Below the pieces are notes generated by a model. That model was not told where the DNA came from. It made no database searches and saw only the letters and a program-made list of their open reading frames with translations. Both the position numbers and the translations under genes were made by a program. From a virus: 64,000 bases of DNA. The stretch is from positions 1-64,000 of the IMG/VR virus record IMGVR_UViG_3300036772_000367. One strand, given 5' to 3'. Positions 1 to 64,000 of this stretch are shown in pieces. Within the stretch, counting starts at the first letter, position 1; every line of letters starts with the position of its first letter.

Positions 1-246
1 TGTCACCGCACCTTTGCCGATACCACTCTGTTCGATCTTCACCGAAGGTCACGAGGAAAGCACGGGATGTGTTGTGATCCCTCTCGATTGCGGCAGTCCA
101 CAGGCGATCCCGTCATGGCGTTGTCGGCGGGAGTGTGGCAGTATTCCTCCCACGCCGCACCGGGAGACCAGTCGAACACTGTTGGTCCGGTACAGCACAA
201 TCGGCACTACGCACAAGATCACTACTCTGTTACGAGGGGCGTTTAC

Positions 247-738
247 ATGGCGAAGGAAGTCGAGACTCGTCTCATTGATGACCTGGTGAAGGCGCGGACC
301 GGCGAACGTGTCTTGGCCAGTCAGCAGGTGAAGTTCGCGGTCAACGATGTCAAGTATGAAATTGACCTCACTGACGACAACGCGGCCGAGTTTTTCCGGA
401 TGATGAAGCCGTACATGGCGGCAGCCACTGAGGTCAAGATTCGGCAGCTTCCTACTCGTAGGCCGAGTGCCCCTCGCGCCCCCACGGAGAAGGTCGCCAG
501 CAGCCCGTCGACCAAGACTCGGACTGACCGGGAGCGGACCGACGCCATCCGGCTGTGGGCGAAGAACAACAACTTCCAGGTCTCCGATCGGGGTCGCATT
601 CCCGGCACGGTGCTGACCGCCTACGAGGAGGCAGGGAGCCCGACGCTGGATGCTCTTCACGGTGGTCCGTCGGTCAACCATGGAACTCACGAAGATTTCA
701 CTCCCTCGGCTGGCGAGAACTACTCCTACGCTGGCTGA
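247..738 (+). CDS. lsr2: Lsr2-family nucleoid-associated protein
   Basis: N-terminal LIDDL...VKYEIDL dimerisation region and C-terminal IRLWAKNNNFQVSDRGRIP motif; ATG 247 after GAGGGG. Confidence 0.9.
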   Translation: MAKEVETRLIDDLVKARTGERVLASQQVKFAVNDVKYEIDLTDDNAAEFFRMMKPYMAAATEVKIRQLPTRRPSAPRAPTEKVASSPSTKTRTDRERTDAIRLWAKNNNFQVSDRGRIPGTVLTAYEEAGSPTLDALHGGPSVNHGTHEDFTPSAGENYSYAG

Positions 739-746
739 TACCGTCT

Positions 747-789
747 CTCCGAGGCTGGAGATGAACACCGAATCTCTCCAGCCTCGGAG
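747..789 (+). terminator. Hairpin after lsr2, probable terminator
   Basis: 15-bp perfect stem CTCCGAGGCTGGAGA/TCTCCAGCCTCGGAG, 13-nt loop, no U tract. Confidence 0.6.
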
Positions 790-985
790 TTACCATCTAC
801 GCTCTACGACGACGTGAGGACCCCACGATGCATCACCGTCACTCGGTCTGGACCAGGATGGTCCGCCGCACACAGCAGTTCGTCGACTCGCTGTTCGTCA
901 GTGCCCACCACGGACAGCCCGGTGGTGTCTCAGTGCGCGACCTGCTGACCCGCGAGGGCGCACATGACCTGTTGGCACTGTTGGT

Positions 986-1216
986 ATGACGACCCACGTC
1001 CCGTTGGACTACGAGATCATCGCCCGGCGGGCCGCTGAGGATCTGGCTCGGTTGCCCGGCATGTTGATCGACATCATTGAGCGGGTGGCAATGGCCGTGG
1101 GCGTGCTGGAAGACATGATCCAGGAGGCAGAAAAGAAGCTGGTGCTGCCGACTCTGGTTCTTCACCAGCCGGTCGACCGACCGGATGATCAATCATGGCT
1201 GGAGACAGAAGGATAG
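986..1216 (+). CDS. hypothetical protein
   Basis: ORF in + strand gene array. Confidence 0.5.
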   Translation: MTTHVPLDYEIIARRAAEDLARLPGMLIDIIERVAMAVGVLEDMIQEAEKKLVLPTLVLHQPVDRPDDQSWLETEG

Positions 1217-1310
1217 CTTTCTCGCTATGAAGAACGTAAACTGGTAGGGCTAGTCCTCGCACGAGTCGAACACCGAACCCGGACTCGTGACACCGAACCA
1301 GGAGGAAGCC

Positions 1311-1571
1311 GTGCCAAAGTTGAGTCCTGCTCACCGGAGATTTCTCTCCAAGATCTTTGACCCGAGCCGTCGCTCTCGACGCTTCATCGCTCGATTGGAA
1401 CATGACGGTCATTGGCAGATGTTCCGGGTATTGCGGGACATGGGTATGTTGATCCGGCATCCCAATGGTACGCCGGGGATGTACATTCCCACTCGCAAGG
1501 CTGTCACGGAGATGGGCTTCGAGGTGCCCGATACCCTCGTGTTGTTGTGGGCCGAGCCGCTCGTCAAGTGA
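1311..1571 (+). CDS. hypothetical protein
   Basis: GTG after AGGAGG; stop overlaps next start. Confidence 0.6.
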   Translation: MPKLSPAHRRFLSKIFDPSRRSRRFIARLEHDGHWQMFRVLRDMGMLIRHPNGTPGMYIPTRKAVTEMGFEVPDTLVLLWAEPLVK

Positions 1572-2092
1572 AGGAGGGAGAAGTGGTCGACGCTGAACGA
1601 CCTCGTGATGTAGTGGAGGGGTCGGGACATCGTGGTGAAAATCGACATCTTGATCAGATGATCTCCGCACGTTTTGATCCAGTTCTGATCGTCGAGCTGA
1701 AGCGGTTGGCAGCCGGTCGTGGCATGTCACTGAGCGATGTTCTGCGTCTGGCCGCGCTTCTGTTGATTCCCACGCAACTACATGGTCAAGATGGTCTTGA
1801 CCAGCAAACAGATATAACGTTGCCTTTTCTTGCTCCGCGTGGATATGTGTACCAGGACCTGGATGAGGTTCAGGTTTGTGATCTCAGATCTGGTGATGTG
1901 ATCTGTGTCGATGGAGCATGGGAGACCGTGCTGTCTCTCCGACCGGTTGATCATTTCGCTATTGATTATGTCGTCGCTACCCACTCTTTCGTCACTGACG
2001 ATATTCGCGCGCGTACGTATCTCAACTCGCCTGATCGTATGCTCAGCACGTATCAGCGCATAGATACTCGCATCAGGGCGGTGCGGCGTTGA
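1568..2092 (+). CDS. ribbon-helix-helix (CopG-like) domain protein
   Basis: MISARFDPVLIVELKRLAAGRGMSLSDVLRLA fits RHH pattern; GTGA overlap. Confidence 0.55.
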   Translation: MKEGEVVDAERPRDVVEGSGHRGENRHLDQMISARFDPVLIVELKRLAAGRGMSLSDVLRLAALLLIPTQLHGQDGLDQQTDITLPFLAPRGYVYQDLDEVQVCDLRSGDVICVDGAWETVLSLRPVDHFAIDYVVATHSFVTDDIRARTYLNSPDRMLSTYQRIDTRIRAVRR

Positions 2093-2403
2093 CGCGATTC
2101 GGGCTGCACGATCCCAACACCAGTCGACATCACATTCTGGTCTTGATGGCGGTGGTGTCGCGGCTCGGGGAGTCGGTGGAGATCCCGTACGACGAACTGG
2201 AGGCCGTGGCACGAGCCGGATGGAATATCGAGCTGGTGAATGACATTGCACATGGTGTCATTCGCATTAATTTGATCACCGCACCGGAGGATGATCGTGA
2301 GCGCGAACTACGAGGTCGAGGACGACGAGGGCTACCAGCCCCAGGACTTGAACATCCTGGACAGAAAGACGGGGAAGCCTCGACTGCTCCAGACGATGTG
2401 TGA
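2089..2403 (+). CDS. hypothetical protein
   Basis: TTGA coupling to previous gene; tail overlaps next gene. Confidence 0.45.
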   Translation: MTRFGLHDPNTSRHHILVLMAVVSRLGESVEIPYDELEAVARAGWNIELVNDIAHGVIRINLITAPEDDRERELRGRGRRGLPAPGLEHPGQKDGEASTAPDDV

Positions 2404-2641
2404 CACGTGTGTGTTCCATCCTGGCAACCTGATGCATCTGAAATCAGGGCGGCTGAAGGACATGGTGGAGGGTGCTCTCGCCGAGGGCACCTACATCGTC
2501 TGTCACAGCACGCTGCCGGGCGCCCTGAACGCCGAGGGCACTCAGGCGGCCGTGTGCCGGGGCTTCTACGAGAAGTTCGGCGATCAGTCCACCGAGCTGC
2601 GTGTCTACACGCGGCTCGGTGGCTTTGAGGAGGTCGCGTGA
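2297..2641 (+). CDS. Cys/His-rich hypothetical protein
   Basis: CDTC...CH...CRGF; preceded by CCGCACCGGAGG motif. Confidence 0.65.
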   Translation: MSANYEVEDDEGYQPQDLNILDRKTGKPRLLQTMCDTCVFHPGNLMHLKSGRLKDMVEGALAEGTYIVCHSTLPGALNAEGTQAAVCRGFYEKFGDQSTELRVYTRLGGFEEVA

Positions 2642-2910
2642 GCGCCTCCACCGTGCCGCTGGACGATGTTCTGGCGGAACTGGAAGCCGATCTGTTGATC
2701 CAGAACCCTGACGTGGCACACGCCATCTGTCAGCTGTGTTTCCCGCATCCTCGCCCCGCAGACATCCTGCGAGCGGTCTGTGGCTGGGAGTGGCAGTGGT
2801 CAGGTCGTCTGTGCCCTTGGGGGAGTTGGCCGAAGACCTGTGATATCTGTGACGATCTCAGTGATACGGTTCGACTTCCCTGCGGTCATCCGGGGGAGCG
2901 CTGCTTCTGA
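2638..2910 (+). CDS. Cys-rich hypothetical protein
   Basis: CxxC pairs; GTGA overlap. Confidence 0.55.
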   Translation: MSASTVPLDDVLAELEADLLIQNPDVAHAICQLCFPHPRPADILRAVCGWEWQWSGRLCPWGSWPKTCDICDDLSDTVRLPCGHPGERCF

Positions 2911-2931
2911 TCATCATCGTAGTGAAAAACC

Positions 2932-2960
2932 TTGCTACGCAGACCCCAGTGTGACACACT
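2932..2960 (+). promoter_or_regulatory. early-type promoter
   Basis: TTGCTA-N17-CACACT; 14-bp perfect inverted repeat 2940-2968 covers spacer and -10. Confidence 0.65.
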
Positions 2961-2997
2961 GGGGTCTGTTCGGTTCTCGACCGCACCGGAGGTCACG

Positions 2998-3174
2998 ATG
3001 GCTCGCAAAAAGCCTCACGTCGTGCTCGTAGTACCGCGCCTGAGCGCGGACGAGGTTCAGCGTGTCCAGCGACTCCGCCACTCCGGGGCGGCAGGCACCC
3101 ACGGCCAGGGACCGCGTCGTGAGCGGTGCCGTTCGGCCAGCCGCGCGGCGGAGATCCGTCGCGCCTCGGAGTGA
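2998..3174 (+). CDS. small basic protein
   Basis: ATG after CCGCACCGGAGGTCA; Arg-rich. Confidence 0.6.
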   Translation: MARKKPHVVLVVPRLSADEVQRVQRLRHSGAAGTHGQGPRRERCRSASRAAEIRRASE

Positions 3175-3183
3175 GAGGTCGAT

Positions 3184-3684
3184 ATGGAAAAGCGTAAGCC
3201 CACCGAAGACGAAATCGTCTCGGTGCTCACCTGGGACGGTCGCGCCGTTGTTGAATCAGTAGGCGGCATCGTGTGGCTGCTGGAGCGATACTTCAGTATC
3301 AAGACCAGCGAGCACACGGTCAAGCCCTTGGTCTTGGCATTAATGAAAGCAGGTCGCCTGAAGATGGTATCTCGCGATATCAATTCAGGAGCGCTCGCAC
3401 TGGCACATCGTCACATACGCGAGGGAGCCACCTACTACGGTCCGGCAGCTGAAGTCACTGAAGCGCACCGGCAGTGGCAGGACCGTTACATCGCTCGGGC
3501 TGATGCGGCCAAGCTCGTGGGCGACATGCACGATGTGGATGGTCCGGACGAGTTCAAGGACTCCAAGATCACGTACGACGGTGAGGGGAATATCCGTCTC
3601 ACCATCAGCCAGGAGCAGGCTCGCCGGTTGTGGTTCGGCGCCGAGCGGGAGGTATCTCAGCGCATGACGGCAACGACTGAATAA
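3184..3684 (+). CDS. hypothetical protein, paralog of 33913-34455
   Basis: shared PTxDE[IV] and GATYYG motifs. Confidence 0.7.
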   Translation: MEKRKPTEDEIVSVLTWDGRAVVESVGGIVWLLERYFSIKTSEHTVKPLVLALMKAGRLKMVSRDINSGALALAHRHIREGATYYGPAAEVTEAHRQWQDRYIARADAAKLVGDMHDVDGPDEFKDSKITYDGEGNIRLTISQEQARRLWFGAEREVSQRMTATTE

Positions 3685-3697
3685 GGAGATTGGAATC

Positions 3698-4015
3698 ATG
3701 TGGTCGCTGATGATCAATCTCGTGGCTGCCGTGGCGTTGGCAGTGGACGCCATGATTAGCTACCGTTTCGGTCTTCGTCGTGGGATAAGGGTTTCTTCGC
3801 ACAAGACGCCTTATCTGTGTGCGTGTGAACATTCCATTGCAGCCCACACAGCATCAGATCATTCCGGTCAATGCATGGTGCAATTCAAACGTGCGCATTA
3901 CGATAATATCGGTACGCGCAACGGTCATGAGTACGCGAGGTGTCCCTGTACGGGTTACGTCGGAGATCGACCCTTGACCCCGACGGATATCCAGAACTTG
4001 CTCAAAGATCCGTAA
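3698..4015 (+). CDS. membrane-anchored Cys/His protein
   Basis: N-terminal TM helix; CACEH...H...C...CPC; AAGGAG RBS. Confidence 0.6.
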   Translation: MWSLMINLVAAVALAVDAMISYRFGLRRGIRVSSHKTPYLCACEHSIAAHTASDHSGQCMVQFKRAHYDNIGTRNGHEYARCPCTGYVGDRPLTPTDIQNLLKDP

Positions 4016-4194
4016 TGGACGAGATCATTGTTGTGTTACTACCGTGTCCGGTGTGTGGTGAGCTGCATCCACAGGGCAGCGCGGTGGTCTTCCTGAGTCG
4101 ACGCTGCCGGCAGCGGTTCGATCGACTGCCACCGAACCGGCAGCGGGACGTCCTGGAGTTCGTCGTGGAGTTCGATCTACCTGAGGAGACATGA
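4015..4194 (+). CDS. small CxxC protein
   Basis: TAATG coupling; CPVCGELH. Confidence 0.5.
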   Translation: MDEIIVVLLPCPVCGELHPQGSAVVFLSRRCRQRFDRLPPNRQRDVLEFVVEFDLPEET

Positions 4195-5375
4195 TGGAGA
4201 AGCTGTCGGACAAGCTACTGTCCTGGGCGTCCATCCTGGAGCCGAACACGCAGGCCCAGGCTGAGATGACCTCGGCCATGCCCTTCGTGCGTCCGCACCT
4301 GGCGTTGATGCCTGACTGCCATCTCGGAAAAGGCTCCACGGTCGGTTCTGTCATTCCGACCGAGAGGGCCATCATGCCGGCGGCGGTGGGCGTGGATATT
4401 GGCTGCGGGATGATGGCGGTGAAGACCCAGTTCACCGAGGAGCAATTCCGGGAGCGTGCCGAGCAGTATCCACTGGCGCACCTGCGCGAGGACATCGAGC
4501 TGTCCATTCCGTTGTCCAAGGGCAACGCCAACGCTCACCTGACGTCCTCGGCGGTGAGCCGGATCAGCCAGTTGGAAGGTCACGCAGAGCGGGCCAGATT
4601 CGATCCGGCGGAACGGCTGTCCAACTGGCAGTATCAGCTCGGCACGTTGGGCTCAGGTAACCACTTCATTGAGGTGACCGCCGACGAAGCTGGTTCAGTG
4701 TGGCTGTTCCTGCACTCCGGCAGCCGAGGTGTTGGCAACCGGATCGCGCAGAAGTACATCAAGGTCGCTCAACAGTGGTGCGAGCGGTGGTTCATCGATC
4801 TCCCGAATCCCGACCTTGCCTATCTGGTGCAGGACACCGAGGACTTCTGGGCCTACATACGAGAGATGAACTGGGCGCAGGAGTTCGCGTGGCTCAACCG
4901 TCAAGAAATGATGGACCGGGTGGAACGGGCTATCGAGCGGTACATGCATCGAACCGTGGCTCGGTTGGAGACGGTGCATTGCCACCACAACTTCACCCAG
5001 CAGGAGGTCCACTTCGGCCGTGAGCTGTGGGTGTCGCGCAAGGGAGCGATCCGTGCCGGCAAGGGTGAGATGGGTCTGATCCCCGGCAGCATGGGCACCG
5101 CCTCCTACGTGGTGTCGGGCCTGGGCAACGTCGCGTCGATGTCCTCGGCACCGCATGGCGCCGGTCGAGTGTTGTCGCGGGGAGCGGCCAAGCGCACCTT
5201 CGACCTGGAGGGCCTGCGTACGGCCATGACCGGCATCGAGTACCGAGACTCCGACGTGTTCCTGGATGAGCACCCGAACGCGTACAAGGATGTGGAAGTC
5301 GTGATGAAGGATGCGGCCGACCTGGTCGAGATCCAACACACGTTGCACCAGACTCTGAATGTAAAGGGGGATTGA
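4191..5375 (+). CDS. rtcB: RtcB RNA ligase
   Basis: MPDCHLG, GVDIGCG, GSGNHF, LHSGSRG, HHN, PGSMG, HGAGR motifs. Confidence 0.96.
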   Translation: MMEKLSDKLLSWASILEPNTQAQAEMTSAMPFVRPHLALMPDCHLGKGSTVGSVIPTERAIMPAAVGVDIGCGMMAVKTQFTEEQFRERAEQYPLAHLREDIELSIPLSKGNANAHLTSSAVSRISQLEGHAERARFDPAERLSNWQYQLGTLGSGNHFIEVTADEAGSVWLFLHSGSRGVGNRIAQKYIKVAQQWCERWFIDLPNPDLAYLVQDTEDFWAYIREMNWAQEFAWLNRQEMMDRVERAIERYMHRTVARLETVHCHHNFTQQEVHFGRELWVSRKGAIRAGKGEMGLIPGSMGTASYVVSGLGNVASMSSAPHGAGRVLSRGAAKRTFDLEGLRTAMTGIEYRDSDVFLDEHPNAYKDVEVVMKDAADLVEIQHTLHQTLNVKGD

Positions 5376-5668
5376 TGGAGAACTCACCAGAGCCGACGTG
5401 GGCGCAGCTTCGTGTTCAGCTCAAGCAGAATCTGCTGGGGCCGGTCACCATCCCGACCTACATCGCTTACACCAATCTGATCTGTCTCCTTGCCTGGGTG
5501 ATATGGCTGATCAGTTCAGGTGGTCTCCGTACTCTGATGCTCACTGTGGTGGTCACCTTGTCAGGCGTGGGTGTGGGGCAGTCCGTTGCGTCCTCCGTGG
5601 CCCAGGTTCGACGTAGGCGTCGGAAGGCGACCGAGGATACGACGATGGCGACGGAGAACAACGAATGA
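5372..5668 (+). CDS. membrane protein
   Basis: two hydrophobic helices then a basic tract. Confidence 0.6.
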   Translation: MMENSPEPTWAQLRVQLKQNLLGPVTIPTYIAYTNLICLLAWVIWLISSGGLRTLMLTVVVTLSGVGVGQSVASSVAQVRRRRRKATEDTTMATENNE

Positions 5669-6033
5669 CCGAGACCCCTCAGGTCCCCACTGACCAACTG
5701 ATGCTGACGCACGAGCTGGCTGTTCTCCGGAAGACCCTGCGTCTCCTCACGGCTGTGCTGGAGGCCATGCAGGAGGAGCCGGGACGTGAAACCCTCACCG
5801 TAGTGGACCAGATGCTCGTGGAGGCCGGTTGGATCGGCCGGTCGACACAGCAAGGTGTGCTGGATCTGATCACCCAGCGCAACGTGCACCTGGAGTGGGG
5901 CCGGCAGGTACGACCCTTCCTGAACCGGTTGGCACAACTGGACGATCCCGACAATGTCGAGGCAGTGCGGGACCGGCGCACCATCACCCTGAACGACATC
6001 ATCGCCGAGGCACAACGATTGCAGGCCCTGTAA
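5665..6033 (+). CDS. hypothetical protein
   Basis: ATGA coupling, GC3-rich codons. Confidence 0.6.
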   Translation: MTETPQVPTDQLMLTHELAVLRKTLRLLTAVLEAMQEEPGRETLTVVDQMLVEAGWIGRSTQQGVLDLITQRNVHLEWGRQVRPFLNRLAQLDDPDNVEAVRDRRTITLNDIIAEAQRLQAL

Positions 6034-6251
6034 TGATCAGTCGGGAGCAGTTCGAGAAGTACGTCGCCCAGGATCTGGAGCGGCTGTTGGGTCCTGCACG
6101 GCCCCATATTACCGAGTTCATGCGGTGGGATATCCATACCGGATATTGGCGACAGTTCCAGGAGGCTGGTATCACCGTGGAAGGAGTGACCGAGCGAACC
6201 TACCAAAAGCTGGCCAGAGCGGCTTCTCTTGATCCCGAAGGGAGGACATGA
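6033..6251 (+). CDS. hypothetical protein
   Basis: TAATG coupling; MISREQFEK. Confidence 0.5.
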   Translation: MISREQFEKYVAQDLERLLGPARPHITEFMRWDIHTGYWRQFQEAGITVEGVTERTYQKLARAASLDPEGRT

Positions 6252-6252
6252 C

Positions 6253-6795
6253 GTGGACCAGAACAGTTACTTCCGCGCGTCGACTGCATTGGCGAAGGAT
6301 CTCCGAGACTTCCAGGCTTGCCGCCGGCAGTACGTGGTCGACCACGTCGATCCCTACCGCGTTGAGTTCCCCCAGAACTCGCCCTGGATGCTTCTGCTCG
6401 AAGAGAAGGTCGTGGGTTTCACTGACGATGCTCCCCACCTACCGCCACCAGCAGGACTGAGTCGGTCGAGCCGACGTGACTATCTGATTCCCCTGACAGG
6501 GAAGATCGGTGCGCGGTGGCGTGAACGATTGGATTTGTTCAACAACAAGTTGCCGAAGTCTTCAGACGTGTGGAAGAAACATGATATTCCGCGAGATGTG
6601 TTGCGTGGCGACTCGATTTACCTCACGCATTACGTCGACTTTGGTCCTGGCAATTTGATTGTCATTACTGGTGGCATATTTGAGCCTATCCCTATCGTGT
6701 TGTCTCCTCTTCGCACCAGCGAGTTCTTCTTGCTGAAGGAGGAGTACGAGGATGCTCATTCTGACTGGCATGAGCAGTTAAGGAATTACCCGTGA
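6253..6795 (+). CDS. hypothetical protein
   Basis: GTG after GGAGG. Confidence 0.6.
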   Translation: MDQNSYFRASTALAKDLRDFQACRRQYVVDHVDPYRVEFPQNSPWMLLLEEKVVGFTDDAPHLPPPAGLSRSSRRDYLIPLTGKIGARWRERLDLFNNKLPKSSDVWKKHDIPRDVLRGDSIYLTHYVDFGPGNLIVITGGIFEPIPIVLSPLRTSEFFLLKEEYEDAHSDWHEQLRNYP

Positions 6796-7214
6796 CTATC
6801 CCCACTTCGAATTCACGATTCCAGAAGTTCGATCTGCACACTATGAAGGAGCTGCGGGGTCGGTATCCAGGTGCCGCAGCTCGATCGTTGCGTCTGGTCT
6901 GGTGGTTGCCCGTCGTGCACATGCTGGCTCTGGTGGGCACTGTGATGACGCTCGGTTGCTTCCTGACGGCCCTGATGGCCGATCAAGTCATCTGGCTAGG
7001 CGTGGCGCTCCCACCCTTCGCAGTGGTGCTACTGAGCATCCTCGTGCTGCCCTGGCTGTTGGTGCCGGCACAACGGCTGGAGCGGCAGCGCGCCGAGGTG
7101 ACCCAGCCGATCGTCATTCCATGGCATCTCATCCCAGCTCAGACCACGTACGTGCCGATGTCGGGCCGAGACTCGACCACGACACGCCGGCGAGATCACG
7201 ATCTACGTAGCTAG
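6792..7214 (+). CDS. membrane protein
   Basis: two long hydrophobic segments; GTGA overlap. Confidence 0.6.
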   Translation: MTIPTSNSRFQKFDLHTMKELRGRYPGAAARSLRLVWWLPVVHMLALVGTVMTLGCFLTALMADQVIWLGVALPPFAVVLLSILVLPWLLVPAQRLERQRAEVTQPIVIPWHLIPAQTTYVPMSGRDSTTTRRRDHDLRS

Positions 7215-7219
7215 AATTC

Positions 7220-7248
7220 TTGCCACAACGTAGGTGCTTTGATACGCT
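7220..7248 (+). promoter_or_regulatory. early-type promoter
   Basis: TTGCCA-N17-TACGCT, followed by CCGCACCGGAGGTCA RBS. Confidence 0.7.
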
Positions 7249-7287
7249 CTTCTCAGTACACACATCCGACCGCACCGGAGGTCACCC

Positions 7288-7965
7288 ATGAACGACACCA
7301 CGGTTTACCCGATGGTTCCCCTGAAGAAGATCACTGAGCGGGTTCTGCTTGATCTCGGAGCCTGCTCGGACCGCCACAACTTCACCCGGGTTTTTCCGGA
7401 CGGCGCCACCCCCACCTTCAAGATCGCGGACGAGCACTACGACGACTGGAACTGGGGATGGGCCGCTGGCTACTTGCTCAATCCCGAGGGGAAAGAGCTG
7501 TACTCGGAGCGAAACGACGCGTTGACGCGAGAGTTCCGCAAGATCGACAGTGACGCCTACACCCAGTGGCGCGACCGGGACTACGAGAAGTACCGCGAGA
7601 TAGCAGATAAGGCCAGGAAACAGGTTCGGCACTCTCAGGCTCGCCTGTTCGTGGAGCTGTTCCGGAAGTACCCGATCCTGGTACGGGATCGCTCGAAGCT
7701 CGATCCCAACGCAGGATTGGATCGATTGCGGAACCTGATCACAACGGTGGAAGACTACGCGGTCTACGACAACTGGGCCACGCTGACGGAGATGGCGGCG
7801 TTGGTTAAGGACCTGGATCAGCTGATGTCGAAGGGTCGGCGCAAGCCGACGGCATGGACTCGACGTCGGTCGGTGCCCGAGCCGGTGTCCGAATCGGCTA
7901 TCGAGCCAGTTGTGCGGAACGAGCCGGACCTGTCACCCATGATGCAGCAGGGCGCCGCTGCCTGA
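7288..7965 (+). CDS. hypothetical protein
   Basis: ATG after start-associated motif. Confidence 0.7.
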   Translation: MNDTTVYPMVPLKKITERVLLDLGACSDRHNFTRVFPDGATPTFKIADEHYDDWNWGWAAGYLLNPEGKELYSERNDALTREFRKIDSDAYTQWRDRDYEKYREIADKARKQVRHSQARLFVELFRKYPILVRDRSKLDPNAGLDRLRNLITTVEDYAVYDNWATLTEMAALVKDLDQLMSKGRRKPTAWTRRRSVPEPVSESAIEPVVRNEPDLSPMMQQGAAA

Positions 7966-7969
7966 TCAG

Positions 7970-8020
7970 ACCGAGCCCGTAGCAGAACTCCTTGCTACGG
8001 GCTCGGTTATTTGTTACTCT
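7970..8020 (+). promoter_or_regulatory. terminator hairpin fused with promoter
   Basis: IR 7970-7984/7993-8007; TTGCTA(7992)-N17-TACTCT(8015). Confidence 0.75.
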
Positions 8021-8058
8021 TCAGTTAGCCCATCGACCGCACTGGAGGTCAGATCAAC

Positions 8059-8496
8059 ATGATCAAGGAAATTAAGGACGCAGCTGAGGCAAGGAATGCC
8101 CTGCGTCGTGGAAGTTGGCTGTATTGGGCACCGGGGGACGCGACGAAGTACCGTGTCGCCCTAATTCGGGCTGCTCCCGCGCTGGCGATGTACGAGCACC
8201 TGTTGCCTCCACACGTGGAAGGCGAAGTCATGGAGAGCTTCCCTCACCCCATCCTCATGCTGGTGATACAGGTGGCCGATGGTCTGTTGCGGCGGGACTC
8301 GTTGGTGATCAATGCCCCGGACTCGTTCAACTTGTGGAACCCGGTGCGCTGGGTCGAGCGAGGCTTCCCGCCCGGTTGGTGGGCTGGCGTACGGCCACTA
8401 CTGGCCGAATTGCTTTGGACCGATCGGGAATACTCCGGCTCGAAGTTTCGCCACGACGACAACGCTGTGTTCGCCAAGTTGGGGCTGGTGTCGTGA
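8059..8496 (+). CDS. hypothetical protein
   Basis: ATG after CCGCACTGGAGGTCA. Confidence 0.7.
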   Translation: MIKEIKDAAEARNALRRGSWLYWAPGDATKYRVALIRAAPALAMYEHLLPPHVEGEVMESFPHPILMLVIQVADGLLRRDSLVINAPDSFNLWNPVRWVERGFPPGWWAGVRPLLAELLWTDREYSGSKFRHDDNAVFAKLGLVS

Positions 8497-9062
8497 GTCC
8501 CCCGCGCCTGCGGTTGAGCAACCCACAGGTGTTCGTTCTGCGGTCGGTGCGGGATTGGGGCCGGATTCCACTGGTGGCGCGCGAGGTGACTGTTGTGGCC
8601 CTGCGACGACTGAAGCTGATCGGTTATGTGGATCACTCCTGGACCAAGGCGCAGCTGACGTACCGAGGCCAGGAAGCGCTGGAGCGATACGAGCGGCGAT
8701 CATCCAGGGCATCGTCACTCGTGGTACGCACAGAAGGAAAACTGATAATGATGAAGACGGCCTACGTGGCTTGCGACACGAGCAGGTTTGCGGAGCCGAA
8801 CAGCAGTGGTCGGTACGAGCTGTTTGAGAATTTTTGGTGGCGAACAGACGAGGACGGCAATATTCTGTTCGCCAAGCTGGGCACCCGAGTCCGGCCGCAG
8901 TGCAATAGGGATGAGCGCGTCACCCAGAAGCTCCATGATCTCTATGGGTTTGCCGATGCGCAGATCATCCAGGTTCCGCGTGTGTTCGTTCCGCTCGTCA
9001 CCGTCAATGGTGATCAGGAATACAGACTATCGAAGGACAGTATCGTTCGGGAAATCGTATGA
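8493..9062 (+). CDS. hypothetical protein (possibly two fused genes; internal RBS+ATG near 8748)
   Basis: GTGA overlap; in-frame AGAAGG...ATGATG inside. Confidence 0.5.
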   Translation: MSPPRLRLSNPQVFVLRSVRDWGRIPLVAREVTVVALRRLKLIGYVDHSWTKAQLTYRGQEALERYERRSSRASSLVVRTEGKLIMMKTAYVACDTSRFAEPNSSGRYELFENFWWRTDEDGNILFAKLGTRVRPQCNRDERVTQKLHDLYGFADAQIIQVPRVFVPLVTVNGDQEYRLSKDSIVREIV

Positions 9063-9436
9063 CGCTACGTAAGCACTATATCAGCTACCGACGTGACTTC
9101 GTAGGGCTGGTGACGGGGGTCGCCGATCATCAGCCGCACTGGGTCATGGACGACTGTCCGAACTGCGCGCTAGGTGGTTCATACCCTTGCGAGCACCCGG
9201 ACATCCTCGTATGTGGGGTCTGTCTGGACGAGTGGCCCTGCGACACCATCCGAGTCGTGGCGGCCGAGCTGAAGGAGCTGGGACGTCTCCTTCCATCCAT
9301 AGAGGGATGGAAAGATCCAGGCCCTGCCATTGTCGAGGGCTTGACGAAACAGATCGTACTCAAACGAGCGGCAGCCTTGCTGCGGGGAGTGAGGAAGAGC
9401 GATGCCCAGCATCAAGACCAATCCGATCTTTCGTGA
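9059..9436 (+). CDS. Cys-rich hypothetical protein
   Basis: CPNC, CGVC...WPCDT. Confidence 0.6.
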   Translation: MTLRKHYISYRRDFVGLVTGVADHQPHWVMDDCPNCALGGSYPCEHPDILVCGVCLDEWPCDTIRVVAAELKELGRLLPSIEGWKDPGPAIVEGLTKQIVLKRAAALLRGVRKSDAQHQDQSDLS

Positions 9437-10151
9437 CGCCTACGGTCGCGAGCTGCACGACGGTGATCACGTGCTGCCCTGGTGGCGGGAAGGCCAGAAG
9501 CCGATCAACATCCCGACGCAGGCTCGCGACGGCGTGATCGTGGGCCGAGGGACACGCCGCGTGTTCGTCTCCTTCGTTGGGGGCGATTACTACCACGGCC
9601 CCTCGACGTTCCACCGGGTCTACAGCCAGGACCTGATGCTGGCGCGCACGGCGAGCGGTCAACTCGTCATGCCCAGTAGCCGTCGGACCGACGCACTGCT
9701 GTACCGCGACACCACAGGCATGTGGATCTTGGAGATCATGATGCCCCCAGGTGAGAGGGAGTATCAGGTACCGCTCGGCAAGAACTACGCGGACGATCCG
9801 CAGTGGCGGGAGACCGTCGAGGGAATGGCCGACATGTTGATCAACGAAGGTGGTTGGGTCGCCGAAACCGATTACTGGCGGTACGAGAGCGAGACGAAGG
9901 GAGTTAGGAGGGTCGTGAGCGACATCGATCAGACGGCAGGTTGGGAGATCCCCGAGGAGGCTCTGGATCTGGCCGTGGATAACGGAGCCGCCGAGGCGGG
10001 CATCATGCTGGCCGTGGTGCACTCCTGGCAGTGGTTGGCCGATCGGGTGGAGACCGAGTTCCAGCATCCCTCGGCGACCGCAGTGGCAGCCTATCTCCGT
10101 GCACTGGCGGCCCGGGAGGACGCTCATGTCGTCCCAACATCCGGCGCATAA
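9402..10151 (+). CDS. hypothetical protein
   Basis: DAYGRELHDGDHV N-terminus; GAGGA RBS. Confidence 0.65.
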   Translation: MPSIKTNPIFRDAYGRELHDGDHVLPWWREGQKPINIPTQARDGVIVGRGTRRVFVSFVGGDYYHGPSTFHRVYSQDLMLARTASGQLVMPSSRRTDALLYRDTTGMWILEIMMPPGEREYQVPLGKNYADDPQWRETVEGMADMLINEGGWVAETDYWRYESETKGVRRVVSDIDQTAGWEIPEEALDLAVDNGAAEAGIMLAVVHSWQWLADRVETEFQHPSATAVAAYLRALAAREDAHVVPTSGA

Positions 10152-10374
10152 TCATGTGCTGTCAGTGGCTCAGGGCGGTGCGGTGCATGTGCGTACCGAC
10201 ACGAGTGCGCGCCGCATCGCCCTGGGTACGTTGGCCACCACGGAGGTCATGATGACCGAGGGCGAGGTGCGTGGACTCATTCAGGTGCTGGCGGACGAGT
10301 ACACGTCTCTGACCGGTCGGCGACCGTTCGCCAAGCACGGAGCTGTCACTCCTGTGTCTTCAACAGACTCCTAA
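10126..10374 (+). CDS. hypothetical protein
   Basis: ATG after GGGAGG. Confidence 0.5.
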   Translation: MSSQHPAHNHVLSVAQGGAVHVRTDTSARRIALGTLATTEVMMTEGEVRGLIQVLADEYTSLTGRRPFAKHGAVTPVSSTDS

Positions 10375-10447
10375 TCTCACTCAAACAACGTCGGCATAAA
10401 CCTTGCTATACTGTACCTAGTATGTTCCAATCCTCAGTGGAGAGCTC

Positions 10448-10630
10448 ATGACTGATCAGCCGCAATGGAAATGTGCTCGGTGTCAGAAGCCTCTCGACAA
10501 GTGCAAGGGACATCTGACCAGCGAGCCGCCGGCACGACAAGTGGCTCCCAAGGCTGTAGAACCCAAGGTTAAGAGAAAGGGAAAGGGAGACGATGGCAGC
10601 CAACAGTCAGATCGTAAACGGCCCCGATAG
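10448..10630 (+). CDS. small basic Zn-binding protein
   Basis: CARC...CKGH, Lys-rich tail. Confidence 0.5.
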   Translation: MTDQPQWKCARCQKPLDKCKGHLTSEPPARQVAPKAVEPKVKRKGKGDDGSQQSDRKRPR

Positions 10631-10701
10631 CTCTGAGCTGGTCTGGAGCATCATGGACAACGCATATGTGACCAGAGGCTACTGGGAGTGGGTGAACGGA
10701 C

Positions 10702-11088
10702 GTGGGTGCGATCATGGAATCAGTTCCACTGACACCAACATCCGCGACTGAGATTTCCACAATGACGGAGATTCCCGGAACCATCGACCAGTCCAGCAGA
10801 TTCCGCTGTGCCGTCTGCGGGGCCGTGTCGGATGCCGCCGGTCTGGTGCTGGAAGGGCCACTACGGCCACCGCCGGTACCGACTACCAGTCTGACCGAGG
10901 ACGAGCTGCGGCAACGGAGCAATGCGGTCGGCAATCTGTTGGCTGAGTTCATCATCTTCACCCGCGATCACACCACCGTGGTCGAGGCCCGCAAGCGCAT
11001 CCAGCGGCTCGTGTTGATGCTGGACGACCTCTACGCACCCACTACGACGGCCGAGCCTTCCGACTCGGCGGTGTCTGTTACCGAGTAA
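10702..11088 (+). CDS. hypothetical protein
   Basis: ORF with CAVC; start uncertain. Confidence 0.5.
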   Translation: MGAIMESVPLTPTSATEISTMTEIPGTIDQSSRFRCAVCGAVSDAAGLVLEGPLRPPPVPTTSLTEDELRQRSNAVGNLLAEFIIFTRDHTTVVEARKRIQRLVLMLDDLYAPTTTAEPSDSAVSVTE

Positions 11089-11099
11089 GGAGCCCTACC

Positions 11100-11939
11100 T
11101 TGGCTAGGAAAATTGTACTGCCCACCGAACCACACGAGCCCATCTTCACCATCGAGTCGGTAACACCTGCGATGGCCGAGGAGTGGTTGGAGAACAACGT
11201 CAACAACCGTTCTCTGAGCATGGTTCTGGTCAAGCAGTACGCCCGTGACATGGAGCAAGGCAACTGGAAGCTCGTCGGCGACCCCGTCCGGTTCTCCCCC
11301 GATGGCAATCTGATCGACGGCCAGAAGCGACTGGCCGCGATCGTGCTGTCCGGCACGACCCAGCGGTTCGTCGTGGCCAGGAACGTCCCGGAAGAGGATC
11401 GGTTGATCATGGACTCCGGCCAGAAGAGGTCGGCTGCGCACTCCATGCAGATGCAGGGCCTCAAGGACGCGAACGCCATCGCCGGCATGGTCCGGCTGTT
11501 GCTCCAGTGGCAGCAGGGTCTCTTGCTGGAGCGGGTCACGTTCAGCAACCAGGAGTTGCAGAGCTTCGTGGAGACCTTCGAGCCGGACTTGTACACGGCG
11601 GTGTCCCTCGGCCACCAGGCCCGCAGCACGATGTACGCCCGCGTGCCGGTCGCCGGAGCGGTGTACTTCCGCGCGGTGCACCACTTCGGGGCCGACTTCA
11701 CCGAAGATTTCTACCAAAAGTTGATCTCGGGGGAGGAAATCCCCTCTGGCAGTCCCATCGGCGCGTTCCGGCGCAGTGTTTGGCGCGCGAAGTCGGAGAA
11801 CTTGTACATGCCGCGCAACACGGAGCTGTTCTACAACATCCGAGCACTCAACGCCGTTGCCAAGGGCGAGAAGCTCGTCAAGATGAACTTGCCCCGAGGT
11901 GATTGGCGGATCGAGCACTTCGACTTCGTCACCACGTAA
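11100..11939 (+). CDS. ParB/Srx-like domain protein
   Basis: VTPAMAEEWLENNVNNR...LIDGQKRLAA; TTG after AAGGAG. Confidence 0.75.
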   Translation: MARKIVLPTEPHEPIFTIESVTPAMAEEWLENNVNNRSLSMVLVKQYARDMEQGNWKLVGDPVRFSPDGNLIDGQKRLAAIVLSGTTQRFVVARNVPEEDRLIMDSGQKRSAAHSMQMQGLKDANAIAGMVRLLLQWQQGLLLERVTFSNQELQSFVETFEPDLYTAVSLGHQARSTMYARVPVAGAVYFRAVHHFGADFTEDFYQKLISGEEIPSGSPIGAFRRSVWRAKSENLYMPRNTELFYNIRALNAVAKGEKLVKMNLPRGDWRIEHFDFVTT

Positions 11940-12022
11940 TTTCCCTACTACCGCACCGGAGGTGGTCATGACGACCCTGATTCGTCAGGGTCGTCGTGCA
12001 CGTAGTCAGAAAGGTGAAATCC

Positions 12023-12259
12023 ATGATGTTGCGACAGCATTTCGAAATGATCGCACGCGTGCTGCTGAACACGGAGATGCCGGCGGCCGTGCGCAAGAAC
12101 TTGGCCGAGTCGTTCGCCCACGAGTTGGTGAGTACCAACTCACACTTCGACAGGGATCGTTTCGTGCAGTCGGCTATGACGCAGGAATCCCCGCTTGCTC
12201 GGGGGCCGTCGATGTCGAGGGCCAAGAAGATTGCTCGTGGTGACAGAGGGGACACGTGA
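12023..12259 (+). CDS. small phage protein (RQHFEMIA...NSHFDRDRF type)
   Basis: AAAGGTGA RBS; motif resembles common small phage proteins. Confidence 0.65.
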   Translation: MMLRQHFEMIARVLLNTEMPAAVRKNLAESFAHELVSTNSHFDRDRFVQSAMTQESPLARGPSMSRAKKIARGDRGDT

Positions 12260-12687
12260 TGAAGGAGAACTCGATCAGTGCTGATGAGCTGGAGGCAGTG
12301 CGCGCCGAGTTGCAGGATTACCAGGACGCCCATATCCAACAGCGCAGCGAGTTGATCCGGCTCCGCAGGGAGCGTCAGAAGCTCTCGGACGCCCTGTACG
12401 GTCCCGGGCAGAAGTTGGCCGAGGGTCCTCATCCCAGCCTCGTCACGCAGGTACAGGGCTTTCTTAACGAGCTGCGGGAGCTGACCCGTGTGCAGAACGA
12501 GTACACCTCGCGGTTGAGGCGCGTCATCAGGAATGTCTTGACCTCGTTCGAGAGGGAGATCGGCTGGACGGAGAAGACCGGAGCCGCTGAACGGCTTCGA
12601 GGCATCCCAGCGGACAAGCTCGATGACGTGGTGGATTCGATCATGCGCCACCCGCTCCTACACGAGGCGCAGGAGAAGGACTCATGA
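12256..12687 (+). CDS. coiled-coil hypothetical protein
   Basis: GTGA overlap, heptad-like charge pattern. Confidence 0.6.
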   Translation: MMKENSISADELEAVRAELQDYQDAHIQQRSELIRLRRERQKLSDALYGPGQKLAEGPHPSLVTQVQGFLNELRELTRVQNEYTSRLRRVIRNVLTSFEREIGWTEKTGAAERLRGIPADKLDDVVDSIMRHPLLHEAQEKDS

Positions 12688-12854
12688 TGATCATCATCGA
12701 GGTGGATGACGCCAACGAGACGGAACTCCGGCTGGCCGGCACCTTCGTCCAGACGGTGGAGCGGGACGGCTTCGTGGGGTTCGAGGACCCCACGGACCAC
12801 TATGACCTCAAAGGCTTCAACGTCGTCAGCATCAGCAGCGTCATGGGTCCCTGA
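12684..12854 (+). CDS. 56-aa acidic protein (not in ORF track)
   Basis: ATGA coupling, AAGGA RBS; MMIIIEVDDANETEL... Confidence 0.6.
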   Translation: MMIIIEVDDANETELRLAGTFVQTVERDGFVGFEDPTDHYDLKGFNVVSISSVMGP

Positions 12855-12873
12855 CCAGGACAAATCAAAATCC

Positions 12874-12903
12874 TTGACTCGTCCGCAGAACCCCGGCTAC
12901 ACT
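12874..12903 (+). promoter_or_regulatory. promoter of tRNA operon
   Basis: A-rich upstream, TTGACT-N18-TACACT. Confidence 0.7.
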
Positions 12904-12911
12904 GGTGCTCA

Positions 12912-13087
12912 GCTCGACCGGACCAGCTCCACCGGGAAACCGGATGGCGGACTCCCGCCCAGGACGGTAAGGTCGAGCATAGGACCTGGACATCGGCCGC
13001 ACTGGAGGTCATCATCAAGCAGGCGAGAGGCCGACAGCGACAGCGCTGAAGGTCTCCAGCAGAACTTTCCTCTTGCAGGGAAGAAGA
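12912..13087 (+). ncRNA. structured leader RNA of tRNA operon
   Basis: GCTCGACC/GGTCGAGC outer stem, CCGG-GAAA-CCGG and other hairpins; internal copy of start-associated motif. Confidence 0.5.
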
Positions 13088-13132
13088 GGTACGAGACAGC
13101 GTTGGCCTGACCTCCGGTGTCTGTCTCGTACC
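13088..13132 (+). ncRNA. hairpin RNA antisense to early-gene RBS motif
   Basis: 12-bp stem; TGACCTCCGGTG (13108-13119) is the reverse complement of CACCGGAGGTCA. Confidence 0.55.
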
Positions 13133-13135
13133 CAA

Positions 13136-13209
13136 CGCGGAGTGGCGCAACTCGGTAGCGCGCTGGGCTCATAACCCAGAGGTCCCTGGTTCGAATCCAG
13201 GCTCCGCTA
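13136..13209 (+). tRNA. tRNA-fMet(CAT)
   Basis: cloverleaf, C1:U72 mismatch, three G-C pairs in anticodon stem. Confidence 0.93.
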
Positions 13210-13254
13210 CGTAGGATAGATGTGGGTCGGACTTAGGCCGTCAGCATATGATCT

Positions 13255-13273
13255 CTGACAACTCCATGACCAT
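13255..13273 (+). repeat. left arm of 19-bp inverted repeat (boxA-like)
   Basis: CTGACAACTCCATGACCAT is the exact reverse complement of 23743-23761. Confidence 0.9.
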
Positions 13274-13372
13274 TCCCGGTAGTCCGCCAAGCTACTGGGC
13301 TGTGCGGGGCAGTCTCCCCGTGTATCAATCCTTGACGGCCGTCCGTGTCATATAGCGGATCGGACGGCCGAT

Positions 13373-13443
13373 GACGGAGTGGCCGAGAGGCGAGGCGACC
13401 GCCTGCAAAGCGGTGCACACGGGTTCGAATCCCGTCTCTGTCT
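13373..13443 (+). tRNA. tRNA-Cys(GCA)
   Basis: cloverleaf, loop CTGCAAA, U73. Confidence 0.92.
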
Positions 13444-13505
13444 CATAGGCTCCTAGGAGGGCACCAGTTGTCTGGACTGGTGGGAGTGAGGAAAGCCCTC
13501 CGCTT

Positions 13506-13578
13506 GGGGTCGTGGCGCAATTGGTAGCGCGCCTGTCTGGCAGACAGGGGGTTGTGGGTTCAATTCCCACCGATTCCA
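13506..13578 (+). tRNA. tRNA-Ala(GGC)
   Basis: cloverleaf, G3.U70. Confidence 0.92.
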
Positions 13579-13708
13579 CGGCTGATGTTCGACTACGTGC
13601 GCCATGCCTGTAGGCGGAAGACATCAGTGGCCGGCACCAGCCTGCTGCGGCAGGGTGACCCGGCGTCCGGTCTGAGGGCTCCAACATTGTCCTCAGACCG
13701 GACCATAA

Positions 13709-13781
13709 GGGCTGCTAGCTTAATTGGAAGAGCGACTCCTTTGCACGGAGTTAGGTCGGGGTTCGAGTCCCCGGTGGTCCA
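13709..13781 (+). tRNA. tRNA-Ala(TGC)
   Basis: cloverleaf, G3.U70. Confidence 0.92.
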
Positions 13782-13883
13782 CGTGGGAATGCAGGTCAAC
13801 ATCACCTTCCCTCCCCAGGAGACTTGCATTCCCCTTTTCCAAGGAGGTGGTTGTTCATGGATTAGCTCCCCTAGGAGGTAATC

Positions 13884-14096
13884 GTGAGCAGGACCGATAA
13901 AGATCGCAAGCGCCACCATCTGCCCGAGGACGAACAGCCTCGTATCTTCCACGGTGGCGGCGACTGGCAGGGCATCAACAGGTACGTGAACATGTACTTC
14001 ACCAGGCCCGACCGGCGCCGCGCCAAGCGCGCGTGCCAGCTCGGACAGGAGTACACCAGGCCCCATCGTCACGATGGGCGCTGGATGTACTGGTAG
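13884..14096 (+). CDS. small basic protein (MSRT...W type)
   Basis: GTG after AGGAGGT. Confidence 0.65.
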   Translation: MSRTDKDRKRHHLPEDEQPRIFHGGGDWQGINRYVNMYFTRPDRRRAKRACQLGQEYTRPHRHDGRWMYW

Positions 14097-14204
14097 ACGG
14101 AGTCGGCTACCTGGGAGATACCCCGGTGCACCGGGACGGCTCAGGTCCGTTGAAATGCCGACCGCGCTGCCTGCCTCACCCCCCTGCGGTAGGCAGCGCG
14201 TCAT

Positions 14205-14278
14205 GGTGGATGTAGCTCAGCTGGCAGAGCGCCGGGCCGTGGTCCCGGAGGCGGTGGGTTCGAACCCCACCATTCACC
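14205..14278 (+). tRNA. tRNA-His(GTG)
   Basis: cloverleaf, G-1:C73, unusual C33. Confidence 0.9.
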
Positions 14279-14281
14279 CGA

Positions 14282-14346
14282 GAGAGAAAGACCAGGTTTG
14301 AATCCTGGCTGGCGACAGTCGGCAGTGTGTGAAGAGCACGCCTCTC
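14282..14346 (+). ncRNA. circularly permuted tRNA-like RNA 1
   Basis: T arm, then acceptor hairpin closed by GACA, then D arm, closed by GAGAG/CTCTC. Confidence 0.5.
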
Positions 14347-14352
14347 GTTATA

Positions 14353-14419
14353 CGCAGTGCGCCGCAACGGCCTCGTGCTTTCAGGAACCGGCCAGCCCGT
14401 TCGAGTCGGGCCACTGCGC
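14353..14419 (+). ncRNA. tRNA-like element, central TCA, defective anticodon stem
   Basis: 7-bp acceptor CGCAGTG/CACTGCG, T arm GCCCG-TTCGAGT-CGGGC, mini D arm. Confidence 0.5.
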
Positions 14420-14530
14420 AGTTCTGCCACGGCAGCTACCCGGTAAGCCCTCCGCTTCGGCCGACACGGTGCCGGGTCGTGGTAGTTGAAACGCTGCACG
14501 GAGCACTTTGGCGCCGAAGTGCTCCACCAT

Positions 14531-14604
14531 GCGGATGTAGCTCAGATTGGTAGAGCGCGACCTTGCCAAGGTCGAGGCCACGGGTTCGATCCCCGTTATC
14601 CGCT
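14531..14604 (+). tRNA. tRNA-Gly(GCC)
   Basis: canonical cloverleaf. Confidence 0.94.
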
Positions 14605-14620
14605 CGCGTTGATTTGACAT

Positions 14621-14693
14621 GCTCCTATCGTCTAGCGGCCTAGGATCTCGGATTTTCACCCCGGGGGCACGGGTTCGAATCCCGTTGGGAGTA
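14621..14693 (+). tRNA. tRNA-Glu(TTC)
   Basis: cloverleaf, one anticodon-stem mismatch. Confidence 0.9.
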
Positions 14694-14697
14694 CGAA

Positions 14698-14772
14698 GGG
14701 AAAGGTAGAGGTTCAATTCCTCTCCGCCCGGCCACATCGGGCGAGTGGTGTTAACGTGGCGTGCACATTCCC
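14698..14772 (+). ncRNA. circularly permuted tRNA-like RNA 2
   Basis: GGGAA-AGGT-T arm-CCGCCCG-G-CCA-cat-CGGGCGAG-TG-D arm-A-TTCCC. Confidence 0.7.
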
Positions 14773-14779
14773 GGCTCTT

Positions 14780-14851
14780 GGCGATTTAGCTCAGTGGAAG
14801 AGTGCTTCCGTGACATGGAAGATGTCCCAGGTTCGATCCCTGGAATCGCTA
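14780..14851 (+). tRNA. tRNA-Val(GAC)
   Basis: cloverleaf, G32. Confidence 0.9.
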
Positions 14852-14852
14852 C

Positions 14853-14925
14853 GGCGGTATAGCTCAGTCGGCAGAGCGCGCGATTCATATTCGCGTCGTC
14901 CCTGGTTCGATCCCAGGTACCGCTA
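14853..14925 (+). tRNA. tRNA-Met(CAT), elongator type
   Basis: cloverleaf, GGC start. Confidence 0.85.
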
Positions 14926-15024
14926 CGTAGTACTCACCCCGAGGTACGCCCGACGTGAGAGCAGGCGGAATTTGTCAGGTATCAGACTGATCATCTGAGG
15001 TTTTGGCGTTCGTGGTCTGCATCC

Positions 15025-15099
15025 GCTCCGTTCGTCTAGTTGGCCTAGGACATCACGTCCTCAGCGTGAAGATCATGGGTTCGAATCCCATACGGAGTA
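15025..15099 (+). tRNA. tRNA-Glu(CTC)
   Basis: cloverleaf, C33. Confidence 0.9.
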
Positions 15100-15174
15100 C
15101 ATGAGGATTCCAGGAGTGGCCACTCCCGAGATCATGCAGGACCCCGATAGCTCAGGAATCCCTGTCGGGGGAAG

Positions 15175-15260
15175 GGAAGTGCGGCGGAGATGGCGGGCCG
15201 CGCCTGACTGTAAATCAGGAGTCCGTAGGACCGTTGGAGGTTCGAATCCTCTCGCTTCCA
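15175..15260 (+). tRNA. tRNA-Tyr(GTA)
   Basis: class II cloverleaf. Confidence 0.92.
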
Positions 15261-15487
15261 CTCGCCCTGGATTGTAGCCAGGGCGAACTACGTCGCCGAA
15301 CTGGAATGGGCACGGCGTCCTGCTCACCCAGGGGATAATGTTGCATACCAGCTACGGAGCGACGACCGTCAACAAGGCTGGGAGGGTTCTAGTCAACCCG
15401 AGCCAGGAAGTGCTGATCGAGGTGGAGTTCTCGGACTGCCCTGAGTCTGGGGACAGAGAAGCTGTTGACGTCGCCCTTCCTGGTCTT

Positions 15488-15560
15488 GCGTCGTTAGCTC
15501 AGTTGGTAGAGCACCATCCTCTTAAGTTGGGGGTCGAGAGTTCGAGCCTCTCACGGCGCA
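15488..15560 (+). tRNA. tRNA-Lys(CTT)
   Basis: cloverleaf. Confidence 0.92.
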
Positions 15561-15985
15561 CTGAGTCGGAACCATTTTTGTGTTTTAGCGGTTCGCCTCA
15601 TATGACAGTTGGCGCAAACAACTTGGCATTTCTCGATTTCACGGAGAATTCGTGACCATGCCAAACCACTGCCAATCATCACACTGAGGTTAGCGATCTT
15701 GTCGTGCTGATGATCGAATTGAAGTACGACAATATCCGTCTCTCCGCAGTCAGTGCATGGATGCTCGATCAAGTAGTCGCAGATCTTGTTTCGTAGTTCT
15801 ACGCCATACTGTTTCTTCCGCGCGTAGCGTGTGGGATTGTGAATGTCCTTAGTTTTCGTATAGTATGCTGCGTTGTATGATTTGCGACATTCTTTGCAAT
15901 GTACCTGTAAGCCGTCCGCCTTGGCTTTATTCGATCCAAATTCGGAGACTGGCTTGTCGTGTTTGCAGCCGGAGCAATATTTCAT
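15551..15985 (-). CDS. HNH endonuclease with N-terminal Zn finger
   Basis: CxxC...CxxC, then PCTDCG...FDH...CANCH; lower GC; only clear minus-strand gene. Confidence 0.88.
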   Translation of the reverse strand: MKYCSGCKHDKPVSEFGSNKAKADGLQVHCKECRKSYNAAYYTKTKDIHNPTRYARKKQYGVELRNKICDYLIEHPCTDCGETDIVVLQFDHQHDKIANLSVMIGSGLAWSRILREIEKCQVVCANCHMRRTAKTQKWFRLSAP

Positions 15986-16010
15986 TGTAAGAGTCTAACA
16001 GAGTAAGAGG

Positions 16011-16083
16011 GCTCCCTTAGCTCAGGGGTGAGAGCGGCTGGCTTATATCCAGTGGGTCGGGGGTTCAATTCCTCCAGGGAGCA
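16011..16083 (+). tRNA. tRNA-Ile(TAT)
   Basis: cloverleaf, loop CTTATAT. Confidence 0.88.
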
Positions 16084-16149
16084 CGAGGGGACTCGGTCGG
16101 ATCAGGAGGGCCGAGGATATCGGGTAGCGGGCTGACCCCGATGCATGAT

Positions 16150-16221
16150 GGTCCTATAGCTCAGCGGGAGAGCACCTCGTTCACACCGAGGGGGTCGGAG
16201 GTTCAATCCCTCCTGGGACTA
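16150..16221 (+). tRNA. tRNA-Val(CAC)
   Basis: cloverleaf. Confidence 0.92.
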
Positions 16222-16401
16222 CGCCGTACATGCGGCTCCAATCGAGCGTGAGAGGAAAGATCAGCCCTTGCGATCCCGGAATCATCGGCGGGTTAAAGGG
16301 TGTCGGATGGTCTCACGGCGGATAGGGGATGAGTCCGCTAGTCTCTCTACTTGATCCAGGTGATGTTAGGAAGCGAGGGCTGTTGCGCCAGTCCTCGTCT
16401 T

Positions 16402-16475
16402 GGCTGTGTAGCCCAACGGCAGGAGGCACCTGGCTTAGACCCAGGACAGTGCACGTTCGAATCGTGTCGCAGCCA
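16402..16475 (+). tRNA. tRNA-Leu(TAG), short variable loop
   Basis: cloverleaf, Leu-type D arm, A73. Confidence 0.9.
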
Positions 16476-16603
16476 CGTGGCGCAACGGGAATTGATCACC
16501 CGTTGTTGTTGACAAAGGGCCTTGGTCTGACCCTGCCACAGAAAATTCACCCGCTCTGGCAGCTCATGTCGTCCTAGGCAACGGCGGTGGGCAGGAGCGT
16601 TAA

Positions 16604-16677
16604 ACCCCATTAGCTCAGGCGGATAGAGCGTCGCGCTACGAACGCGAAGGCCGGAGGTTCGAATCCTCTATGGGGTG
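16604..16677 (+). tRNA. tRNA-Arg(ACG)
   Basis: cloverleaf, A20. Confidence 0.93.
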
Positions 16678-16678
16678 C

Positions 16679-16912
16679 GTGACCGATCAAATCGAAGTCG
16701 AGAGACTGAAGAATGGTCTCAAGTGGATCGAGCACATTGCTACCGTGCACTGGTACGGACAGGCATTCGAGCCACATCATATGCATGCTCTCGCACAACT
16801 GGCCAGCCAGCTATGCGACGGCAAGGAATTGCCTGATTTTGATACCCGGATGCGCGCAGCGATGGAGCGCGGTCAGCAGATATCCGAGGACATGGGGAAG
16901 CACTCGGAATGA
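16679..16912 (+). CDS. hypothetical protein directly after tRNA-Arg
   Basis: GTG 1 nt after discriminator. Confidence 0.55.
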   Translation: MTDQIEVERLKNGLKWIEHIATVHWYGQAFEPHHMHALAQLASQLCDGKELPDFDTRMRAAMERGQQISEDMGKHSE

Positions 16913-17004
16913 GCGAGACGTGGACAGCCGCAGAACGATCTGGGAGAGCGCCATGGGCTGGCTGGTGGCGATGTCCCTATGTCTCTCGGATGACCTAAGT
17001 TCTT

Positions 17005-17078
17005 GTCCTTGTAGCCCAACTGGCAGAGGCGGCGGGTTTAAGCCCCGCGCGGTGTGGGTTCGAATCCCACCGAGGACA
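17005..17078 (+). tRNA. tRNA-Leu(TAA), short variable loop
   Basis: cloverleaf. Confidence 0.9.
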
Positions 17079-17107
17079 CTGCTCTGGGATATTTCAAGGG
17101 AGACAGT

Positions 17108-17281
17108 ATGAGCGGAAACAGAGCTTTCGGCTATGGCCTGGGTGCTGGAGTCGCCACCGTTTCTATTCCTATGATGTTCTCTGCTAACTTTGGGGGCGGC
17201 CTGATTCTTCTGTGCGCTGCGAGCGCGATTATCGCGATAACCGGCGGCACTGATCGGATAGTCAAGCGTATCCGGAGGTAA
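17108..17281 (+). CDS. small membrane protein
   Basis: AAGGGAG RBS; two hydrophobic helices, basic tail. Confidence 0.6.
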   Translation: MSGNRAFGYGLGAGVATVSIPMMFSANFGGGLILLCAASAIIAITGGTDRIVKRIRR

Positions 17282-17290
17282 TCGCAAGAG

Positions 17291-17363
17291 GTTCCTGTAG
17301 CCCAATGGTAGAGGCACTGGCATGAGAGGCCAGACAGTGCAGGTTCGACTCCTGTCAGGAACA
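17291..17363 (+). tRNA. tRNA-Leu(GAG), short variable loop
   Basis: cloverleaf, A32. Confidence 0.9.
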
Positions 17364-17433
17364 CGTGATCACTCGGAGTCGCGGACCGCCGCGACGTTAC
17401 TTGGCCAGCCACCGGCCCCTGTCCCTACTATTC

Positions 17434-17507
17434 GCTCCTGTGACCCAATTGGCAGAGGTACCAGAATCAGAATCTGGTTGTTGGAGGTTCGAATCCTCTC
17501 GGGAGCA
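17434..17507 (+). tRNA. tRNA-Leu(CAG), short variable loop
   Basis: cloverleaf, A32. Confidence 0.9.
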
Positions 17508-17509
17508 CG

Positions 17510-17578
17510 GCGGGAAGTCAGGGGTTCGAGTCCCCTTCGGTCCACGCAGGGGCCGGTACCTCAGCGGCAGAGGCCCGC
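17510..17578 (+). ncRNA. circularly permuted tRNA-like RNA 3
   Basis: GCGGG-AAGTC-T arm-TCGGTCC-A-cgcag-GGGCCGG-TA-D arm-CCCGC. Confidence 0.8.
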
Positions 17579-17582
17579 ATTT

Positions 17583-17656
17583 GTCCTTGTAGCCCAACTG
17601 GCAGAGGCGTCCGATTCAAGATCGGAATGTTGGGGGTTCGAATCCCTCCTAGGACA
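17583..17656 (+). tRNA. tRNA-Leu(CAA), short variable loop
   Basis: cloverleaf. Confidence 0.9.
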
Positions 17657-17657
17657 C

Positions 17658-17864
17658 ATGGCCAGTTACGATCGAGCCCTGGATGCTGCTCTCGCTGCTC
17701 AGGTGAGAGTAGGAATCACACTGGATGAGCTCTTTAGACAGAACTTGGGGAAGGAGCTTCCCATCGAGCTTCTTCTGCGAGCTTTGGAAATTAACACTCA
17801 GTGTGGCTTCCTGGCAGCACGGATCGCCGAGATTCATCTACAAGCACGAGGGAAGGCCACATGA
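17658..17864 (+). CDS. hypothetical protein directly after tRNA-Leu
   Basis: ATG 1 nt after discriminator; ATGA coupling to VWA gene. Confidence 0.55.
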   Translation: MASYDRALDAALAAQVRVGITLDELFRQNLGKELPIELLLRALEINTQCGFLAARIAEIHLQARGKAT

Positions 17865-18529
17865 GCAAGCCGGGTTACACGGCGATCTGTCTGGTGATCG
17901 ACTCGTCGGGGTCAATGTTCAGCATCAAGAAGGTCACCGAGGAGACGGTGAACGGCTTCATCACCGAGCAGGCCCAGGCCGAGGGATATCGCACCCTGCG
18001 GCTGGCGACGTTCAGCAGCGGTTGGGTGATGGATGGCAGCCCCTGGTTGGCCGACAGCGGCTCCAGCGTGCCCGCCAGCGAGGTAGAATCCTTCGTCCTG
18101 CATCCCGAGGGCGCTACGGCCCTTCTGGACGCTGTCGGCACCATGGTGACCAAGTTCGGGCAGGAGCTGGCCGACCTGGACGAGGCCGACCGGCCTGAGC
18201 ACGTGGTCTTCGCCCTGATGACCGATGGCCAGGAGAACTCCTCGCGGGAGTACACCTGGGAGCAGGTCAGCAAGATGCTGACGCATCAGCAACAGGTGTA
18301 CTCCTGGAACGTCACCTTTCTGGGTGCCAACCAGGATGCCATCGCCACGGCCAGCAAGCTGTCCATTCCGCGCGGCAGCAGCCTGACGTTCGCGGCGAAC
18401 GATCAGGGCGTCCACGGCTCGATGAGCGCCTTCAGCACCTACACGAAGTCGGCTGCCGCCGGCATGACGTACAATTACACCGACGACGATCGGATTCGCT
18501 CGTCGGGTCTGGCGCCGAAGCAGCCGTAG
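17861..18529 (+). CDS. von Willebrand factor A domain protein
   Basis: MIDAS DSSGS, T-A-L-L-D-A, MTDGQENSS. Confidence 0.88.
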   Translation: MSKPGYTAICLVIDSSGSMFSIKKVTEETVNGFITEQAQAEGYRTLRLATFSSGWVMDGSPWLADSGSSVPASEVESFVLHPEGATALLDAVGTMVTKFGQELADLDEADRPEHVVFALMTDGQENSSREYTWEQVSKMLTHQQQVYSWNVTFLGANQDAIATASKLSIPRGSSLTFAANDQGVHGSMSAFSTYTKSAAAGMTYNYTDDDRIRSSGLAPKQP

Positions 18530-18537
18530 CGTCAGGG

Positions 18538-18610
18538 GCGCTCCTAGCTCAATGGATAGAGCATCGCTTTCCTACAGCGACGGTTGGGGGTTCGACTCCC
18601 CCGGAGTGCA
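18538..18610 (+). tRNA. tRNA-Arg(CCT)
   Basis: cloverleaf, A20. Confidence 0.92.
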
Positions 18611-18772
18611 CACCCTTTCATTCCGGGGTTATGGAATGCCCTTACGCCGATATGGGGTTAGGATGAGGCCGGGAGTAGGTCGACACTCACCAGTTGTCTA
18701 ATCGGAAGTGGTCGTACTCGTAGTACACCTCGTTTCCCCGAGCAACGAGACGAAATGAGGCGGCCCACCTAA

Positions 18773-18846
18773 GCGCTACTAGCTCAGCTGGACAGAGCAC
18801 CACTTTCCGAAAGTGGAAGTCGGGGGTTCGAGTCCCTCGTAGCGCA
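18773..18846 (+). tRNA. tRNA-Arg(CCG)
   Basis: cloverleaf, A20. Confidence 0.92.
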
Positions 18847-18847
18847 C

Positions 18848-18991
18848 GCAGGAGAGGCACTGGAGGATGCGGCGGGTCAGCCGCCGCTGCGTACCGTCGT
18901 CCAGGGACACCCTGGCCGGTGTGTAGGAATACTCAACCATCCGTTGTCCCTTGAGTAAGGACAGGGGGTTCGACTCCCCCACCTCTCCTGC
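18848..18991 (+). ncRNA. 144-nt multi-stem RNA with tRNA T arm
   Basis: 10-bp closing stem GCAGGAGAGG/CCTCTCCTGC, GGGGG-TTCGACT-CCCCC, three internal arms. Confidence 0.6.
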
Positions 18992-18994
18992 CCG

Positions 18995-19066
18995 TGCGAT
19001 GTCGTCCAACGGTCAGGGCACCGAGCTGATAACTCGGGAACGAAGGTTCAATTCCTTCCGTCGCAA
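18995..19066 (+). tRNA. tRNA-Ile(GAT)
   Basis: cloverleaf. Confidence 0.9.
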
Positions 19067-19141
19067 CTCGGAGAGGTCACTGCGGAATACCGGGGTTGCG
19101 TTACCGTACGCGTGACAACCGTCGCGCACCTCTCCGTTCAA

Positions 19142-19216
19142 CGCCTTGTAGCTCAATGGACAGAGCCGGGAGCCTCTACCTCCTGTGAGTTGGGGGTTCG
19201 AGTCCCTCCAGGGCGG
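19142..19216 (+). tRNA. tRNA-Arg(TCT)
   Basis: cloverleaf, A20, C33, 7-nt variable region. Confidence 0.82.
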
Positions 19217-19231
19217 CGTAGTAAAGACCAT

Positions 19232-19302
19232 GGCATCATAGCTTAGGGGCAAAGCATTCGCCTGAAAAGCGAGAGACGGAGGTTCGATTCCTCCTGTTGC
19301 CA
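19232..19302 (+). tRNA. tRNA-Phe(GAA)
   Basis: cloverleaf. Confidence 0.9.
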
Positions 19303-19325
19303 CGCAGAAAAGGAGATCAGACACA

Positions 19326-19562
19326 ATGGCTCATTGTTCAGCATGTAAGACTAAGGCGAAGTGCACGATCGAGGGCTGTGTCATCTTCGGTGGCCATTTC
19401 CGTACGAGCAGCTACTGCAAGATCGATACTCCGCAGTGTGTTGCGGTGATACACCACTCCACGTACGCGGCCGTGCAGGACACCAAGAGCACCAAGGTGC
19501 TGGTGATGTCCCCGACAATGTTCATCAAGTTCGTGAACTCGGATCTCGTCCAGTCGCGGTAG
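19326..19562 (+). CDS. small Cys-rich protein; C-terminus DUF397-like
   Basis: AAAGGAG RBS; FRTSSYC...CVAV...AVQDTK. Confidence 0.55.
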   Translation: MAHCSACKTKAKCTIEGCVIFGGHFRTSSYCKIDTPQCVAVIHHSTYAAVQDTKSTKVLVMSPTMFIKFVNSDLVQSR

Positions 19563-19568
19563 TCCGGT

Positions 19569-19641
19569 GCCTGCGTAGCTCAACTGGCAGAGCCCCGTTC
19601 TTGTAAAACGGTGGTTGGGGGTTCGAGTCCTCTCGCAGGCT
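19569..19641 (+). tRNA. tRNA-Thr(TGT)
   Basis: cloverleaf. Confidence 0.92.
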
Positions 19642-19721
19642 CGTCTTCCCGTGAGCGTGCCCGTGCGCGCGGGAGGAAAGATCGAAGAACCGGCGGTACA
19701 CGGGATTCTCCGGTTACATCT

Positions 19722-19793
19722 GCCCTTTTAGCTCAGTGGTAGAGCACCTTCTTGGTACGAAGGGGGCCGCGAGTTCGATCCTCGCATTGGGCT
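19722..19793 (+). tRNA. tRNA-Thr(GGT)
   Basis: cloverleaf, two U.U mismatches in acceptor stem. Confidence 0.85.
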
Positions 19794-19901
19794 CGGGAAG
19801 TATCCCAGGTAACATAAACTGATTCGGCTCGGTGAGGGTCCTCGGTGCTTCCTAGTAAAAGGACGGGCTGCTTCACATGGCAGGGGAGTAGCCCGTCCTT
19901 C

Positions 19902-19974
19902 GCCTCAGTAGCTCAGTTGGCAGAGCGTTCCTCTCGTAAAGGAAAGGCCGGAGGTTCAATCCCTCTCTGAGGCT
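19902..19974 (+). tRNA. tRNA-Thr(CGT)
   Basis: cloverleaf. Confidence 0.92.
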
Positions 19975-19975
19975 C

Positions 19976-20074
19976 GTTGTGAGTAGCTCAGTGGCAGAGC
20001 GGTAGCAGCAGGGTGAAACCTCGCTGTGCATCGACGTCAGTTTATGACACAGGTTCGATTCCTGTCTCACAACT
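19976..20074 (+). ncRNA. tRNA-like RNA with elongated, non-canonical anticodon arm
   Basis: 8-bp acceptor GTTGTGAG/CTCACAAC, canonical D and T arms. Confidence 0.75.
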
Positions 20075-20079
20075 TTCAT

Positions 20080-20153
20080 TGGGTAGTAGGGGAAATGGCA
20101 GACCCACCTGGCTCTGACCCAGGGTTTTGGAGGTTCGAGTCCTCCCTACCCAG
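20080..20153 (+). tRNA. tRNA-Gln(CTG)
   Basis: cloverleaf, U1-A72. Confidence 0.9.
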
Positions 20154-20170
20154 CTTTTTAGGAGGGCAAT

Positions 20171-20407
20171 GTGCGATTAACTGAAGCACAAGAGCGAACC
20201 CTAGAGGAAGCAACCTGCCAGAAATGCTTCCAAGCAGGTGGATTGACAGTCGAGTACAGACTGACCGCCATGCCGATCGGCAGCTTCTCACTGGCTGGTG
20301 CCCAGATGAAAGTCAGTGCCCTTGAGTGGCCCTGGCTGATGTGCCGGCACTGTGGCGCGGAATGCCAGGGCAAGCAAGTCACTACGACCACTCCGGAGGG
20401 CACGTGA
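20171..20407 (+). CDS. zinc-ribbon protein
   Basis: CQKC...CRHC; AGGAGG RBS. Confidence 0.65.
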   Translation: MRLTEAQERTLEEATCQKCFQAGGLTVEYRLTAMPIGSFSLAGAQMKVSALEWPWLMCRHCGAECQGKQVTTTTPEGT

Positions 20408-20631
20408 GCGAGGATCTCTACGAAGTCGGTATGCCGGTTGTGGGTTTGAACAGGTATGGGGACGTGGTCGAAGGTGTCTACCACGGCGCCACTGAGCAGA
20501 CCTATGTCTGTCGAGGGCATCTCGTCTCCACACCTGTTCACCATATTGTCGATGACACGGGCCTTGGCCGAATGGTTTTCCCCGACACTGTCGTAGCACT
20601 CACTGATCTGGAGAGGATGCCCCGGGCATGA
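20404..20631 (+). CDS. hypothetical protein
   Basis: GTGA coupling, GGAGG RBS. Confidence 0.6.
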   Translation: MSEDLYEVGMPVVGLNRYGDVVEGVYHGATEQTYVCRGHLVSTPVHHIVDDTGLGRMVFPDTVVALTDLERMPRA

Positions 20632-21107
20632 CGGACGACCAGGTACCGAATGAGGATGCTTCGGCACCGTACGACGGCCCCAGTGGCGAGATCATCGCCC
20701 AGACCCTCCGGGAGGCCCTGGGGATGCTGAAGAACGGCTACGACGACACCAAGGAGATCCTGGGTGCTTCGGTGGCCGCCGCGCTCGTGGCGCTGTTCCA
20801 GGAGGAGCTGGACGCCATCACCGAACACCTCTCCGGATCGGACGGCGAGCCGGCAGCGGTGGCTGTCTCTCCCTGTCGCAGTGAGACGTGTGCAGCCGAT
20901 CTGGCCCAGGCCCTGCTGGATGAGTACTGGAAGGGCATCGAGGAAGCGCCCGCCGTGGAGATCCCGGAGAACGGCGGCGCGGCCATGGTGGAGCTGCATG
21001 TACGCGGTCAGCATGTGTCCCTGTCGAAGGAGTTCGACACGCTGCCTGAGCTGGCCGTCGGTCTGGATGACATGGCGACCAAAGTCCGAGGGCTGATCAA
21101 GGAGTAA
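20628..21107 (+). CDS. acidic hypothetical protein
   Basis: ATGA coupling, GC3-rich. Confidence 0.65.
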   Translation: MTDDQVPNEDASAPYDGPSGEIIAQTLREALGMLKNGYDDTKEILGASVAAALVALFQEELDAITEHLSGSDGEPAAVAVSPCRSETCAADLAQALLDEYWKGIEEAPAVEIPENGGAAMVELHVRGQHVSLSKEFDTLPELAVGLDDMATKVRGLIKE

Positions 21108-21114
21108 GGAGCGC

Positions 21115-21189
21115 GGGTCGTTAGCTCAAATTGCGCAGAGCATCCGGCTTTTACCCGGAGGGTTCTGGGTTCGAATCCCAGGCGGCCTA
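21115..21189 (+). tRNA. tRNA-Lys(TTT)
   Basis: cloverleaf; D loop lacks GG. Confidence 0.88.
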
Positions 21190-21193
21190 CTAA

Positions 21194-21264
21194 TCCGGAT
21201 TGGTCTAATGGCAGGACAACGCTCTTTGGAAGCGTGAGCAAAGGTTCGAATCCTTTATCCGGAG
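21194..21264 (+). tRNA. tRNA-Gln(TTG)
   Basis: cloverleaf, U1-A72. Confidence 0.9.
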
Positions 21265-21279
21265 CAGAGGTGATGTTGA

Positions 21280-21732
21280 TTGAGTTACTGTCGATTGTCC
21301 GATGACGATTACCAATGTGATGTGTACGTGTACGAGGACGCCAGCTTCGGCGGATGGACTACCTGGGTGGCATCCCACCGGCCTGTGCTGGTCGATCTTC
21401 CGGACCCCATTGATCTGCCCGACGAGCACACCGAGGCTCAGTTCGCGGCGTTCTACGAGCGGTGGCGCGCGGTAGGCAAGTTGGTGGAGAAGGCCGAGAG
21501 AATCGAGATCGGCCTGCCCCATGACGACGGCCAGTTTCGCCATGGCTCGCCGGGAGAGTGTGCGGACAACCTCCTGCGGCTGCGGGAGATGGGCTACAAC
21601 GTGCCCGACTACGCCATCGAACGACTGCGGGCAGAGCAAGCCGAGGGTCACACGAATCCGCTAAAGTCGATGGACGATCTCATGAAAGAGATCACGGGGG
21701 AACTTGCGGGCGAAGTTGGTGATGCTGGATGA
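21280..21732 (+). CDS. conserved-looking phage protein (MSYCR...CDVYVYE)
   Basis: TTG after GAGGTGA. Confidence 0.7.
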   Translation: MSYCRLSDDDYQCDVYVYEDASFGGWTTWVASHRPVLVDLPDPIDLPDEHTEAQFAAFYERWRAVGKLVEKAERIEIGLPHDDGQFRHGSPGECADNLLRLREMGYNVPDYAIERLRAEQAEGHTNPLKSMDDLMKEITGELAGEVGDAG

Positions 21733-21911
21733 AAAGTACGGCCGGGCGCCCCAGCATGGGTAAGCGGACACGCAAGGGTGGTGCTGAGTACGACGCCTTC
21801 TCGCGGTACTGGCGACACTTCATGAGCCAACGCCGAGGTGTCATCAAGACCTTGGCTCGTCGCCGTGAGCGACGTCAAGCACACCAGTGGGATTGGACCA
21901 CCGGCTGGTGA
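21729..21911 (+). CDS. small basic protein
   Basis: GAEYDAFSRYWR...RRERR. Confidence 0.55.
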   Translation: MKSTAGRPSMGKRTRKGGAEYDAFSRYWRHFMSQRRGVIKTLARRRERRQAHQWDWTTGW

Positions 21912-22044
21912 CAGAGTTCGGGACCTCTTGTCCGCGTATGGCACGCAGGGCACGGGATACAACACCATCGCGATCTCCCAACGGCACGTGACGTGGTGGA
22001 GATCTTGGGAAACGCTGGTTGCGCACTGGCGCCCGGACCCCTAG

Positions 22045-22131
22045 GGAGGTATGGCAGAGTGGTAATGCGCTGTCCTGCTAAGACAAGGCTCGGTTTAAAA
22101 CCCGACGAAGGTTCAATTCCTTCTACCTCCG
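22045..22131 (+). tRNA. tRNA-Ser(GCT)
   Basis: class II cloverleaf, G73. Confidence 0.92.
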
Positions 22132-22133
22132 CT

Positions 22134-22254
22134 GGCTAGTGGTGTAACGGCGCACACCCGAAGATCTCGGCAATACTAGTTGAGCCTGAAGCGTGAGTGC
22201 ACCGCGCGGAAAAGAGAAGCTTCGGTAGGTTCGGTTCGACTCCGGCGGCCTACC
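22134..22254 (+). ncRNA. tRNA-like RNA with about 60-nt structured insert at the anticodon position
   Basis: D arm GTGT-AACGGC-GCAC, CCGAAG/CTTCGG stem, TTCGACT T loop. Confidence 0.55.
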
Positions 22255-22271
22255 CTCGTGAAAGGATATTC

Positions 22272-22667
22272 ATGGCTCGGTCCGAAGGTAAGTTCAGTGT
22301 GGGAAACCACAACGAGCAGATCCTGTATCTGCGTGGTGCCGAGCGAGATGCCGATCTGATGGTGGCGGCCTTCTTCAAGTCCGGTGTCGGCAAAGCAATC
22401 GCTGAGGTGCTGAACAATCATCTGGATGAGGTTATTCATACCATCATGACGTACACAGGGAGTGTACGACCGGGAATCCCGGTGAAGCCCGACAACAGCG
22501 AGGCACGAAAGACGACGATCAACGCGGGGGTCACAACAGTACTTAGCCAACTCAACAGTTCCGATGCTGCTGCCGTCTCCCTGATGACCGGACTCAGCAA
22601 TACTGAACTCGACGATCTCGGTGGATTGCCGTCCGACTCGATCTATGACGATCGGGCGTCGGACTGA
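22272..22667 (+). CDS. hypothetical protein
   Basis: AAAGGA RBS. Confidence 0.6.
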   Translation: MARSEGKFSVGNHNEQILYLRGAERDADLMVAAFFKSGVGKAIAEVLNNHLDEVIHTIMTYTGSVRPGIPVKPDNSEARKTTINAGVTTVLSQLNSSDAAAVSLMTGLSNTELDDLGGLPSDSIYDDRASD

Positions 22668-23017
22668 TGACTGATTCCCTAGTCATACAATTCACGATCG
22701 ATCTGGCGGATCTCCTGGGTAGCCCGCACCACACCTTCACCCAAGAGATGATGCGCGGGATGGGAGACAAGACAGTGCCGCTACGGAAGGGAGAGGGTGG
22801 CCCTCAGATCGGCTACGGCGTCATTGTGGAAGACCAGGACACTGAACACCTCTTCCTGTACGCCACGGTTACCAACTCACCCGAGCTGTTCGCGGACGTG
22901 ATGTCGTCCTACAGTGTTGGCTTCACCGAGTGCACCAGCCCGCTGCACGGCCGGGATCGGCACACCGAGGACGGTTGTGCCCTGCGGCAGATGTCAGACA
23001 AGCTGGATGTGGATTGA
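22667..23017 (+). CDS. hypothetical protein
   Basis: TGATG coupling. Confidence 0.6.
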   Translation: MTDSLVIQFTIDLADLLGSPHHTFTQEMMRGMGDKTVPLRKGEGGPQIGYGVIVEDQDTEHLFLYATVTNSPELFADVMSSYSVGFTECTSPLHGRDRHTEDGCALRQMSDKLDVD

Positions 23018-23022
23018 AAGAA

Positions 23023-23094
23023 CGGGGCGTAGCTCAGCGGTAGAGTGCCTGATTTGGGATCAGGAAGTGGCAGGTCCGACTCCTGTCGCCCCGA
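23023..23094 (+). tRNA. tRNA-Pro(TGG)
   Basis: cloverleaf; T loop TCCGACT. Confidence 0.9.
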
Positions 23095-23095
23095 C

Positions 23096-23272
23096 GTGAA
23101 ACAATGTTCGAGCTGTGGATTGATGAAGTCTTATGATGAATTTCATCGGAATGTGGCTCGGTCAGATGGATATCAGAATGCGTGCAAGGATTGCCGTAAG
23201 ACTATAAGAGGCGTTTCGGTTGTTCGAGGAGAGCGGGTTCTTCGACTACCTTGCTCAGTAGTTGTTTGGTAG
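23096..23272 (+). pseudogene. truncated HNH endonuclease (Zn finger only)
   Basis: KQCSSC...EFHRN...DGYQNACKDCRK matches N-terminus of 15551-15985; no HNH core. Confidence 0.65.
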
Positions 23273-23281
23273 TCGATCGAT

Positions 23282-23352
23282 GCGAGTGTCGTCTAACGGC
23301 AGGACAACAGCCTTCCAAGCTGTTTACGCGGGTTCGAATCCCGTCACTCGCT
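23282..23352 (+). tRNA. tRNA-Gly(TCC)
   Basis: cloverleaf. Confidence 0.92.
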
Positions 23353-23451
23353 CTCGTCTCTAGGCTTCTCGCAGTTCTGAGAAGCTATCGGGTCCACTCT
23401 CTACCACGCCAAAGGTGGAGATATCGAGTGGTGACGTAATCACCTGTACAA

Positions 23452-23534
23452 GGAAGGTCGCGGCGACGGTAGCCAGCTCGATTCGAAATCGAGTGCCAGG
23501 GTGACACCTGAAGGTTCGAATCCTTGTCCTTCCG
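23452..23534 (+). tRNA. tRNA-Ser(CGA)
   Basis: class II cloverleaf with mismatches. Confidence 0.82.
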
Positions 23535-23538
23535 CCCA

Positions 23539-23626
23539 GGAGGGTGGCGCCTATGGTTGGTACCTCGTCTTGAAAACGAGTATGCCGGGTGAAAGCCCGA
23601 GGGTTCAATTCCTTCTCCCTCCGCCA
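23539..23626 (+). tRNA. tRNA-Ser(TGA), CCA encoded
   Basis: class II cloverleaf, GCCA end. Confidence 0.85.
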
Positions 23627-23640
23627 GACAGTAGTATCGA

Positions 23641-23728
23641 AGAAGCGTAAGCCGAGTTGGTCTACCGGCGCCCGCCTGGAACGCGGGAAGGGGTCACACC
23701 CGTGCGAGTTCGAGTCTCGCCGCTTCTG
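23641..23728 (+). tRNA. tRNA-Ser(GGA)
   Basis: class II cloverleaf. Confidence 0.88.
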
Positions 23729-23742
23729 CTCATATTAGATCT

Positions 23743-23761
23743 ATGGTCATGGAGTTGTCAG
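23743..23761 (+). repeat. right arm of 19-bp inverted repeat
   Basis: ATGGTCATGGAGTTGTCAG, 14 nt after the last tRNA of the main cluster. Confidence 0.9.
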
Positions 23762-23868
23762 TCGATCGTGCCCAGTATTGAACTTGGTGTGAAATATGGT
23801 AACCATCTGTCGAGCTGCACCCATCTTCCCCCCAGGGGAATACTGAGACGATTCTTCAGGAAACTATC

Positions 23869-24219
23869 ATGCGTGAGCGTATTTTGTCAGTAAGCATCAA
23901 GGACTGCGAAGTTCAGCATTTCCGTTCCGGTGGCAAGGGTGGTCAAAATCAAAACTGCCGCGACACCGGTACGCGCGTCATCCACCATGAGTCTGGCGCG
24001 CGAGGCGAGTCCCGCGAAGAGCGGTCCCAGCTCCAGAACGAGCGCACCGCTTTCCTGCGGATGGTGGAGTCGGTGGCCTTCAAGCGCTGGATGGGCCTGA
24101 AGTTGCTGGAGGGGCCGTCGCCCGAGGAGCGCGTACGCCAGGAGATGAAGCCAGAGAACATCCGGACCGAGGTTCGTCGAGATGGAGTCTGGATGGAAGT
24201 GAAGGAAGTTCATAGCTAG
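23869..24219 (+). CDS. RF-1 domain peptidyl-tRNA hydrolase (ArfB/YaeJ-like)
   Basis: FRSGGKGGQNQN...RVIH...ERSQLQN. Confidence 0.88.
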   Translation: MRERILSVSIKDCEVQHFRSGGKGGQNQNCRDTGTRVIHHESGARGESREERSQLQNERTAFLRMVESVAFKRWMGLKLLEGPSPEERVRQEMKPENIRTEVRRDGVWMEVKEVHS

Positions 24220-24224
24220 AAAGC

Positions 24225-24253
24225 TTGCTACACACCTCTGGTTTTGCTAAGCT
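24225..24253 (+). promoter_or_regulatory. early-type promoter
   Basis: TTGCTA-N17-TAAGCT with TG extension. Confidence 0.7.
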
Positions 24254-24288
24254 GACGTTGTCAGGCCAGCAGCACACTGGAGGTCCCC

Positions 24289-25170
24289 ATGACTGAGAAC
24301 ATCACCGACGTCACCCTGAAGATCACGCTCGGTCGGATCGAGCCGTCTGTCATCGACGTCGAGATCCGCACGGTCAACGACAAGTTGGCCCAGGTCAGCC
24401 ACCGCATCTCCAGCCTGTCCTCGGTCTTGGACCGGTTGCAGGACGAAGACACCCGTGCCCAGTACCAGGCCGACTTGCTCCAGGCGATCGATCGGCAGGC
24501 CGAGTTGTTCACCTCGCGTCGGCCGCTGAACGACGAGTTCGTCGACCGGGGTGGCTGGACCCGCTACTGGATCGTCACTAACGGCAACGGTCACGTGCAC
24601 CGGTCCCAGAGCTGTTCGACCTGCCGACCGACCACCGACTTCTACTGGCTGGCCGAGCTGTCCGGCATGACTCACACCAAGCTGGTGGAGTTATCCGGCG
24701 AGCGTGCCTGCACCGTGTGCTTCCCCAGTGCCCCCGTGGAGGCCCGCAACCGGCCGACGAGCATCTTTACCCCGGCCGAGCTGGAGCGCCAGGAGCGCAC
24801 CGCCGAGCGCGAGCGCAAGGCCCTGCTCAAGAAGGCCAAGGAGATCACCACGCCGAATGGCCAGCCGCTGCGAGACTCCCTGGGTCTGATCATCAAGACC
24901 GAGGTCACCGCCCAACGCGAGTACATCCAGTCGGCGGCCGAGGCGATCGTGTGGGATCCGGCCAACGGCGAAGGTCCCTACGGTAAGCGCCCTGAGCACG
25001 TCCCTGCGGATGAGTGGACGAATCGACAGCAGAGGACTGCCGAGGAGGCAGGGGATCACGCTCAGCGGCTCGTGGAGGCTCTGGCGGCCAAGCGGAGGAC
25101 CACGGTGCACGAGCAGCGCGCCGCGCTGGAGCCCAAGGTCCGCGCCTACATCAAGAAGAACTTCAGCTAA
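24289..25170 (+). CDS. Zn-binding phage protein
   Basis: GGWTRY...GHVH...CSTC...ACTVCFPSAP; CACTGGAGGTC RBS. Confidence 0.75.
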   Translation: MTENITDVTLKITLGRIEPSVIDVEIRTVNDKLAQVSHRISSLSSVLDRLQDEDTRAQYQADLLQAIDRQAELFTSRRPLNDEFVDRGGWTRYWIVTNGNGHVHRSQSCSTCRPTTDFYWLAELSGMTHTKLVELSGERACTVCFPSAPVEARNRPTSIFTPAELERQERTAERERKALLKKAKEITTPNGQPLRDSLGLIIKTEVTAQREYIQSAAEAIVWDPANGEGPYGKRPEHVPADEWTNRQQRTAEEAGDHAQRLVEALAAKRRTTVHEQRAALEPKVRAYIKKNFS

Positions 25171-25185
25171 CGAACTGAAATTCTC

Positions 25186-25243
25186 ATATACCGAAGACTT
25201 CGTAGCAAGAAAACTTGCTACGGAGTCTTCGGTATGTCATGAT
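25186..25243 (+). promoter_or_regulatory. terminator hairpin fused with promoter
   Basis: 22-bp IR 25188-25209/25214-25235; TTGCTA(25215)-N17-CATGAT. Confidence 0.72.
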
Positions 25244-25279
25244 GGTCTTATCAACAAGACAGCACCACCGGAGGTCATC

Positions 25280-25603
25280 ATGGCAAGCATCCGCTGCGGC
25301 AAGTGCAAGAAGACCCACCACTCCGTCGAGGTCGTGAAGTTCTGCTACGCCGGCCAGGTCTTTCCCTGCGACTGGCTGGTTCGGGCCGGGTATGACGAGG
25401 ACGGTCAGCAGATCATCCTGGAATGCGGCGCTGACGCGGTCGTCACCGGCCGGGGCTTCCAATGCGAGGCAGGCCACGAGCACGTCACCGCCGAGGCCCG
25501 CACCGAGGAGGGCTGGGAATACGCCGAGGACCGCGCCGAGGCCCTGGGGCTGGTCAAGGCTGGCGTGCACCCGGTGCAGATGGATGGCCACGAGTTCGTC
25601 TGA
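25280..25603 (+). CDS. Zn-binding hypothetical protein
   Basis: CGKCKKTH...C; CACCGGAGGTCATCATG. Confidence 0.7.
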   Translation: MASIRCGKCKKTHHSVEVVKFCYAGQVFPCDWLVRAGYDEDGQQIILECGADAVVTGRGFQCEAGHEHVTAEARTEEGWEYAEDRAEALGLVKAGVHPVQMDGHEFV

Positions 25604-25610
25604 TCTCATC

Positions 25611-25664
25611 AACAGAGAGTCCGTAGCAAGAATCATTGCTACGGACTCTCTGTTTTGCTACACT
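25611..25664 (+). promoter_or_regulatory. terminator hairpin fused with promoter
   Basis: 19-bp IR 25611-25629/25636-25654 plus T tract; TTGCTA-N17-TACACT. Confidence 0.78.
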
Positions 25665-25697
25665 GAACGGGTAAGCCAAGCCGCACCGGAGGTCATC

Positions 25698-26090
25698 ATG
25701 CAAGCAGCTGAATTCCTGGCCACGTACGACGACATCACGATCGAACTCACCCACGTCCGCGACTACACCGAGCGGATGGACGGCTACTCGATATCGCGCC
25801 GTGAGTGGCTAGGCATGCTGAGCGGGCCGGACGGGGACATCACGTTCTCGTACTTCACCGGAATCCAGGAGAACGACCCAGACACCCTGTTCGCGCTCTA
25901 CAGCATCGCGTCCGACTGCGCGGCTGGGTCGCAGCCGCTGGAGGACTTCCTGGACGAGTACGGCACCGACCACGTCAAAGAGCAGATCGCGACGTGGCGC
26001 GCGTGTGAGGAATCGGCTCAGCGGTTCCGTGAGTGGATGGACAACCCTGCCATGTGGGACGACTTCCTCACCATCGAACCCAACGACTGA
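25698..26090 (+). CDS. acidic hypothetical protein
   Basis: CCGCACCGGAGGTCATCATG. Confidence 0.72.
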   Translation: MQAAEFLATYDDITIELTHVRDYTERMDGYSISRREWLGMLSGPDGDITFSYFTGIQENDPDTLFALYSIASDCAAGSQPLEDFLDEYGTDHVKEQIATWRACEESAQRFREWMDNPAMWDDFLTIEPND

Positions 26091-26107
26091 TCGCACTGGA
26101 GATCATC

Positions 26108-26413
26108 ATGGAATCGCAGATCGTCAAGATGACGCCGAGCCTGGCACACGCACTGCTGGCCGCCAGTCCCCGCGCTGTGAGGAGAGTCAGCCGTCACTTC
26201 GTGGCATCGATGGCCGACTGCATGTCTGACGCGAGGTGGTCAGAAGGATCTTTGCCACCCGAGATCGTTCTCAACGAGGAGGGGATCCTGCTAGATGGTC
26301 GACAGGTACTGATGGCCGTGACCATGGCGAAGAAGACCATCTCGGTGGAACTGATCTCGGGTGCTTCGAACCCCGATTGGATCGCGGAGACCGCGCTGCG
26401 CATCGACAAGTGA
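26108..26413 (+). CDS. short ParB-like protein, paralog of 11100-11939
   Basis: MTPSLAHALL...LLDGRQVLMAV. Confidence 0.6.
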   Translation: MESQIVKMTPSLAHALLAASPRAVRRVSRHFVASMADCMSDARWSEGSLPPEIVLNEEGILLDGRQVLMAVTMAKKTISVELISGASNPDWIAETALRIDK

Positions 26414-26428
26414 ATCCCGGCGAGAACA

Positions 26429-26479
26429 TCGGACCATGTAGCAGGCAAACTTGCTACATGGTCCGACTTCTGGCAAGAT
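26429..26479 (+). promoter_or_regulatory. hairpin fused with promoter
   Basis: 15-bp IR 26429-26443/26452-26466; TTGCTA-N17-CAAGAT. Confidence 0.7.
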
Positions 26480-26514
26480 GAGTTCTGTCAGATCAGACCG
26501 CACCGGAGGTCACC

Positions 26515-26748
26515 ATGGGACAACCCACGCCAGGCCAGCTCGTCGAGTTGCGCTGGATCGCCGAGTTTGGCTCCACACGCTCCACCCGCCAGCTCAATGT
26601 AGTGGTCCAGCACGGCTGGGCCGAGCGTGTGGAGGGCCAGGGACGCTACGGCGCCCGCCTCACCGATCTGGGGGAGGCACTGATCCAGGCGACCCCTCGG
26701 GCGGCACCTCTGGCTCGGCCGGATAACATCTTTGCCTTGTTCGACTGA
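26515..26748 (+). CDS. small winged-helix-like protein
   Basis: HGWAE...RLTDLGEAL; start-associated motif. Confidence 0.6.
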   Translation: MGQPTPGQLVELRWIAEFGSTRSTRQLNVVVQHGWAERVEGQGRYGARLTDLGEALIQATPRAAPLARPDNIFALFD

Positions 26749-26772
26749 CCAAGAAGGAGTACAGCGAGCCAG

Positions 26773-26928
26773 ATGGCAAAGAAAGAATCCCATACCTGCA
26801 TACCTGTCGTTAGATGGATCTGGGATCCAACGAAGCGACGAGGTAAAGGTGCATGGGTGAGCCCATGTAAAACGTGTGGACTTCCGCTGACTCATCCCAA
26901 CAAATCAGTAAAGGATGATCCCAATTAA
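26773..26928 (+). CDS. 51-aa basic protein (not in ORF track)
   Basis: AAGGAG upstream; MAKKESHTC...CKTC. Confidence 0.5.
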   Translation: MAKKESHTCIPVVRWIWDPTKRRGKGAWVSPCKTCGLPLTHPNKSVKDDPN

Positions 26929-27068
26929 TGGCCGATAAATACACTATCGTTCGTGATGGTAAGAAGTGGCAGATCGTTGATGTGAAAAGTGGTGTTCCAG
27001 CTAAAAGAAATCTGAGTAAAGGTGCAGCAATAGATCAATGTAAAACACTCAACGATCAGGCGAAGTAG
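26928..27068 (+). CDS. 46-aa basic protein (not in ORF track)
   Basis: TAATG coupling; MADKYTIVRDGKKWQIVD. Confidence 0.55.
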   Translation: MADKYTIVRDGKKWQIVDVKSGVPAKRNLSKGAAIDQCKTLNDQAK

Positions 27069-27074
27069 AGGATC

Positions 27075-27278
27075 ATGGGTATCTGGGGCAACCGTAACAA
27101 ACCCCCCATGAAGGGGGAGGGGACAATGAAATACAAAAATGCCCGCAAACTTACGAGCGTGCCGGAAGAGCCGGAGTGCAAGAAAAAAGAATGCCACAGT
27201 GCCGCAGGTGGCCATCGATTCAAACAGTCCGGTGCCGAACACTACTGCAAGAAGCACGCCCACCCGGGCAACCGCTGA
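27075..27278 (+). CDS. small Cys/His protein
   Basis: CKKKEC...YCKKH; alternative start 27126. Confidence 0.5.
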   Translation: MGIWGNRNKPPMKGEGTMKYKNARKLTSVPEEPECKKKECHSAAGGHRFKQSGAEHYCKKHAHPGNR

Positions 27279-27458
27279 TGATCAAGGGGGAGATCAAAAG
27301 GCAGTAACAATCGCAGAGCGGCGCAGCAGTGGACAGCCGATAAAACATGGGCAAGCACTGAAGTAAACAGAAGAATCCTCTTGATCCCCCGTCTGGCGCA
27401 GGTCCCCCCACTGGTACCCTGTGTCACACCGGCACCATGCCACCGGAGATGGCCGGTT

Positions 27459-27803
27459 ATGTCAGCCCCTACCCGTTTAACCAGCGGGCGGCCTGACGTG
27501 CCGTGGTGCGTGTTCCTGCCACGAAAGATCATCATCATGGTTGTTCCTACCCGGACCCTCGGAGTCACCCTCGTCGTCATCCTCTGCGCCCTGGCGCAGT
27601 GGGTGCTCACCGCGCCACCCGTGTTCGACCCCTCGTCCTACCGAGCGGGTGTCGAGTACATGCGATCCCAACCACCAGCGTTGCGTGATGCGACACTGAC
27701 CGACTGCAAGATCTATGCCGCCGACGGTATGGCGGAGGCACACGGTTACTCCTGGCCCAGTTTCGTAGGGGGATGTTATGAAGTTGCTCTCAACGGCGAA
27801 TGA
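27459..27803 (+). CDS. membrane-anchored protein
   Basis: TM helix; CACCGGAG RBS. Confidence 0.55.
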   Translation: MSAPTRLTSGRPDVPWCVFLPRKIIIMVVPTRTLGVTLVVILCALAQWVLTAPPVFDPSSYRAGVEYMRSQPPALRDATLTDCKIYAADGMAEAHGYSWPSFVGGCYEVALNGE

Positions 27804-27804
27804 A

Positions 27805-28200
27805 ATGAGCATGAATGGAATGTGGCTATTCTTCCTCATTCTGGTCGCTGCTGTTTTGATCCTCGTGTTGTGGCAGGTCCGTCAGAATCGCCGCCACGCT
27901 CGGCAGCTCCGCGAGCTGTACGACATGGTGGGTACCCTCCGGGAGTGGTGCGGCGCCCAGGGTGAGAATGTGGAGTTCCTGAAGACGCGCTTGCCCTTCG
28001 CTCCGGTGGGCTTGCCCAACGCGGCACACACACCTGCTGTCGAGCGAGCTACTCAGATCATGATGGCTGCCGGCGTCGGGTATCCCCGAGCCTACGAGTT
28101 GATCTACAAGACCGTTCACCGAGGCGATGATCCGGAAGCCTTCGCTACGACCTACGCGGGCTTCACGAGAGGAAAGAATGTTCATGCCTCCATCCATTGA
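27805..28200 (+). CDS. membrane-anchored protein
   Basis: N-terminal TM helix. Confidence 0.6.
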   Translation: MSMNGMWLFFLILVAAVLILVLWQVRQNRRHARQLRELYDMVGTLREWCGAQGENVEFLKTRLPFAPVGLPNAAHTPAVERATQIMMAAGVGYPRAYELIYKTVHRGDDPEAFATTYAGFTRGKNVHASIH

Positions 28201-28999
28201 AATCCTCCCTCCGAGGAAGATCGCCTTCGCCGGAGATTGGCATGGCAACATCTCTTATGGTCGTCGCGCGATCTCCTATGCCATCGATCAGGGTGCCGAC
28301 GTTATTCTTCACCTCGGCGACTTCGGGATCATGGGTTTCTTCCAGCGGTATCTGGATGGTTTGACCGACATCCTGACATATGGCAACCTCAACCTATATT
28401 TTCTCGACGGCAACCACGAGGACCATCCACGGCTCGCCGAGATGCCTTACATCGAGGACGGTACGCAACCATTCACCGAGCGGATCTTTCACTTGCCTCG
28501 GGGTTACCGGTGGCAGTGGGACGGCGTGCGGTTCCTGGCGCTGGGCGGTGCGCACTCAGTCGACCGCCAGCTCCGGACGCCGGGAATGAATTGGTGGCCG
28601 GAGGAACTGGTGACCGGATCCCAGGCCATGGCCGCCATCCAGGGTGGTAGGACCGATGTCATGCTCACGCACGACGCGCCGGCAGGCTGGGTGATCCCCG
28701 ATCTGGAGAGTGAGGATTACTGGCCTCCTGAGGAGATCCGCACCGCGAACCAGCATCGCAGCGTATTGGCGGCGGTCGCGGAGATCGTGCAGCCCACCTG
28801 GTTGTTTCATGGTCATTATCACGTGCGATACACCCTTACTAATGCTCTGGTGGGCAATGATGGAAAGTTGGGTGAGCGGTACGTCATTCCCCACGTCGAG
28901 GGATTGGCCCTTGATGGCAGTTCTTTCGCCGACAATGTTGTAGTGAAGACATTGGACGAACTCAAAGAAGGAATAAGAAGTGAAGGCGCACAAGCATAA
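28178..28999 (+). CDS. calcineurin-like metallophosphoesterase
   Basis: GDWHG, LGDFG, GNHE, THDAP, HGHYH. Confidence 0.92.
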   Translation: MFMPPSIEILPPRKIAFAGDWHGNISYGRRAISYAIDQGADVILHLGDFGIMGFFQRYLDGLTDILTYGNLNLYFLDGNHEDHPRLAEMPYIEDGTQPFTERIFHLPRGYRWQWDGVRFLALGGAHSVDRQLRTPGMNWWPEELVTGSQAMAAIQGGRTDVMLTHDAPAGWVIPDLESEDYWPPEEIRTANQHRSVLAAVAEIVQPTWLFHGHYHVRYTLTNALVGNDGKLGERYVIPHVEGLALDGSSFADNVVVKTLDELKEGIRSEGAQA

Positions 29000-29153
29000 G
29001 ACACGCAGTCAGCCTGTATTCATCAATCCGAAGAAGGGATGGGTGGCGACGTGTGAAATCTGTCTTCGGCAATTCTCTGCACCTACCAGAGAAAAGCTGA
29101 AGGATAAAATCCAATTCGGAGTCAGTACCCTCAACGAAGACTGAGCAGGAGAG

Positions 29154-29792
29154 ATGGCTGAGGAGAAGTCCAAGACCATTCAGCTGGTAGCCAGCAGTGT
29201 GGCGGCGGTTGCGGCGGCTTTCGTCGGTTCCCGGCTCGGTGTAGTTGGTACTGCCATGGGAGCCGGGCTCGGCAGTGCAGTCACCATGGGTGTCTCCTCT
29301 CTCACGGAGGGCGGTCTCTCACGCACCAGCGTGAAGCTGCGCCGTCGCCTCACTGCCCACGAGAAGGCCGAGGACGCTCCCACCGTCCTGATCCGGCCGG
29401 TGCTGACAACTAAGCGGCGACCCTTTCCGATGAAATGGGCGATCATCGGTGCGGCCTCGGCCTTCGTGGTCGCGATGGGTCTCCTGACAGTGGTTGAACT
29501 CGGGCTGGGGCGACCGGTCTCCGGCGGCAACGAGGGCACCACGCTCACGGGCTTGGTGGGAGGCGCCACGTCGCATTACACGGCTCCGGTGACCTCTACC
29601 GAGACTCTCGTGCCCACGACCAGTGTCGAGCCCTCCACGAGCCTCTCAGGGTCATCGAGCACTCTCAGTAGTTCTCCTACTACATCCAGTAGTTTGGAAA
29701 CAACGGCGCCTACTTCGTTGTTGTCCACTACGGTGACCACGTCGGCCCCGCCGACCAGCACCACTCCGCCGCTCATGCCGAGCGCGCGGTAG
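29154..29792 (+). CDS. membrane protein with Ser/Thr-rich tail
   Basis: three hydrophobic segments; S/T/P-rich C-terminus. Confidence 0.75.
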   Translation: MAEEKSKTIQLVASSVAAVAAAFVGSRLGVVGTAMGAGLGSAVTMGVSSLTEGGLSRTSVKLRRRLTAHEKAEDAPTVLIRPVLTTKRRPFPMKWAIIGAASAFVVAMGLLTVVELGLGRPVSGGNEGTTLTGLVGGATSHYTAPVTSTETLVPTTSVEPSTSLSGSSSTLSSSPTTSSSLETTAPTSLLSTTVTTSAPPTSTTPPLMPSAR

Positions 29793-29815
29793 TCCCCGCA
29801 CCGGAGGGAAGTCTC

Positions 29816-30088
29816 ATGGCACGTCTGCCCAGTGACCGCTACTTGATCCAACAGATCGACGGAGAGGTCGTCCTCTTCGAGGAGGGCACCGAGGCGGAGA
29901 TCGTCCGCTTCGATCCCCGGAACGCCGATGACGTCGCGAAGTCCCAAAAGATCATCTATGACTCTGCCCTAGGCGACGAAGACAAATGCTTCGCGCACTT
30001 CTGGGCCGGTTACTTCTACGCCCACGCGAGCATGGGTGCCGATGAGTCGATCGAGGTGGTGAAAAGTGAGCCTCCGACCACCTCGTGA
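29816..30088 (+). CDS. hypothetical protein
   Basis: CCGCACCGGAGG RBS. Confidence 0.65.
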   Translation: MARLPSDRYLIQQIDGEVVLFEEGTEAEIVRFDPRNADDVAKSQKIIYDSALGDEDKCFAHFWAGYFYAHASMGADESIEVVKSEPPTTS

Positions 30089-30701
30089 TTTCTTCACCGC
30101 AGACCTTCACCTGAACCACAAGGCGCCGGTCGAGAAAGGCTGGAGAAGATTCGATTCAGTGAAGGATATGAACGAATGTATTATCAGTCGGTGGAACGAG
30201 ACGGTCTCTCCGGGCGACCGAGTATGGATCCTGGGGGATGTGTTTCTGGGCAACGAAGCCGAGGGACTGGCCTTGGTACAACAGCTCCAGGGCGAGAAGC
30301 ACCTGATCGCGGGCAACCACGACAGGGTGTGGTCGGGCAATCGCGACGGCTTCAAACATTTCCGCAAATGGTTGGGGTCCTTCGAGACGATCCAGTCGTT
30401 CGCCCGGCGTCGGATCGCGGACCAGACCGTGCTTCTATCTCACTTCCCCTTCCAGGGAGCGGGCGACCATACGGAGACCGAGCGCTACAGCCGGTACCGG
30501 TTCCCGGACGACGGCTCGTATCTGATTCACGGCCACGTCCACGAGGCGTGGAAGCAGCGTGGCCGCAGGATGCTCAACGTGGGCATGGACATGTGGGGGT
30601 TCCAGCCAGTTTCCATGGAGATCATCACGATGTGGGTCGACGGCAAGATCAGCTTCGGAGCCGACCCCGAGTTTTTGAACGTCGGTTCCGCGATCGCATA
30701 G
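30066..30701 (+). CDS. calcineurin-like metallophosphoesterase
   Basis: ADLHLNH, LGD, GNHD, SHFP, HGHVH. Confidence 0.92.
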   Translation: MSLRPPRDFFTADLHLNHKAPVEKGWRRFDSVKDMNECIISRWNETVSPGDRVWILGDVFLGNEAEGLALVQQLQGEKHLIAGNHDRVWSGNRDGFKHFRKWLGSFETIQSFARRRIADQTVLLSHFPFQGAGDHTETERYSRYRFPDDGSYLIHGHVHEAWKQRGRRMLNVGMDMWGFQPVSMEIITMWVDGKISFGADPEFLNVGSAIA

Positions 30702-30919
30702 CCTTCGCAGGTTGGTACTCGATGAGCTTCTTCGTAGTAGGACGATGGCATGATGCCGTCGTAGACCGTCTTGTCGTCCTCGCTCAACGACACGGTTGGG
30801 CGGGTGCGGTCCGTAGCTCTCTGCGGACATAGTATTTAGATGTCCGTGTGTTTCAGGGTTGCCAACCATGGCACGACACGCTAGTGTCGTAGGTGTCGGT
30901 CCTTCGGGACCGGCACCAG

Positions 30920-30991
30920 AGGTCCGTAGTTCAACGGAAGAACAGCCGCCTCCAAAGCGGTACGTTGCAGGTTCAAATCCTGCCGGATCTG
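30920..30991 (+). tRNA. tRNA-Trp(CCA)
   Basis: cloverleaf. Confidence 0.92.
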
Positions 30992-31250
30992 CAAGTCGTC
31001 GGTGCGAGGTAGCGGAGTGGCTCTCGGGTCACACACCTCCGACCACGGCGGCGGGAGAGGAACCGGTGATAGCCTCTGTCCCCCTGGGGATATGCTGCCC
31101 ATCCTTGTTTGACCGTCGCTCAGGAACCCTCGCGTCAAACGTCGGTGTGGGGTAGGGCCTGAGCAAAGCTCAGGTCTCCGGCCACGGTCGGTGTCCTCGG
31201 AAGAGTATCCGTGTTCTTCCGAGGACACCGAGCAGAGAACCCCCACGTAA

Positions 31251-31322
31251 TGGCTTGTAGCTCAATGGCAGAGCACGGTGCTGTTAACACCTTGGTTGGA
31301 GGTTCGAGTCCTCTCAGGCCAG
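31251..31322 (+). tRNA. tRNA-Asn(GTT)
   Basis: cloverleaf. Confidence 0.92.
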
Positions 31323-31403
31323 CTCTCCCTTCTGTGGACCTGGGTGGGAGAACGCCGATCGAGGGTTCCAGCGAGTTGCAGAACTCGCCTCGATCGGCAC
31401 CAT

Positions 31404-31477
31404 GGCTGTGTAGCTCAGATGGTTAGAGCGCCGCCCTGTCACGGCGGAGGCCGGGGGTTCGAATCCCCTCACAGTCG
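31404..31477 (+). tRNA. tRNA-Asp(GTC)
   Basis: cloverleaf, G73. Confidence 0.93.
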
Positions 31478-31613
31478 CGTTACAGCCCTACCGTGCGTAG
31501 GTCGCGTGCAAGCCTTTCGCAGTGCCCACAGACTTCGGTCGCCGGGACAGAATGGAGCTACACCGACGAGGGGCAGGACTGCATCTCGAATACGGCGGGA
31601 TCAGTCATTTTTT

Positions 31614-31685
31614 GCTCTGGTAGCTCAGTGGTAGAGCACCCGGTTGTCAGCCGGAAGGTCGCGAGTTCAATCCTCGTCTGGAGCG
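31614..31685 (+). tRNA. tRNA-Asp(GTC), second divergent copy
   Basis: cloverleaf, loop TTGTCAG, G73. Confidence 0.88.
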
Positions 31686-31750
31686 CCCTATCACTTTTCC
31701 CCGCCACACTTACGTGGCACACTCATCACCTCTACCAGCAAGGGACGTAC

Positions 31751-32434
31751 ATGCCCGAGTACACGTTCGAACAACTGAATGACCTCACACCGATGGTGAA
31801 GGATCCGGCTGTCAAGATCGAGCCAGTCGCACTGATCGACACCAGCGGCAGCAACCTGTGGATGGCGACCTCCGGCGGCAAGGTCAGCCGGTGGGAGCTG
31901 GTCACCGAGCTGATGCAGGGCGTCGTCACGAAGCTGGCCCCGGCCGACTCTCAGGCCGAGCACGAGGAGGACGGCGGCGGCCTGATGATCGTCACCTTCG
32001 CCAACCCGCCGGGTCAGCACCACGAGGCACGGGTGGTCGGTGATCTGAACCCCGACAATTTCTCCACGGAATGGGGGACCATCGAGGTCGGCGGCGGTAC
32101 GTACGCCATGCCCGGCTGGGACCTGATGTTGGACAACTTCGTGAAGGAGTTCAAGGACGAGGCTGTGATGCCCACTCTCGGTCTGCTCGTCGTGACCGAC
32201 GGTGAGATGGCCGACCTGTCCCAGTTCGCCGCGAAGATCGGCGGTGTCGGTGACACCGTGAAGGTGGTCATGGCCGTGCACGGATATGGTGCCGACCACG
32301 ACCGTGCGGTGACCTCCTACCGCGCCGTGGAGAAGGCGCATCCCGACGCTCTGCGGGTCCTCCAGGTGGTGCCGAACACGAGCCCCGATGTGGTGGCTGA
32401 TGCCATGCTGACCCTTCTGGGTCTGAACGGCTGA
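31751..32434 (+). CDS. von Willebrand factor A domain protein
   Basis: LIDTSGS, GGGT, VVTDGE. Confidence 0.8.
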   Translation: MPEYTFEQLNDLTPMVKDPAVKIEPVALIDTSGSNLWMATSGGKVSRWELVTELMQGVVTKLAPADSQAEHEEDGGGLMIVTFANPPGQHHEARVVGDLNPDNFSTEWGTIEVGGGTYAMPGWDLMLDNFVKEFKDEAVMPTLGLLVVTDGEMADLSQFAAKIGGVGDTVKVVMAVHGYGADHDRAVTSYRAVEKAHPDALRVLQVVPNTSPDVVADAMLTLLGLNG

Positions 32435-32501
32435 ACCACGGTCGATCACCACATCACAATGCCGCTGTCTCGCTGAAAGCCAGCGGTCAAGAAAAATCGA
32501 A

Positions 32502-32648
32502 GTGACAACAAAACACAAGGTCGAAGTGATCCACGCTCCGGACTATTGGCGAGCTATCTGTACGTGCGGTTGGAAGGGCAAGGTTCGGCGTCATGCTGCT
32601 AAGGTGCATGAAGATGCTCTTAACCATGGCAAGGAAAACTGGAAGTAA
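32502..32648 (+). CDS. 48-aa CxCGW protein (not in ORF track)
   Basis: HKVEV...WRAICTCGW...H. Confidence 0.45.
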   Translation: MTTKHKVEVIHAPDYWRAICTCGWKGKVRRHAAKVHEDALNHGKENWK

Positions 32649-32686
32649 TAAACAACCCCGCCACACATTGTGGCGGGGTTGTTTAT
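32648..32686 (+). terminator. intrinsic terminator
   Basis: 18-bp perfect inverted repeat with AT-rich ends. Confidence 0.75.
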
Positions 32687-32703
32687 ATGAGAGGATGTAT
32701 TCC

Positions 32704-33024
32704 ATGCGCAAGATCGCTACGAACGTCACCGCGACCGAGAACTGCACCAATGCGGAGATTGCCATCTCAGGTTTCCTCACCGTGGTGCTGGTCGAGCAGG
32801 TAGCCAAGAACCCCGACGAGTACGAGATCGTCCTGGACGACCGCCTGAAGGGCACCAAGACAGAGATCCCGTTCGACTGCATGGGGTCCTTCACCGAGGC
32901 GGTGGCTGCCGCCGGTCGTGCCCTGCTTCAAGCCGCTCAGGATGCGAAGCTGGACGACATGGACGGAGTACTTGCCAGCGAGATGGCGAAGTCCTTCGAA
33001 CGGACTGGCTCTACCGAAGTGTAG
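32704..33024 (+). CDS. hypothetical protein
   Basis: GAGAGG RBS. Confidence 0.6.
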   Translation: MRKIATNVTATENCTNAEIAISGFLTVVLVEQVAKNPDEYEIVLDDRLKGTKTEIPFDCMGSFTEAVAAAGRALLQAAQDAKLDDMDGVLASEMAKSFERTGSTEV

Positions 33025-33033
33025 TGAGAAACC

Positions 33034-33062
33034 TTGCTATGAGCCTTGTCTCCTGGTAACGT
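33034..33062 (+). promoter_or_regulatory. early-type promoter
   Basis: TTGCTA-N17-TAACGT; upstream GTAGTGAGAAACC nearly identical to that at 2919. Confidence 0.7.
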
Positions 33063-33099
33063 CAGTCTTGTCAGTCACCCGACCGCACTGGAGGTCAGA

Positions 33100-33321
33100 A
33101 TGCCCGGTTCGATCCCTGATCGTGGCATGGAAGCACTGGTCCAGGTTGCTGGATCGATGAGCGACTTCGATGCTCGTATCTTGGTGGAAATCGGAGGCAT
33201 CCAGTACTGCCTGGGCTCACTGGGGAGCACCGACCTGGTCGAGTTGGCCAGCTATTTCCGCGACGCGGGGAATGCGATCGATCTTTTGTTTCTTGAAGCC
33301 AAGGTCGACGGCAGTCTGTGA
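33100..33321 (+). CDS. hypothetical protein
   Basis: CCGCACTGGAGGTCA RBS. Confidence 0.6.
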   Translation: MPGSIPDRGMEALVQVAGSMSDFDARILVEIGGIQYCLGSLGSTDLVELASYFRDAGNAIDLLFLEAKVDGSL

Positions 33322-33500
33322 CCGACAACCATCAACACAATTACATCGGAGGTCTCTTGAGCATCAAGATCGAGCGTCGGCTGCGATGGGGCGCTCTGTT
33401 CATCGCCATCATGGTCTTGGAAGTGGCGTCGAAGCAATTGACCAAGATTCTCACCAAGGAGATGCGCGACGCCAAGGGTGCTCGTTGCAAGCACTCGTGA
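33318..33500 (+). CDS. small membrane protein
   Basis: GTGA coupling; one TM helix. Confidence 0.45.
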   Translation: MTDNHQHNYIGGLLSIKIERRLRWGALFIAIMVLEVASKQLTKILTKEMRDAKGARCKHS

Positions 33501-33546
33501 CGATCGTTTGATCCACAACCAATACAACCGCACCGGAGGTTTTACC

Positions 33547-33846
33547 ATGAACACCTACACCGTCAAGATCACGGGCGACGCACGCTCCATGATGCCGCCC
33601 CACTTCCTGAGCACCGTCGAGGAGACCCGGCTGTCCGCTTCGACGGCGGAAGACCTGGAGCAGGTGATTCGGGCACTCGTCGCTGGCTACCAGGCTGGCA
33701 TGAACCTGCACCTGCCGTTGGAGGACTTCGTGCTGAAGCTGGACGAGAACGGCAACGGCGCCGGCAGCGTCAGGAGCGACAACTGGGAGATCCCCTTCCA
33801 GGTCACCCGCGTGGTTCCGGCCGAGCCGGAGTCGGAGACCGTCTGA
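33547..33846 (+). CDS. hypothetical protein
   Basis: CCGCACCGGAGGT RBS. Confidence 0.68.
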   Translation: MNTYTVKITGDARSMMPPHFLSTVEETRLSASTAEDLEQVIRALVAGYQAGMNLHLPLEDFVLKLDENGNGAGSVRSDNWEIPFQVTRVVPAEPESETV

Positions 33847-33848
33847 CC

Positions 33849-33888
33849 AAACGAGGGACGTGCGCATCGTCGCACGTCCCTCGTTTTT
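33849..33888 (+). terminator. intrinsic terminator
   Basis: AAACGAGGGACGTGCG/CGCACGTCCCTCGTTT plus T tract. Confidence 0.8.
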
Positions 33889-33912
33889 GTGATCGCACTG
33901 GAGGTTTTCGAT

Positions 33913-34455
33913 ATGACCCATGTACGGCGGGAGACTGCGCCCGCACCGACCCCTGACGAGGTCCAGGATGTCCTGGAGAACTCGGGGGCCGGTCAGTATG
34001 CGCTGGCTGTCACGGAGCTGGCTACGAGGATCTGGTGGGACCGAGGCGGTGTTGGTAACCCCTACGACATCGCCAACAGCGATCCGACCCCGCGCATCTT
34101 CCCGGACCGGCTGAAGGTTCTGCTGGAGGAGATGGTGCACGCCCGTACCTTGCTGCCGGTGTCGGAGAAGTGGAATTATCAGGCACGGAGCGCGATGGTG
34201 CCGAATCCCCAACATGGAGCCACCTACTACGGCTTGACCGAGCAGGTGATTGCTGCATGTGAGGTTGGTGAGAAGCGCATGATACGACGCGATGAAGCAA
34301 TCGCCCTGGTCCGACAGGTGCGCGAGTACTACTCCGAGGTACTCAAAGATGTTGTCACGACGCCGTCGGGTGACATCTCACTGTTGATGAGCATCGAGCA
34401 GTTCCGACACTTCTTTGATCTTCCCGATCCCGAGGCCGATGACCACGATGGCTGA
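33913..34455 (+). CDS. hypothetical protein, paralog of 3184-3684
   Basis: PTPDEV...GATYYG; CGCACTGGAGGT RBS. Confidence 0.7.
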   Translation: MTHVRRETAPAPTPDEVQDVLENSGAGQYALAVTELATRIWWDRGGVGNPYDIANSDPTPRIFPDRLKVLLEEMVHARTLLPVSEKWNYQARSAMVPNPQHGATYYGLTEQVIAACEVGEKRMIRRDEAIALVRQVREYYSEVLKDVVTTPSGDISLLMSIEQFRHFFDLPDPEADDHDG

Positions 34456-34681
34456 TGAGGATGACATTCAGTTTCTGGCACCGGCTGTTGCCTCGGCACA
34501 GATCGCGGCCGAGCCGCAGATCGTGTCTCTATCTGTCACGGGAGCCACCAGTGACAGACTCGGCTCCTTCTTGGATGTGGTCGAGCATATCGCCCATGCC
34601 ATGAATCTGAATGTCATCCTTGATGTGCCTGGCTACACTCGTGCATTCTATGGCTGGGAGTGCGACATCTGGAATGGCTGA
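34448..34681 (+). CDS. hypothetical protein
   Basis: 8-nt overlap coupling. Confidence 0.5.
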   Translation: MADEDDIQFLAPAVASAQIAAEPQIVSLSVTGATSDRLGSFLDVVEHIAHAMNLNVILDVPGYTRAFYGWECDIWNG

Positions 34682-34946
34682 CAACGAGAATCGTTATGTC
34701 GATCATATTGCACTCTCCGTGACCTTCACGATGGAGGGACGCGATCTTGACAGCATGTTCGAGAACGCAAAAGTGGAGGCAGCGGCAGTGTTCAATCGCC
34801 CCATTGACCGCCTGTACATTATCAGCCATACTCCTGTGCGACCCGCTACGGCGACGAAATTCCGTGCCCACTTGGATGAGCCTTCCTTTGTGGAGACGTG
34901 GAAAGTTGACGTAACTATTGGCGTGAAACCTGAAGGGGAAGAATGA
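34674..34946 (+). CDS. hypothetical protein
   Basis: 8-nt overlap coupling. Confidence 0.55.
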   Translation: MADNENRYVDHIALSVTFTMEGRDLDSMFENAKVEAAAVFNRPIDRLYIISHTPVRPATATKFRAHLDEPSFVETWKVDVTIGVKPEGEE

Positions 34947-35272
34947 TGGCTGGACAGCATCGCAGGAATGTCGAAGACCCTGCCGTCGCGATCGGTACTC
35001 TTGCACAGGGAATGGTCACCACGGCCGGGCTCGCGTTGTCCGTCTGGTTGCTGTTGAGTAACTACCAGGCTGCGAATCACGGTTTGTACTTCCTCTATAC
35101 CGTGATTGCGGCGGGGGGTCCTATTCTTGCATTCTTTCTCGGGCGGAAGTTGAAGGGATGGATTTCGGCCTATGAAACGGCACCCCGAGCTGAAGAGAGT
35201 TTTGGATTCTTTGGGGAGCGAATTCAGAGTGAAGTCTACGAAGAACACGCGATATCTGCTCTACGCTCCTAA
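34943..35272 (+). CDS. membrane protein
   Basis: two TM helices. Confidence 0.55.
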   Translation: MMAGQHRRNVEDPAVAIGTLAQGMVTTAGLALSVWLLLSNYQAANHGLYFLYTVIAAGGPILAFFLGRKLKGWISAYETAPRAEESFGFFGERIQSEVYEEHAISALRS

Positions 35273-35372
35273 TGGAGAGTCTTATACAACCCATGCGTCA
35301 ACGGATCCACATAGTAAACGTAATTTAGTCGCCTGGATTCGTCGCAATGGATTACCCAACTTTACAGCTTGA
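35172..35372 (+). CDS. HicA-like small protein
   Basis: alpha-beta-beta-beta-alpha pattern RVKSTKN...YAPNG...TTHASTD...RNLVAWIRRNG. Confidence 0.5.
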   Translation: MKRHPELKRVLDSLGSEFRVKSTKNTRYLLYAPNGESYTTHASTDPHSKRNLVAWIRRNGLPNFTA

Positions 35373-35383
35373 AGGAGATCGCA

Positions 35384-35758
35384 GTGACAACGGTAGCGTC
35401 CTGGAAGGACACGCCGGATTACGACGCACTCGTCGAGGAGATCGGTGATCCTCTCGAATGTGTTCGCGATCTTGATCAATTACTCGCCAGCACACAGGTG
35501 ACCTGGAACCAGTTCTTCGCGGAGCAGTTGGATACCAGCTTCCCGCCGCCGGTCGACGTCGAGCAGCTTTTGGCCCAGTACCCCAATCCGCTCTGGCCGA
35601 CCGTGCAGAGCATCTGGGACGAGTTGTGGCCACCACCGGAACCCCCGATCGATCTGGGCTTCCTCTCGTTGCCTCTGGAGCTTCAGGAGCACGCCACCCA
35701 GATACTGAACATGGCCAAGGACACGCTGCTCGCGTTGCCGTCAGAAGTTACCTCATAA
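35384..35758 (+). CDS. acidic Pro-rich protein
   Basis: AAGGAG RBS. Confidence 0.55.
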   Translation: MTTVASWKDTPDYDALVEEIGDPLECVRDLDQLLASTQVTWNQFFAEQLDTSFPPPVDVEQLLAQYPNPLWPTVQSIWDELWPPPEPPIDLGFLSLPLELQEHATQILNMAKDTLLALPSEVTS

Positions 35759-35778
35759 CCACTTGCACTGGAGAGTTC

Positions 35779-36126
35779 GTGAGTTATCAACAAGTAGCCC
35801 AAGCCCTGAAGGACGGCGCCGATCCAGCCATGTTGTGCCTGACGTGCCCATGGGATCGCTTCTGTGTGCAGTCACCCACAATGACCCAGGCCGAGTTGGA
35901 AGCCAAGATGGATGAGGCTTCCCGGCAGGACGAGGAGCAGGCTCGTACCGCTGAGCTGGAGGGCAAGAGGGTGGGGCTGCCGGTTCGCCTGTTGCTCACC
36001 GCCGCGACGATGACGCCCCATGTCACCAAGGCCGAAATGTGCCCGGTGCTGGCCCTAGGTCTGCGGCTGCCCGAGGGCCAGCAGATCGCGGGAGTGCTCA
36101 AGCAGTACATGCAGACGTCTCACTGA
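35779..36126 (+). CDS. hypothetical protein
   Basis: GCACTGGAG RBS; CLTCPWDRFC. Confidence 0.6.
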   Translation: MSYQQVAQALKDGADPAMLCLTCPWDRFCVQSPTMTQAELEAKMDEASRQDEEQARTAELEGKRVGLPVRLLLTAATMTPHVTKAEMCPVLALGLRLPEGQQIAGVLKQYMQTSH

Positions 36127-36144
36127 CAAAAAGAAAGAGGATTG

Positions 36145-36405
36145 ATGTCGGCTATTGACGACACGGTCGTATTGTTGCTACACGCGCGGGACAAGATCGA
36201 GCAAACCGGTCAGATGATCGAGGCATTCCGGCGAGAACTGGACGAGGCTGGTGCCCTACTCGTTCAGGCCGGAGGTGAGTACTACGGGACATTCGCACAA
36301 GGGCTCGTATTGGCGTTGGACACGGCCGAGCAGGCTAAGCAGTCCGCTGGAATTGTGGCTAAGGGAATTACTGATGAGGTCGCACGACTCCAGATGCCTC
36401 GATGA
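36145..36405 (+). CDS. helical hypothetical protein
   Basis: GAGGA RBS. Confidence 0.55.
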   Translation: MSAIDDTVVLLLHARDKIEQTGQMIEAFRRELDEAGALLVQAGGEYYGTFAQGLVLALDTAEQAKQSAGIVAKGITDEVARLQMPR

Positions 36406-36588
36406 GGAGGGGGAAAACTATGAGTGACCGCGACTACTGAGTGAAGACAATGGCTGCCATGATGCGCGCACGACAATACGGTCATCCGTGTCGTGTTAAG
36501 AATCATGGCAGCCATTGTGAGGTTTCTCAGCGGCGACTTCTCCGAACCCGTGCACACGAAAAGATCCAGTGGCGAAAGGATATCGACA

Positions 36589-36945
36589 ATGCAGTTCGTG
36601 GCGTTCACCGAGATGAATGAGTCGGAGGGTGAAGACTGGCGCTTCTGGCTTCAGCGCGATGGCAACGAGGAGAAGCTGAAGCAACTGAAGGCTCAGCTCG
36701 ATGAATACGATAAAGAGCATGAAGAATACGAACTGGATATGACTCCTACTGAAAAGTGGGAAGTCGACGTGTTGGTGAAGCACACCACTGGTGGTTATAT
36801 GCCCTTCGAGAATAAGTGCGTGGGGATTCTTCAGCTTCCTGAGCTTGTTCAGGATCATCCACTGGAAGCCTACTACGGTGGCAAGATCAGGAAATGCTTT
36901 GAGGTCTCTGTCGTAGATGATGGAGAGACGGATGCCAATGTCTAG
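36589..36945 (+). CDS. acidic hypothetical protein
   Basis: AAAGGA RBS. Confidence 0.65.
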   Translation: MQFVAFTEMNESEGEDWRFWLQRDGNEEKLKQLKAQLDEYDKEHEEYELDMTPTEKWEVDVLVKHTTGGYMPFENKCVGILQLPELVQDHPLEAYYGGKIRKCFEVSVVDDGETDANV

Positions 36946-37183
36946 TCCTGAGGTTGAACGTAGGCTGCTCTGTGAGAGGTTGGGTGCCTGGTACTCCGGT
37001 CGCGAGGATGGAGACTACTGGGAGGTCGGCCCATACCGCATTCGACGTACATTGAAGGATAAGGACAATGTAGAGCGAGCTGTCTTCTTCGGTGGGCACC
37101 GTGTGGAGACATGTGTGGATTTCTTGGAGGCTCTGGAGTACGTGGATCAGCAGATTAATATGAAGGAAGGACATGTCGGCTAG
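36938..37183 (+). CDS. hypothetical protein
   Basis: overlap coupling. Confidence 0.5.
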   Translation: MSSPEVERRLLCERLGAWYSGREDGDYWEVGPYRIRRTLKDKDNVERAVFFGGHRVETCVDFLEALEYVDQQINMKEGHVG

Positions 37184-37370
37184 GTATTGGCGCGATACGA
37201 ATTCGAAGCACGTCATCTATCGAACGAATGACGATGGAAGCGTGGATGTTCGTATGAGAAGTAATGGCTGGAGAATTAAGAAGTCGAAGATATACAAGTT
37301 GGCAATTAATCTGATTTCTGACACAACCATGCGAGAAGTCAACAGCAGCGAGTGGAACAAACCAGAGTAA
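37173..37370 (+). CDS. hypothetical protein
   Basis: AAGGAAGG RBS. Confidence 0.5.
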   Translation: MSARYWRDTNSKHVIYRTNDDGSVDVRMRSNGWRIKKSKIYKLAINLISDTTMREVNSSEWNKPE

Positions 37371-37383
37371 AGGATGTATCAAT

Positions 37384-37833
37384 ATGGATGTAGGTGAGGC
37401 CGAACACATTCTGAATCTGGAGGGCACCGGCTACTTTAGTCGAGCTTCGTGCACGGGGTGCGACTTCGTCATGAGAGGCCATGCCGACGACATCCAGCGT
37501 GCCTTCGACCGACAACACGAGGTGGAGCAGCCCTTCGTCGCCCCACCTCGTGTCGCGCTGCCGGAGGCCGCCGAGGATCCCACCCTAGCCAAGATCGAGC
37601 AGCGCATCATCATCCTGCTCACCCACCGAGTGGACTTCCAGACCTCTTCGGCCCTCTACGTGGCCCTGGGGCTCGCCGAGGCGCGCAGCTACCTGTTGGG
37701 TGACCACAGCGACCCGAGGGGCTATGTCAGCGTCCTGATGGCCCGCATTACCCACATGAGCAAGCACCAGCGCGAGAAGCTCCGTCACCCTACGCGCACG
37801 CGGGTCGAGCAGCATCAGTTGATGGAGGGGTAA
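37384..37833 (+). CDS. hypothetical protein
   Basis: AAAGGA RBS. Confidence 0.55.
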   Translation: MDVGEAEHILNLEGTGYFSRASCTGCDFVMRGHADDIQRAFDRQHEVEQPFVAPPRVALPEAAEDPTLAKIEQRIIILLTHRVDFQTSSALYVALGLAEARSYLLGDHSDPRGYVSVLMARITHMSKHQREKLRHPTRTRVEQHQLMEG

Positions 37834-38111
37834 TGATAATTTGTATACGCGAGGTGCGAGGCGATGATCGTCTTGCTTCTCCTTGTGTGGAATGTGGGCA
37901 CACTACTGTGGTGCATCCGGGGAAGGTGTCTAATCCTTCCATTGTGGCGTGTGTGATTTGTATGCTCATGCGTCTCCGAGACCCTCAACGTTTTGATGCA
38001 GCCACATCATGGGATGAGATTGAAGGGGCACAAGAGTTCGATCCCATCGATCCCCATCCAGGACAGCCGAATTGGCCCATGCCGGGATGGGCGCGACCGG
38101 AGGATCGATGA
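37833..38111 (+). CDS. Cys-rich hypothetical protein
   Basis: TAATG coupling; CVECGH...H...CVIC. Confidence 0.5.
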   Translation: MIICIREVRGDDRLASPCVECGHTTVVHPGKVSNPSIVACVICMLMRLRDPQRFDAATSWDEIEGAQEFDPIDPHPGQPNWPMPGWARPEDR

Positions 38112-38352
38112 GTACTCCACACTTCCAGACCGGTGGGACAGCGGCGATCGCCGAGCGCTCGTGTGAGGCTTGTCAAGTAGACGACCATGGGCGATGCCAG
38201 CGGTATCAGGGCAGCCAACGTGATAATGACCTATGGCATGGGATCCGCAGGATAATGCTTCTTTCGGCGAGCCGTATTATCCCTGGTGTTCTTGTTATGA
38301 ATATCTGCATGAGCAGCAATACCCAGAATACTACGATGGAGAGCTGGAATAA

Positions 38353-38880
38353 ATGTTCGGCCCACTTTGTGGTAGCACTCACCCTACTGGTACCACGTGT
38401 GTGAAACTTCCTGACGGCCATAAATGGTGTCTGGGATGGCATGATGGTGCCATGATCTATTGGGATAATCCGCACTACATACCGGTACCGTCGAAGGTGC
38501 GCGAACGCAGTACTCCCCAAAAGACTTTGACGAAGATGGCTGCTCGCGTTGACCCCTCAACGTCGGTGACAGCCCGAGAGATGGCTGTGAAGGGTGCGGA
38601 ACGCGCGGAGGCGATGTGGACACCGGAACAGCGCCGCGAGGTCTTTGACGCCATCCTGGCGGTCGCCCGAAACCTGAAGCGATTTACTGCTGATGATGTA
38701 TGGCGGCACTTGGACAACACCGTGCCGATAACGATGGGACTGGCCGCTGTTCTACGACGTGCTGTCGCAGCGGGACATATCCAGCCTACCTCGGACTTCG
38801 CCTATTCCACCCGACAGGATCGCACTGATCACGATTACGGTCGGCATCTACGTATATGGCAGTCCACTGACGTGACCTGA
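38353..38880 (+). CDS. hypothetical protein, possible winged helix (FTADDVW)
   Basis: GGAG RBS; motif pattern. Confidence 0.6.
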   Translation: MFGPLCGSTHPTGTTCVKLPDGHKWCLGWHDGAMIYWDNPHYIPVPSKVRERSTPQKTLTKMAARVDPSTSVTAREMAVKGAERAEAMWTPEQRREVFDAILAVARNLKRFTADDVWRHLDNTVPITMGLAAVLRRAVAAGHIQPTSDFAYSTRQDRTDHDYGRHLRIWQSTDVT

Positions 38881-38975
38881 TGCCTGTGCCAAGCCTGGAC
38901 TCTCCCGCACAAGAGATAGAAGGAGAGCCGACATTCACCGATGGTGAGCGCGGAAGAATCCAGGAAGGCCGGAGA

Positions 38976-40475
38976 ATGCCTGATAGCACCGACGTGCAAC
39001 GGCTGCTGGTGGAGGCAGCGAAGGCACCCACATTGCAGGAGACCCAGCGTCTGGTGACGGCTGCGGAGGATCTACGCAGTCAGTTGTACGCCGAGGCCGC
39101 AGCAGTACGTGACGTTGAGCTGGGCAATGCCCTGGTACTCGACCATCTACGACCGGTTGCCACCTACGAGCGACACAGCACTGCTACCGACTGGATCGGC
39201 GACCTGGTCACCAATTCCGATGCTCGGACCGCTTCTGCACAAGCTCAGGCCCGGGGCACCGTCTGGTTCAACAAGCTGGCCGCTGTGGTTGTGGCCGATG
39301 AGGACGAGTTCGTTCAGCAGGCCCTTGGCATGGCTCAGCGCATCGCGGGCCCCCATGGTGAGCAGGCCCCGGTCGTGAAGCAAGCCTTCCTGGATCACGT
39401 CGTTGCTCTACGACAGCATGATGCCATGTTGCATGAGGCCATCAATCCAGCTACATTTCCCAGCAATCTCAATGGCACCTATGAAGGAATGCCTGAGGGA
39501 TATACCACATCGGAACGCGCACCGGTCATCGAGCAGTTGGAAGCGAATGATGGCCCGAACGCGTCACAGAATGTTGTGCCCGTGAATGATCCGGGGCTGG
39601 GACAAGTAGACACTCAAGTCGAGCGTATCAACAATACCGATCTCGGCGGCCAGAACCAGCCCACCACCAACACGGCTGACCTTGGTCAGGACAAGCAAGC
39701 ATCTCGTCGGACAGTGCACAAGGAGAGCGGTATGCAGCAGGCACAGTGCCCGACCTGCGGACACGGTCGTGTGGCCGTGCGGCAGGCTCCGTTGCCCAGC
39801 ATCGAACAGATCATCCGCCAGGGTGTGTCGGGGCTGGACCAGATCGACCAGACCGTGGATCCCCACGACAACGGTGCGGCGCCCACCCCGTATCCTGCGG
39901 ACGTTGCTTTTCCCTGGACCATGCAGGAAGGCGCACAACAGCAGACCATCAATCAGGCCGAGCAGCAGATCGCGCAGCGTGAGCAGCAAAAGGGTGCCTC
40001 CCGGCGCATGTCCAAGCAGGAGGCCGCCAACTACGCCGCCCAGGAGGCGTACCGACAGGTGATGGCCGGTTACGACGCTTCTGGTTGGGCTGGCGACATG
40101 GGCGCCACACCGCCCGGTCCAGGCCAGCAGGATGGTGGCCCTGGTGCCGGCCCGGCGGTGAACCTGGGCTTCCCCGATCCGGTGTATGGCGAGGGCGGCG
40201 ACAACGGCAATCAGCCGATGCGGCCTTACGGCCAGGACGAGGCGAACGACTACACCAACAACCAGGGCATGAACTACACCCCTGGTCAGCCCACCCAGTA
40301 CGACACCCCCATCCAGACCTCCAATGCTCCGGCTGGTGGTGGCGCACCGGGCTTCCCGAATCCCCCGATCAACAACGGTGCCCAGCAGAAGAAGTCCTCG
40401 GTGGATACCGACCCCGAGCTTCAGAAGGCCCTGGCTTTCGTGCGGCAGCGTCGGGCTTTCCTGGAAGCCAGCTAA
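38976..40475 (+). CDS. virion head-associated protein (low complexity, Q/G/P/N-rich)
   Basis: GGAG RBS; first gene of the structural block. Confidence 0.7.
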   Translation: MPDSTDVQRLLVEAAKAPTLQETQRLVTAAEDLRSQLYAEAAAVRDVELGNALVLDHLRPVATYERHSTATDWIGDLVTNSDARTASAQAQARGTVWFNKLAAVVVADEDEFVQQALGMAQRIAGPHGEQAPVVKQAFLDHVVALRQHDAMLHEAINPATFPSNLNGTYEGMPEGYTTSERAPVIEQLEANDGPNASQNVVPVNDPGLGQVDTQVERINNTDLGGQNQPTTNTADLGQDKQASRRTVHKESGMQQAQCPTCGHGRVAVRQAPLPSIEQIIRQGVSGLDQIDQTVDPHDNGAAPTPYPADVAFPWTMQEGAQQQTINQAEQQIAQREQQKGASRRMSKQEAANYAAQEAYRQVMAGYDASGWAGDMGATPPGPGQQDGGPGAGPAVNLGFPDPVYGEGGDNGNQPMRPYGQDEANDYTNNQGMNYTPGQPTQYDTPIQTSNAPAGGGAPGFPNPPINNGAQQKKSSVDTDPELQKALAFVRQRRAFLEAS

Positions 40476-41024
40476 GTGGCAACGCACTGGGTCTTCCAGA
40501 TTCCACAGCGCCATGTTGAGCGAGAACTAGTCGCCGCTCATGGTGATGGCTTCGCCACGTTCGCCGAAGGCGTGGCGAAGGGGCTCGGCACCAAGACCTT
40601 CCTGATCTGGCAGACAGTCGTGGTCATCCTCTGGATCACGCTGAACCTTGTCGGTCTCACCGTCTGGCACTGGGATCCCTATCCTTTTATCTTGCTTAAT
40701 CTTGGTTTCTCGACCCAGGCAGCGTACGCGGCACCCTTTATCATGTTTGTAGGCAATCGCCAGGAGAAGCGGGCGAAGATTCGGGCTGACATCGAGTTCG
40801 AGAATGATCTGCGCAATCGTGTATATATCACGGCCCTCTGCCATAAGTTGGGTGTGTCAGTAGAGGAATTGGAGAACGTGGTGCAGCAGGAGTTGACGTC
40901 GGTACGGGATCAAGAGGTCCAGGCCGACATGACAGCTCAGCCTCGGCACAAAGCCATCGTGGACTCCGCCAGCACCGACATTCAAAGCGCTGTCCAGGAG
41001 AAGACGGATAATGGGGCGACCTAA
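40476..41024 (+). CDS. DUF1003 membrane protein
   Basis: WDPYPFILLNLGFSTQAAYAAP. Confidence 0.88.
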   Translation: MATHWVFQIPQRHVERELVAAHGDGFATFAEGVAKGLGTKTFLIWQTVVVILWITLNLVGLTVWHWDPYPFILLNLGFSTQAAYAAPFIMFVGNRQEKRAKIRADIEFENDLRNRVYITALCHKLGVSVEELENVVQQELTSVRDQEVQADMTAQPRHKAIVDSASTDIQSAVQEKTDNGAT

Positions 41025-41190
41025 AAAGCCTCCTAAAAAGATCAAACGCCTGGAAAAACCAGCTACGACGGAGTATCAGCGGGAACAAGCAAATGAAATA
41101 GGCGGAGTGCGCGTTAGCAAGGCTGAGGCGCGGCGGCGAGAGAAAGATAAGAAGAAGAAAGATGATGATGCGGACACCGAAAAGGGATAG
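41011..41190 (+). CDS. 59-aa Lys-rich protein (not in ORF track)
   Basis: MGRPKKPPKK...; fills the gap between genes. Confidence 0.5.
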   Translation: MGRPKKPPKKIKRLEKPATTEYQREQANEIGGVRVSKAEARRREKDKKKKDDDADTEKG

Positions 41191-41194
41191 GTAA

Positions 41195-41566
41195 ATGAAC
41201 TTCCTGGCAGCGGCGATTCACTTGGCTGATGGTCTGTCCAGCGACATGAGCATGGATCCCGCCATGCAGGATGCCGCCCTACCCACGACCCGCACCTGGA
41301 CACAACCGGAGCCAGAGACCGACGAGCTGGATCCCGCCGCGCCGGGAGGTCCGTCACCGTACAACGGGGTCGAACCCTTTGGTCATCCAGTCACCACCGA
41401 TCAGGAGTGGCTCGATCCCAATGGCCGCAAGCCCCGTCGGTACGAGACGATGCCGCACATCAAGGGACCGGACGAGGACGTGGCCACCCTGCACGCTGCC
41501 ACGTTGCACTCAGCTCGGCGCAACTCCTACGAGGACAAGGCGGTGCGCTATGCCCGACGTAGCTGA
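41195..41566 (+). CDS. virion-associated hypothetical protein
   Basis: AAPGGPSPYNGVEPFG motif. Confidence 0.65.
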   Translation: MNFLAAAIHLADGLSSDMSMDPAMQDAALPTTRTWTQPEPETDELDPAAPGGPSPYNGVEPFGHPVTTDQEWLDPNGRKPRRYETMPHIKGPDEDVATLHAATLHSARRNSYEDKAVRYARRS

Positions 41567-41759
41567 GTCCGTTTCCGAGGAAGTCTGGGTTGCGACGCAA
41601 CAAAGGATCGCTGAAATCCTACGGACTCATCAGTTTGATGAAAGTCGCCTCGATGGTTACTGCTTCTGCGGTAATCCGATGGGTGATCAGGACGAACATC
41701 AAGCTGACGCTCTGATCCAGGATGGCATCGTCCCGCTGGAGAGGTCGTCCCATGGCTGA
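41550..41759 (+). CDS. small Zn-binding protein
   Basis: H...CFCG...HQAD. Confidence 0.5.
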   Translation: MPDVAESVSEEVWVATQQRIAEILRTHQFDESRLDGYCFCGNPMGDQDEHQADALIQDGIVPLERSSHG

Positions 41760-41967
41760 TGCGATAGGCGTCCGCAGGCTGACGAGGGACAACTTCCATG
41801 CTGTCGGTCGGTGGGCTCAGTCCGACGACTACTGGCCCCTGCACGCACCACGACCGGCTTTGTTCTGGTGGTCCGCACCACACGCAGTTCGTCGAGCCCA
41901 TCTCGGTGACATCATCGTTAAATGCGGCACATATGTGCTCATCCTTCATAGGAGGACCCGTGACTGA
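41752..41967 (+). CDS. hypothetical protein
   Basis: GAGAGG RBS; AHLGDIIVK. Confidence 0.45.
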   Translation: MADAIGVRRLTRDNFHAVGRWAQSDDYWPLHAPRPALFWWSAPHAVRRAHLGDIIVKCGTYVLILHRRTRD

Positions 41968-43795
41968 TCTCTGGGTGGAGGCGTCGCGGGACGTCGAAGC
42001 CGAAGTGTTCGCGACCCGTATGGCGTACGCCAAGGTGGCGTCGGCATCCCTCTGGCCCTTCTTGGCCAGTGCCCAGAGTGACGGGGAGTTCAACCACCGG
42101 CTGGCGTTGTCCTACGAGACCCTCGCGGCCCGGGTTGAACCGGAACTCGTGGACTCCCTGGTGGCCTCCCTGCGGGAGGATTACCAGTCACTGCGGCCGT
42201 CCACAGCAGCGTCCACAGGAGTAGGGCCACTGACGCCCGGCAGTACGCCCCACAGCCCCCAGTTCACGGTGACGTCCTCGTCGAACGTGACTCTCACCGA
42301 TCCCGTGATGCAGATGTGGCATGTGGGTTCGCAGAAATGGGTGCAGATCGTCGCAGCCGCCCAAGAATCTCCGCAGAACCCCAATTACATTCCAGCCCTG
42401 GAGGCCGGACCGGAAACTGGAGAAACAGGAACATTCCCACAAGAAGTGAATGGACCTGATCCCTGGAATCCCATTAACGGCAATCTGCCCTTGCCTCCCA
42501 GTAATGTCATCCCGCCGGCCAATCGTTTCCCGGCACAGCCACAGCAGTGGTCAGTGCCACCCAACGCCGGTTGGGTAGAGAACCCCATGCAGTTCGGGCC
42601 GTACCGGTCTGCCCAGCTCAGCACCCATGCGGACGCCAACACTAACCCAGTTCAGCAGATGCAGTCGGGGCCCCTCTCGTACACTGACGAGGGAGTAGAG
42701 ACGGGGACCGGGCAGAACCCGTATTACTTCGGCCAGGGTGATGAGGGACTCCAGAGCCAGGATGGTGGATTCCCGCCGGATCCTTCTCTGGCCGAGCCCA
42801 ACGAGCGGGTGGACATGTACCAGAATGCCCAGCCGAATGCCCAGTACATGGGCTATGAGCAGGGGTACATGGCTGCTCTCCACCAGGCCAATCAGTACAT
42901 CCACCCGGCCGAGGGTGGTGGGTTCAACGTCGTGCAGAAGGGCACTGGCAAGGTGTTGAGCCACCACGACTCCCAGGAGGACGCCGAGGCCAGCTTCCGG
43001 GCGATGGAGTGGCACAAGCACCAGGGTGTCCAGCAGGCGCCGGTCCAGTTCTTCGATGCGACCCTGCACCGCACCGCTGACCAGGGTATGGACAGCGGAA
43101 ACCAGATGGCCGGTAACCCGTACATGACCTCGGGTAATCAGCTCGCCCCGGCCAATCCAGTGCAGGCACCGCCAGCGATGCAGCAGGGTGGCCCGGGAGC
43201 CGAGGCGATGCCACCGATGGGCGCAGGAGGTCCTACACCGGGTCAGAACTCTCCCGGTGGTATGGGGCCCTCCGATCCTGGTGGGAGCGACGTAGCAGCC
43301 AAGACAGGGGTCGCTATCACCCATCTGAGTGCCGGACCCCCACCACGAGGTGGCTGGCTGCCCCGCGTCACGGCCCGGCAGTACCTGCGGCAGGTAGAAG
43401 CCGATGAGTACCGGGGTCGCCCCACCCGGGAGGACCCTACGGGTGCTGGTGACGACTACACGGCCAGGACGTGGGAGAACCAGCTCAACCAGAGCCCACG
43501 TCAGGACACCGAGGACCGTGGTGCCAACACACCGCAGCGTCCGCAGGAGCCGATCCCGACGATCTCCTCGTCGGATCGGCAACCAGCCCAGAACGATGAT
43601 GAAATGGACGAAAGGGACAGAGAGCGAGAGGCATCCCTGAACGTCTACAGTGGAATAGGACAAAACGGACCACCCTATCTGACCAGGGATTCGTGGCAGA
43701 CTTCCCCCCAGGGCGGCGCGGCGCAAAACTCGCTTTTGAAGATCATCAATGCTTCGGTTTCTCGCGCATTGGTTCAGACCAGAGGGGCACGTTGA
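41960..43795 (+). CDS. virion head-associated protein, low complexity
   Basis: GTG after AGGAGG; contains QKGTGKVLSHHDSQEDAEASFRAM module. Confidence 0.72.
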   Translation: MTDLWVEASRDVEAEVFATRMAYAKVASASLWPFLASAQSDGEFNHRLALSYETLAARVEPELVDSLVASLREDYQSLRPSTAASTGVGPLTPGSTPHSPQFTVTSSSNVTLTDPVMQMWHVGSQKWVQIVAAAQESPQNPNYIPALEAGPETGETGTFPQEVNGPDPWNPINGNLPLPPSNVIPPANRFPAQPQQWSVPPNAGWVENPMQFGPYRSAQLSTHADANTNPVQQMQSGPLSYTDEGVETGTGQNPYYFGQGDEGLQSQDGGFPPDPSLAEPNERVDMYQNAQPNAQYMGYEQGYMAALHQANQYIHPAEGGGFNVVQKGTGKVLSHHDSQEDAEASFRAMEWHKHQGVQQAPVQFFDATLHRTADQGMDSGNQMAGNPYMTSGNQLAPANPVQAPPAMQQGGPGAEAMPPMGAGGPTPGQNSPGGMGPSDPGGSDVAAKTGVAITHLSAGPPPRGGWLPRVTARQYLRQVEADEYRGRPTREDPTGAGDDYTARTWENQLNQSPRQDTEDRGANTPQRPQEPIPTISSSDRQPAQNDDEMDERDREREASLNVYSGIGQNGPPYLTRDSWQTSPQGGAAQNSLLKIINASVSRALVQTRGAR

Positions 43796-44487
43796 TGTCC
43801 GCTCTCTCACTTCCTCCACCGACCCCCATCCTGTGTCTGGGATGTGGTGCCACCGGTTCGGTGGATCGAGTCACAGCCCACCTGCAATGCCAGTGTGGCT
43901 CGACCGACCTGGACCTGTACACCGCGTCGCCCGAGCAGCAGGCCCACATTGCCGCCCTACGTCCTCCCCAGCGTCCTGGCTCGGTTTCTAAGCCAGTTCC
44001 CTTCGCTCAGTGGATGACAGGCCGTGTGGCGATCAATGAAGGGCCACAGCAGCAGCGTCGGTCTCCCGTCGGTACCGAGATTCCCGGCTGGAACGAGTAC
44101 GCCGGACCCAAAGCGTCCCCGAACTCGATGCAGAACGGCATCGGCACCCCGTACGTCTGCCCGGTGTGTCATGGCACCGGCTTTGACCTCCAGGACGGCG
44201 GCACATGCCGGATGTGTGGTGGCGCGAAGATCATCACGCCGAACGCGGACGAACACCAGGAAGTACCGGCGGTAGCTCGGCATGACTATCCGTCCAATCA
44301 GACACAGGTGCCCTTCCTGGGTAAGCGCAAGTCAAAGAAGACCACCACGAACAACACCACGACGAAGCAGAACTCCAATCCGCTGGCGACGCTCGTGGCC
44401 ACCATCCAGCACAGTAATCCAGGACTGTCCCGTGCCGCAGCGCTAGATCTGGCGCAACGCACGCTGCACTATGCGGGGAGCCGCTGA
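43795..44487 (+). CDS. zinc-finger protein (DnaJ-like CxxCxGxG)
   Basis: CLGCG, CQCGS, CPVCHGTG, CRMCGG. Confidence 0.7.
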   Translation: MSALSLPPPTPILCLGCGATGSVDRVTAHLQCQCGSTDLDLYTASPEQQAHIAALRPPQRPGSVSKPVPFAQWMTGRVAINEGPQQQRRSPVGTEIPGWNEYAGPKASPNSMQNGIGTPYVCPVCHGTGFDLQDGGTCRMCGGAKIITPNADEHQEVPAVARHDYPSNQTQVPFLGKRKSKKTTTNNTTTKQNSNPLATLVATIQHSNPGLSRAAALDLAQRTLHYAGSR

Positions 44488-44490
44488 CCC

Positions 44491-45039
44491 ATGAGCATTC
44501 TGCGTGAGGGACGCTTGGCCACCTATATCGGCGAGGGTGATGACTTCGGTGCGCAAGTCGAGGTGCTCTCACTGGAGAACCGCGCGGCGTGGGGGAGATT
44601 CGTGACCGGCGCACGCACCGGAGAGATCGAGCTGATCGAGGACCTCGATCTCACGCCGGCCGAGCCACGCTCACGTTATGCCAGGCTCGACCCTGTTGTG
44701 GTTCCCGTTTCACCCGTGAGCGCCCCTGTGGTGGTCATAGCGGCCCGGGATGACCTGGACGACTCCTTGGACGTTGGGTTGCCCTTGCGGGTGGGTGTAG
44801 CTCAGGTACAGCACACGCAAGGCACTCTGGGTGTACTGACCATGCTGGCCACTCGGGGGGATCTCCAACGGTTGTCCACTGTCGTGGACGAGGCGTTCAT
44901 GGTGGTGGCCAACCGCATCCGCCAGGATCCCAATGTCCGCACCGTCATCGCACAGCTCGACGACGAGGATGCCGAGAACCTGGTGCAGATGGCATCGTTG
45001 ACGTTGTTGCACTCGGCCTTCGGAGAGCAGCGACAGTGA
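44491..45039 (+). CDS. hypothetical structural-region protein
   Basis: ORF in gene array. Confidence 0.65.
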   Translation: MSILREGRLATYIGEGDDFGAQVEVLSLENRAAWGRFVTGARTGEIELIEDLDLTPAEPRSRYARLDPVVVPVSPVSAPVVVIAARDDLDDSLDVGLPLRVGVAQVQHTQGTLGVLTMLATRGDLQRLSTVVDEAFMVVANRIRQDPNVRTVIAQLDDEDAENLVQMASLTLLHSAFGEQRQ

Positions 45040-45710
45040 CGTTGATGCTGCATGTCGCCACGTCAGTCGAGGATCACGTCGACCGACTGGTAGCGGGGAC
45101 CGATCTGGAAGGCAATGAGAGTATGCGTAAGCACATTGCCAAGGTCGTCGCGACTGTGCCTGAGCAGCATCTGGCGACATTGGGCAGCATCTCTATCAAG
45201 CCAGACAAGGACCCTAATACGCGCGGTCGATACCGGAGCCGTGGCTATTCGGCCCGTACCAAGCAACCCGTTCCCGCATCTATCACCTTCACGCCGCATG
45301 TGGTGAACGATGAGAAGGGGTACCACTCAGAGATTCGCGACTCTGAGAAGAAAGGTTGGCTGCGACGGACAGGTTTGCCAGGCGTGCAGGCGACCTTGCA
45401 TCATGAAGTAGGTCATCATCTCTATGATGCTATGAATCAAAAGCAGCATGATGCCATGTGGACTGAGGTTGGGGCACAACCAGAGTTCAAGCCACCCAAT
45501 ACTCGTAGTGCCCAACCCATTGGTCCGCGCTTCATTCGTAGTAATCGATCCAATATGGTCAATCAAGTCGGTGTATATGGCGCATACAATGAACGTGAAG
45601 CTGCATCTGAACTGTATGCGCAGCATCACGGGAAGTATCCCACTGAGGCATCACACATTGCATTTCGCCATATGACGGGAGGGACCGATGAAGATCCCGG
45701 GGCCTCGTGA
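45036..45710 (+). CDS. zincin metallopeptidase (HExxH)
   Basis: TLHHEVGHH...YGAYNEREAASELY. Confidence 0.75.
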   Translation: MTLMLHVATSVEDHVDRLVAGTDLEGNESMRKHIAKVVATVPEQHLATLGSISIKPDKDPNTRGRYRSRGYSARTKQPVPASITFTPHVVNDEKGYHSEIRDSEKKGWLRRTGLPGVQATLHHEVGHHLYDAMNQKQHDAMWTEVGAQPEFKPPNTRSAQPIGPRFIRSNRSNMVNQVGVYGAYNEREAASELYAQHHGKYPTEASHIAFRHMTGGTDEDPGAS

Positions 45711-47877
45711 AGTCGGTGCGGTACTCGCTGGAGTATTGAGCGAACCGCCCTCGCTTGCTCGTGATCGTGCGCTGGCCATCCTGAGTGGAGAGGCACACAC
45801 GGCAGCCACTATCCCAGCCGGTTGGGAAGGCGCGCAGGGACCGTTCCGTAGTGACTACAACGAGCCGCATGTCTACGCTCGTGACATTCATTCCGGCGCC
45901 GGTAACTGTGTCTGCGGTGCTGGATTGCAAGAGCGAGTTCATCTCCAAGCAGCTCCGGGTGTAGAGATACCTGACAGAATGCGCACCACAGCATTCCCTA
46001 CGAGGGAGTGCGATAACTGCGGCGGTAGGATGTCACCTCGGTGGCCACGTACCAGACTCGATGATGGACGAATGGTGTGCCCCATGTGCGCTCAGAACGG
46101 GCCGCGTACCGCTGTGATCATGCCTAAGGAGTGGCTGAATTGGGCACGACAGCCGCGACTCGCGGGCCTCTCTCCTCACGATCGTGAATGGCATCACGGG
46201 TGGGATCTGGGATATGACCACGGTCGTGCCAGCGAGCCAGATCTCAGTGAGAGGGATCGAGCGTTTCACCGCTCGGCGCACAAAGAGCAGTTCTCCCAGG
46301 GATACTCTCATGGACTGCATTCCGGTCTGGATCAGACGACATCTTCGTCCACCACATCCGTGGTCGCCGTGCGGGATGACGGACAACTGCGGGTGCTGGC
46401 TCATGACTCTGGTTCGGTGGAGGTCATCTACCACTGCTTCGCAGGAGAGACGCGCTATCTCACCAAGGAGGGCACGAAGACCTTCGCTGAGACTGCGGGC
46501 ACCGTTCAAGAAGTGTTGACCTCTGCGGGTATTGCCAATGACCGTGGTCGGTGGGCGGAAGCCATCATCCATAGCTTCGGTCCGCAGCCAGTCATGACAG
46601 TGCGACTACGTCGCAACAAGGTTGTTAAAACCATTCGCGCCACACATAACCACGAATGGAACATTTTGGGTCGTAATAAGGCCCATCGTGTGGTGACCAC
46701 TCAGGATCTGAAGCCTGGTATGCGGATGGCCCACCTGCGAGCGCGGGGATACTTCTATGAGCCTGAGCATGAGGCTATTCGCATGGGCTTCGTCTTCGGT
46801 GATGGCGCTATTCTGCAACGTCCCCAACAGACATATGGTGTGGCAGTTCTCTGGGGGCCGAAGCGAGATCTGGCCAAATACTTTGATGAAGTATGTACGA
46901 CCGCCCCCCGGGAACGCACCACGATCAATGATGTACCGGGACTGGCATACACCTCCGGCATGGTGGGCTACACCAAAACACTGCCCCCGTTGACGGCACC
47001 ACTGGAGTACCTGCACGGCTGGTTGATGGGATACTTCGCCGCTGACGGCTCGGTCACTAAGACCAACATCAGCATGACGTCTTCAGTGCTGGAGAACCTT
47101 CAGCACGTGCGGGATGTAGCTATCCTATTGGGTATCGGTACTTATTCCATTACCTCGAAGTGGCGCACTGGGTTTGGTGTGACCTCGCAGATCCACACAC
47201 TCGGTTTTTCGGGTAAGGACATGGGTACGTCATTCTTCTTGCGGCATGACCATCAGGATGCCTACGACCTGCGTGACGAACGAGGCACCAATGACCGTGA
47301 GCGTTTCGGGTGGACAGTCGATGCCATTGAGGACACTGGTGAGGTCACCCCCGTCTACTGCGCTCGCGTACCGGAGACCGGCACCTTCGTGCTGGAAGAC
47401 AACATCTGGACCCGAAACTGTCCCTTCTGTGGTTCTGGTCAGGTGATCGCGCGTTCGGATGGCACTGTCATGTGCGAGTTCTGCAACTCTTCCTTCACCG
47501 TGCAGGTGCAGCCGGAGTTCTCGGCGTTCCCCCAGACCGTCGATGGTCAGCCGGTACAGATTCCTGGTCTGCCACCCGACTCCAACCAGGACGCGGGTGG
47601 TCTGCCTCCTGATGAGGGTGCACCAGGCGACCCCACGGCCGAGGACAACGTGCCGAACGATGCTGAGGAGAACGGCCCGCCCGAGGACGGCGACAACACC
47701 GAGGACGAGCCCATCGACTCCGGCGGCAATCCCTTGTTTAACAAGCACTCCTACCGCACCGCTTCGGGTCATGCCCTGTCCGAACTGGAGTATGTTCGTC
47801 ATCTTGCCTTGAAGATCACTCCCGACCGGAAGAATGTGCTCGCACGTATCCGGTTGGAGAGAGCAGCAGGTGACTGA
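45688..47877 (+). CDS. multi-module zinc-ribbon protein with intein
   Basis: CDNC...CPMC; spliced product gives YH-CPFCGSG...CEFC. Confidence 0.8.
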   Translation: MKIPGPREVGAVLAGVLSEPPSLARDRALAILSGEAHTAATIPAGWEGAQGPFRSDYNEPHVYARDIHSGAGNCVCGAGLQERVHLQAAPGVEIPDRMRTTAFPTRECDNCGGRMSPRWPRTRLDDGRMVCPMCAQNGPRTAVIMPKEWLNWARQPRLAGLSPHDREWHHGWDLGYDHGRASEPDLSERDRAFHRSAHKEQFSQGYSHGLHSGLDQTTSSSTTSVVAVRDDGQLRVLAHDSGSVEVIYHCFAGETRYLTKEGTKTFAETAGTVQEVLTSAGIANDRGRWAEAIIHSFGPQPVMTVRLRRNKVVKTIRATHNHEWNILGRNKAHRVVTTQDLKPGMRMAHLRARGYFYEPEHEAIRMGFVFGDGAILQRPQQTYGVAVLWGPKRDLAKYFDEVCTTAPRERTTINDVPGLAYTSGMVGYTKTLPPLTAPLEYLHGWLMGYFAADGSVTKTNISMTSSVLENLQHVRDVAILLGIGTYSITSKWRTGFGVTSQIHTLGFSGKDMGTSFFLRHDHQDAYDLRDERGTNDRERFGWTVDAIEDTGEVTPVYCARVPETGTFVLEDNIWTRNCPFCGSGQVIARSDGTVMCEFCNSSFTVQVQPEFSAFPQTVDGQPVQIPGLPPDSNQDAGGLPPDEGAPGDPTAEDNVPNDAEENGPPEDGDNTEDEPIDSGGNPLFNKHSYRTASGHALSELEYVRHLALKITPDRKNVLARIRLERAAGD
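46435..47418 (+). mobile_element. intein with LAGLIDADG endonuclease (328 aa)
   Basis: CFAGET block A, ATHNHEW block B, GFVFGDG/GYFAADG, VYC...WTRN-C. Confidence 0.9.
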
Positions 47878-48161
47878 TGTTCGGTGCACACCGTCATGTC
47901 CCGATGATCGACGTGGTCTTCAGCGCACGACCTGATCTGACCGGACAGACCGTCTATCGACACGTGGAGTACAACAACACGGCGGTGGTGTTCGGGAGTT
48001 GGGTGAACCGTCCAGATGGCACTGTGGCGTTCCGGTTCTGGCCGGCGGATTTCCGGCCGGTGGGGTGGCGGGACCGGGTGTGGATGTGGTGGACCGGTTC
48101 ACCCACACCACGTGGCAGATGGGCCTATCCGATCAAGCCTGAACCACCACGGGAGGAATGA
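47877..48161 (+). CDS. hypothetical protein
   Basis: TGATG coupling. Confidence 0.5.
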   Translation: MFGAHRHVPMIDVVFSARPDLTGQTVYRHVEYNNTAVVFGSWVNRPDGTVAFRFWPADFRPVGWRDRVWMWWTGSPTPRGRWAYPIKPEPPREE

Positions 48162-48164
48162 TCT

Positions 48165-51100
48165 GTGACCGACCCAGGATTTCAGGTCAATGACCGACGT
48201 CGCACCACGAGGACGTCGGGCCTTGTCGTGGGCGGCTCCGTGGACGACGCCAAGGAATATGCCCGTCGCATGGGTCGGATGCCGCGCGAGGGCGTCACCT
48301 ACACCGGCATGGGTGATACCAACCCCTACTCACGCCAGTTCTCCCGCAACCGCTCCGAGGAGCAGGTTGTCGAGGAGATGCGCCTGAACCGGCGGGTCGC
48401 CTCACGTCGTACCGCGACGGCTGGTGGGACCACTGGGATTCCTGGTGGCGGGATGGCAGGGAATAACGTCAGCTTCGCTACGGGTCGACCACGTGACCCG
48501 ATGTTTTACTGGCGGCAATCGAACATTCCTTATGACGTCACCAAAGACGACGAGCTCAAGAAGATTCGTGAGTTTTGCAATACGCCAGAAGCTCCGATCT
48601 GGATGGGCGACTATTCATTCAAGCCCATCAGTGAGGTGCAGTCGGGTGATGAGGTAATTGGTTGGCAGTACAACACTGGTCCGAGTGGTGGTCAGCGTAA
48701 GAAGCTTGTGCGTACCAAGGTGCTCGCTGTGAAGCGTCGCGTCGCACCCCAGGTCGTGCGTATCACGATGGAGTCAGGCAAGGTCATTCGTTGTACCCCC
48801 GATCATCAGTGGGCGAATTACTCGTACTCACCCACTCAGAGGGAGGTACTCGATCGTCGTATCATGAAGGCGACGGGACAACCGCGCAATAAGCCGATTG
48901 CGTGGAAACAACCTGAGTACAGGGCTGCACAAGTGGGCGGTTATCTCACGTCTTTCATTGAACCCACGCCCGAGTTGACGGATGACAAGCAACGCATGGC
49001 TGCCATGTGGCTAGCGGGATTGTATGACGGCGAAGGCTGCGGCAATGAGCTAGGACAAAGCGCGACCCACAATCCAGCAGTATGTCAGCGTATCAAGGAT
49101 TCATTGGAAACACTGGGTCTGCCGTGGACTCAACAACCGAATGCTATCTACATTCGAGAAGCTGGACAAGGATATCGTTGGGGTGCACACCAGGATATGG
49201 TGAACTTCCTCAACTGGACTGAGCCGACCCGCAAGACCACCAAGCAGAATGATGCTGCGATCCTGGTGCGCCCTAGTGGTGGCAAGGACCGTGTCGTGTC
49301 CATCGAGTCCGAGGGCCCTGGTGAAGTCGTCTCCATGCAGACGGAGACGGGCAATTACGTGGCATGGGGCTATGCCTCAAAGAACTGTAGACTGTTATAC
49401 CTGACTCACCCGGTGATCGCGGCGTGTACCGACATCTTCACCAAGTTTCCATTGCAAGGCATGGAGCTGGAATGCAAGGACGACCAGCTCAAGGATTTCT
49501 ACGAGACATTGTTTTTCGACCAACTCGACTACCCCAACTACCTGAAGGACCTGGGCCGCGAGTACTGGTTGGTCGGTGAGGCATGGCCACTCGGGTCGTT
49601 CAACGAGATCCTGGGTGTCTGGGAGGACGAGGAGCTTCTCAATCCCGATGACGTTCAGGTGGAACGGTCACCGTTCTTGCGCGACCCGCGCTTCCTGATC
49701 AAGCTGCCGGAGACGCTGCGGCGTGTGCTGCAACAGCGCTCGCCTGCGTGGGAATACGACAAGCTGATGAGGGCGTACCCCGAGCTGGCTGCCTATGCCG
49801 GGGACGATGCTCTGATGCCAGTGAGCAACATCCTGCTGAAGCAGTTGCGTTTCAAGGGCGACACGTTCCACAAGCGCGGCATTCCTATCCTCATGCGCGG
49901 CTTTCGGGCCATCGTGCAGGAAGAGATGCTGAACACCGCGCTGGATGCCATCGCCGACCGCTTGTATACCCCGCTGATCCTGGCCAAGTTGGGTGCATCC
50001 GCTACAGACCTGGGTACCGACATGCCCTGGGTGCCCACCCAGCTCGACCTGGAGAACTTCGAAGAGGCTGTCGATGCCGCCCTGGCCGGAGACTTCCGGG
50101 TCATCACCCATCACTTCGCCACCGACATGGCGCCCGTTTTCGGTCGAGAGAACATGCCTGACCTCTCTGCCGACTTCGATCGCGTGCTTGATCGCATCCT
50201 CATGGTATATGGCATTTCTCGCACGATGCTCAACGGCGCAGAACAAGGCGAAACCTATGCGGCCGACGCTCTGAATCGGGATATGGTCAGCCAGACTCTG
50301 GCTGACTACCAGGCTCTGATCAAGGACTTCTTCCGTGATCGCGCCCTGGTAGTAGCCGAAGCACAGGAACATTTTGACTATGACGTACGCGGTGGCAAGC
50401 GCTACGTGAAGATGGAAGAAGTCATTGTTCCGGACGAGGAAACCGGCGAAGAGAAAATCATCGAACAGCCAGCCCTGTTGGTGCCCGAGCTGACGTTCAA
50501 GACCATGACTCTGGCCGATCAGCAAGAGGAACGCCAGTTCATGGAGGCATTGAACCAAGCAGGCGTGCCGGTGCCCTACACGCGGCGGCTCACGGGAACC
50601 GGTTTGGACTTCGACGACATCATTGAGCAGCGGCAGTCCGAACAGGTCGCGTTGGCCGTGGCCGAGCAGGAGACGCGCCGGGAGACCTTCAAGGCCCTGC
50701 GTGATGCTGGGCTGCCTATCCCCGCCGACCTGGCGCAGGACTTCCAGCCGAAGTCCATCCCAGCTGGACAGCCAGCGATGCCCGAGGCGCTGCCTGGCCA
50801 GGATGCGGCCATCCCCACGTTGGGTGCCCTACCTCCCGATCTGCCGGCCCTGGCGCCCAGCATGGAGGATCAACAGCAGACCGACGAGGAAGACGCCAGT
50901 GGGCCACCTGGGGCGGCGAATCCACTAGGCCAGGTCATCATGATGCCGAATGCCAACATGCCCCAGCCGGGAGACCAACGGCCGCCGGAGTCCGACGAAC
51001 AGCGTGGCCGGATGCCTAAGCCCGCGAAGCGCAAGGATGAGCTGGATCCCTACGATCAGTTCCGCGCGCGGCATTTCGGTCAGGTGAAGCAGGCAGCGCG

Positions 51101-51251
51101 AGAGTATTTCACAGCGCCTGACAATTCCGAAGAAGTCTCGCCCTCGCAGTACTATCCTTCGGGGAGGTTCGGCGATCCGCGTCATATCGGAATGCGTGCC
51201 TATGTGGATGTGCCCGAGGAATATCGTGTGCCAGACGAAGACGCATCGTGA
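48165..51251 (+). CDS. portal protein with intein
   Basis: F-CRLLYLTHPVIAACTDIFTKFP; AIADRLYTPLILAKLG; position in head module. Confidence 0.8.
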   Translation: MTDPGFQVNDRRRTTRTSGLVVGGSVDDAKEYARRMGRMPREGVTYTGMGDTNPYSRQFSRNRSEEQVVEEMRLNRRVASRRTATAGGTTGIPGGGMAGNNVSFATGRPRDPMFYWRQSNIPYDVTKDDELKKIREFCNTPEAPIWMGDYSFKPISEVQSGDEVIGWQYNTGPSGGQRKKLVRTKVLAVKRRVAPQVVRITMESGKVIRCTPDHQWANYSYSPTQREVLDRRIMKATGQPRNKPIAWKQPEYRAAQVGGYLTSFIEPTPELTDDKQRMAAMWLAGLYDGEGCGNELGQSATHNPAVCQRIKDSLETLGLPWTQQPNAIYIREAGQGYRWGAHQDMVNFLNWTEPTRKTTKQNDAAILVRPSGGKDRVVSIESEGPGEVVSMQTETGNYVAWGYASKNCRLLYLTHPVIAACTDIFTKFPLQGMELECKDDQLKDFYETLFFDQLDYPNYLKDLGREYWLVGEAWPLGSFNEILGVWEDEELLNPDDVQVERSPFLRDPRFLIKLPETLRRVLQQRSPAWEYDKLMRAYPELAAYAGDDALMPVSNILLKQLRFKGDTFHKRGIPILMRGFRAIVQEEMLNTALDAIADRLYTPLILAKLGASATDLGTDMPWVPTQLDLENFEEAVDAALAGDFRVITHHFATDMAPVFGRENMPDLSADFDRVLDRILMVYGISRTMLNGAEQGETYAADALNRDMVSQTLADYQALIKDFFRDRALVVAEAQEHFDYDVRGGKRYVKMEEVIVPDEETGEEKIIEQPALLVPELTFKTMTLADQQEERQFMEALNQAGVPVPYTRRLTGTGLDFDDIIEQRQSEQVALAVAEQETRRETFKALRDAGLPIPADLAQDFQPKSIPAGQPAMPEALPGQDAAIPTLGALPPDLPALAPSMEDQQQTDEEDASGPPGAANPLGQVIMMPNANMPQPGDQRPPESDEQRGRMPKPAKRKDELDPYDQFRARHFGQVKQAAREYFTAPDNSEEVSPSQYYPSGRFGDPRHIGMRAYVDVPEEYRVPDEDAS
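48576..49385 (+). mobile_element. intein with LAGLIDADG-like domain (270 aa)
   Basis: CNTPEAPI, RCTPDHQW, WLAGLYDGEG, TETGNYVAWGYASKN-C. Confidence 0.9.
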
Positions 51252-51260
51252 GGATATGAC

Positions 51261-51635
51261 ATGTCGCATTTGGTGAAGACCTTGGTTAAAGGACTGGAGT
51301 TGCCGGATGGCAACCTCTATCCCAATATCAATACGACGGTGACGCTTACCGATGAGCAGTTCGCCACTCTCAACGCCAGTGACTTTGTGTCCGACCTACA
51401 AGACCTTGGTGTGGCTTTCACCGCTATCACGGTCACTGCCTCCCCCTTCACCTATACCGTGGCGGCCTCGGGTACTCTCCTGATTAATCCCAGCGGAGCA
51501 ACGATCTCGGCGTTGACCTGGAACACACTCACGGTGCCCCCTGCCACTGCCCTGCTTCCTGTGTTGGCCAACGATGTACTGGTCGTGACTTACACAGGTG
51601 GCACTCCGTTGATGAACATTCGTAATCAGAGCTGA
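51261..51635 (+). CDS. virion structural protein
   Basis: Thr-rich; N-terminus paralogous to next gene. Confidence 0.7.
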   Translation: MSHLVKTLVKGLELPDGNLYPNINTTVTLTDEQFATLNASDFVSDLQDLGVAFTAITVTASPFTYTVAASGTLLINPSGATISALTWNTLTVPPATALLPVLANDVLVVTYTGGTPLMNIRNQS

Positions 51636-51637
51636 GC

Positions 51638-52069
51638 ATGGCACATATTGTCAAGACGTTGGTTCCCGGTATTTCGCTGACGGACGGTAAGTTTTATCCG
51701 TCGGCGAATGCTGTAGTCACTCTGACGGACGCTCAGTATGCGCAATTGTCGCCGAGCGTATTCTACGACAACATCTTGTTGGATTTGGGTACCGGTACGA
51801 CCGTCAGCACGGTACCAGTTGGTCTTCCAACGACATCAACGCAGGGTTCAGGAACACTATCTACTGGCAACGTGGCGGCAGCGGGGACCGTAGTGACCCC
51901 CATGACACAATGGACGATGGTGCATAATCTGGGGTTTTATCCAGCAGCGTTGTGCTGTCTCGATACGCAAGGAAATATCATGTGGCCCAGCTCAATCGAC
52001 TGGCCAGATCTCAACACGATGACGGCTGGTTGGTCACAGCTAGAATCTGGTTCGTGGAAGGTGTCCTGA
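51638..52069 (+). CDS. virion structural protein
   Basis: paralogous N-terminus; WTMVHNLGFYP module. Confidence 0.7.
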   Translation: MAHIVKTLVPGISLTDGKFYPSANAVVTLTDAQYAQLSPSVFYDNILLDLGTGTTVSTVPVGLPTTSTQGSGTLSTGNVAAAGTVVTPMTQWTMVHNLGFYPAALCCLDTQGNIMWPSSIDWPDLNTMTAGWSQLESGSWKVS

Positions 52070-52070
52070 C

Positions 52071-53180
52071 ATGATGAAGTTTGATGGACCAGTCAACTAC
52101 AATAATCAGAGTCTAGTGCAGGCTTTGGCTGAACTATTGTCGGTAGATCCGTCCACGCCCATAGAGGGCCGCTTCTGGTACGACACGACGAACCACTTGT
52201 ACAAGTGGTTCAACGGTTCGACGAATATCAACCCGCTGGCTCGTACGAGTCACTCGGGGACGCAGACGTCGGCGACGATCTCGGATCTGGCTGCCGTGGT
52301 GCAAGCGTACCGGCTATCTCAGTTCGCCGCGCCGAACGCCAGCGTGCCGATGGGTGCGCAACAGTTCTCCGGGCTGGCCACTGCCAACGCATCCGGGCAG
52401 GCAGTGGAGTACGCCCAGTTCCAGACGGCGCTCGCTGCTGTCCAGTCAGGGATGGACTTCAAGCAGCACGTCAGCATCATCGCGTTGGCGAACGTAACGA
52501 CATCGAGCCCCGGCGCCACGATCAACGGTCGGACGATGGTGGCCGGCGATCGTGTACTGCTGGCAGCGCAGACGACGACGTCTCAGAACGGCCTGTGGAC
52601 GTGGAGCGGTGCCGCCAGTGCGCTCACACGGCCCGCTGACGCCCCGACAGGTGCGACGGCTGCCGTGGTGGCCGGCACGATCGTGGAGGGCTACAACGCC
52701 ACGGTCAGGACTCTGTACATGCAGACGTCTCTGGGAACCGGTACGAACGGCGCGATCGTGGTGGACACGGATGCGCAGACGTGGACGCAGCCGTTCACCG
52801 GCACCACATATACGGCGGGCAACGGTCTGCAATTGATCGGATCAGTGTTCTCGGCACTGTTGCAGTCCGGCTCGCTGCTGTTGTCATCGGGATCCGGACT
52901 GGCGGTGGACAGTTCGAAGGTCCTTCAAAAGGTAACCGGAGTTGTGCCGACAGCCACGTCAGGAATCTTCACGATCTCGGGTAGCACGGTGACGATCAAT
53001 CACGGTCTGAACAACCAGGATGCTGATTTGTCATTGCGGTTCGGCAGTTCGCCGGGCGCAGGAAACACGACCGGTTCCAAATTGTATGTCGATCACGCAC
53101 CGGTCGACGCGAACAATTTGACGTTCACCTTGTCCGCTGCTCCGGCTGCGAACCAGTATCGCGTGATGGTCAGCGGCTGA
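52071..53180 (+). CDS. fibre-like structural protein
   Basis: GDRVLLAAQTTTSQNGLW, YTAGNGL, TINHGL. Confidence 0.72.
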   Translation: MMKFDGPVNYNNQSLVQALAELLSVDPSTPIEGRFWYDTTNHLYKWFNGSTNINPLARTSHSGTQTSATISDLAAVVQAYRLSQFAAPNASVPMGAQQFSGLATANASGQAVEYAQFQTALAAVQSGMDFKQHVSIIALANVTTSSPGATINGRTMVAGDRVLLAAQTTTSQNGLWTWSGAASALTRPADAPTGATAAVVAGTIVEGYNATVRTLYMQTSLGTGTNGAIVVDTDAQTWTQPFTGTTYTAGNGLQLIGSVFSALLQSGSLLLSSGSGLAVDSSKVLQKVTGVVPTATSGIFTISGSTVTINHGLNNQDADLSLRFGSSPGAGNTTGSKLYVDHAPVDANNLTFTLSAAPAANQYRVMVSG

Positions 53181-55387
53181 TGGGTGGCCCTTTGTGGCGG
53201 CAACCTGTGCGGTTGGACGCTGATCCCACCGCCTTGTCCTCGATCGCGACGAAGAACTATACGGATGGCCTGGGTGCCAGATGGGTGCCGGTCGCCGGTC
53301 GAGCGACAGTGGCGAATGAGAACACCAATTTCGCCAATGCAGGTTTGCAGTGGGCTACAGCCGCCCGGTACGGCCGCACGGTGCATCGGGTGATGGTGGG
53401 TGGCGCGAAGCAGATCCGACTGGAGTACGCGAACTGGGGCTGCCAGAACGGTGACTCGACCGCCGCTGTGGGCGGAACGTTGTCGTTGAGCGCGCGACCA
53501 TTTGAGGTGGCAAACCCCAATTCGGTGCAGTTTCGGGCGTCGATCGAGTATCCGGCGGGTGTATGGCGACAGACGGCTGGCAGCACGGCGTGGTCTTCGG
53601 CGACCGCCTATGCGATCGGGGACCAGGTCACCTCCAATGGCTCGACGTGGGTGTCGATCCAGGCCGGCACGAATCAGACCCCGGCCAGTGGTTCGGTTTT
53701 CTGGCAACAGTCACTGCGATACCTGGTGCACTGGGATGGCGAGGACACGACTCGCGCGGTGATATGTGCGGGTGGGACGATGGTGCAGTCGGTGCCGATA
53801 GCCGTTCCCACATTGCGATCCGGCACCTATCTTGCGGTGAACTCGATGGTGCTGACGGGATCAGCAACGAACAAGTTCACGGTTGGTGACATCTCCCGGT
53901 CGAAGGACTTCGCAGTCGACTACGCCACAACACCGCCGACCGCTGGTTCCGCGACAGACCCGGTTGATTCGGGGGTGACGACACAGACCTCGGCAACAGC
54001 CGGCACGCCAATCCCGATGCCGTTGATGGTGTCGGGGATCGCGTCGTCCAACACGGCGGTCGCGGTGATTGGTGACTCGATCGTGTACGGCTTGCAAGAC
54101 ACCGACACGGCGTGGGGTTTCCAGCGCGGTTATGCGGCGGCGGCGATGGAGGACACTCAGACATCCTGGCTGCGGGCTGCACAGTCTGGTTCGGAGGCAA
54201 GCCAGTATTTACCAGCGAATTCACCACTGCGGCTGTCGGTGATCAGTCGGTGTACGGCGGCATTCGTGAATCTCGGGGTCAACGACATCACTGACCAAGC
54301 CGGTGTGACGGCTACGGTGCAGGCGAATCTGGTGGCCTTGTGGACGGCGCTGGATCAGCTCGGCTTGCAAGTATGGCAGTCCACGATCATGCCTTCTACC
54401 ACGTCGACTGATAGTTGGGCCACCAAAGCGAACCAGACAGTGCAGGGCGCATTCGACACGAGCCGACAGGCGATTAACTCGTGGCTGCGTACCGGGGCGA
54501 CCTGGACGATCCTGGGGCAGTCCATTTCGATGGGTAACCCATTGCATCCACTGACCGGTGTGGTGGATCTGTCCTTGTGGACGGAAGACCCTACCGATTC
54601 GTCGCGGTGGCTATCGAATGGCACCGCGAGCTACTGGACGTTGGACGGTACGCATCCGTCCCCGGCGGCGTATGCATCGCTGGCCAGCCAGTTGATGCTC
54701 TTCGTGCGAAAGATGGCGTCCCTAGGCAGCCCCTACCCGTTTGCTGGGGCCCAGGTGGATGCGGTGCCAGCGCTGTTCTTCAACGGCCTGGTGTCTCTAG
54801 GTGGTGCGCAAGACGGATTCGTCTACGGTGACCTGCTGTCGTCGATGCCCCGCAAGGACGCCATATCGATGCTGGACACGGCGAAGTCGGGGAACTCGAA
54901 CGTGCTGACGACGCAGGCAGCCTCCACCACGAGGACGTACTACACCTGGTTGGGGACGCCGGGGATTCCACAAAAGGTGTCGACCATCAAGATTTGTCTG
55001 GGTTCGACGACATCGGCGTCAGCAACCAATGCCACGGCAGTCACGGTGGGTCTCTATGTGGGTCCATCGAATGTATCTCTGACCCAGGTTGCGACGGGGA
55101 CGGTCAGCACTCCGACGACAACCGGCGAAAAAGATGTGGCGTTGTCGAACTCGGTCACCATCAAGAATGGCCAGTACGCAGTGGTGATGGTGGCGGTCAC
55201 CCTCGGTGTGACGGCAGGTCAGGTGCTGTGCGCGAATGTCGCCGGATCCACTTTTGCTGGTGTCGCTACTCCAGCCGGACAGACCAGCTCCGGCTATGCG
55301 TTGCCGTCCGGTGCACTGCCGACTGGCACAATCAGTCTGGGTGGCTATCAACCCTTGCAGCAGAAGTTCTGGGCGGCACTCGCATAG
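53180..55387 (+). CDS. SGNH/GDSL hydrolase with CBM5/12-like module, probable receptor-binding protein
   Basis: AWSSATAYAIGDQV...W; IGDSI, GVND, DGTHP. Confidence 0.82.
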   Translation: MGGPLWRQPVRLDADPTALSSIATKNYTDGLGARWVPVAGRATVANENTNFANAGLQWATAARYGRTVHRVMVGGAKQIRLEYANWGCQNGDSTAAVGGTLSLSARPFEVANPNSVQFRASIEYPAGVWRQTAGSTAWSSATAYAIGDQVTSNGSTWVSIQAGTNQTPASGSVFWQQSLRYLVHWDGEDTTRAVICAGGTMVQSVPIAVPTLRSGTYLAVNSMVLTGSATNKFTVGDISRSKDFAVDYATTPPTAGSATDPVDSGVTTQTSATAGTPIPMPLMVSGIASSNTAVAVIGDSIVYGLQDTDTAWGFQRGYAAAAMEDTQTSWLRAAQSGSEASQYLPANSPLRLSVISRCTAAFVNLGVNDITDQAGVTATVQANLVALWTALDQLGLQVWQSTIMPSTTSTDSWATKANQTVQGAFDTSRQAINSWLRTGATWTILGQSISMGNPLHPLTGVVDLSLWTEDPTDSSRWLSNGTASYWTLDGTHPSPAAYASLASQLMLFVRKMASLGSPYPFAGAQVDAVPALFFNGLVSLGGAQDGFVYGDLLSSMPRKDAISMLDTAKSGNSNVLTTQAASTTRTYYTWLGTPGIPQKVSTIKICLGSTTSASATNATAVTVGLYVGPSNVSLTQVATGTVSTPTTTGEKDVALSNSVTIKNGQYAVVMVAVTLGVTAGQVLCANVAGSTFAGVATPAGQTSSGYALPSGALPTGTISLGGYQPLQQKFWAALA

Positions 55388-55444
55388 CTGTTCTGTCCTG
55401 CGTGGCGCAGAGAGCGCCTCTGGTAAGGAGTGAAGGAGGCAATC

Positions 55445-55978
55445 ATGGGGCTGGGATATCGTCACGCAAGTTTGCACGAAACAATGGCAGTACGCAGGCT
55501 AGCCATGGATACGTCGGTCTTCCACGTGTTCAAGGAAGGCCAGCAGGTGATGACCATTGACGGTGTGCCCGGCACCGTGACGGCCGTGCAGGATGGTCCG
55601 GTCGCGGGCAACGAGAACTACGACGTCACCCTGATCAATGGTCTGGGCGGCGGTCAGTACACGGCCAGCCAGCTCACCTCGATGGGTACTCCTACGGTGG
55701 CCTCGGAACACCACCTGGCGTCGGATGACTACGAGGAGCTGCGAGACATCCTCGTACAACGTCCTCCGATCGAACGAGAAGCTACGGCAGGGCGTCCCAA
55801 CGAGGATGAGCCGCATGACTCTACGTCTCTGACGGATCCCTTCGCCTGGGCGCCGGACGAGGAGGACTTCCAGGCCCCCGATCTGTCTCGGCAGCTTCCT
55901 CAAGGCGGCTACCACCAGCCCAACTCAGGTCCGGTACAGATGCCTGCCTACGTCGATCCGGAATGGAAGAATCACTAA
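55445..55978 (+). CDS. head-module protein
   Basis: AAGGAGG RBS; GQQVMTIDGVPG...GGGQY. Confidence 0.7.
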   Translation: MGLGYRHASLHETMAVRRLAMDTSVFHVFKEGQQVMTIDGVPGTVTAVQDGPVAGNENYDVTLINGLGGGQYTASQLTSMGTPTVASEHHLASDDYEELRDILVQRPPIEREATAGRPNEDEPHDSTSLTDPFAWAPDEEDFQAPDLSRQLPQGGYHQPNSGPVQMPAYVDPEWKNH

Positions 55979-56184
55979 TGAAGTATTGGTCATCCTTTAC
56001 GACCAATCAGCTTCATGAGGGTCGCATAGGATATGAAGCATATGGCGCCTATACAAATATGAAGACTTTCGACGGCCGCGACATGCCTCCGTGGGACAAG
56101 TTGCCTGATCGGACGCAGAATGCCTGGACAACCGCTGCGCAGGCACTCAAAGAGCAGTTCGCTCCCGACCCGGTAGACGAGTAG
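55978..56184 (+). CDS. small phage protein
   Basis: TAATG coupling; YEAYG...MPPWDKLP...AW. Confidence 0.6.
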   Translation: MKYWSSFTTNQLHEGRIGYEAYGAYTNMKTFDGRDMPPWDKLPDRTQNAWTTAAQALKEQFAPDPVDE

Positions 56185-56186
56185 GA

Positions 56187-59100
56187 GTGGTTGTGTGGCA
56201 TCCGTCCGATCGGCTCTACGCCACCGCTGAGGTCGCTGAGGGCGATCGCAACCCCAGCGGGGTGAAGCCGTTGACCTCGGATCTGCCCGAGCAACAGTTC
56301 GAGGGTGATGGCGGGCCGCCACCGTGCCCCTACTGTGGCCACCCCGAGTTCAAGGAGTTGCCGTCCAACGGCCGGGCCGATCGCGCCCAATGTGCCCAGT
56401 GTGGTGGCATGGTCTACTCGGTCAACGGCAGTCAGTGGCAACCTGAGCTGATCGGTGATCCTTCCAATCACCCCTCCAGCGCAGCGGACCCCGCGTCCGG
56501 TGGTGTGGGTGGTGCGGCGAACTCCGAGGTCCTGATGAACCAGGGACCTGTGCGGACGCACGACGATTCTCAGCTCCGCAACTCGTTGAGTTCACTGGTG
56601 AAGACGGCCGACGATGATCAGTGTCCGCGTTGCTCCGGCGACATGACCGACACAGCGCCGGATCGTTGCTTGGACTGTGGCTATACCCAACCGACTCGTG
56701 TCTCGGACAATCCTCCGCAACATTCTGGACAACGTGTCGCCCTACTGCATACCGCATTGTCCTGGGATGAGATTGGGGATCGGCATCCCCACGTCTACGG
56801 CGACTCCGAGATCCATGGGGATGCCGCTGACGGGGCAGATGGCCCAGGCATCGGATCGGCCGCCAATTACCTAGCCCACGAGACACCAGAGGATCCGGAT
56901 GGGGAAGGGCACTCCGAACACGAGCTGGAGTTCCGCGCGAGGACGGTGCACCCGCGCCACATCGACTACAGCCCCAGCGGTTCGGATGACTACCGGGTGA
57001 AGCGCGCCCGTGAGGGCTATCAGACCCAGCCGGAGATGATGCCGCCGCTGGTGTTGGTCAAGCGCCACAACGTATATCAGGTGGCCGATGGTCACCACCG
57101 GGCCGAGGCCGCTGCTTCGCTGAACCAGCCGGTGCGGGCCTACATCGCGGACTCTCCCTATCCCGATACACCTTTCCGGGACGGCGAGATCGGTCCCTTC
57201 CACCACGCCGAGCCGATCGAGGCCGAACACCACACGGCAGCGAAACCACGACCAAGCAAGAGCTTTCCCAATGGAAAGCGTCACGGCATCGAGATTACTG
57301 ACGGTGCCTACCCAGACGAGTCAGGCATTGTTCAGTGTGACAACTGCGGTAAATACCACTCTGCTACGTACGACCATGAAGGCCAGCACCACGAGGGGCC
57401 CATCCATGCGGTGACGTGCCCGCAGGATGGCATGACCGACTACTACACCAACGAGCGCCTGGAGCCACGCGAGGCGGCACTGAACGATGAGGTTCCCTGG
57501 TGTGCGCACCTTTACCACGGCAACTGCACCTATCCCGGTGACAAGCTGCCCAACGGCACCATCCTGGGCATCCCGCAGGATCGTGGTCCGTGCCCATGGA
57601 AGCACTCGGCGTTCCAGCAGGCCGCGTGTCCCATCTCAGCGCCAGGACCGATGGCTGTCATGACGGTGACAGCCGAGTCGCATACTGCTGATGGCGACTA
57701 TCGAATGCAGCACCAAGCGCCCGATGCCGACTACGGGGCCCCGCTGCATGATGTCGAAGAGATGATGCCCGACTTCTATACGCACCCGCATTACTACAAC
57801 ACTGGTCAGGAACATTTCTGGGATTCCGCTAACAAGATCATAAAGGCGCGCGGGAACCCAGAGAAGAAGGTTCAGATCTATCGGTCGCTGCCGGCCGACT
57901 ACGCGCACGAAGGTTTCCACACGGGCGATTGGGTCACCACATCGAAGGACTATGCCCGTGAGCATGGTAAGGCCACTGAGGACAAAGGATCAGAGCACGA
58001 CTGGCCGATCATCTCCACCAGGGTGCCAGCGAAGCACCTGCACACCGAGGGAGACGTCCACGAGTGGGCCTACAACGGCCCGGAGAAGCCCTTCGGCCAC
58101 ACGGTGAGCTTCCCGGGCGGTCGTGAGCAACAGATCCGGCAGCGTGCCGATGGCACCGTGCAACGGGTCAAGCATCGTCCTGTCGACCCGTTGAATGCCC
58201 AAGGGTACAGCTTCAGTCATCACATGCTGAACGAGAACTCGGATAACCCGGCGCATCAAGTGACGGCGTATGGCCCCGACGAGAACTATGCGGGGCACCA
58301 CCGAGTCGATGCGCAGGGCACCGTCGAGTCCCACGTCGAGCCCGAACATGAGCATATGGCAGATCCGCTGCGTGAGCGGATGGCCAATGAAGTCACCAAG
58401 CGCATGGCGTCACTGCATGTTGGTATCGAGGAAATGCAGCGGATTGCCATTTTTGACGGGGAAGAACAGTGGCATCTCACTGCGGTGACCGCTGGTGCGC
58501 ACGACAGCGATACAGAAATGAAGGGCTTCGGTCTCGATCCCCTGCATGAGGACGATGACTACGCCACTCTGCATCACAAATTCTCGCAGCACTATCGCAT
58601 TCTCGATCATGTTTATGCCAGCGGCAACGAAGCGCATCCAGACGACGTGGATGCTGCTGATGCCATTGATCGGCATCATCGTGACCATGATGTCCCGCCC
58701 ATCACGGATTCCACCTACGGTGATGCGCTACCGCATCAGATGGCGTCGGTGGCTGCCCAAATGATGGTCAACAAGCGTGCAGATCACAGAAGACTCGATC
58801 ATCCTACTGTGACCATGGAGCGAATTCCAGCGAAAGATCATGCGTCTGGGGATTTCAAACAAGGCAGTGTACTGGGTGACTATCAACACGACATCTCACA
58901 CATTCGGTTGGATCCTTATGTTTTGGCCAATGCTGAGATCAACCGCGAAGAGCACGCACCTCAGTCTGATGCACGTGGCTGGCACGTACCTGCTGGAAAT
59001 GCCAATCCGTGGCAGACCACTATCTCTCACGAGGGTGGGCACCACAGGGAAATGAGCCTGACGTCACAGCAACGTGCTTCTATGTTTCGCGACATTTCCC

Positions 59101-62100
59101 ATACTATTCCTGGAGTGACTCCATACACGGAGAAGCGGGCTACTGAACACGGATTGAATAAATGGCATAACGCGAACTATGCCCACCTCATCAATCACGT
59201 CGGGACGTATGCCGCAAAGAATTACCGCGAACTTGCAGCTGAGTTGTATTCTGAACATAGACATGCCGACAATCCATCGCTTGCTGCTCAGACAGCGGGC
59301 CGTCATCTGGAGGGGCGATTTGACGACGATAACAATGAACAGCGCGGATTTGCAGGAGAGTTTGGCGAAGCTAGTTCATATGGAGCCCAGCGCCGAACGG
59401 GATCAGGCCATCGCGAAGGTCATCTCACAGTTGGAGGAGTGCAGGCAGAAGGGTCTCTAACTTTCTGCACTGATACTGAGGAAATGCAGCGGGTCGCCGC
59501 GCTCGACAAAGAGGGACAGTGGCATCTGACGGCGTCCTGGGCAGACGTCAAGGACAAGGCGAAGCTGATCCGCGCGGGTGGTGGTGTCCGTATCGCCGTG
59601 GCATCGATGGATGGCATTGGCGGAGAAGTCCAGGGTGAGCACCATGTCTACGAGACACTGCTGACCTTCGTGCCCGGCTCGTACAAAGTGGGTTCCTGGC
59701 AGTGCGGCTGCAAGTGGGCTGCCTATGCTTGGGGCCGCTCGCCAGCGTATCGACGGTTCGAAGGCCGGATGTGCTCCCATGCCCTGGCCATGCAGTACGA
59801 GGCCCAGGCCCGAGGGATGTTCGGCCGCACTGTCCAGGAGGACCGGGAGCGTCCACACTGGCTCAAGCCGCACTCGCCGGTCGTAGTGCAGTACGAGCGA
59901 CCGAGTGAGAAGCACCCGCAGGGCATCGACCTGACGCGTCGTGCGGTGCCGCCGGGCAACATGCGCACGACGTTCGGGTCCAAGGAGGCAGCGATGGAAC
60001 CAGCACAACTGATCGCGCTGGCCGTGCTGACGATGTGCGACCACGATCCGGTGCGTGCCATCCCCTCCCTGGGGCTGTACGGCTTCGACCACCGCACTGC
60101 GCAACTGTTGATCAAGCAGGCGACCGAACACGAGGACGCGGAAAGTCTGAGCGTGCCGCCGTTGCGCTTGGAGCAGCTGCACCCCGAACCGATGCGGTCT
60201 ACTGCGTCGAAGCGATGCCCTGAGTGCAGTGCCTCGGTTTCCAGCAGTGCGCTGACGTGCCCCGAGTGCGGTGCGAACCTTGCCGATGTTCCCGAACTCC
60301 ATGAGGCTTCATGGCAGGACGAGGAGCAGCGCTGTCCGCACTGTGGTGGCTACCTGGGCCCGACCGCGTTCAAGGCGGGGCGCTGCCCGCACTGCGGCCA
60401 TGCACTGTCGCACCGGGAAGGTGCCTACGAGCCGGGCCTGCACAACACGCAGGATGCCCGGATGAACACCGAGGCCCCTGACTGGGGCACAGACCACCTC
60501 GTGCCCTGCGACCAGTGTCGTGGACAAGGCTGCGGTCACTGCGGCGGCACGGGCAACGTGGTGCAGATGAACGGGGTCACTGGCTCGCCTGTGCCTGACC
60601 AGTCCGAGGGTGCCGGCGACGTCATGCGTCAGGACGGCTTGGCGTGGGGTGATCCCATCTCGATGGGTGCCGTGTTGGCAGCACATGAAGATGACCCAAC
60701 TTACTTGCGCTTTGGCTCGTGGCCGAAGGACGAGCGATCGCGAAACAATATCACGGGGTTCCCTGAAGAAGGCGTGAGCGTCTACGATCTCGACCACCGT
60801 GGTGAGCCGAAGGATCCGGACGCCAACTTTGGTCGCTTGCATGAGCACCACGAGCATTGTGATCCGGACTGCGATTTGGACTCGTGGAACGAGGACTACG
60901 GTAACGACACCCTGGAGGAAATGCGGGGACGAGTGCATCGTGCCGAGAGGACTCGCTACAACGGCAACGAGAACCACAGCGATACCGGACATCTGGTCAA
61001 GGGCGAGATGGCGGGCATTGGCCATGACGGCGAGCCGCTGCTGAAGAATGTGCGCCGAGTCGGCGACTGGATCGATCATCGCCATCTGTTTTTCCCGCAG
61101 GCGGAGAGGCACCGACTGGCTCGTGATCCCTATGACGAGGACTACGAAGAGCCCAAGCTGAACAAACGTAGCGCAAAGAAGCAGGAGAGCCACGCGCCTT
61201 CGGTCGCGGGCGTGGCGCTCAAGGCGGCCGACACGGGTCGAGTACTGATGCTGCAACGTGGCCTAGAGGACAAGAAGGATCCTGCTGCTGGTACGTGGGA
61301 ATTCCCCGGCGGCCACATTGAGCCGGGCGACAAGACGTCTCTGCATGGTGCGATGCGGGAGTGGGAAGAGGAAGTCGGTCAACCGTTCCCGGACGGTGGT
61401 GTGGTCCACCACGTCTGGACGTCGCCGAATGGTGTCTACCAGGGTCACGTCGTGGTGATCCCCGCCGAGCGTGACCTGACGATGCACGACGGCCGCGTGA
61501 TGACCAATCCTGATGATCCACATGGTGATCATGCCGAGCAGGCTGCCTGGTGGCAGGTCGAGCACGCACGCAAGAACCCCGCACTGCGGCCCGAGGTGAA
61601 GCAGAATACGCCATGGAAGCAGCTTGCCAACGCAGGAATGCAGAAGGAAGCTGACTACGCCGCGAATGATGCACTCAGTGGCGGCGGTCCCGAGGTGCAC
61701 ACGCCTACCGACGCACCGCAGCACTCTAACTCCACAAACCCGGCCAGCACCGGCTACGCGACGTCCTGGGATCCGAACGGGTGGAACGGCGAGGAACCCT
61801 TCGGCGGTCGTGATGACGTGCCCATGGCGGGCTACTCGGCATCCTTGGCACCCATCATCGAACCCCGATACTCCTACCAGCCGCCGCAGGCCGTAGCGAG
61901 TGTCCTGGGCCAATGGGGGCAGGGACAGACACCCGTGGTGTTCGAGCGTGCCGCCAGGACGCTGGCCACTCTGCACGACGAGCCAGAACCTGCGCTGCCC
62001 TCCACCGATGGTGGTGACGAGCGCATGAAGCCGATCAACCACCTGCATCACGGCATCCCACACAATGACCAGGGCACAATGCCGTACGGCTATGACGATC

Positions 62101-62555
62101 TGAGCGAATTCCGCGAGGATCACCCCGAAGTGCCGACGCGCTATACCAACAACCCCTTCGACCCCTACTACGGCGACTCCAACGACACCGGCCAGGATTC
62201 CATTGGTGACACTGAGGATTCCCTCTCGCCCAACTCCGTCACGGCCGCTGGACACGCGACCACTCATGATGCGTCGGTGGCCGACATTGTCGCCCAGTTC
62301 CAGGCCACTGCCGCCGCAGGCCAGCTGATGACCTCAGGTGGTGCGCCCACTAACGACGGCATGAACATCGCCGCCGCCGCACAAGCACACCTGCGTAAGT
62401 CAGCGTTGAAGGACTTCAACTTCCATGAGCAGCAGGAGTTGATCAACGAGGGGGCGCGTGACCGAACACGGGCACGCAACATGGGAGACTTGCGCATCGA
62501 GGGAACGCACTACGAAATGCTTCCTGACGATGAAGACGCCAACTTGTTCGTCTGA
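56187..62555 (+). CDS. 2122-aa polyvalent protein (Zn ribbons, ParB-like, ART-like, metallopeptidase, SWIM, NUDIX)
   Basis: ADGHHRAEA; IYRSLP...GDWVTTS..YA..H; HEGGH; CGC...CSH; WEFPGGHIEPG...AMREWEEEVG. Confidence 0.85.
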   Translation: MVVWHPSDRLYATAEVAEGDRNPSGVKPLTSDLPEQQFEGDGGPPPCPYCGHPEFKELPSNGRADRAQCAQCGGMVYSVNGSQWQPELIGDPSNHPSSAADPASGGVGGAANSEVLMNQGPVRTHDDSQLRNSLSSLVKTADDDQCPRCSGDMTDTAPDRCLDCGYTQPTRVSDNPPQHSGQRVALLHTALSWDEIGDRHPHVYGDSEIHGDAADGADGPGIGSAANYLAHETPEDPDGEGHSEHELEFRARTVHPRHIDYSPSGSDDYRVKRAREGYQTQPEMMPPLVLVKRHNVYQVADGHHRAEAAASLNQPVRAYIADSPYPDTPFRDGEIGPFHHAEPIEAEHHTAAKPRPSKSFPNGKRHGIEITDGAYPDESGIVQCDNCGKYHSATYDHEGQHHEGPIHAVTCPQDGMTDYYTNERLEPREAALNDEVPWCAHLYHGNCTYPGDKLPNGTILGIPQDRGPCPWKHSAFQQAACPISAPGPMAVMTVTAESHTADGDYRMQHQAPDADYGAPLHDVEEMMPDFYTHPHYYNTGQEHFWDSANKIIKARGNPEKKVQIYRSLPADYAHEGFHTGDWVTTSKDYAREHGKATEDKGSEHDWPIISTRVPAKHLHTEGDVHEWAYNGPEKPFGHTVSFPGGREQQIRQRADGTVQRVKHRPVDPLNAQGYSFSHHMLNENSDNPAHQVTAYGPDENYAGHHRVDAQGTVESHVEPEHEHMADPLRERMANEVTKRMASLHVGIEEMQRIAIFDGEEQWHLTAVTAGAHDSDTEMKGFGLDPLHEDDDYATLHHKFSQHYRILDHVYASGNEAHPDDVDAADAIDRHHRDHDVPPITDSTYGDALPHQMASVAAQMMVNKRADHRRLDHPTVTMERIPAKDHASGDFKQGSVLGDYQHDISHIRLDPYVLANAEINREEHAPQSDARGWHVPAGNANPWQTTISHEGGHHREMSLTSQQRASMFRDISHTIPGVTPYTEKRATEHGLNKWHNANYAHLINHVGTYAAKNYRELAAELYSEHRHADNPSLAAQTAGRHLEGRFDDDNNEQRGFAGEFGEASSYGAQRRTGSGHREGHLTVGGVQAEGSLTFCTDTEEMQRVAALDKEGQWHLTASWADVKDKAKLIRAGGGVRIAVASMDGIGGEVQGEHHVYETLLTFVPGSYKVGSWQCGCKWAAYAWGRSPAYRRFEGRMCSHALAMQYEAQARGMFGRTVQEDRERPHWLKPHSPVVVQYERPSEKHPQGIDLTRRAVPPGNMRTTFGSKEAAMEPAQLIALAVLTMCDHDPVRAIPSLGLYGFDHRTAQLLIKQATEHEDAESLSVPPLRLEQLHPEPMRSTASKRCPECSASVSSSALTCPECGANLADVPELHEASWQDEEQRCPHCGGYLGPTAFKAGRCPHCGHALSHREGAYEPGLHNTQDARMNTEAPDWGTDHLVPCDQCRGQGCGHCGGTGNVVQMNGVTGSPVPDQSEGAGDVMRQDGLAWGDPISMGAVLAAHEDDPTYLRFGSWPKDERSRNNITGFPEEGVSVYDLDHRGEPKDPDANFGRLHEHHEHCDPDCDLDSWNEDYGNDTLEEMRGRVHRAERTRYNGNENHSDTGHLVKGEMAGIGHDGEPLLKNVRRVGDWIDHRHLFFPQAERHRLARDPYDEDYEEPKLNKRSAKKQESHAPSVAGVALKAADTGRVLMLQRGLEDKKDPAAGTWEFPGGHIEPGDKTSLHGAMREWEEEVGQPFPDGGVVHHVWTSPNGVYQGHVVVIPAERDLTMHDGRVMTNPDDPHGDHAEQAAWWQVEHARKNPALRPEVKQNTPWKQLANAGMQKEADYAANDALSGGGPEVHTPTDAPQHSNSTNPASTGYATSWDPNGWNGEEPFGGRDDVPMAGYSASLAPIIEPRYSYQPPQAVASVLGQWGQGQTPVVFERAARTLATLHDEPEPALPSTDGGDERMKPINHLHHGIPHNDQGTMPYGYDDLSEFREDHPEVPTRYTNNPFDPYYGDSNDTGQDSIGDTEDSLSPNSVTAAGHATTHDASVADIVAQFQATAAAGQLMTSGGAPTNDGMNIAAAAQAHLRKSALKDFNFHEQQELINEGARDRTRARNMGDLRIEGTHYEMLPDDEDANLFV
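58428..59534 (+). repeat. 57-bp imperfect direct repeats flanking the peptidase insert
   Basis: 58428-58484 EEMQRIAIFDGEEQWHLTA and 59478-59534 EEMQRVAALDKEGQWHLTA. Confidence 0.85.
59320..59460 (+). CDS. overprinted small helical protein (peptidase partner)
   Basis: GGAGGGG RBS, TTG 59320 or ATG 59335; similar to N-terminus of 45688 ORF. Confidence 0.5.
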   Translation: MTTITMNSADLQESLAKLVHMEPSAERDQAIAKVISQLEECRQKGL

Positions 62556-62566
62556 GAGGACCCTTC

Positions 62567-63859
62567 ATGCCGACAGTACCGAATCCGCCGACAGGGGCAA
62601 CCGCGACAGCGGGAAATACTCAGGCGACGGTGACTTATACGGCTCCGGCCAATAATGGCGGGGCTACCATCACTGGCTACACCGCGACGTCTACTCCCGG
62701 TAGCTTCACCGCTTCGGTCTCGGGGGCCACGGCCACGCCCATCACGGTGACTGGTCTGACCAACGGTCAGGCGTACACCTTCACCGTGCACGCCACGAAC
62801 TCCGTGGGTAACTCCACCGAGTCCACTGCGTCCAACGCGGTCACCCCGGCCACAGTGCCCAGCGCTCCGCAGACTCCTTCGGCAACAGCAGCCAATCAAC
62901 GAGCCACGGTCTCCTTCACCGCGCCTGCCTCTACTGGAGGCGCCAGCATCACCGGCTATACGGTGACCGCGACCGACACCACAACGTCGGGCAACGGTGG
63001 CCAGACCGCTACCGGTACCACCAGTCCCATCCTGGTCACCGGTTTGACCAACGGGGACAACTACACCTTCACCGTGCACGCCACGAACGTGGCGGGTAAC
63101 TCGGTGGAATCCTCGGCCACCTCGGCGGTCAGTCCGCATACGACAGTGCCTGACCCACCCACCAACGTCACAGGTGGCTCGGGAATCGAGCAGGTGGCCG
63201 TGTCGTTCTCGTCGCCCGCGAACAATGGCGGGCACGCCATTACCAGCTATACCGTCACGGCCACCGATACCATCATCTCGGGCAACGGTGGACAGATCGC
63301 CTCCGGAGCTTCCAGCCCCATCACCGTAATCGGTCTGACGCCCGGGGACGCGTACACCTTCACCGTCCATGCCACCAACGTGACGGGTAATTCGGTGGAG
63401 TCGACTGCATCGGCCGTGAGTGTCCCCCAAGGACCGTCCAGCCCACAGGTCGCTCCCCCACCGTTCACGAATGGAACGTCCTATACAGTCACTAAGCCGA
63501 TCAACATCACGCAGCTCACCGATGAGATGACGACGGCCGCTGGTCAGGCTGTGCTGTTGTCTCCCCAGGTTTCAGCAACGTCGCCACAGCAACCTGGTGG
63601 GCCGGTGTTGAACTTCAGTATGAGTGATCCTGGCACGCTATGGGTGTCCCCTTCCACTATCTCCTCTACTGTTGTGAACAACACCATTGCGGCGCATGTG
63701 GCCAATCCTAACTATGGTTTGCCTGCTTCGGTGCAGGCATATAATGTCGTTCTGGCGCAGGTGCAGAGTAATTATGCTCTTGATCTGACTTCTAGCCAGA
63801 TGCAAACGGCGCTCAAGGGGCTGTTGCTGAATGTAGCGGCTCTGGTGACCCCTCACTAA
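62567..63859 (+). CDS. fibronectin type III repeat protein
   Basis: three repeats P..P....A....ATV.F.AP...GG..ITGY...GLTNG..YTFTVHATN..G. Confidence 0.9.
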   Translation: MPTVPNPPTGATATAGNTQATVTYTAPANNGGATITGYTATSTPGSFTASVSGATATPITVTGLTNGQAYTFTVHATNSVGNSTESTASNAVTPATVPSAPQTPSATAANQRATVSFTAPASTGGASITGYTVTATDTTTSGNGGQTATGTTSPILVTGLTNGDNYTFTVHATNVAGNSVESSATSAVSPHTTVPDPPTNVTGGSGIEQVAVSFSSPANNGGHAITSYTVTATDTIISGNGGQIASGASSPITVIGLTPGDAYTFTVHATNVTGNSVESTASAVSVPQGPSSPQVAPPPFTNGTSYTVTKPINITQLTDEMTTAAGQAVLLSPQVSATSPQQPGGPVLNFSMSDPGTLWVSPSTISSTVVNNTIAAHVANPNYGLPASVQAYNVVLAQVQSNYALDLTSSQMQTALKGLLLNVAALVTPH

Positions 63860-64000
63860 AAAGTCACGCACGTAGGAATGCCTGTCTTTGCTCCGGAGGC
63901 TCCTATCAAGAGATGACGAGATATAATCTCGATTACTTGATGGGAGCCTCCGTCATGCCTGCAAATATTATCGAGGGGTAGTATGGCGGCTACCAGGCGA

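What the first reader, a model, noticed from the sequence alone, without database searches (positions are those of the whole stretch)
17510..17578. Circularly permuted, anticodon-less tRNA mimic with Ala-like acceptor (best of three copies)
Seen: between tRNA-Leu(CAG) (ends 17507) and tRNA-Leu(CAA) (starts 17583) a tRNA 3' half comes first (anticodon-stem strand GCGGG, variable AAGTC, T arm AGGGG-TTCGAGT-CCCCT, acceptor strand TCGGTCC, A73). A 5-nt linker follows, then the 5' half (GGGCCGG, TA, D arm CCTC-AGCGGCA-GAGG, CCCGC). The acceptor has G3.U70 and A73. Established: T-acceptor-D order is the topology of the bacterial YrlA tRNA-like domain and of permuted tRNA genes. Unlike YrlA there is no long Ro60/Rsr-binding stem, and no TROVE gene lies in this window. 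Inference: processing of the flanking tRNAs frees an L-shaped RNA whose free ends sit where the anticodon loop should be. It could be a decoy for tRNA-targeting defences or elbow-binding proteins, or be circularised by the phage RtcB and reopened at the acceptor.
Basis: partly seen in the sequence, partly recalled or inferred. Interest (0 to 1): 0.9.

Follow-up and report, generated by a model that had tools for sequence, protein, structure and literature searches.

The report
Stand-alone permuted alanine-tRNA mimic
A 69-base gene wedged between two tRNA genes of a soil phage folds like an alanine tRNA with its halves swapped and no anticodon. A dozen other phage tRNA clusters keep it with compensating mutations, so it is a real tRNA look-alike, related to bacterial Y RNAs but without their protein-binding stem.

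Summary
Window 17510-17578 (+) is a four-helix cloverleaf in the order closing stem, variable loop, T arm, acceptor hairpin, D arm, closing stem. It sits 2 nt after tRNA-Leu(CAG) and 4 nt before tRNA-Leu(CAA).

It is not a chance match or a decayed tRNA pair. I found 12 homologues: 11 between tRNA genes in other contigs and one as a Y RNA in Microbacterium phage Zooman. 98% of base-pair cells are paired, and 11 of 21 pairs show compensatory double changes (4.1 expected; 0 of 500 shuffles reach this). The tertiary 15:48 pair covaries as well.

G1-C72, G3.U70 and A73, the alanine identity set, never change, although pairs 4:69, 5:68 and 6:67 flip.

The closest known kind is YrlA, the tRNA-like Y RNA. 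This element lacks the Ro60-binding helix, and the complete 155-kb genome has no TROVE gene. Five of the six other phage records that carry the family do encode TROVE.

Most likely it is cut out with the tRNAs. RNase P may then open it and CCA may be added, as in M. smegmatis YrlA. Alanine charging and any decoy role are untested. RtcB circularisation into a decoding tRNA is disfavoured.

This scan had already noted two permuted elements elsewhere in this genome; they share the topology, not the sequence.

The parts
17434..17507 (+). Upstream tRNA-Leu(CAG), 74 nt, class I shape; its 3' processing sets the element's 5' end
   Evidence: ARAGORN; Rfam tRNA 53.7 bits
17508..17509 (+). CG: the generic 3' trailer start of this phage's tRNAs, not specific to the element
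   Evidence: All 36 array tRNAs are followed by C and 22 of 36 by CG. CG precedes all 11 array-embedded homologues
17510..17514 (+). Closing stem, 5' strand (GCGGG); equivalent to anticodon-stem positions 39-43
   Evidence: Pairs with 17574-17578. Two of the five pairs show compensatory changes in homologues
17515..17519 (+). Variable loop AAGUC (positions 44-48), with C48
   Evidence: Position 48 covaries with D-loop position 15: G15-C48 in most copies, A15-U48 in L178, L198 and L275
17520..17536 (+). T arm: 5-bp stem and the canonical UUCGAGU loop
   Evidence: The loop is invariant in 13 of 13 copies and three stem pairs covary
17537..17544 (+). Acceptor 3' strand UCGGUCC (66-72) plus discriminator A73
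   Evidence: U70, C72 and A73 are invariant. T arm plus this strand is identical over 21 nt to ordinary tRNA-Ala(UGC) genes of unrelated phage contigs
17545..17549 (+). Linker CGCAG closing the acceptor hairpin; acts as 3' trailer and 5' leader together
   Evidence: Varies in sequence and length (5-7 nt) among homologues; the first base is C in 11 of 12 distinct copies (U in L179) and the last is most often U
17550..17556 (+). Acceptor 5' strand GGGCCGG (1-7); predicted RNase P cut just 5' of G17550
   Evidence: 7 bp with 17537-17543, including G3.U70. Four of the seven pairs covary. The cleavage is inferred from M. smegmatis YrlA (PMC4201824)
17557..17573 (+). U8, A9 and the D arm (CCUC / AGCGGCA / GAGG) with A14, G15, G18, G19 and A21
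   Evidence: U8, A9, A14 and GG are invariant; two D-stem pairs covary (Zooman)
17574..17578 (+). Closing stem, 3' strand (CCCGC); equivalent to positions 27-31, with no position 26
17579..17582 (+). AUUU spacer; the 5' leader of the next tRNA and the 3' tail of the released RNA
   Evidence: Homologues have AUCU, AUUC, GUUUC, GUAA, GGCAA, AUCAA or AUCUA
17583..17656 (+). Downstream tRNA-Leu(CAA); RNase P cleavage at its 5' end sets the element's 3' end
   Evidence: ARAGORN; Rfam tRNA 56.2 bits
4191..5375 (+). RtcB RNA ligase gene; context only, probably not needed for the element
   Evidence: Pfam RtcB E 8e-115. RtcB was not found in three of the four other element-bearing phage records searched

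Best explanation
The element is a conserved, functional small RNA gene. It is a stand-alone version of the tRNA-like domain of YrlA-type Y RNAs, built on a tRNA-Ala acceptor and T arm. It is transcribed as part of the phage's tRNA operon. The enzymes that trim its neighbours (RNase P on the downstream tRNA, 3' processing on the upstream tRNA) release it as a roughly 75-nt RNA. That RNA folds into the tRNA L-shape, with its two ends where the anticodon loop would be. Its acceptor is a full 7-bp helix followed by A73-C, like every tRNA gene of this phage. RNase P therefore probably cuts the linker just before G17550, and the 3' side is then trimmed to A73 and given CCA, as shown for M. smegmatis YrlA. 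This would leave a two-piece, anticodon-less tRNA look-alike that alanyl-tRNA synthetase could charge through the invariant G3.U70/A73. It cannot decode. It most likely works by occupying or recruiting a protein that recognises the tRNA acceptor or elbow. Shown here: the structure, its conservation and covariation, the invariant alanine identity set, and the array context. Inferred: release, RNase P opening, CCA addition, charging and the cellular role.
For: The anatomy is exact, and all the core tertiary-contact bases checked are present: U8, A14, G15-C48, G18, G19, U54-U55-C56 and A58. The re-ordered halves are called a tRNA, whereas 0 of 1000 shuffles and 0 of 4 dimeric junctions are. Twelve homologues were found. 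L178 and L179 came from synteny with the neighbouring vWA gene. L180-L183 came from metagenomes. L184-L186, L198 and L275 came from pattern scans. Microbacterium phage Zooman came from blastn. Of 12 distinct sequences, 98.0% of pair cells are paired against 84.0% in shuffles. Eleven of 21 pairs have changes on both sides against 4.1 +/- 1.2 expected, 0 of 500 shuffles reach this, and the slid controls give at most 4. U70.G3, C72-G1 and A73 are invariant, while 4:69 (GC 7, CG 3), 5:68 (GC 7, CG 3, AU 2) and 6:67 (CG 9, AU 3) flip. The Levitt pair covaries as G15-C48 or A15-U48. The neighbours differ (Leu/Leu, Ala/Pro, Cys/Pro, Ile/Asp, Phe/Asp, Ala/Ala), yet the spacing stays tight: 1-2 nt upstream where a tRNA was called and 3-5 nt downstream. 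The base after A73 is C, as after all 36 array tRNAs. Precedent: M. smegmatis YrlA has a 7-bp acceptor, is cut by RNase P in vitro, and is cleaved and CCA-tailed in vivo (PMC4201824; 10.1101/312249). An exact 19-bp inverted repeat brackets the tRNA cluster, which fits one processed transcript.
Against: There are no expression, end-mapping or charging data. The four closest complete relatives by portal protein (G001-G004) have few or no tRNAs and lack the element. Fold energy is not better than shuffles. L198 and L275 were found with a pattern that required G3 and T70, so only 10 of the 12 distinct rows test that invariance without bias. The alignment was fitted to the model, which favours pairing. 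L180 and L183 carry a T-stem defect and a 4:69 mismatch, so some copies may be decaying. In G000 the base before G1 is G, not the U that RNase P prefers. Most YrlAs keep a closed acceptor loop (10.1101/312249), so opening is not guaranteed. No partner protein is identified in this genome.
Confidence: 0.6

Rival explanations
1. It is an accessory Y RNA that works with Ro60/Rsr, supplied by the host here and by the phage elsewhere, for example as a second tRNA-like module of a Ro60-exonuclease particle.
For: Five of the six other phage records that carry the family encode a TROVE protein: Zooman, G006, G007, G008 and G009. G005, the closest large relative of G000, also has TROVE beside its tRNAs. 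Zooman's homologue (53.9 bits) is a true Y RNA, with the GNCGAA(N)G motif of Chen 2014 upstream, TROVE 2.7 kb downstream and RtcB 4 kb upstream. The arrays in L184 and L186 also hold full-length YrlA-like hits.
Against: The element has no room for a Ro60-binding helix, because tRNAs abut both ends. G000 is rated complete and has no TROVE candidate at all. The bacterial genome G010 that carries a copy has none either. The TROVE co-occurrence may simply reflect shared ancestry among large actinophages.
Confidence: 0.15
2. It mainly serves the operon: a tRNA-shaped spacer that recruits RNase P or RNase Z, or stabilises the polycistronic tRNA precursor, with no function as a free RNA.
For: It is always embedded between tightly packed tRNAs. 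tRNA-like structures are known RNase P processing signals (mascRNA, cited in 10.1101/312249). The cluster is bracketed by a 19-bp inverted repeat.
Against: Other tRNA pairs in the same array abut with 0-15 nt and need no such spacer. A processing signal would not need invariant G3.U70 and A73, an intact D arm or the 15:48 covariation.
Confidence: 0.08
3. It is a true circularly permuted tRNA gene. The ends are ligated (by RtcB or another ligase) into a circle, the acceptor is opened, and a decoding alanine-accepting tRNA results.
For: The topology matches permuted tRNA genes. The phage has RtcB. Spacer plus trailer would give a loop of 6-7 nt, and some 7-nt versions would read CUA or CAA.
Against: Loop length is 6 nt in most copies. 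There is no constant anticodon, U33 is not constant, position 37 would be C, and no alanine anticodon ever appears. RNase P and RNase Z ends are not RtcB substrates. RtcB was not found in G006, G007 (rated complete) or G009. No bacterial enzyme is known to make the required cuts (10.1101/312249).
Confidence: 0.04
4. It is a non-functional relic: the 3' half of one tRNA-Ala copy and the 5' half of the next, left after deletions; or simply a dimeric-tRNA false positive.
For: T arm plus acceptor 3' strand is identical over 21 nt to ordinary tRNA-Ala(UGC) genes, and the 3' half scores best against tRNA-Ala genes. Dimeric junctions reach 26-46 bits with the YrlA and R1 models.
Against: It is conserved in 12 other loci with different neighbours and with compensatory changes in all four helices. 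The two halves pair with each other, unlike real junctions. No single tRNA matches both halves.
Confidence: 0.03

Closest known systems
YrlA (Y RNA-like A, Rfam RF02553), especially M. smegmatis YrlA (Chen et al. 2014, PMC4201824; structure in Wang et al. 2018, bioRxiv 10.1101/312249)
   Same: T arm, acceptor hairpin and D arm in permuted order. The same tRNA core contacts, including 15:48 covariation. No anticodon loop. A 7-bp acceptor, as in the M. smegmatis RNA that RNase P cuts and that receives CCA. A recognisable homologue inside a true Y RNA of Microbacterium phage Zooman.
   Different: No Ro60-binding helix and no GNCGAA(N)G motif. The closing stem is only 5 bp and ends at neighbouring tRNAs. 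No TROVE gene anywhere in this genome. It scores 28.3 bits against a gathering score of 69. It lies inside a tRNA array rather than beside rsr. The alanine identity set is invariant.
Circularly permuted tRNA genes of Cyanidioschyzon merolae and some archaea (Soma et al. 2007, as cited in 10.1101/312249)
   Same: The 3' half comes before the 5' half, joined by a short linker across the acceptor ends; all the other tRNA parts are present.
   Different: No anticodon loop can be rebuilt. No bulge-helix-bulge splicing system is known in bacteria or phages. The product would not decode.
Two-piece (permuted) tmRNA, e.g. Rfam cyano_tmRNA RF01851
   Same: Permuted gene order with the T arm and acceptor 3' strand first. 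G3.U70 alanine identity. Weak partial hits of RF01851 to the family (26 bits).
   Different: No tag reading frame and no pseudoknots. A full D arm instead of the reduced tmRNA D loop. Only 69 nt long.
tRNA-Ala and alanine-accepting minihelices (G3.U70 identity rule; established knowledge)
   Same: G1-C72, G2-C71, G3.U70 and A73. T arm plus acceptor 3' strand identical over 21 nt to real phage tRNA-Ala(UGC) genes.
   Different: Halves swapped, no anticodon arm loop, and a D arm unlike those of tRNA-Ala genes.

Membership tests
YrlA / bacterial Y RNA (RF02553) | tRNA-like domain in the order T arm, acceptor stem-loop, D arm | tested here: met
   covariation
YrlA / bacterial Y RNA (RF02553) | Ro60-binding helix formed by the RNA's 5' and 3' ends, with the conserved GNCGAA(N0-1)G motif (PMC4201824) | tested here: not met
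   tRNA-Leu genes start 2 nt and 4 nt from the 5-bp closing stem. The YrlA model aligns only positions 17-92
YrlA / bacterial Y RNA (RF02553) | Encoded near a Ro60/Rsr (TROVE) gene | tested here: not met
   No TROVE match in the complete 155,226-bp genome. Met in five of the six other phage records that carry the family
YrlA / bacterial Y RNA (RF02553) | Reaches the Rfam gathering score (69 bits) | tested here: not met
   28.3 bits
Circularly permuted tRNA gene | 3' half upstream of 5' half, with mutually pairing acceptor and anticodon-stem strands | tested here: met
Circularly permuted tRNA gene | Joining the ends restores a 7-nt anticodon loop with U33, an anticodon and a purine at 37 | tested here: not met
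   Loops of 6-7 nt, no constant triplet, C at position 37
Alanine-accepting RNA (tRNA-Ala identity) | G3.U70 wobble pair in a 7-bp acceptor helix, plus A73 and G2-C71 | tested here: met
   G3.U70, G1-C72 and A73 are invariant in 12 of 12 distinct homologues; G2-C71 holds in 9 of 12
Alanine-accepting RNA (tRNA-Ala identity) | A free 3' CCA end and actual charging by AlaRS | not testable with these tools
   Requires RNase P opening and CCA addition; inferred only from M. smegmatis YrlA
Two-piece tmRNA | Tag-peptide reading frame and pseudoknots | tested here: not met
   ARAGORN finds no tmRNA in the genome, and the 69-nt element has no room for them

The most novel reading that the evidence does not exclude
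Phages carry a dedicated, anticodon-less, two-piece alanine acceptor. RNase P opens the element, CCA is added, AlaRS charges it, and the phage uses it outside decoding. Possible uses are a sink or decoy for host factors that attack or sense tRNA acceptor ends, a drain on AlaRS, or an alanine donor for an aminoacyl-tRNA-dependent transferase. Because many canonical YrlAs beside rsr genes carry the same G1-C72/G3.U70/A73 helix, alanylation could be an overlooked property of a whole subclass of Y RNAs.
Probability: 0.3. Interest if true: 0.85.

Novelty: new variant of a known kind. Interest (0 to 1): 0.62.

Why it matters
YrlA RNAs have been defined by their link to Ro60. Here the tRNA-like half exists alone, under clear selection, inside phage tRNA operons, in a genome with no Ro60. 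That separates the function of the tRNA mimic from Ro60 tethering and gives a minimal 69-nt object to test.

The unchanging alanine identity set yields a sharp hypothesis that is cheap to test: RNase P cut, CCA addition, AlaRS charging. Chen et al. 2014 do not mention alanine at all. Standard tRNA finders and phage annotation miss these genes, so tRNA arrays may hide more non-decoding tRNA look-alikes.

Tried and rejected
1. Megablast and tblastn of window pieces against cultured phages found nothing close. The portal protein showed only about 40% identity to Bixzunavirus and Myrnavirus.

2. The five large IMG/VR relatives (G001-G005) have 0-7 tRNAs. They give no element with either the YrlA model or my models.

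3. The pattern TCGGTCCA-N2-12-GGGCCGNTA in IMG/VR returned 97 stretches. All 81 matches I screened (in 80 listed loci) were chance or coding hits, apart from one pair of adjacent tRNA genes.

4. The strict two-block pattern found nothing in IMG/VR or GTDB genomes, but found four metagenome contigs.

5. The Rfam YrlA model over 151 Actinomycetota genomes gave no hit above the gathering score and 53 genomes with sub-threshold hits. It therefore gave no unbiased YrlA sample. That tally includes two genomes flagged unpublished (G058, G158); no specific claim rests on them.

6. One 45.7-bit hit (L275:2430-2498) proved to be a tRNA-Arg/tRNA-Val junction and was removed.

7. Cluster C mycobacteriophages have only the known Ro-linked YrlA, about 190 nt upstream of their Ro gene, and no array-embedded copy.

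8. I looked for a single parental tRNA. The 3' half resembles tRNA-Ala, while the D arm resembles the phage's short Leu and Val tRNAs; no tRNA matches both halves.

9. Literature searches found no paper on stand-alone permuted tRNA mimics in phage tRNA arrays.

Full report
**Observation.** The order is: a 5-nt strand GCGGG, variable loop AAGUC, a T arm with the canonical UUCGAGU loop, the acceptor 3' strand UCGGUCC, A73, a 5-nt linker, the acceptor 5' strand GGGCCGG, U8-A9, a D arm with A14, G15, G18, G19 and A21, and CCCGC pairing back to the first strand. The element begins 2 nt after the discriminator of tRNA-Leu(CAG) and ends 4 nt before tRNA-Leu(CAA). The minimum-free-energy fold is this cloverleaf, but its energy is unremarkable for such G+C-rich sequence (z -1.46).

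**Scores and controls.** The Rfam YrlA model aligns only its tRNA-like core (positions 17-92 of 114) at 28.3 bits, far under the gathering score of 69. I do not count that score as evidence on its own. The abutting tRNA-Val/tRNA-Met junction scores 26.2 bits. Fifty-three of 151 Actinomycetota genomes give comparable sub-threshold hits; that tally includes two genomes flagged unpublished, G058 and G158, from which nothing specific is taken. Chen et al. also warn about dimeric tRNAs (PMC4201824). With the halves re-ordered and any 7-nt loop inserted, ARAGORN calls a tRNA. It calls none for 1000 shuffled versions or for four re-ordered real tRNA-tRNA junctions of the same array.

**Genome context.** The window is the first 64 kb of a 155,226-bp IMG/VR virus record rated 100% complete. 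It has 59% G+C and 40 tRNA genes, an RtcB gene at 4191-5375, and a portal protein about 40% identical to those of Bixzunavirus and Myrnavirus mycobacteriophages. No TROVE (Ro60) candidate exists anywhere in the genome, and no tmRNA either. The four complete relatives by portal protein have 0-7 tRNAs and no copy of the element, so they could not test conservation.

**Homologues.** The vWA-domain gene just downstream (17861-18529) has a 73%-identical relative and a 53%-identical relative on Logan contigs. Both contigs carry a similar tRNA array, and both carry the element: 83 and 75 bits with a single-sequence covariance model. In those contigs it sits between different tRNAs: Leu(UAA)/Leu(GAG) and Leu(UAA)/Leu(CAA). 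Pattern scans added four metagenome contigs (Ala or Cys, then the element, then Pro(CGG)). They also added four IMG/VR contigs (Ile or Phe, element, Asp; Ala(CGC), element, Ala(UGC)) and a 30-tRNA array on a 605-kb contig of an Actinomycetota MAG. In the 11 array-embedded homologues the element starts no more than 2 nt after the upstream tRNA's discriminator, where an upstream tRNA was called, and stops 3-5 nt before the next tRNA. One hit of 45.7 bits turned out to be a tRNA-Arg/tRNA-Val junction and was removed.

**Covariation.** The alignment holds 13 copies, 12 of them distinct (A4).
- 98.0% of pair cells form standard pairs, against 84.0% in column shuffles.
- 11 of 21 pairs change on both sides, against 4.1 +/- 1.2 expected. 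No shuffle out of 500 reaches the observed values, and sliding the partners by 1-3 columns gives at most 4 such pairs.
- All four helices contribute.
- The tertiary Levitt pair also covaries. A15 occurs only with U48 (L178, L198, L275). G15 goes with C48 except in L180/L183, where it faces U48.

Caveats: the alignment is fitted to the model, and the sequences are related. Even so, the margin is large. This rules out a decayed tRNA pair or a chance cloverleaf.

**The alanine signature.** Within the acceptor helix, pair 4:69 is G-C in seven copies and C-G in three. Pair 5:68 is G-C, C-G or A-U, and pair 6:67 is C-G or A-U. By contrast U70.G3, C72-G1 and A73 are the same in all 12 distinct copies. 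Two of these copies (L198, L275) were found with a pattern that required G3 and T70, so the unbiased count is 10 of 10. A G.U pair that survives while its neighbours flip points to selection for that pair itself. G3.U70 with A73 is the identity set of alanyl-tRNA synthetase (established knowledge). The T arm plus acceptor 3' strand is identical over 21 nt to ordinary tRNA-Ala(UGC) genes of unrelated phage contigs, and the element's 3' half scores best against tRNA-Ala genes. The D arm looks more like those of the phage's short Leu and Val tRNAs, so no single parental tRNA is evident.

**Relation to YrlA and Ro60.** Blastn found one cultured carrier, Microbacterium phage Zooman. There the homologue (53.9 bits; G3.U70 and A73 kept) is one unit of an unannotated tandem set of Y-RNA-like units. 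Each unit is preceded by GAGCCGAAG, which fits the GNCGAA(N)G Ro60-binding motif of Chen et al. RtcB lies 4 kb upstream and a TROVE gene 2.7 kb downstream.

The four IMG/VR carrier records also encode TROVE. So five of the six other phage records with the family have Ro60, and the arrays in L184 and L186 additionally hold a full-length YrlA-like hit. Cluster C mycobacteriophages have only the known YrlA, about 190 nt upstream of their Ro gene.

The element is therefore kin to YrlA. It fails three defining features of that family: it has no Ro-binding helix, no TROVE gene in its genome, and a score well under the gathering threshold. I file it as a new variant of the kind, not as a member.

**Mechanism.** All 36 tRNAs of the cluster are followed by C, and 22 of them by C-G. 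The conserved CG before the element is thus simply the upstream tRNA's trailer. The element's own A73 is likewise followed by C in 11 of 12 distinct copies. An exact 19-bp inverted repeat brackets the cluster (13255-13273 with 23743-23761), which fits a single processed precursor.

The simplest reading is that RNase P, acting on the downstream tRNA, and 3' processing of the upstream tRNA release an RNA of about 75 nt. M. smegmatis YrlA is the one YrlA known to have a 7-bp acceptor. It is cut by RNase P in vitro and is cleaved, nibbled and CCA-tailed in vivo (PMC4201824; 10.1101/312249). I therefore think the same happens here, giving a two-piece molecule that AlaRS could charge. These steps are inferred. 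What the RNA then does is unknown. Candidates are a decoy or sink for acceptor- or elbow-binding proteins, a cofactor, or a Ro60-linked role supplied by the host.

**The RtcB idea.** Joining the released ends would give loops of six nucleotides in most copies and seven in four. There would be no constant triplet, U33 would not always be present, position 37 would be C, and an alanine anticodon would never appear. RNase P and RNase Z ends are not RtcB substrates (established enzymology). RtcB was not found in G006, G009 or G007, the last rated complete. I give this reading about 4%.

**Wider point, seen in passing.** A relaxed pattern requiring only the T loop, U70, C72, A73, G1, G3, G7, U8-A9 and the start of a D arm matched 151 places in IMG/VR and GTDB genomes. 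In 81 of them the two acceptor strands pair at 6-7 of 7 positions. In 27 of those 81 loci a TROVE gene lies within the fetched 8 kb or less. So many canonical YrlAs of Verrucomicrobiota, Myxococcota, Actinomycetota and other phyla also carry the alanine set. Chen et al. 2014 do not mention alanine at all. The pattern forced G3 and T70, so I cannot give a frequency.

**Earlier notes of this scan.** Two other permuted elements of this genome were reported before: e1-5789058 at 14698-14772, and e1-5789088 near 110 kb beside DUF7873. My family model does not group them with this element. It scores 38.6 bits for one 110-kb module and nothing for the others. They share the topology, not the sequence. 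Several independent permuted mimics in one genome strengthen the view that this phage selects for the shape.

**Verdict.** This is a new variant of a known kind: a Ro-module-less, array-embedded, alanine-type YrlA-like tRNA mimic.

Noticed in passing
window 16402-16476, 17005-17079, 17291-17364, 17434-17508, 17583-17657; also L178 and L179: All five tRNAs with leucine anticodons are 74-75 nt and lack the long variable arm that bacterial tRNA-Leu normally has. The same short forms recur in the two related contigs.
   Followed up: no
window 14280-14346: Directly after tRNA-His lies another three-hairpin fold: a GAGAG/CUCUC closing stem, a T-arm-like hairpin (UUUGAAU loop), a 6-bp hairpin and a third hairpin that is not D-like. 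It has the same topology but is not homologous to the Ala-type element.
   Followed up: partly
window 14695-14779: A second permuted tRNA-like element, whose acceptor 3' strand is followed by G-CCA inside the linker. Zooman has a similar one (L187:2238-2308, with GCCA).
   Followed up: partly
window 18848-18994 and 19976-20079: Two unannotated tRNA-like stretches in normal order. One is 147 nt, with a 10-bp terminal stem and a 3' T arm. The other is 104 nt, with an 8-bp acceptor, D arm, T arm and an oversized anticodon region.
   Followed up: no
window 23538-23623: A likely tRNA-Ser(UGA) with encoded CCA that ARAGORN misses; the Rfam tRNA-Sec model gives 34.4 bits.
   Followed up: no
window 13136-23729: Every one of the 36 array tRNAs is followed by C at position 74, and 22 of them by C-G. 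An exact 19-bp inverted repeat (13255-13273 with 23743-23761) brackets the cluster.
   Followed up: yes
L196-L331 (IMG/VR and GTDB loci): 81 permuted T arm-acceptor-D arm elements with G1-C72, G3.U70, A73 and a 7-bp self-pairing acceptor. 27 of them lie within 8 kb of a TROVE gene, so canonical YrlAs of many phyla carry the alanine identity set.
   Followed up: partly
L187 (Microbacterium phage Zooman OK040793.1, 96.4-97.2 kb): At least five tandem, unannotated Y-RNA-like units, each beginning GAGCCGAAG...CGGTTATC. They lie between three tRNA-Ala genes and the endolysin and TROVE genes, with RtcB 4 kb upstream.
   Followed up: partly
L275 (Actinomycetota MAG, 605-kb contig): A 30-tRNA array in a bacterial contig holds a copy of the element just before tRNA-Pro(CGG). 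No TROVE or RtcB match was found in that genome's assembly.
   Followed up: partly

Follow-up and report, generated by a model that had tools for sequence, protein, structure and literature searches.

How does a small gene come to lie inside the reading frame of a giant virion protein, and what might its product do there? This question is raised by a 64,000-nt stretch of the viral record IMGVR_UViG_3300036772_000367, which derives from an uncultivated phage, the stretch being referred to here as the window, in which a HExxH peptidase is encoded twice, once as a free gene and once within a polyvalent virion protein, and in which each copy is accompanied by a short helix-encoding ORF in the +1 frame. 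The initial annotation of this DNA had described both arrangements, namely a free peptidase with a partner helix that forms part of the next protein, and a second peptidase that sits inside a polyprotein ORF reading through the partner gene. Both layouts hold, all of the elements described were found at the positions given for them, and the observation as a whole has been strengthened by the analysis reported here (Table 1). Judged by the comparisons below, the ORF at 59320-59460 is very probably a real hidden gene that standard annotation has overlooked, because related phages keep the peptidase and the small protein as separate, fused or nested genes. The DNA examined was the window, and the genome-wide searches covered the whole 155-kb genome.

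Table 1. Features of the two peptidase loci, in window coordinates
Feature	Position	Strand	Basis
Free zincin-like peptidase gene (predicted), 224 aa	45036..45710	+	ORF, translation, orthologues, invariant motifs
Shine-Dalgarno sequence GGGAGGGA of the partner gene, in the last codons of the peptidase (TGG of RHMTGG)	45677..45684	+	Sequence
Partner gene, 729 aa, +1 frame, 23-nt overlap with the peptidase	45688..47877	+	ORF; N-terminal HMM, E 1.3e-13
Polyvalent virion protein gene, 2122 aa	56187..62555	+	Pfam and PHROG matches; homologous polyvalent proteins in L009 and L037-L040
64-nt direct repeat, left copy; encodes the motif with which the SWIM module normally starts	58421..58484	+	Repeat search
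Inserted peptidase module	58485..59470	+	Composition, BLASTP paralogy, AF2 model
Shine-Dalgarno sequence GGAGGGG of the nested gene, in the conserved LEG codons closing the peptidase domain	59309..59315	+	Sequence
Nested gene, TTG start, 46 codons plus stop, predicted two-helix protein	59320..59460	+	+1 frame of 56187-62555; HMM, homologues, GC phase
64-nt direct repeat, right copy; the SWIM-like module natively begins here	59471..59534	+	Repeat search, relatives

Two copies of a zincin-like peptidase

The free peptidase (P0001) matches residues 906-1048 of the polyvalent protein (P0003; about nt 58902-59333) with 31% identity over 143 aa (BLASTP, E 6e-14), and the paralogy that had been claimed for the two segments is thus borne out. 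The HExxH motif reads HEVGH at residues 123-127 of the free peptidase (nt 45402-45416) and HEGGH at residues 948-952 of the polyvalent protein (nt 59028-59042). Its H, E and H are invariant in an alignment of 17 family members, as are, in the same number of sequences, both Glu residues of an E-x3-E motif that lies about 65 residues 3' of HExxH and is helical in the model; either Glu is a candidate for the third zinc ligand. In the AF2 model of the embedded peptidase (pLDDT 79), strands at 75-78, 98-101 and 106-109 precede the HExxH helix at 142-157. The structural matches listed for this model are overwhelmingly zincin-fold metallohydrolases, mostly peptidases; the best is anthrax lethal factor (Z 8.1, rmsd 6.2, 185 residues aligned), and the Pro-Pro endopeptidases PPEP-3 (Z 7.5) and PPEP-2 (Z 6.8) are also matched, all three with modest Z scores. 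Foldseek with the same model gave no match below E 0.2, and a sequence search of the PDB with the peptidase returned only noise around HExxH, none of it below E 0.16. Pfam-A at E values up to 0.1 assigned no family to P0001 or to the peptidase segment of P0003, and PHROGs assigned none to either copy. By motif, and for the modelled copy also by fold, both copies are predicted to be zincin-like metallopeptidase domains.

Relatives of the peptidase were gathered by alignment-based scans of viral contigs; scans of these contigs with either peptidase as a single sequence returned zero relatives. A metagenome scan yielded one extra locus only, within the same record as L006, and blastn and tblastn searches with the free locus and the embedded module gave no match among 50,697 isolated phage records. 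Since the tree places each copy of the window in a different subclade, the two are, on this phylogenetic evidence, old paralogues and not recent duplicates; a recent origin of copy 2 by internal duplication of copy 1 was rejected on the same ground.

The surroundings of the two copies are as follows. Eight orthologues of the free peptidase are present (47-100% identity), with identical gene order in all of them. Its partner gene, located just upstream of the portal gene, encodes the helix module in its first 40 or so residues (45688-45805), followed by a Zn ribbon, a LAGLIDADG intein (about 46435-47418), a second Zn ribbon and an acidic tail. The N-terminal helix of the partner is conserved in L003, L005, L006 and L008. 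L009 has no free peptidase, and its partner orthologue begins at the Zn ribbon, without the helix. The polyvalent protein is made up of ParB-like, zincin, SWIM-like, Zn ribbon and NUDIX parts. Its peptidase module, with the zincin core at about 58824-59336, has a GC content of 52-55% compared with 60-66% in the flanks, and the direct repeats on its two sides are 73% identical and spaced by 1050 nt. The repeat motif is single-copy in the five other polyvalent loci that carry it, each time before the SWIM-like module, and was not found in the polyvalent genes of L009 or L014. In composition and borders, the embedded module of the window is a lower-GC insert between direct repeats.

A helix-encoding ORF in the +1 frame of both copies

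In both copies the small frame is +1 relative to the peptidase, and the codons that close the peptidase also provide a putative ribosome-binding site for it, as the initial annotation had suggested: GGGAGGGA sits 3 nt 5' of the partner ATG and GGAGGGG 4 nt before the TTG of the nested ORF. A purine-rich Shine-Dalgarno (SD) sequence occupies the equivalent position in all free-locus orthologues, and GGAG or GGA motifs are found 5-12 nt 5' of the start in 17/17 family members. The nested frame has a start and an SD of its own, forms a complete ORF enclosed in a larger gene that is read in another frame, and stops 10 nt short of the right repeat. It starts with TTG; all of its relatives start with ATG. 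The AF2 model of its product (pLDDT 78) contains two helices, at residues 8-19 and 25-44.

The similarity of this helix to that of the partner, also part of the earlier description, is invisible to pairwise BLASTP, in which a 93-aa alternative-frame ORF showed no similarity to the partner (best E 2.4), but it is confirmed by profiles. An HMM built from the partner N-termini of four other phages ranks the nested ORF second genome-wide after the true partner (E 0.033; next 1.2), and an HMM of six small ORFs and N-termini from other phages gives a full-length match to it (E 1.2e-6; next 1.9). Both searches covered the six frames of the whole 155-kb genome, and the nested ORF was the best non-self match each time. 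Neither Pfam nor PHROGs holds a family for the small ORF, and an ESM Atlas look-up with the small protein of L010 scored 0.80, which is the chance level.

Chance similarity of the nested ORF was considered and rejected, given the profile match at E 1.2e-6 and the presence of homologues in further loci.

Free, fused and nested layouts in related phages

Homologues of the nested ORF occur in nine further loci, and six small-ORF homologues are annotated as 43-52-aa genes in public data. The family shows three layouts. First, the ORF is a free-standing gene of 43-52 aa after a terminal peptidase, in L010 and L021; these ORFs (5389-5547 and 4450-4581, respectively) overlap the stop of the peptidase ORF, with the stop and start forming ATGA in L021. 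Second, it is the N-terminal module of the next gene, as in the window partner and the orthologues of this gene, in L019 and in two cases in L041. Third, it is a nested +1-frame gene within polyvalent genes, in the window and in eight further loci. Nested +1 ORFs of 44-48 codons, with ATG and SD in the same place, are present in L011, L016/L017, L040, L014, L037, L038 and L039, and a six-frame HMM search located that of L009 at 13518-13655, 5' of the peptidase module and after a GNAT-like domain. Because the L009 ORF sits upstream of the peptidase module, the pairing is one of adjacency, and the order is not constant. L011, L016, L017 and L040 are close relatives, and the independent nested lineages number about seven, not eleven.

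The tree of 27 peptidase domains brings the helix-linked ones together in one group of 20, in which the helix ORF is adjacent in 19; in the sister group it is adjacent in none of the seven domains. The position of the unit differs from one polyvalent protein to another. Compared with the window copy, the small ORFs are 28-42% identical and the peptidases 27-45%, and by this measure the small ORF and the enzyme are conserved to about the same degree. Phylogeny and gene neighbourhood thus support the view that the helix-encoding ORF moves with the peptidase as one unit. It had been proposed that an enzyme and its cognate inhibitor or chaperone move as a unit; the unit part of this proposal stands (19/20 clade members with an adjacent helix ORF), and the inhibitor part is taken up below as a prediction.

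Proposed capture of a two-gene module and possible roles of the hairpin

The explanation that we favour, and consider reasonably probable as a whole, is that a two-gene module of peptidase and hairpin has been captured into the polyvalent gene with its nested gene still alive. The module would be a conserved two-gene unit of actinophage head or ejection proteins. Its first part would be the zincin-like metallopeptidase domain, usually C-terminal in MuF-like or polyvalent virion proteins. Its second part would be a translationally coupled ORF that starts in the last codons of the peptidase, with its ribosome-binding site within the conserved LEG/TGG codons and with a helical hairpin as its first 45 or so residues. 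In copy 2, this module would have been captured in frame into the polyvalent gene between the 64-nt direct repeats, with loss of the peptidase stop; the giant ORF would then read through the small gene as a G/A/R-rich linker, and the small gene would stay intact in the +1 frame. As far as the sequence can tell, internal initiation at TTG 59320 is the most likely source of the nested product.

In terms of function, the hairpin may bind the neighbouring peptidase. The free 46-aa protein could act much as the immunity protein of a MuF polymorphic toxin does, capping or inhibiting the peptidase inside the cell that produces the phage and up to the packaging of the polyvalent protein; where the hairpin is N-terminal in a larger protein, it could tether the free peptidase to the head protein. 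That the nested product acts physically on the adjacent peptidase is predicted with moderate confidence. That it is specifically an inhibitor is a more guarded prediction, possible but somewhat short of probable, and a peptidase-binding inhibitor or cap is the most likely candidate role for the small protein. Two observations are left unexplained by a pure inhibitor role, namely the frequent fusion of the hairpin to the N-termini of large unrelated proteins, and the L041 peptidase P0057, which has no downstream hairpin gene.

The fused layout also bears on another reading of the hairpin, as a docking or packaging tag that binds the peptidase or a head component (portal, scaffold) and brings its carrier into the capsid, or as a leader cut off in maturation; on this reading, the free 46-aa form would serve to regulate the hairpin interaction or act as its decoy. 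A tag would explain why the hairpin is found at the N-terminus of four or more larger proteins that are unrelated to each other (the window partner with its orthologues, the 363-aa protein of L019, and P0041 and P0057 of L041), and it would suit a free peptidase that lacks a MuF or polyvalent carrier of its own and whose partner gene adjoins the portal gene. Furthermore, the free-locus orthologues carry [H/R]-x-A-[A/S] after the hairpin, at residues 36-44, which may be a processing site; L019 and L041, however, lack the [H/R]-x-A motif. Moreover, the free and nested forms of 43-52 aa would be tags without cargo, which is hard to explain, and we consider a docking role rather unlikely.

Evidence that the nested frame is coding

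Comparison of the nested genes makes it very probable that the nested ORF is a genuine protein-coding gene under selection. First of all, the codon-position GC pattern switches to the nested frame over the overlap in 9/9 genes, and no other 44-codon window in any of the nine has a main-frame GC3-GC2 value equally low. Second, synonymous differences in the main frame between L011 and L016 amount to 2/41 in the overlap against 192/706 elsewhere (p 4e-4), and they are lower in the overlap in all ten pairs tested. For dN/dS estimates in overlapping frames, most pairs are saturated. Third, there are zero indels across the 43 codons that are linker in the main frame. Finally, over the overlap the nested frame is the better conserved at the amino-acid level (identity 0.54, against 0.41 for the main frame), and 80-93% of the main-frame residues there are small or polar, as in a G/A/R-rich linker. 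Similarity in the main frame exceeds what would arise as a by-product of the nested frame alone (z 7.4, by a codon resampling that ignores shared ancestry and is used as support only); although expected from shared ancestry, this excess implies a linker that is not wholly free. Purifying selection on the nested frame is indicated by the retention of its length and sequence in about seven lineages, together with the synonymous suppression and the GC phase.

These data weigh against the view that the nested ORF is a frozen relic, an untranslated remnant of a gene junction that was copied together with the peptidase, with the polyvalent linker as the sole product. In favour of such a relic, the lower-GC insert may be a fairly recent import, and the start is TTG rather than the ATG of the family; in addition, GC-rich DNA is often open in other frames, the probability of an open frame given the main protein being 0.2 for the window and 0.5-0.97 for the other loci. 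However, the ORF has been kept with equal length and start position in about seven lineages whose peptidases are only 30-45% identical. The suppressed main-frame synonymous sites, the GC phase that tracks the nested frame, the 43-codon 'linker' free of indels and the strong SD retained 4 nt before the TTG all speak against a relic as well, and make it very unlikely. A programmed +1 frameshift near 59320, yielding a shortened polyvalent protein that ends in the hairpin right after, and thus in cis to, the peptidase, is geometrically possible, with the +1 frame free of stops over the 9 to 107 codons that precede the start, depending on the locus, but it is highly improbable given the start codon at the first aligned position with a preceding SD in 17/17 family members, the L010 and L021 homologues that are ordinary separate genes (with the ATGA stop/start overlap in L021) and the junction sequences read, in which a conserved slippery site was not noticed.

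Implications

Our reading of the nested ORF as a gene adds a conserved protein-coding gene, beyond the reach of gene callers, to the best-known class of phage 'weapon' proteins. It also points to a route by which a nested gene can originate, in which an ordinary two-gene cassette with a start/stop overlap is captured in frame; in such a capture the small gene would therefore be the older reading and the linker the overprint, which is the reverse of the usual overprinting story. Furthermore, for the zincin peptidases found in polyvalent and MuF proteins, whose function and control are known from prediction only, it offers a concrete candidate regulator, and it suggests that second-frame genes are worth routine screening in the linkers of polyvalent proteins. 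More tentatively, polyvalent proteins may grow by in-frame capture of cassettes of an enzyme and its guardian, with the guardian read through as linker by the giant frame and staying alive in the +1 frame, and their linkers may thus hold a hidden layer of small cognate-regulator genes. If this were general, linker genes, each regulating the adjoining domain, would prevent dangerous cargo enzymes from acting in the cell that makes the phage. The window would be the clearest case, because free, fused and nested states of one family occur among close relatives.

Comparison with known systems

Among the domains of polyvalent proteins, zincin peptidases are the most common, and they have been proposed to process these proteins or to serve as effectors (Iyer, Burroughs, Anand, de Souza and Aravind 2017, PMC5512222). 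The MPTase domains described in that work share the HExxH helix and a downstream Glu with the domains analysed here, and they likewise lie C-terminal or internal in giant virion proteins with ParB-like, SWIM, NUDIX and GNAT domains. A distant likeness to anthrax lethal factor was found there by HHpred and here by the structural match with Z 8.1. An overlapping or nested partner ORF is not mentioned in PMC5512222, from whose text the word 'overlapping' is absent, and in the literature we found no published description of such a nested gene.

The free-standing layout is closest to the MuF toxins, of which 20% have a metallopeptidase and 89% are followed by a small downstream ORF (Jamet et al. 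2017, PMC5576092). L010 and L021 are similar to these pairs in that a head protein encoded next to the portal ends in the peptidase domain, with the ORF of 43-52 aa directly after it. The match to Phage_Mu_F is weak, with 23.9 bits in L010 and 18.7 in L012, both under the cut-off of 29.6, and the MuF domain has no match among the window's own proteins. Fusion of the small ORF to the next protein, or its nesting out of frame, on the other hand, is seen here and is not described for the MuF toxins in PMC5576092.

For the nested layout, the nearest likeness is that of the lambda spanin genes, in which Rz1 is embedded in the +1 frame of Rz and the two products work together (PMC5295617, PMC6139136). 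In both cases, a larger gene on the same strand wholly encloses, in the +1 frame, a small gene that is complete and has a start and an SD of its own. The proteins and the process are, however, unrelated, with lysis there and virion cargo here. A further difference lies in the apparent order of origin: since free-standing homologues exist and the GC phase follows the nested frame, the small gene would here be the older reading, and the linker of the large gene the overprint.

Two peptidases and their overlapping frames

The window spans the first 64 kb of its source record, which comprises 155,226 bp and is rated complete in IMG/VR. The window portal shares ~40% identity with the portals of cluster C mycobacteriophages (e.g. 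Pio, BeanWater), and we therefore regard the virus as an actinophage of the large-myovirus kind. A whole-genome search finds exactly two copies of the peptidase, one a free gene and one embedded in a polyvalent gene. The initial annotation held that these are paralogues, each followed by a ribosome-binding site and an overlapping frame encoding a similar helix. Paralogy is borne out by the alignment of polyvalent residues 906-1048 with the free peptidase (31% identity, E 6e-14). The junctions also agree, with GGGAGGGA lying 3 nt 5' of the ATG at 45688, GGAGGGG 4 nt 5' of the TTG at 59320, and each ORF in the +1 frame relative to its own peptidase. Similarity between the two helices is below detection by pairwise BLASTP and was therefore tested with profiles from other phages.

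Features around the two peptidase copies
Feature	Position	Strand	Remark
182-aa gene	just 5' of free peptidase	+	
Free peptidase	45036-45710	+	
Partner gene, 729 aa	45688-47877	+	after free peptidase
94-aa gene	between partner gene and portal	+	
Portal	48165-51251	+	
Head-decoration protein gene, then GDSL esterase gene, then two small genes	3' of portal	+	
Polyvalent protein, 2122 aa	56187-62555	+	ParB-like, SWIM-like, Zn-ribbon and NUDIX parts
64-nt direct repeat, left	58421-58484		bounds embedded module; 73% identity between repeats
64-nt direct repeat, right	59471-59534		bounds embedded module

The peptidase has zero Pfam model matches. Its structural model (pLDDT 79) contains three strands, then the HExxH helix and, further on, a helix carrying an invariant E-x3-E. 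[quoted passage not shown] The small protein, acidic in most members, is modelled as two helices, 8-19 and 25-44 (pLDDT 78), hereafter the hairpin; no family was found for it in Pfam, PHROGs or Atlas.

Some neighbouring features deserve mention in their own right. The portal has 1028 aa versus 745 aa in L009, a contig of another phage; its residues ~139-407, which are without counterpart there and skipped by the PHROG portal match, probably represent an insertion, such as a second intein. Polyvalent residues ~498-635 (57680-58090) match PHROG 2579, 'ParB C-terminal domain' (E 1.8e-35), and carry an R...[ST]TS pattern that recalls ADP-ribosyltransferase motifs; L009 has two copies of this stretch, one each side of its peptidase module.

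Relatives of the free copy

The free peptidase has eight orthologues in public assemblies. In all four distinct contigs whose neighbourhood was read (L003/L004, L005, L006/L007, L008), gene order is identical, the peptidase overlaps the next gene by 23-29 nt, and that gene begins with a conserved helix. An HMM of these four partner N-termini, searched against six frames of the 155-kb genome, ranks the true partner first (E 1.3e-13) and the nested ORF 59320-59460 second (E 0.033; third match 1.2), so that the proposed helix similarity emerges after all. L009 is without the free peptidase, and its partner orthologue begins at the Zn ribbon, the hairpin region being absent.

Within the partner, 46435-47418 encodes a LAGLIDADG-type intein (Pfam LAGLIDADG_3, E 4e-6) directly 5' of the first Cys of the CPFC...CEFC Zn ribbon; the insert is absent from the orthologues in L003 (426 aa) and L009 (313 aa) and present in L006 (698 aa). 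An [H/R]-x-A-[A/S] motif recurs after the hairpin at residues 36-44 (window 45790-45810, L003, L005, L006, L008), and could be a candidate maturation cleavage site freeing a ~40-aa peptide, comparable in size to the free small proteins.

Nested, free and fused relatives of the embedded copy

The peptidase family is large: scanning viral contigs with alignments and searching 1.84 billion representative proteins with a profile gave 1645 representatives at E <= 0.001, most of them proteins of 400-900 aa with the peptidase as C-terminal domain. Every long polyvalent ORF with an internal peptidase and readable DNA contains a +1-frame ORF of 44-48 codons. In L011, L016/L017, L040, L014, L037, L038 and L039, this ORF starts with ATG directly after conserved 'HL[E/D]G' codons. 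In L009, the nested ORF (E 2.8e-14) lies on the 5' side of the peptidase module and 3' of a GNAT-like domain, and the pairing order is thus reversed; there, at L009 13200-13660 within a 2731-aa polyvalent gene, the hairpin ORF comes after the GNAT-like domain ('QRKGLAT' motif) and before the peptidase module.

Elsewhere, the hairpin is free or fused. The peptidase ORFs of L010 and L021 terminate, and there the small ORF is a separate ordinary gene (52 and 43 codons, respectively), with an ATGA stop/start overlap in L021; six homologues of 43-52 aa are recorded as called genes. A 363-aa protein of L019 begins with the hairpin, which in L041 opens the second and third of three tandem peptidase-bearing genes 3' of the portal. 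Each of these three (2063-6269) ends in the family peptidase domain, with stops and starts overlapping between genes, which looks like an amplified hairpin-X-peptidase unit. A second HMM, built from six of the other-phage small-ORF or hairpin sequences with the window sequences left out, matches 59320-59460 over its full length in a six-frame genome search (E 1.2e-6; next 1.9), making the small-ORF similarity significant.

Among the 27 domains placed in a tree, those of helix-linked peptidases cluster as a single group of 20 (support 94/90), of which 19 have the hairpin ORF adjacent; it is absent next to all seven sister-group domains, where other downstream genes are found. These counts support the proposed unit of enzyme and helix ORF, in which the hairpin would be a putative cognate inhibitor or chaperone. 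An 'FPxGIP' motif marks the Cys-rich protein encoded by several of the sister group's downstream genes. In L012/L013, L023, L024, L026-L028, L032 and L033, distant MuF-peptidase proteins have a different overlapping gene directly 3' of the peptidase ORF, in the +2 frame, for a small Cys-rich protein (C..C...C.[AS]FP.GIP). These small proteins are possible peptidase partners of a second type.

Selection on the nested frame

Five lines of evidence, all drawn from sequence, argue that the nested frame is under selection. Ten small ORFs align with zero internal gaps, at 28-42% identity to the window copy, the adjoining peptidase domains being 27-45% identical; for the eight ORFs nested 3' of the peptidase, the nested frame has an amino-acid identity of 0.54 and the main frame one of 0.41. 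In the L011/L016 comparison, synonymous differences in the main frame affect 2/41 identical-residue codons in the overlap versus 192/706 elsewhere (Fisher p 4e-4), the overlap being the gene's lowest 46-codon window, and the synonymous rate is reduced in the overlap in 10/10 pairs tested. Codon-position GC in the overlap (high, low, highest) matches the phase of the nested frame; main-frame GC3 is 0.30-0.43 there versus 0.64-0.87 gene-wide, and in 9/9 genes no other 44-codon window has a main-frame GC3-GC2 as low. The main-frame peptide over the overlap is linker-like, 80-93% small or polar and 2-16% hydrophobic, with no indels. A purine-rich Shine-Dalgarno sequence lies 5-12 nt 5' of the start in every family member. 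Codon resampling (z 18 nested frame, 7.4 main frame) agrees with selection, these values being uncorrected for shared ancestry.

Origin of the embedded copy

The embedded module (58485-59470) has a GC content of 52-55%, its flanks 60-66%. The direct repeat that bounds it encodes the opening motif of the SWIM-like module, which is single-copy in the five other polyvalent genes in which it was found (L011, L016, L040, L037-L039 group) and was not detected in the polyvalent genes of L009 or L014; the stop of the nested ORF lies 10 nt 5' of the right repeat. The position of the peptidase module relative to other modules varies among phages. In the simplest history, an imported cassette of peptidase and small gene would have joined the polyvalent gene in frame, with one crossover located in the shared SWIM-opening motif and the stop of the captured peptidase lost. 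In the 27-domain tree, the embedded copy groups with that of L009 (support 95/91) and the free copy with that of L003 inside a separate clade (98/99); the two are therefore old paralogues.

Function and comparison with known systems

The comparisons made here show enzyme plus hairpin to be a conserved module, to all appearances translationally coupled, whose nested copy carries the signature of a coding gene. We infer that the hairpin acts on the adjacent peptidase, binding being what its free, fused and nested forms would have in common: the 46-aa form might serve as a cap or inhibitor that silences a cargo protease in the producing cell, and the fused forms as a tether. As a predicted cap or inhibitor, the 46-aa hairpin resembles the small ORFs found after MuF toxins and proposed as immunity genes; metallopeptidases occur in 20% of those toxins (PMC5576092). 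Nested +1-frame genes, such as Rz1 in Rz (PMC5295617), were already known, as were polyvalent-protein zincins and the small ORF 3' of MuF toxins; our literature search found no paper that connects polyvalent proteins to embedded or overlapping genes. The present case adds a family in which nested, free and fused states can all be seen, along with a probable capture event.
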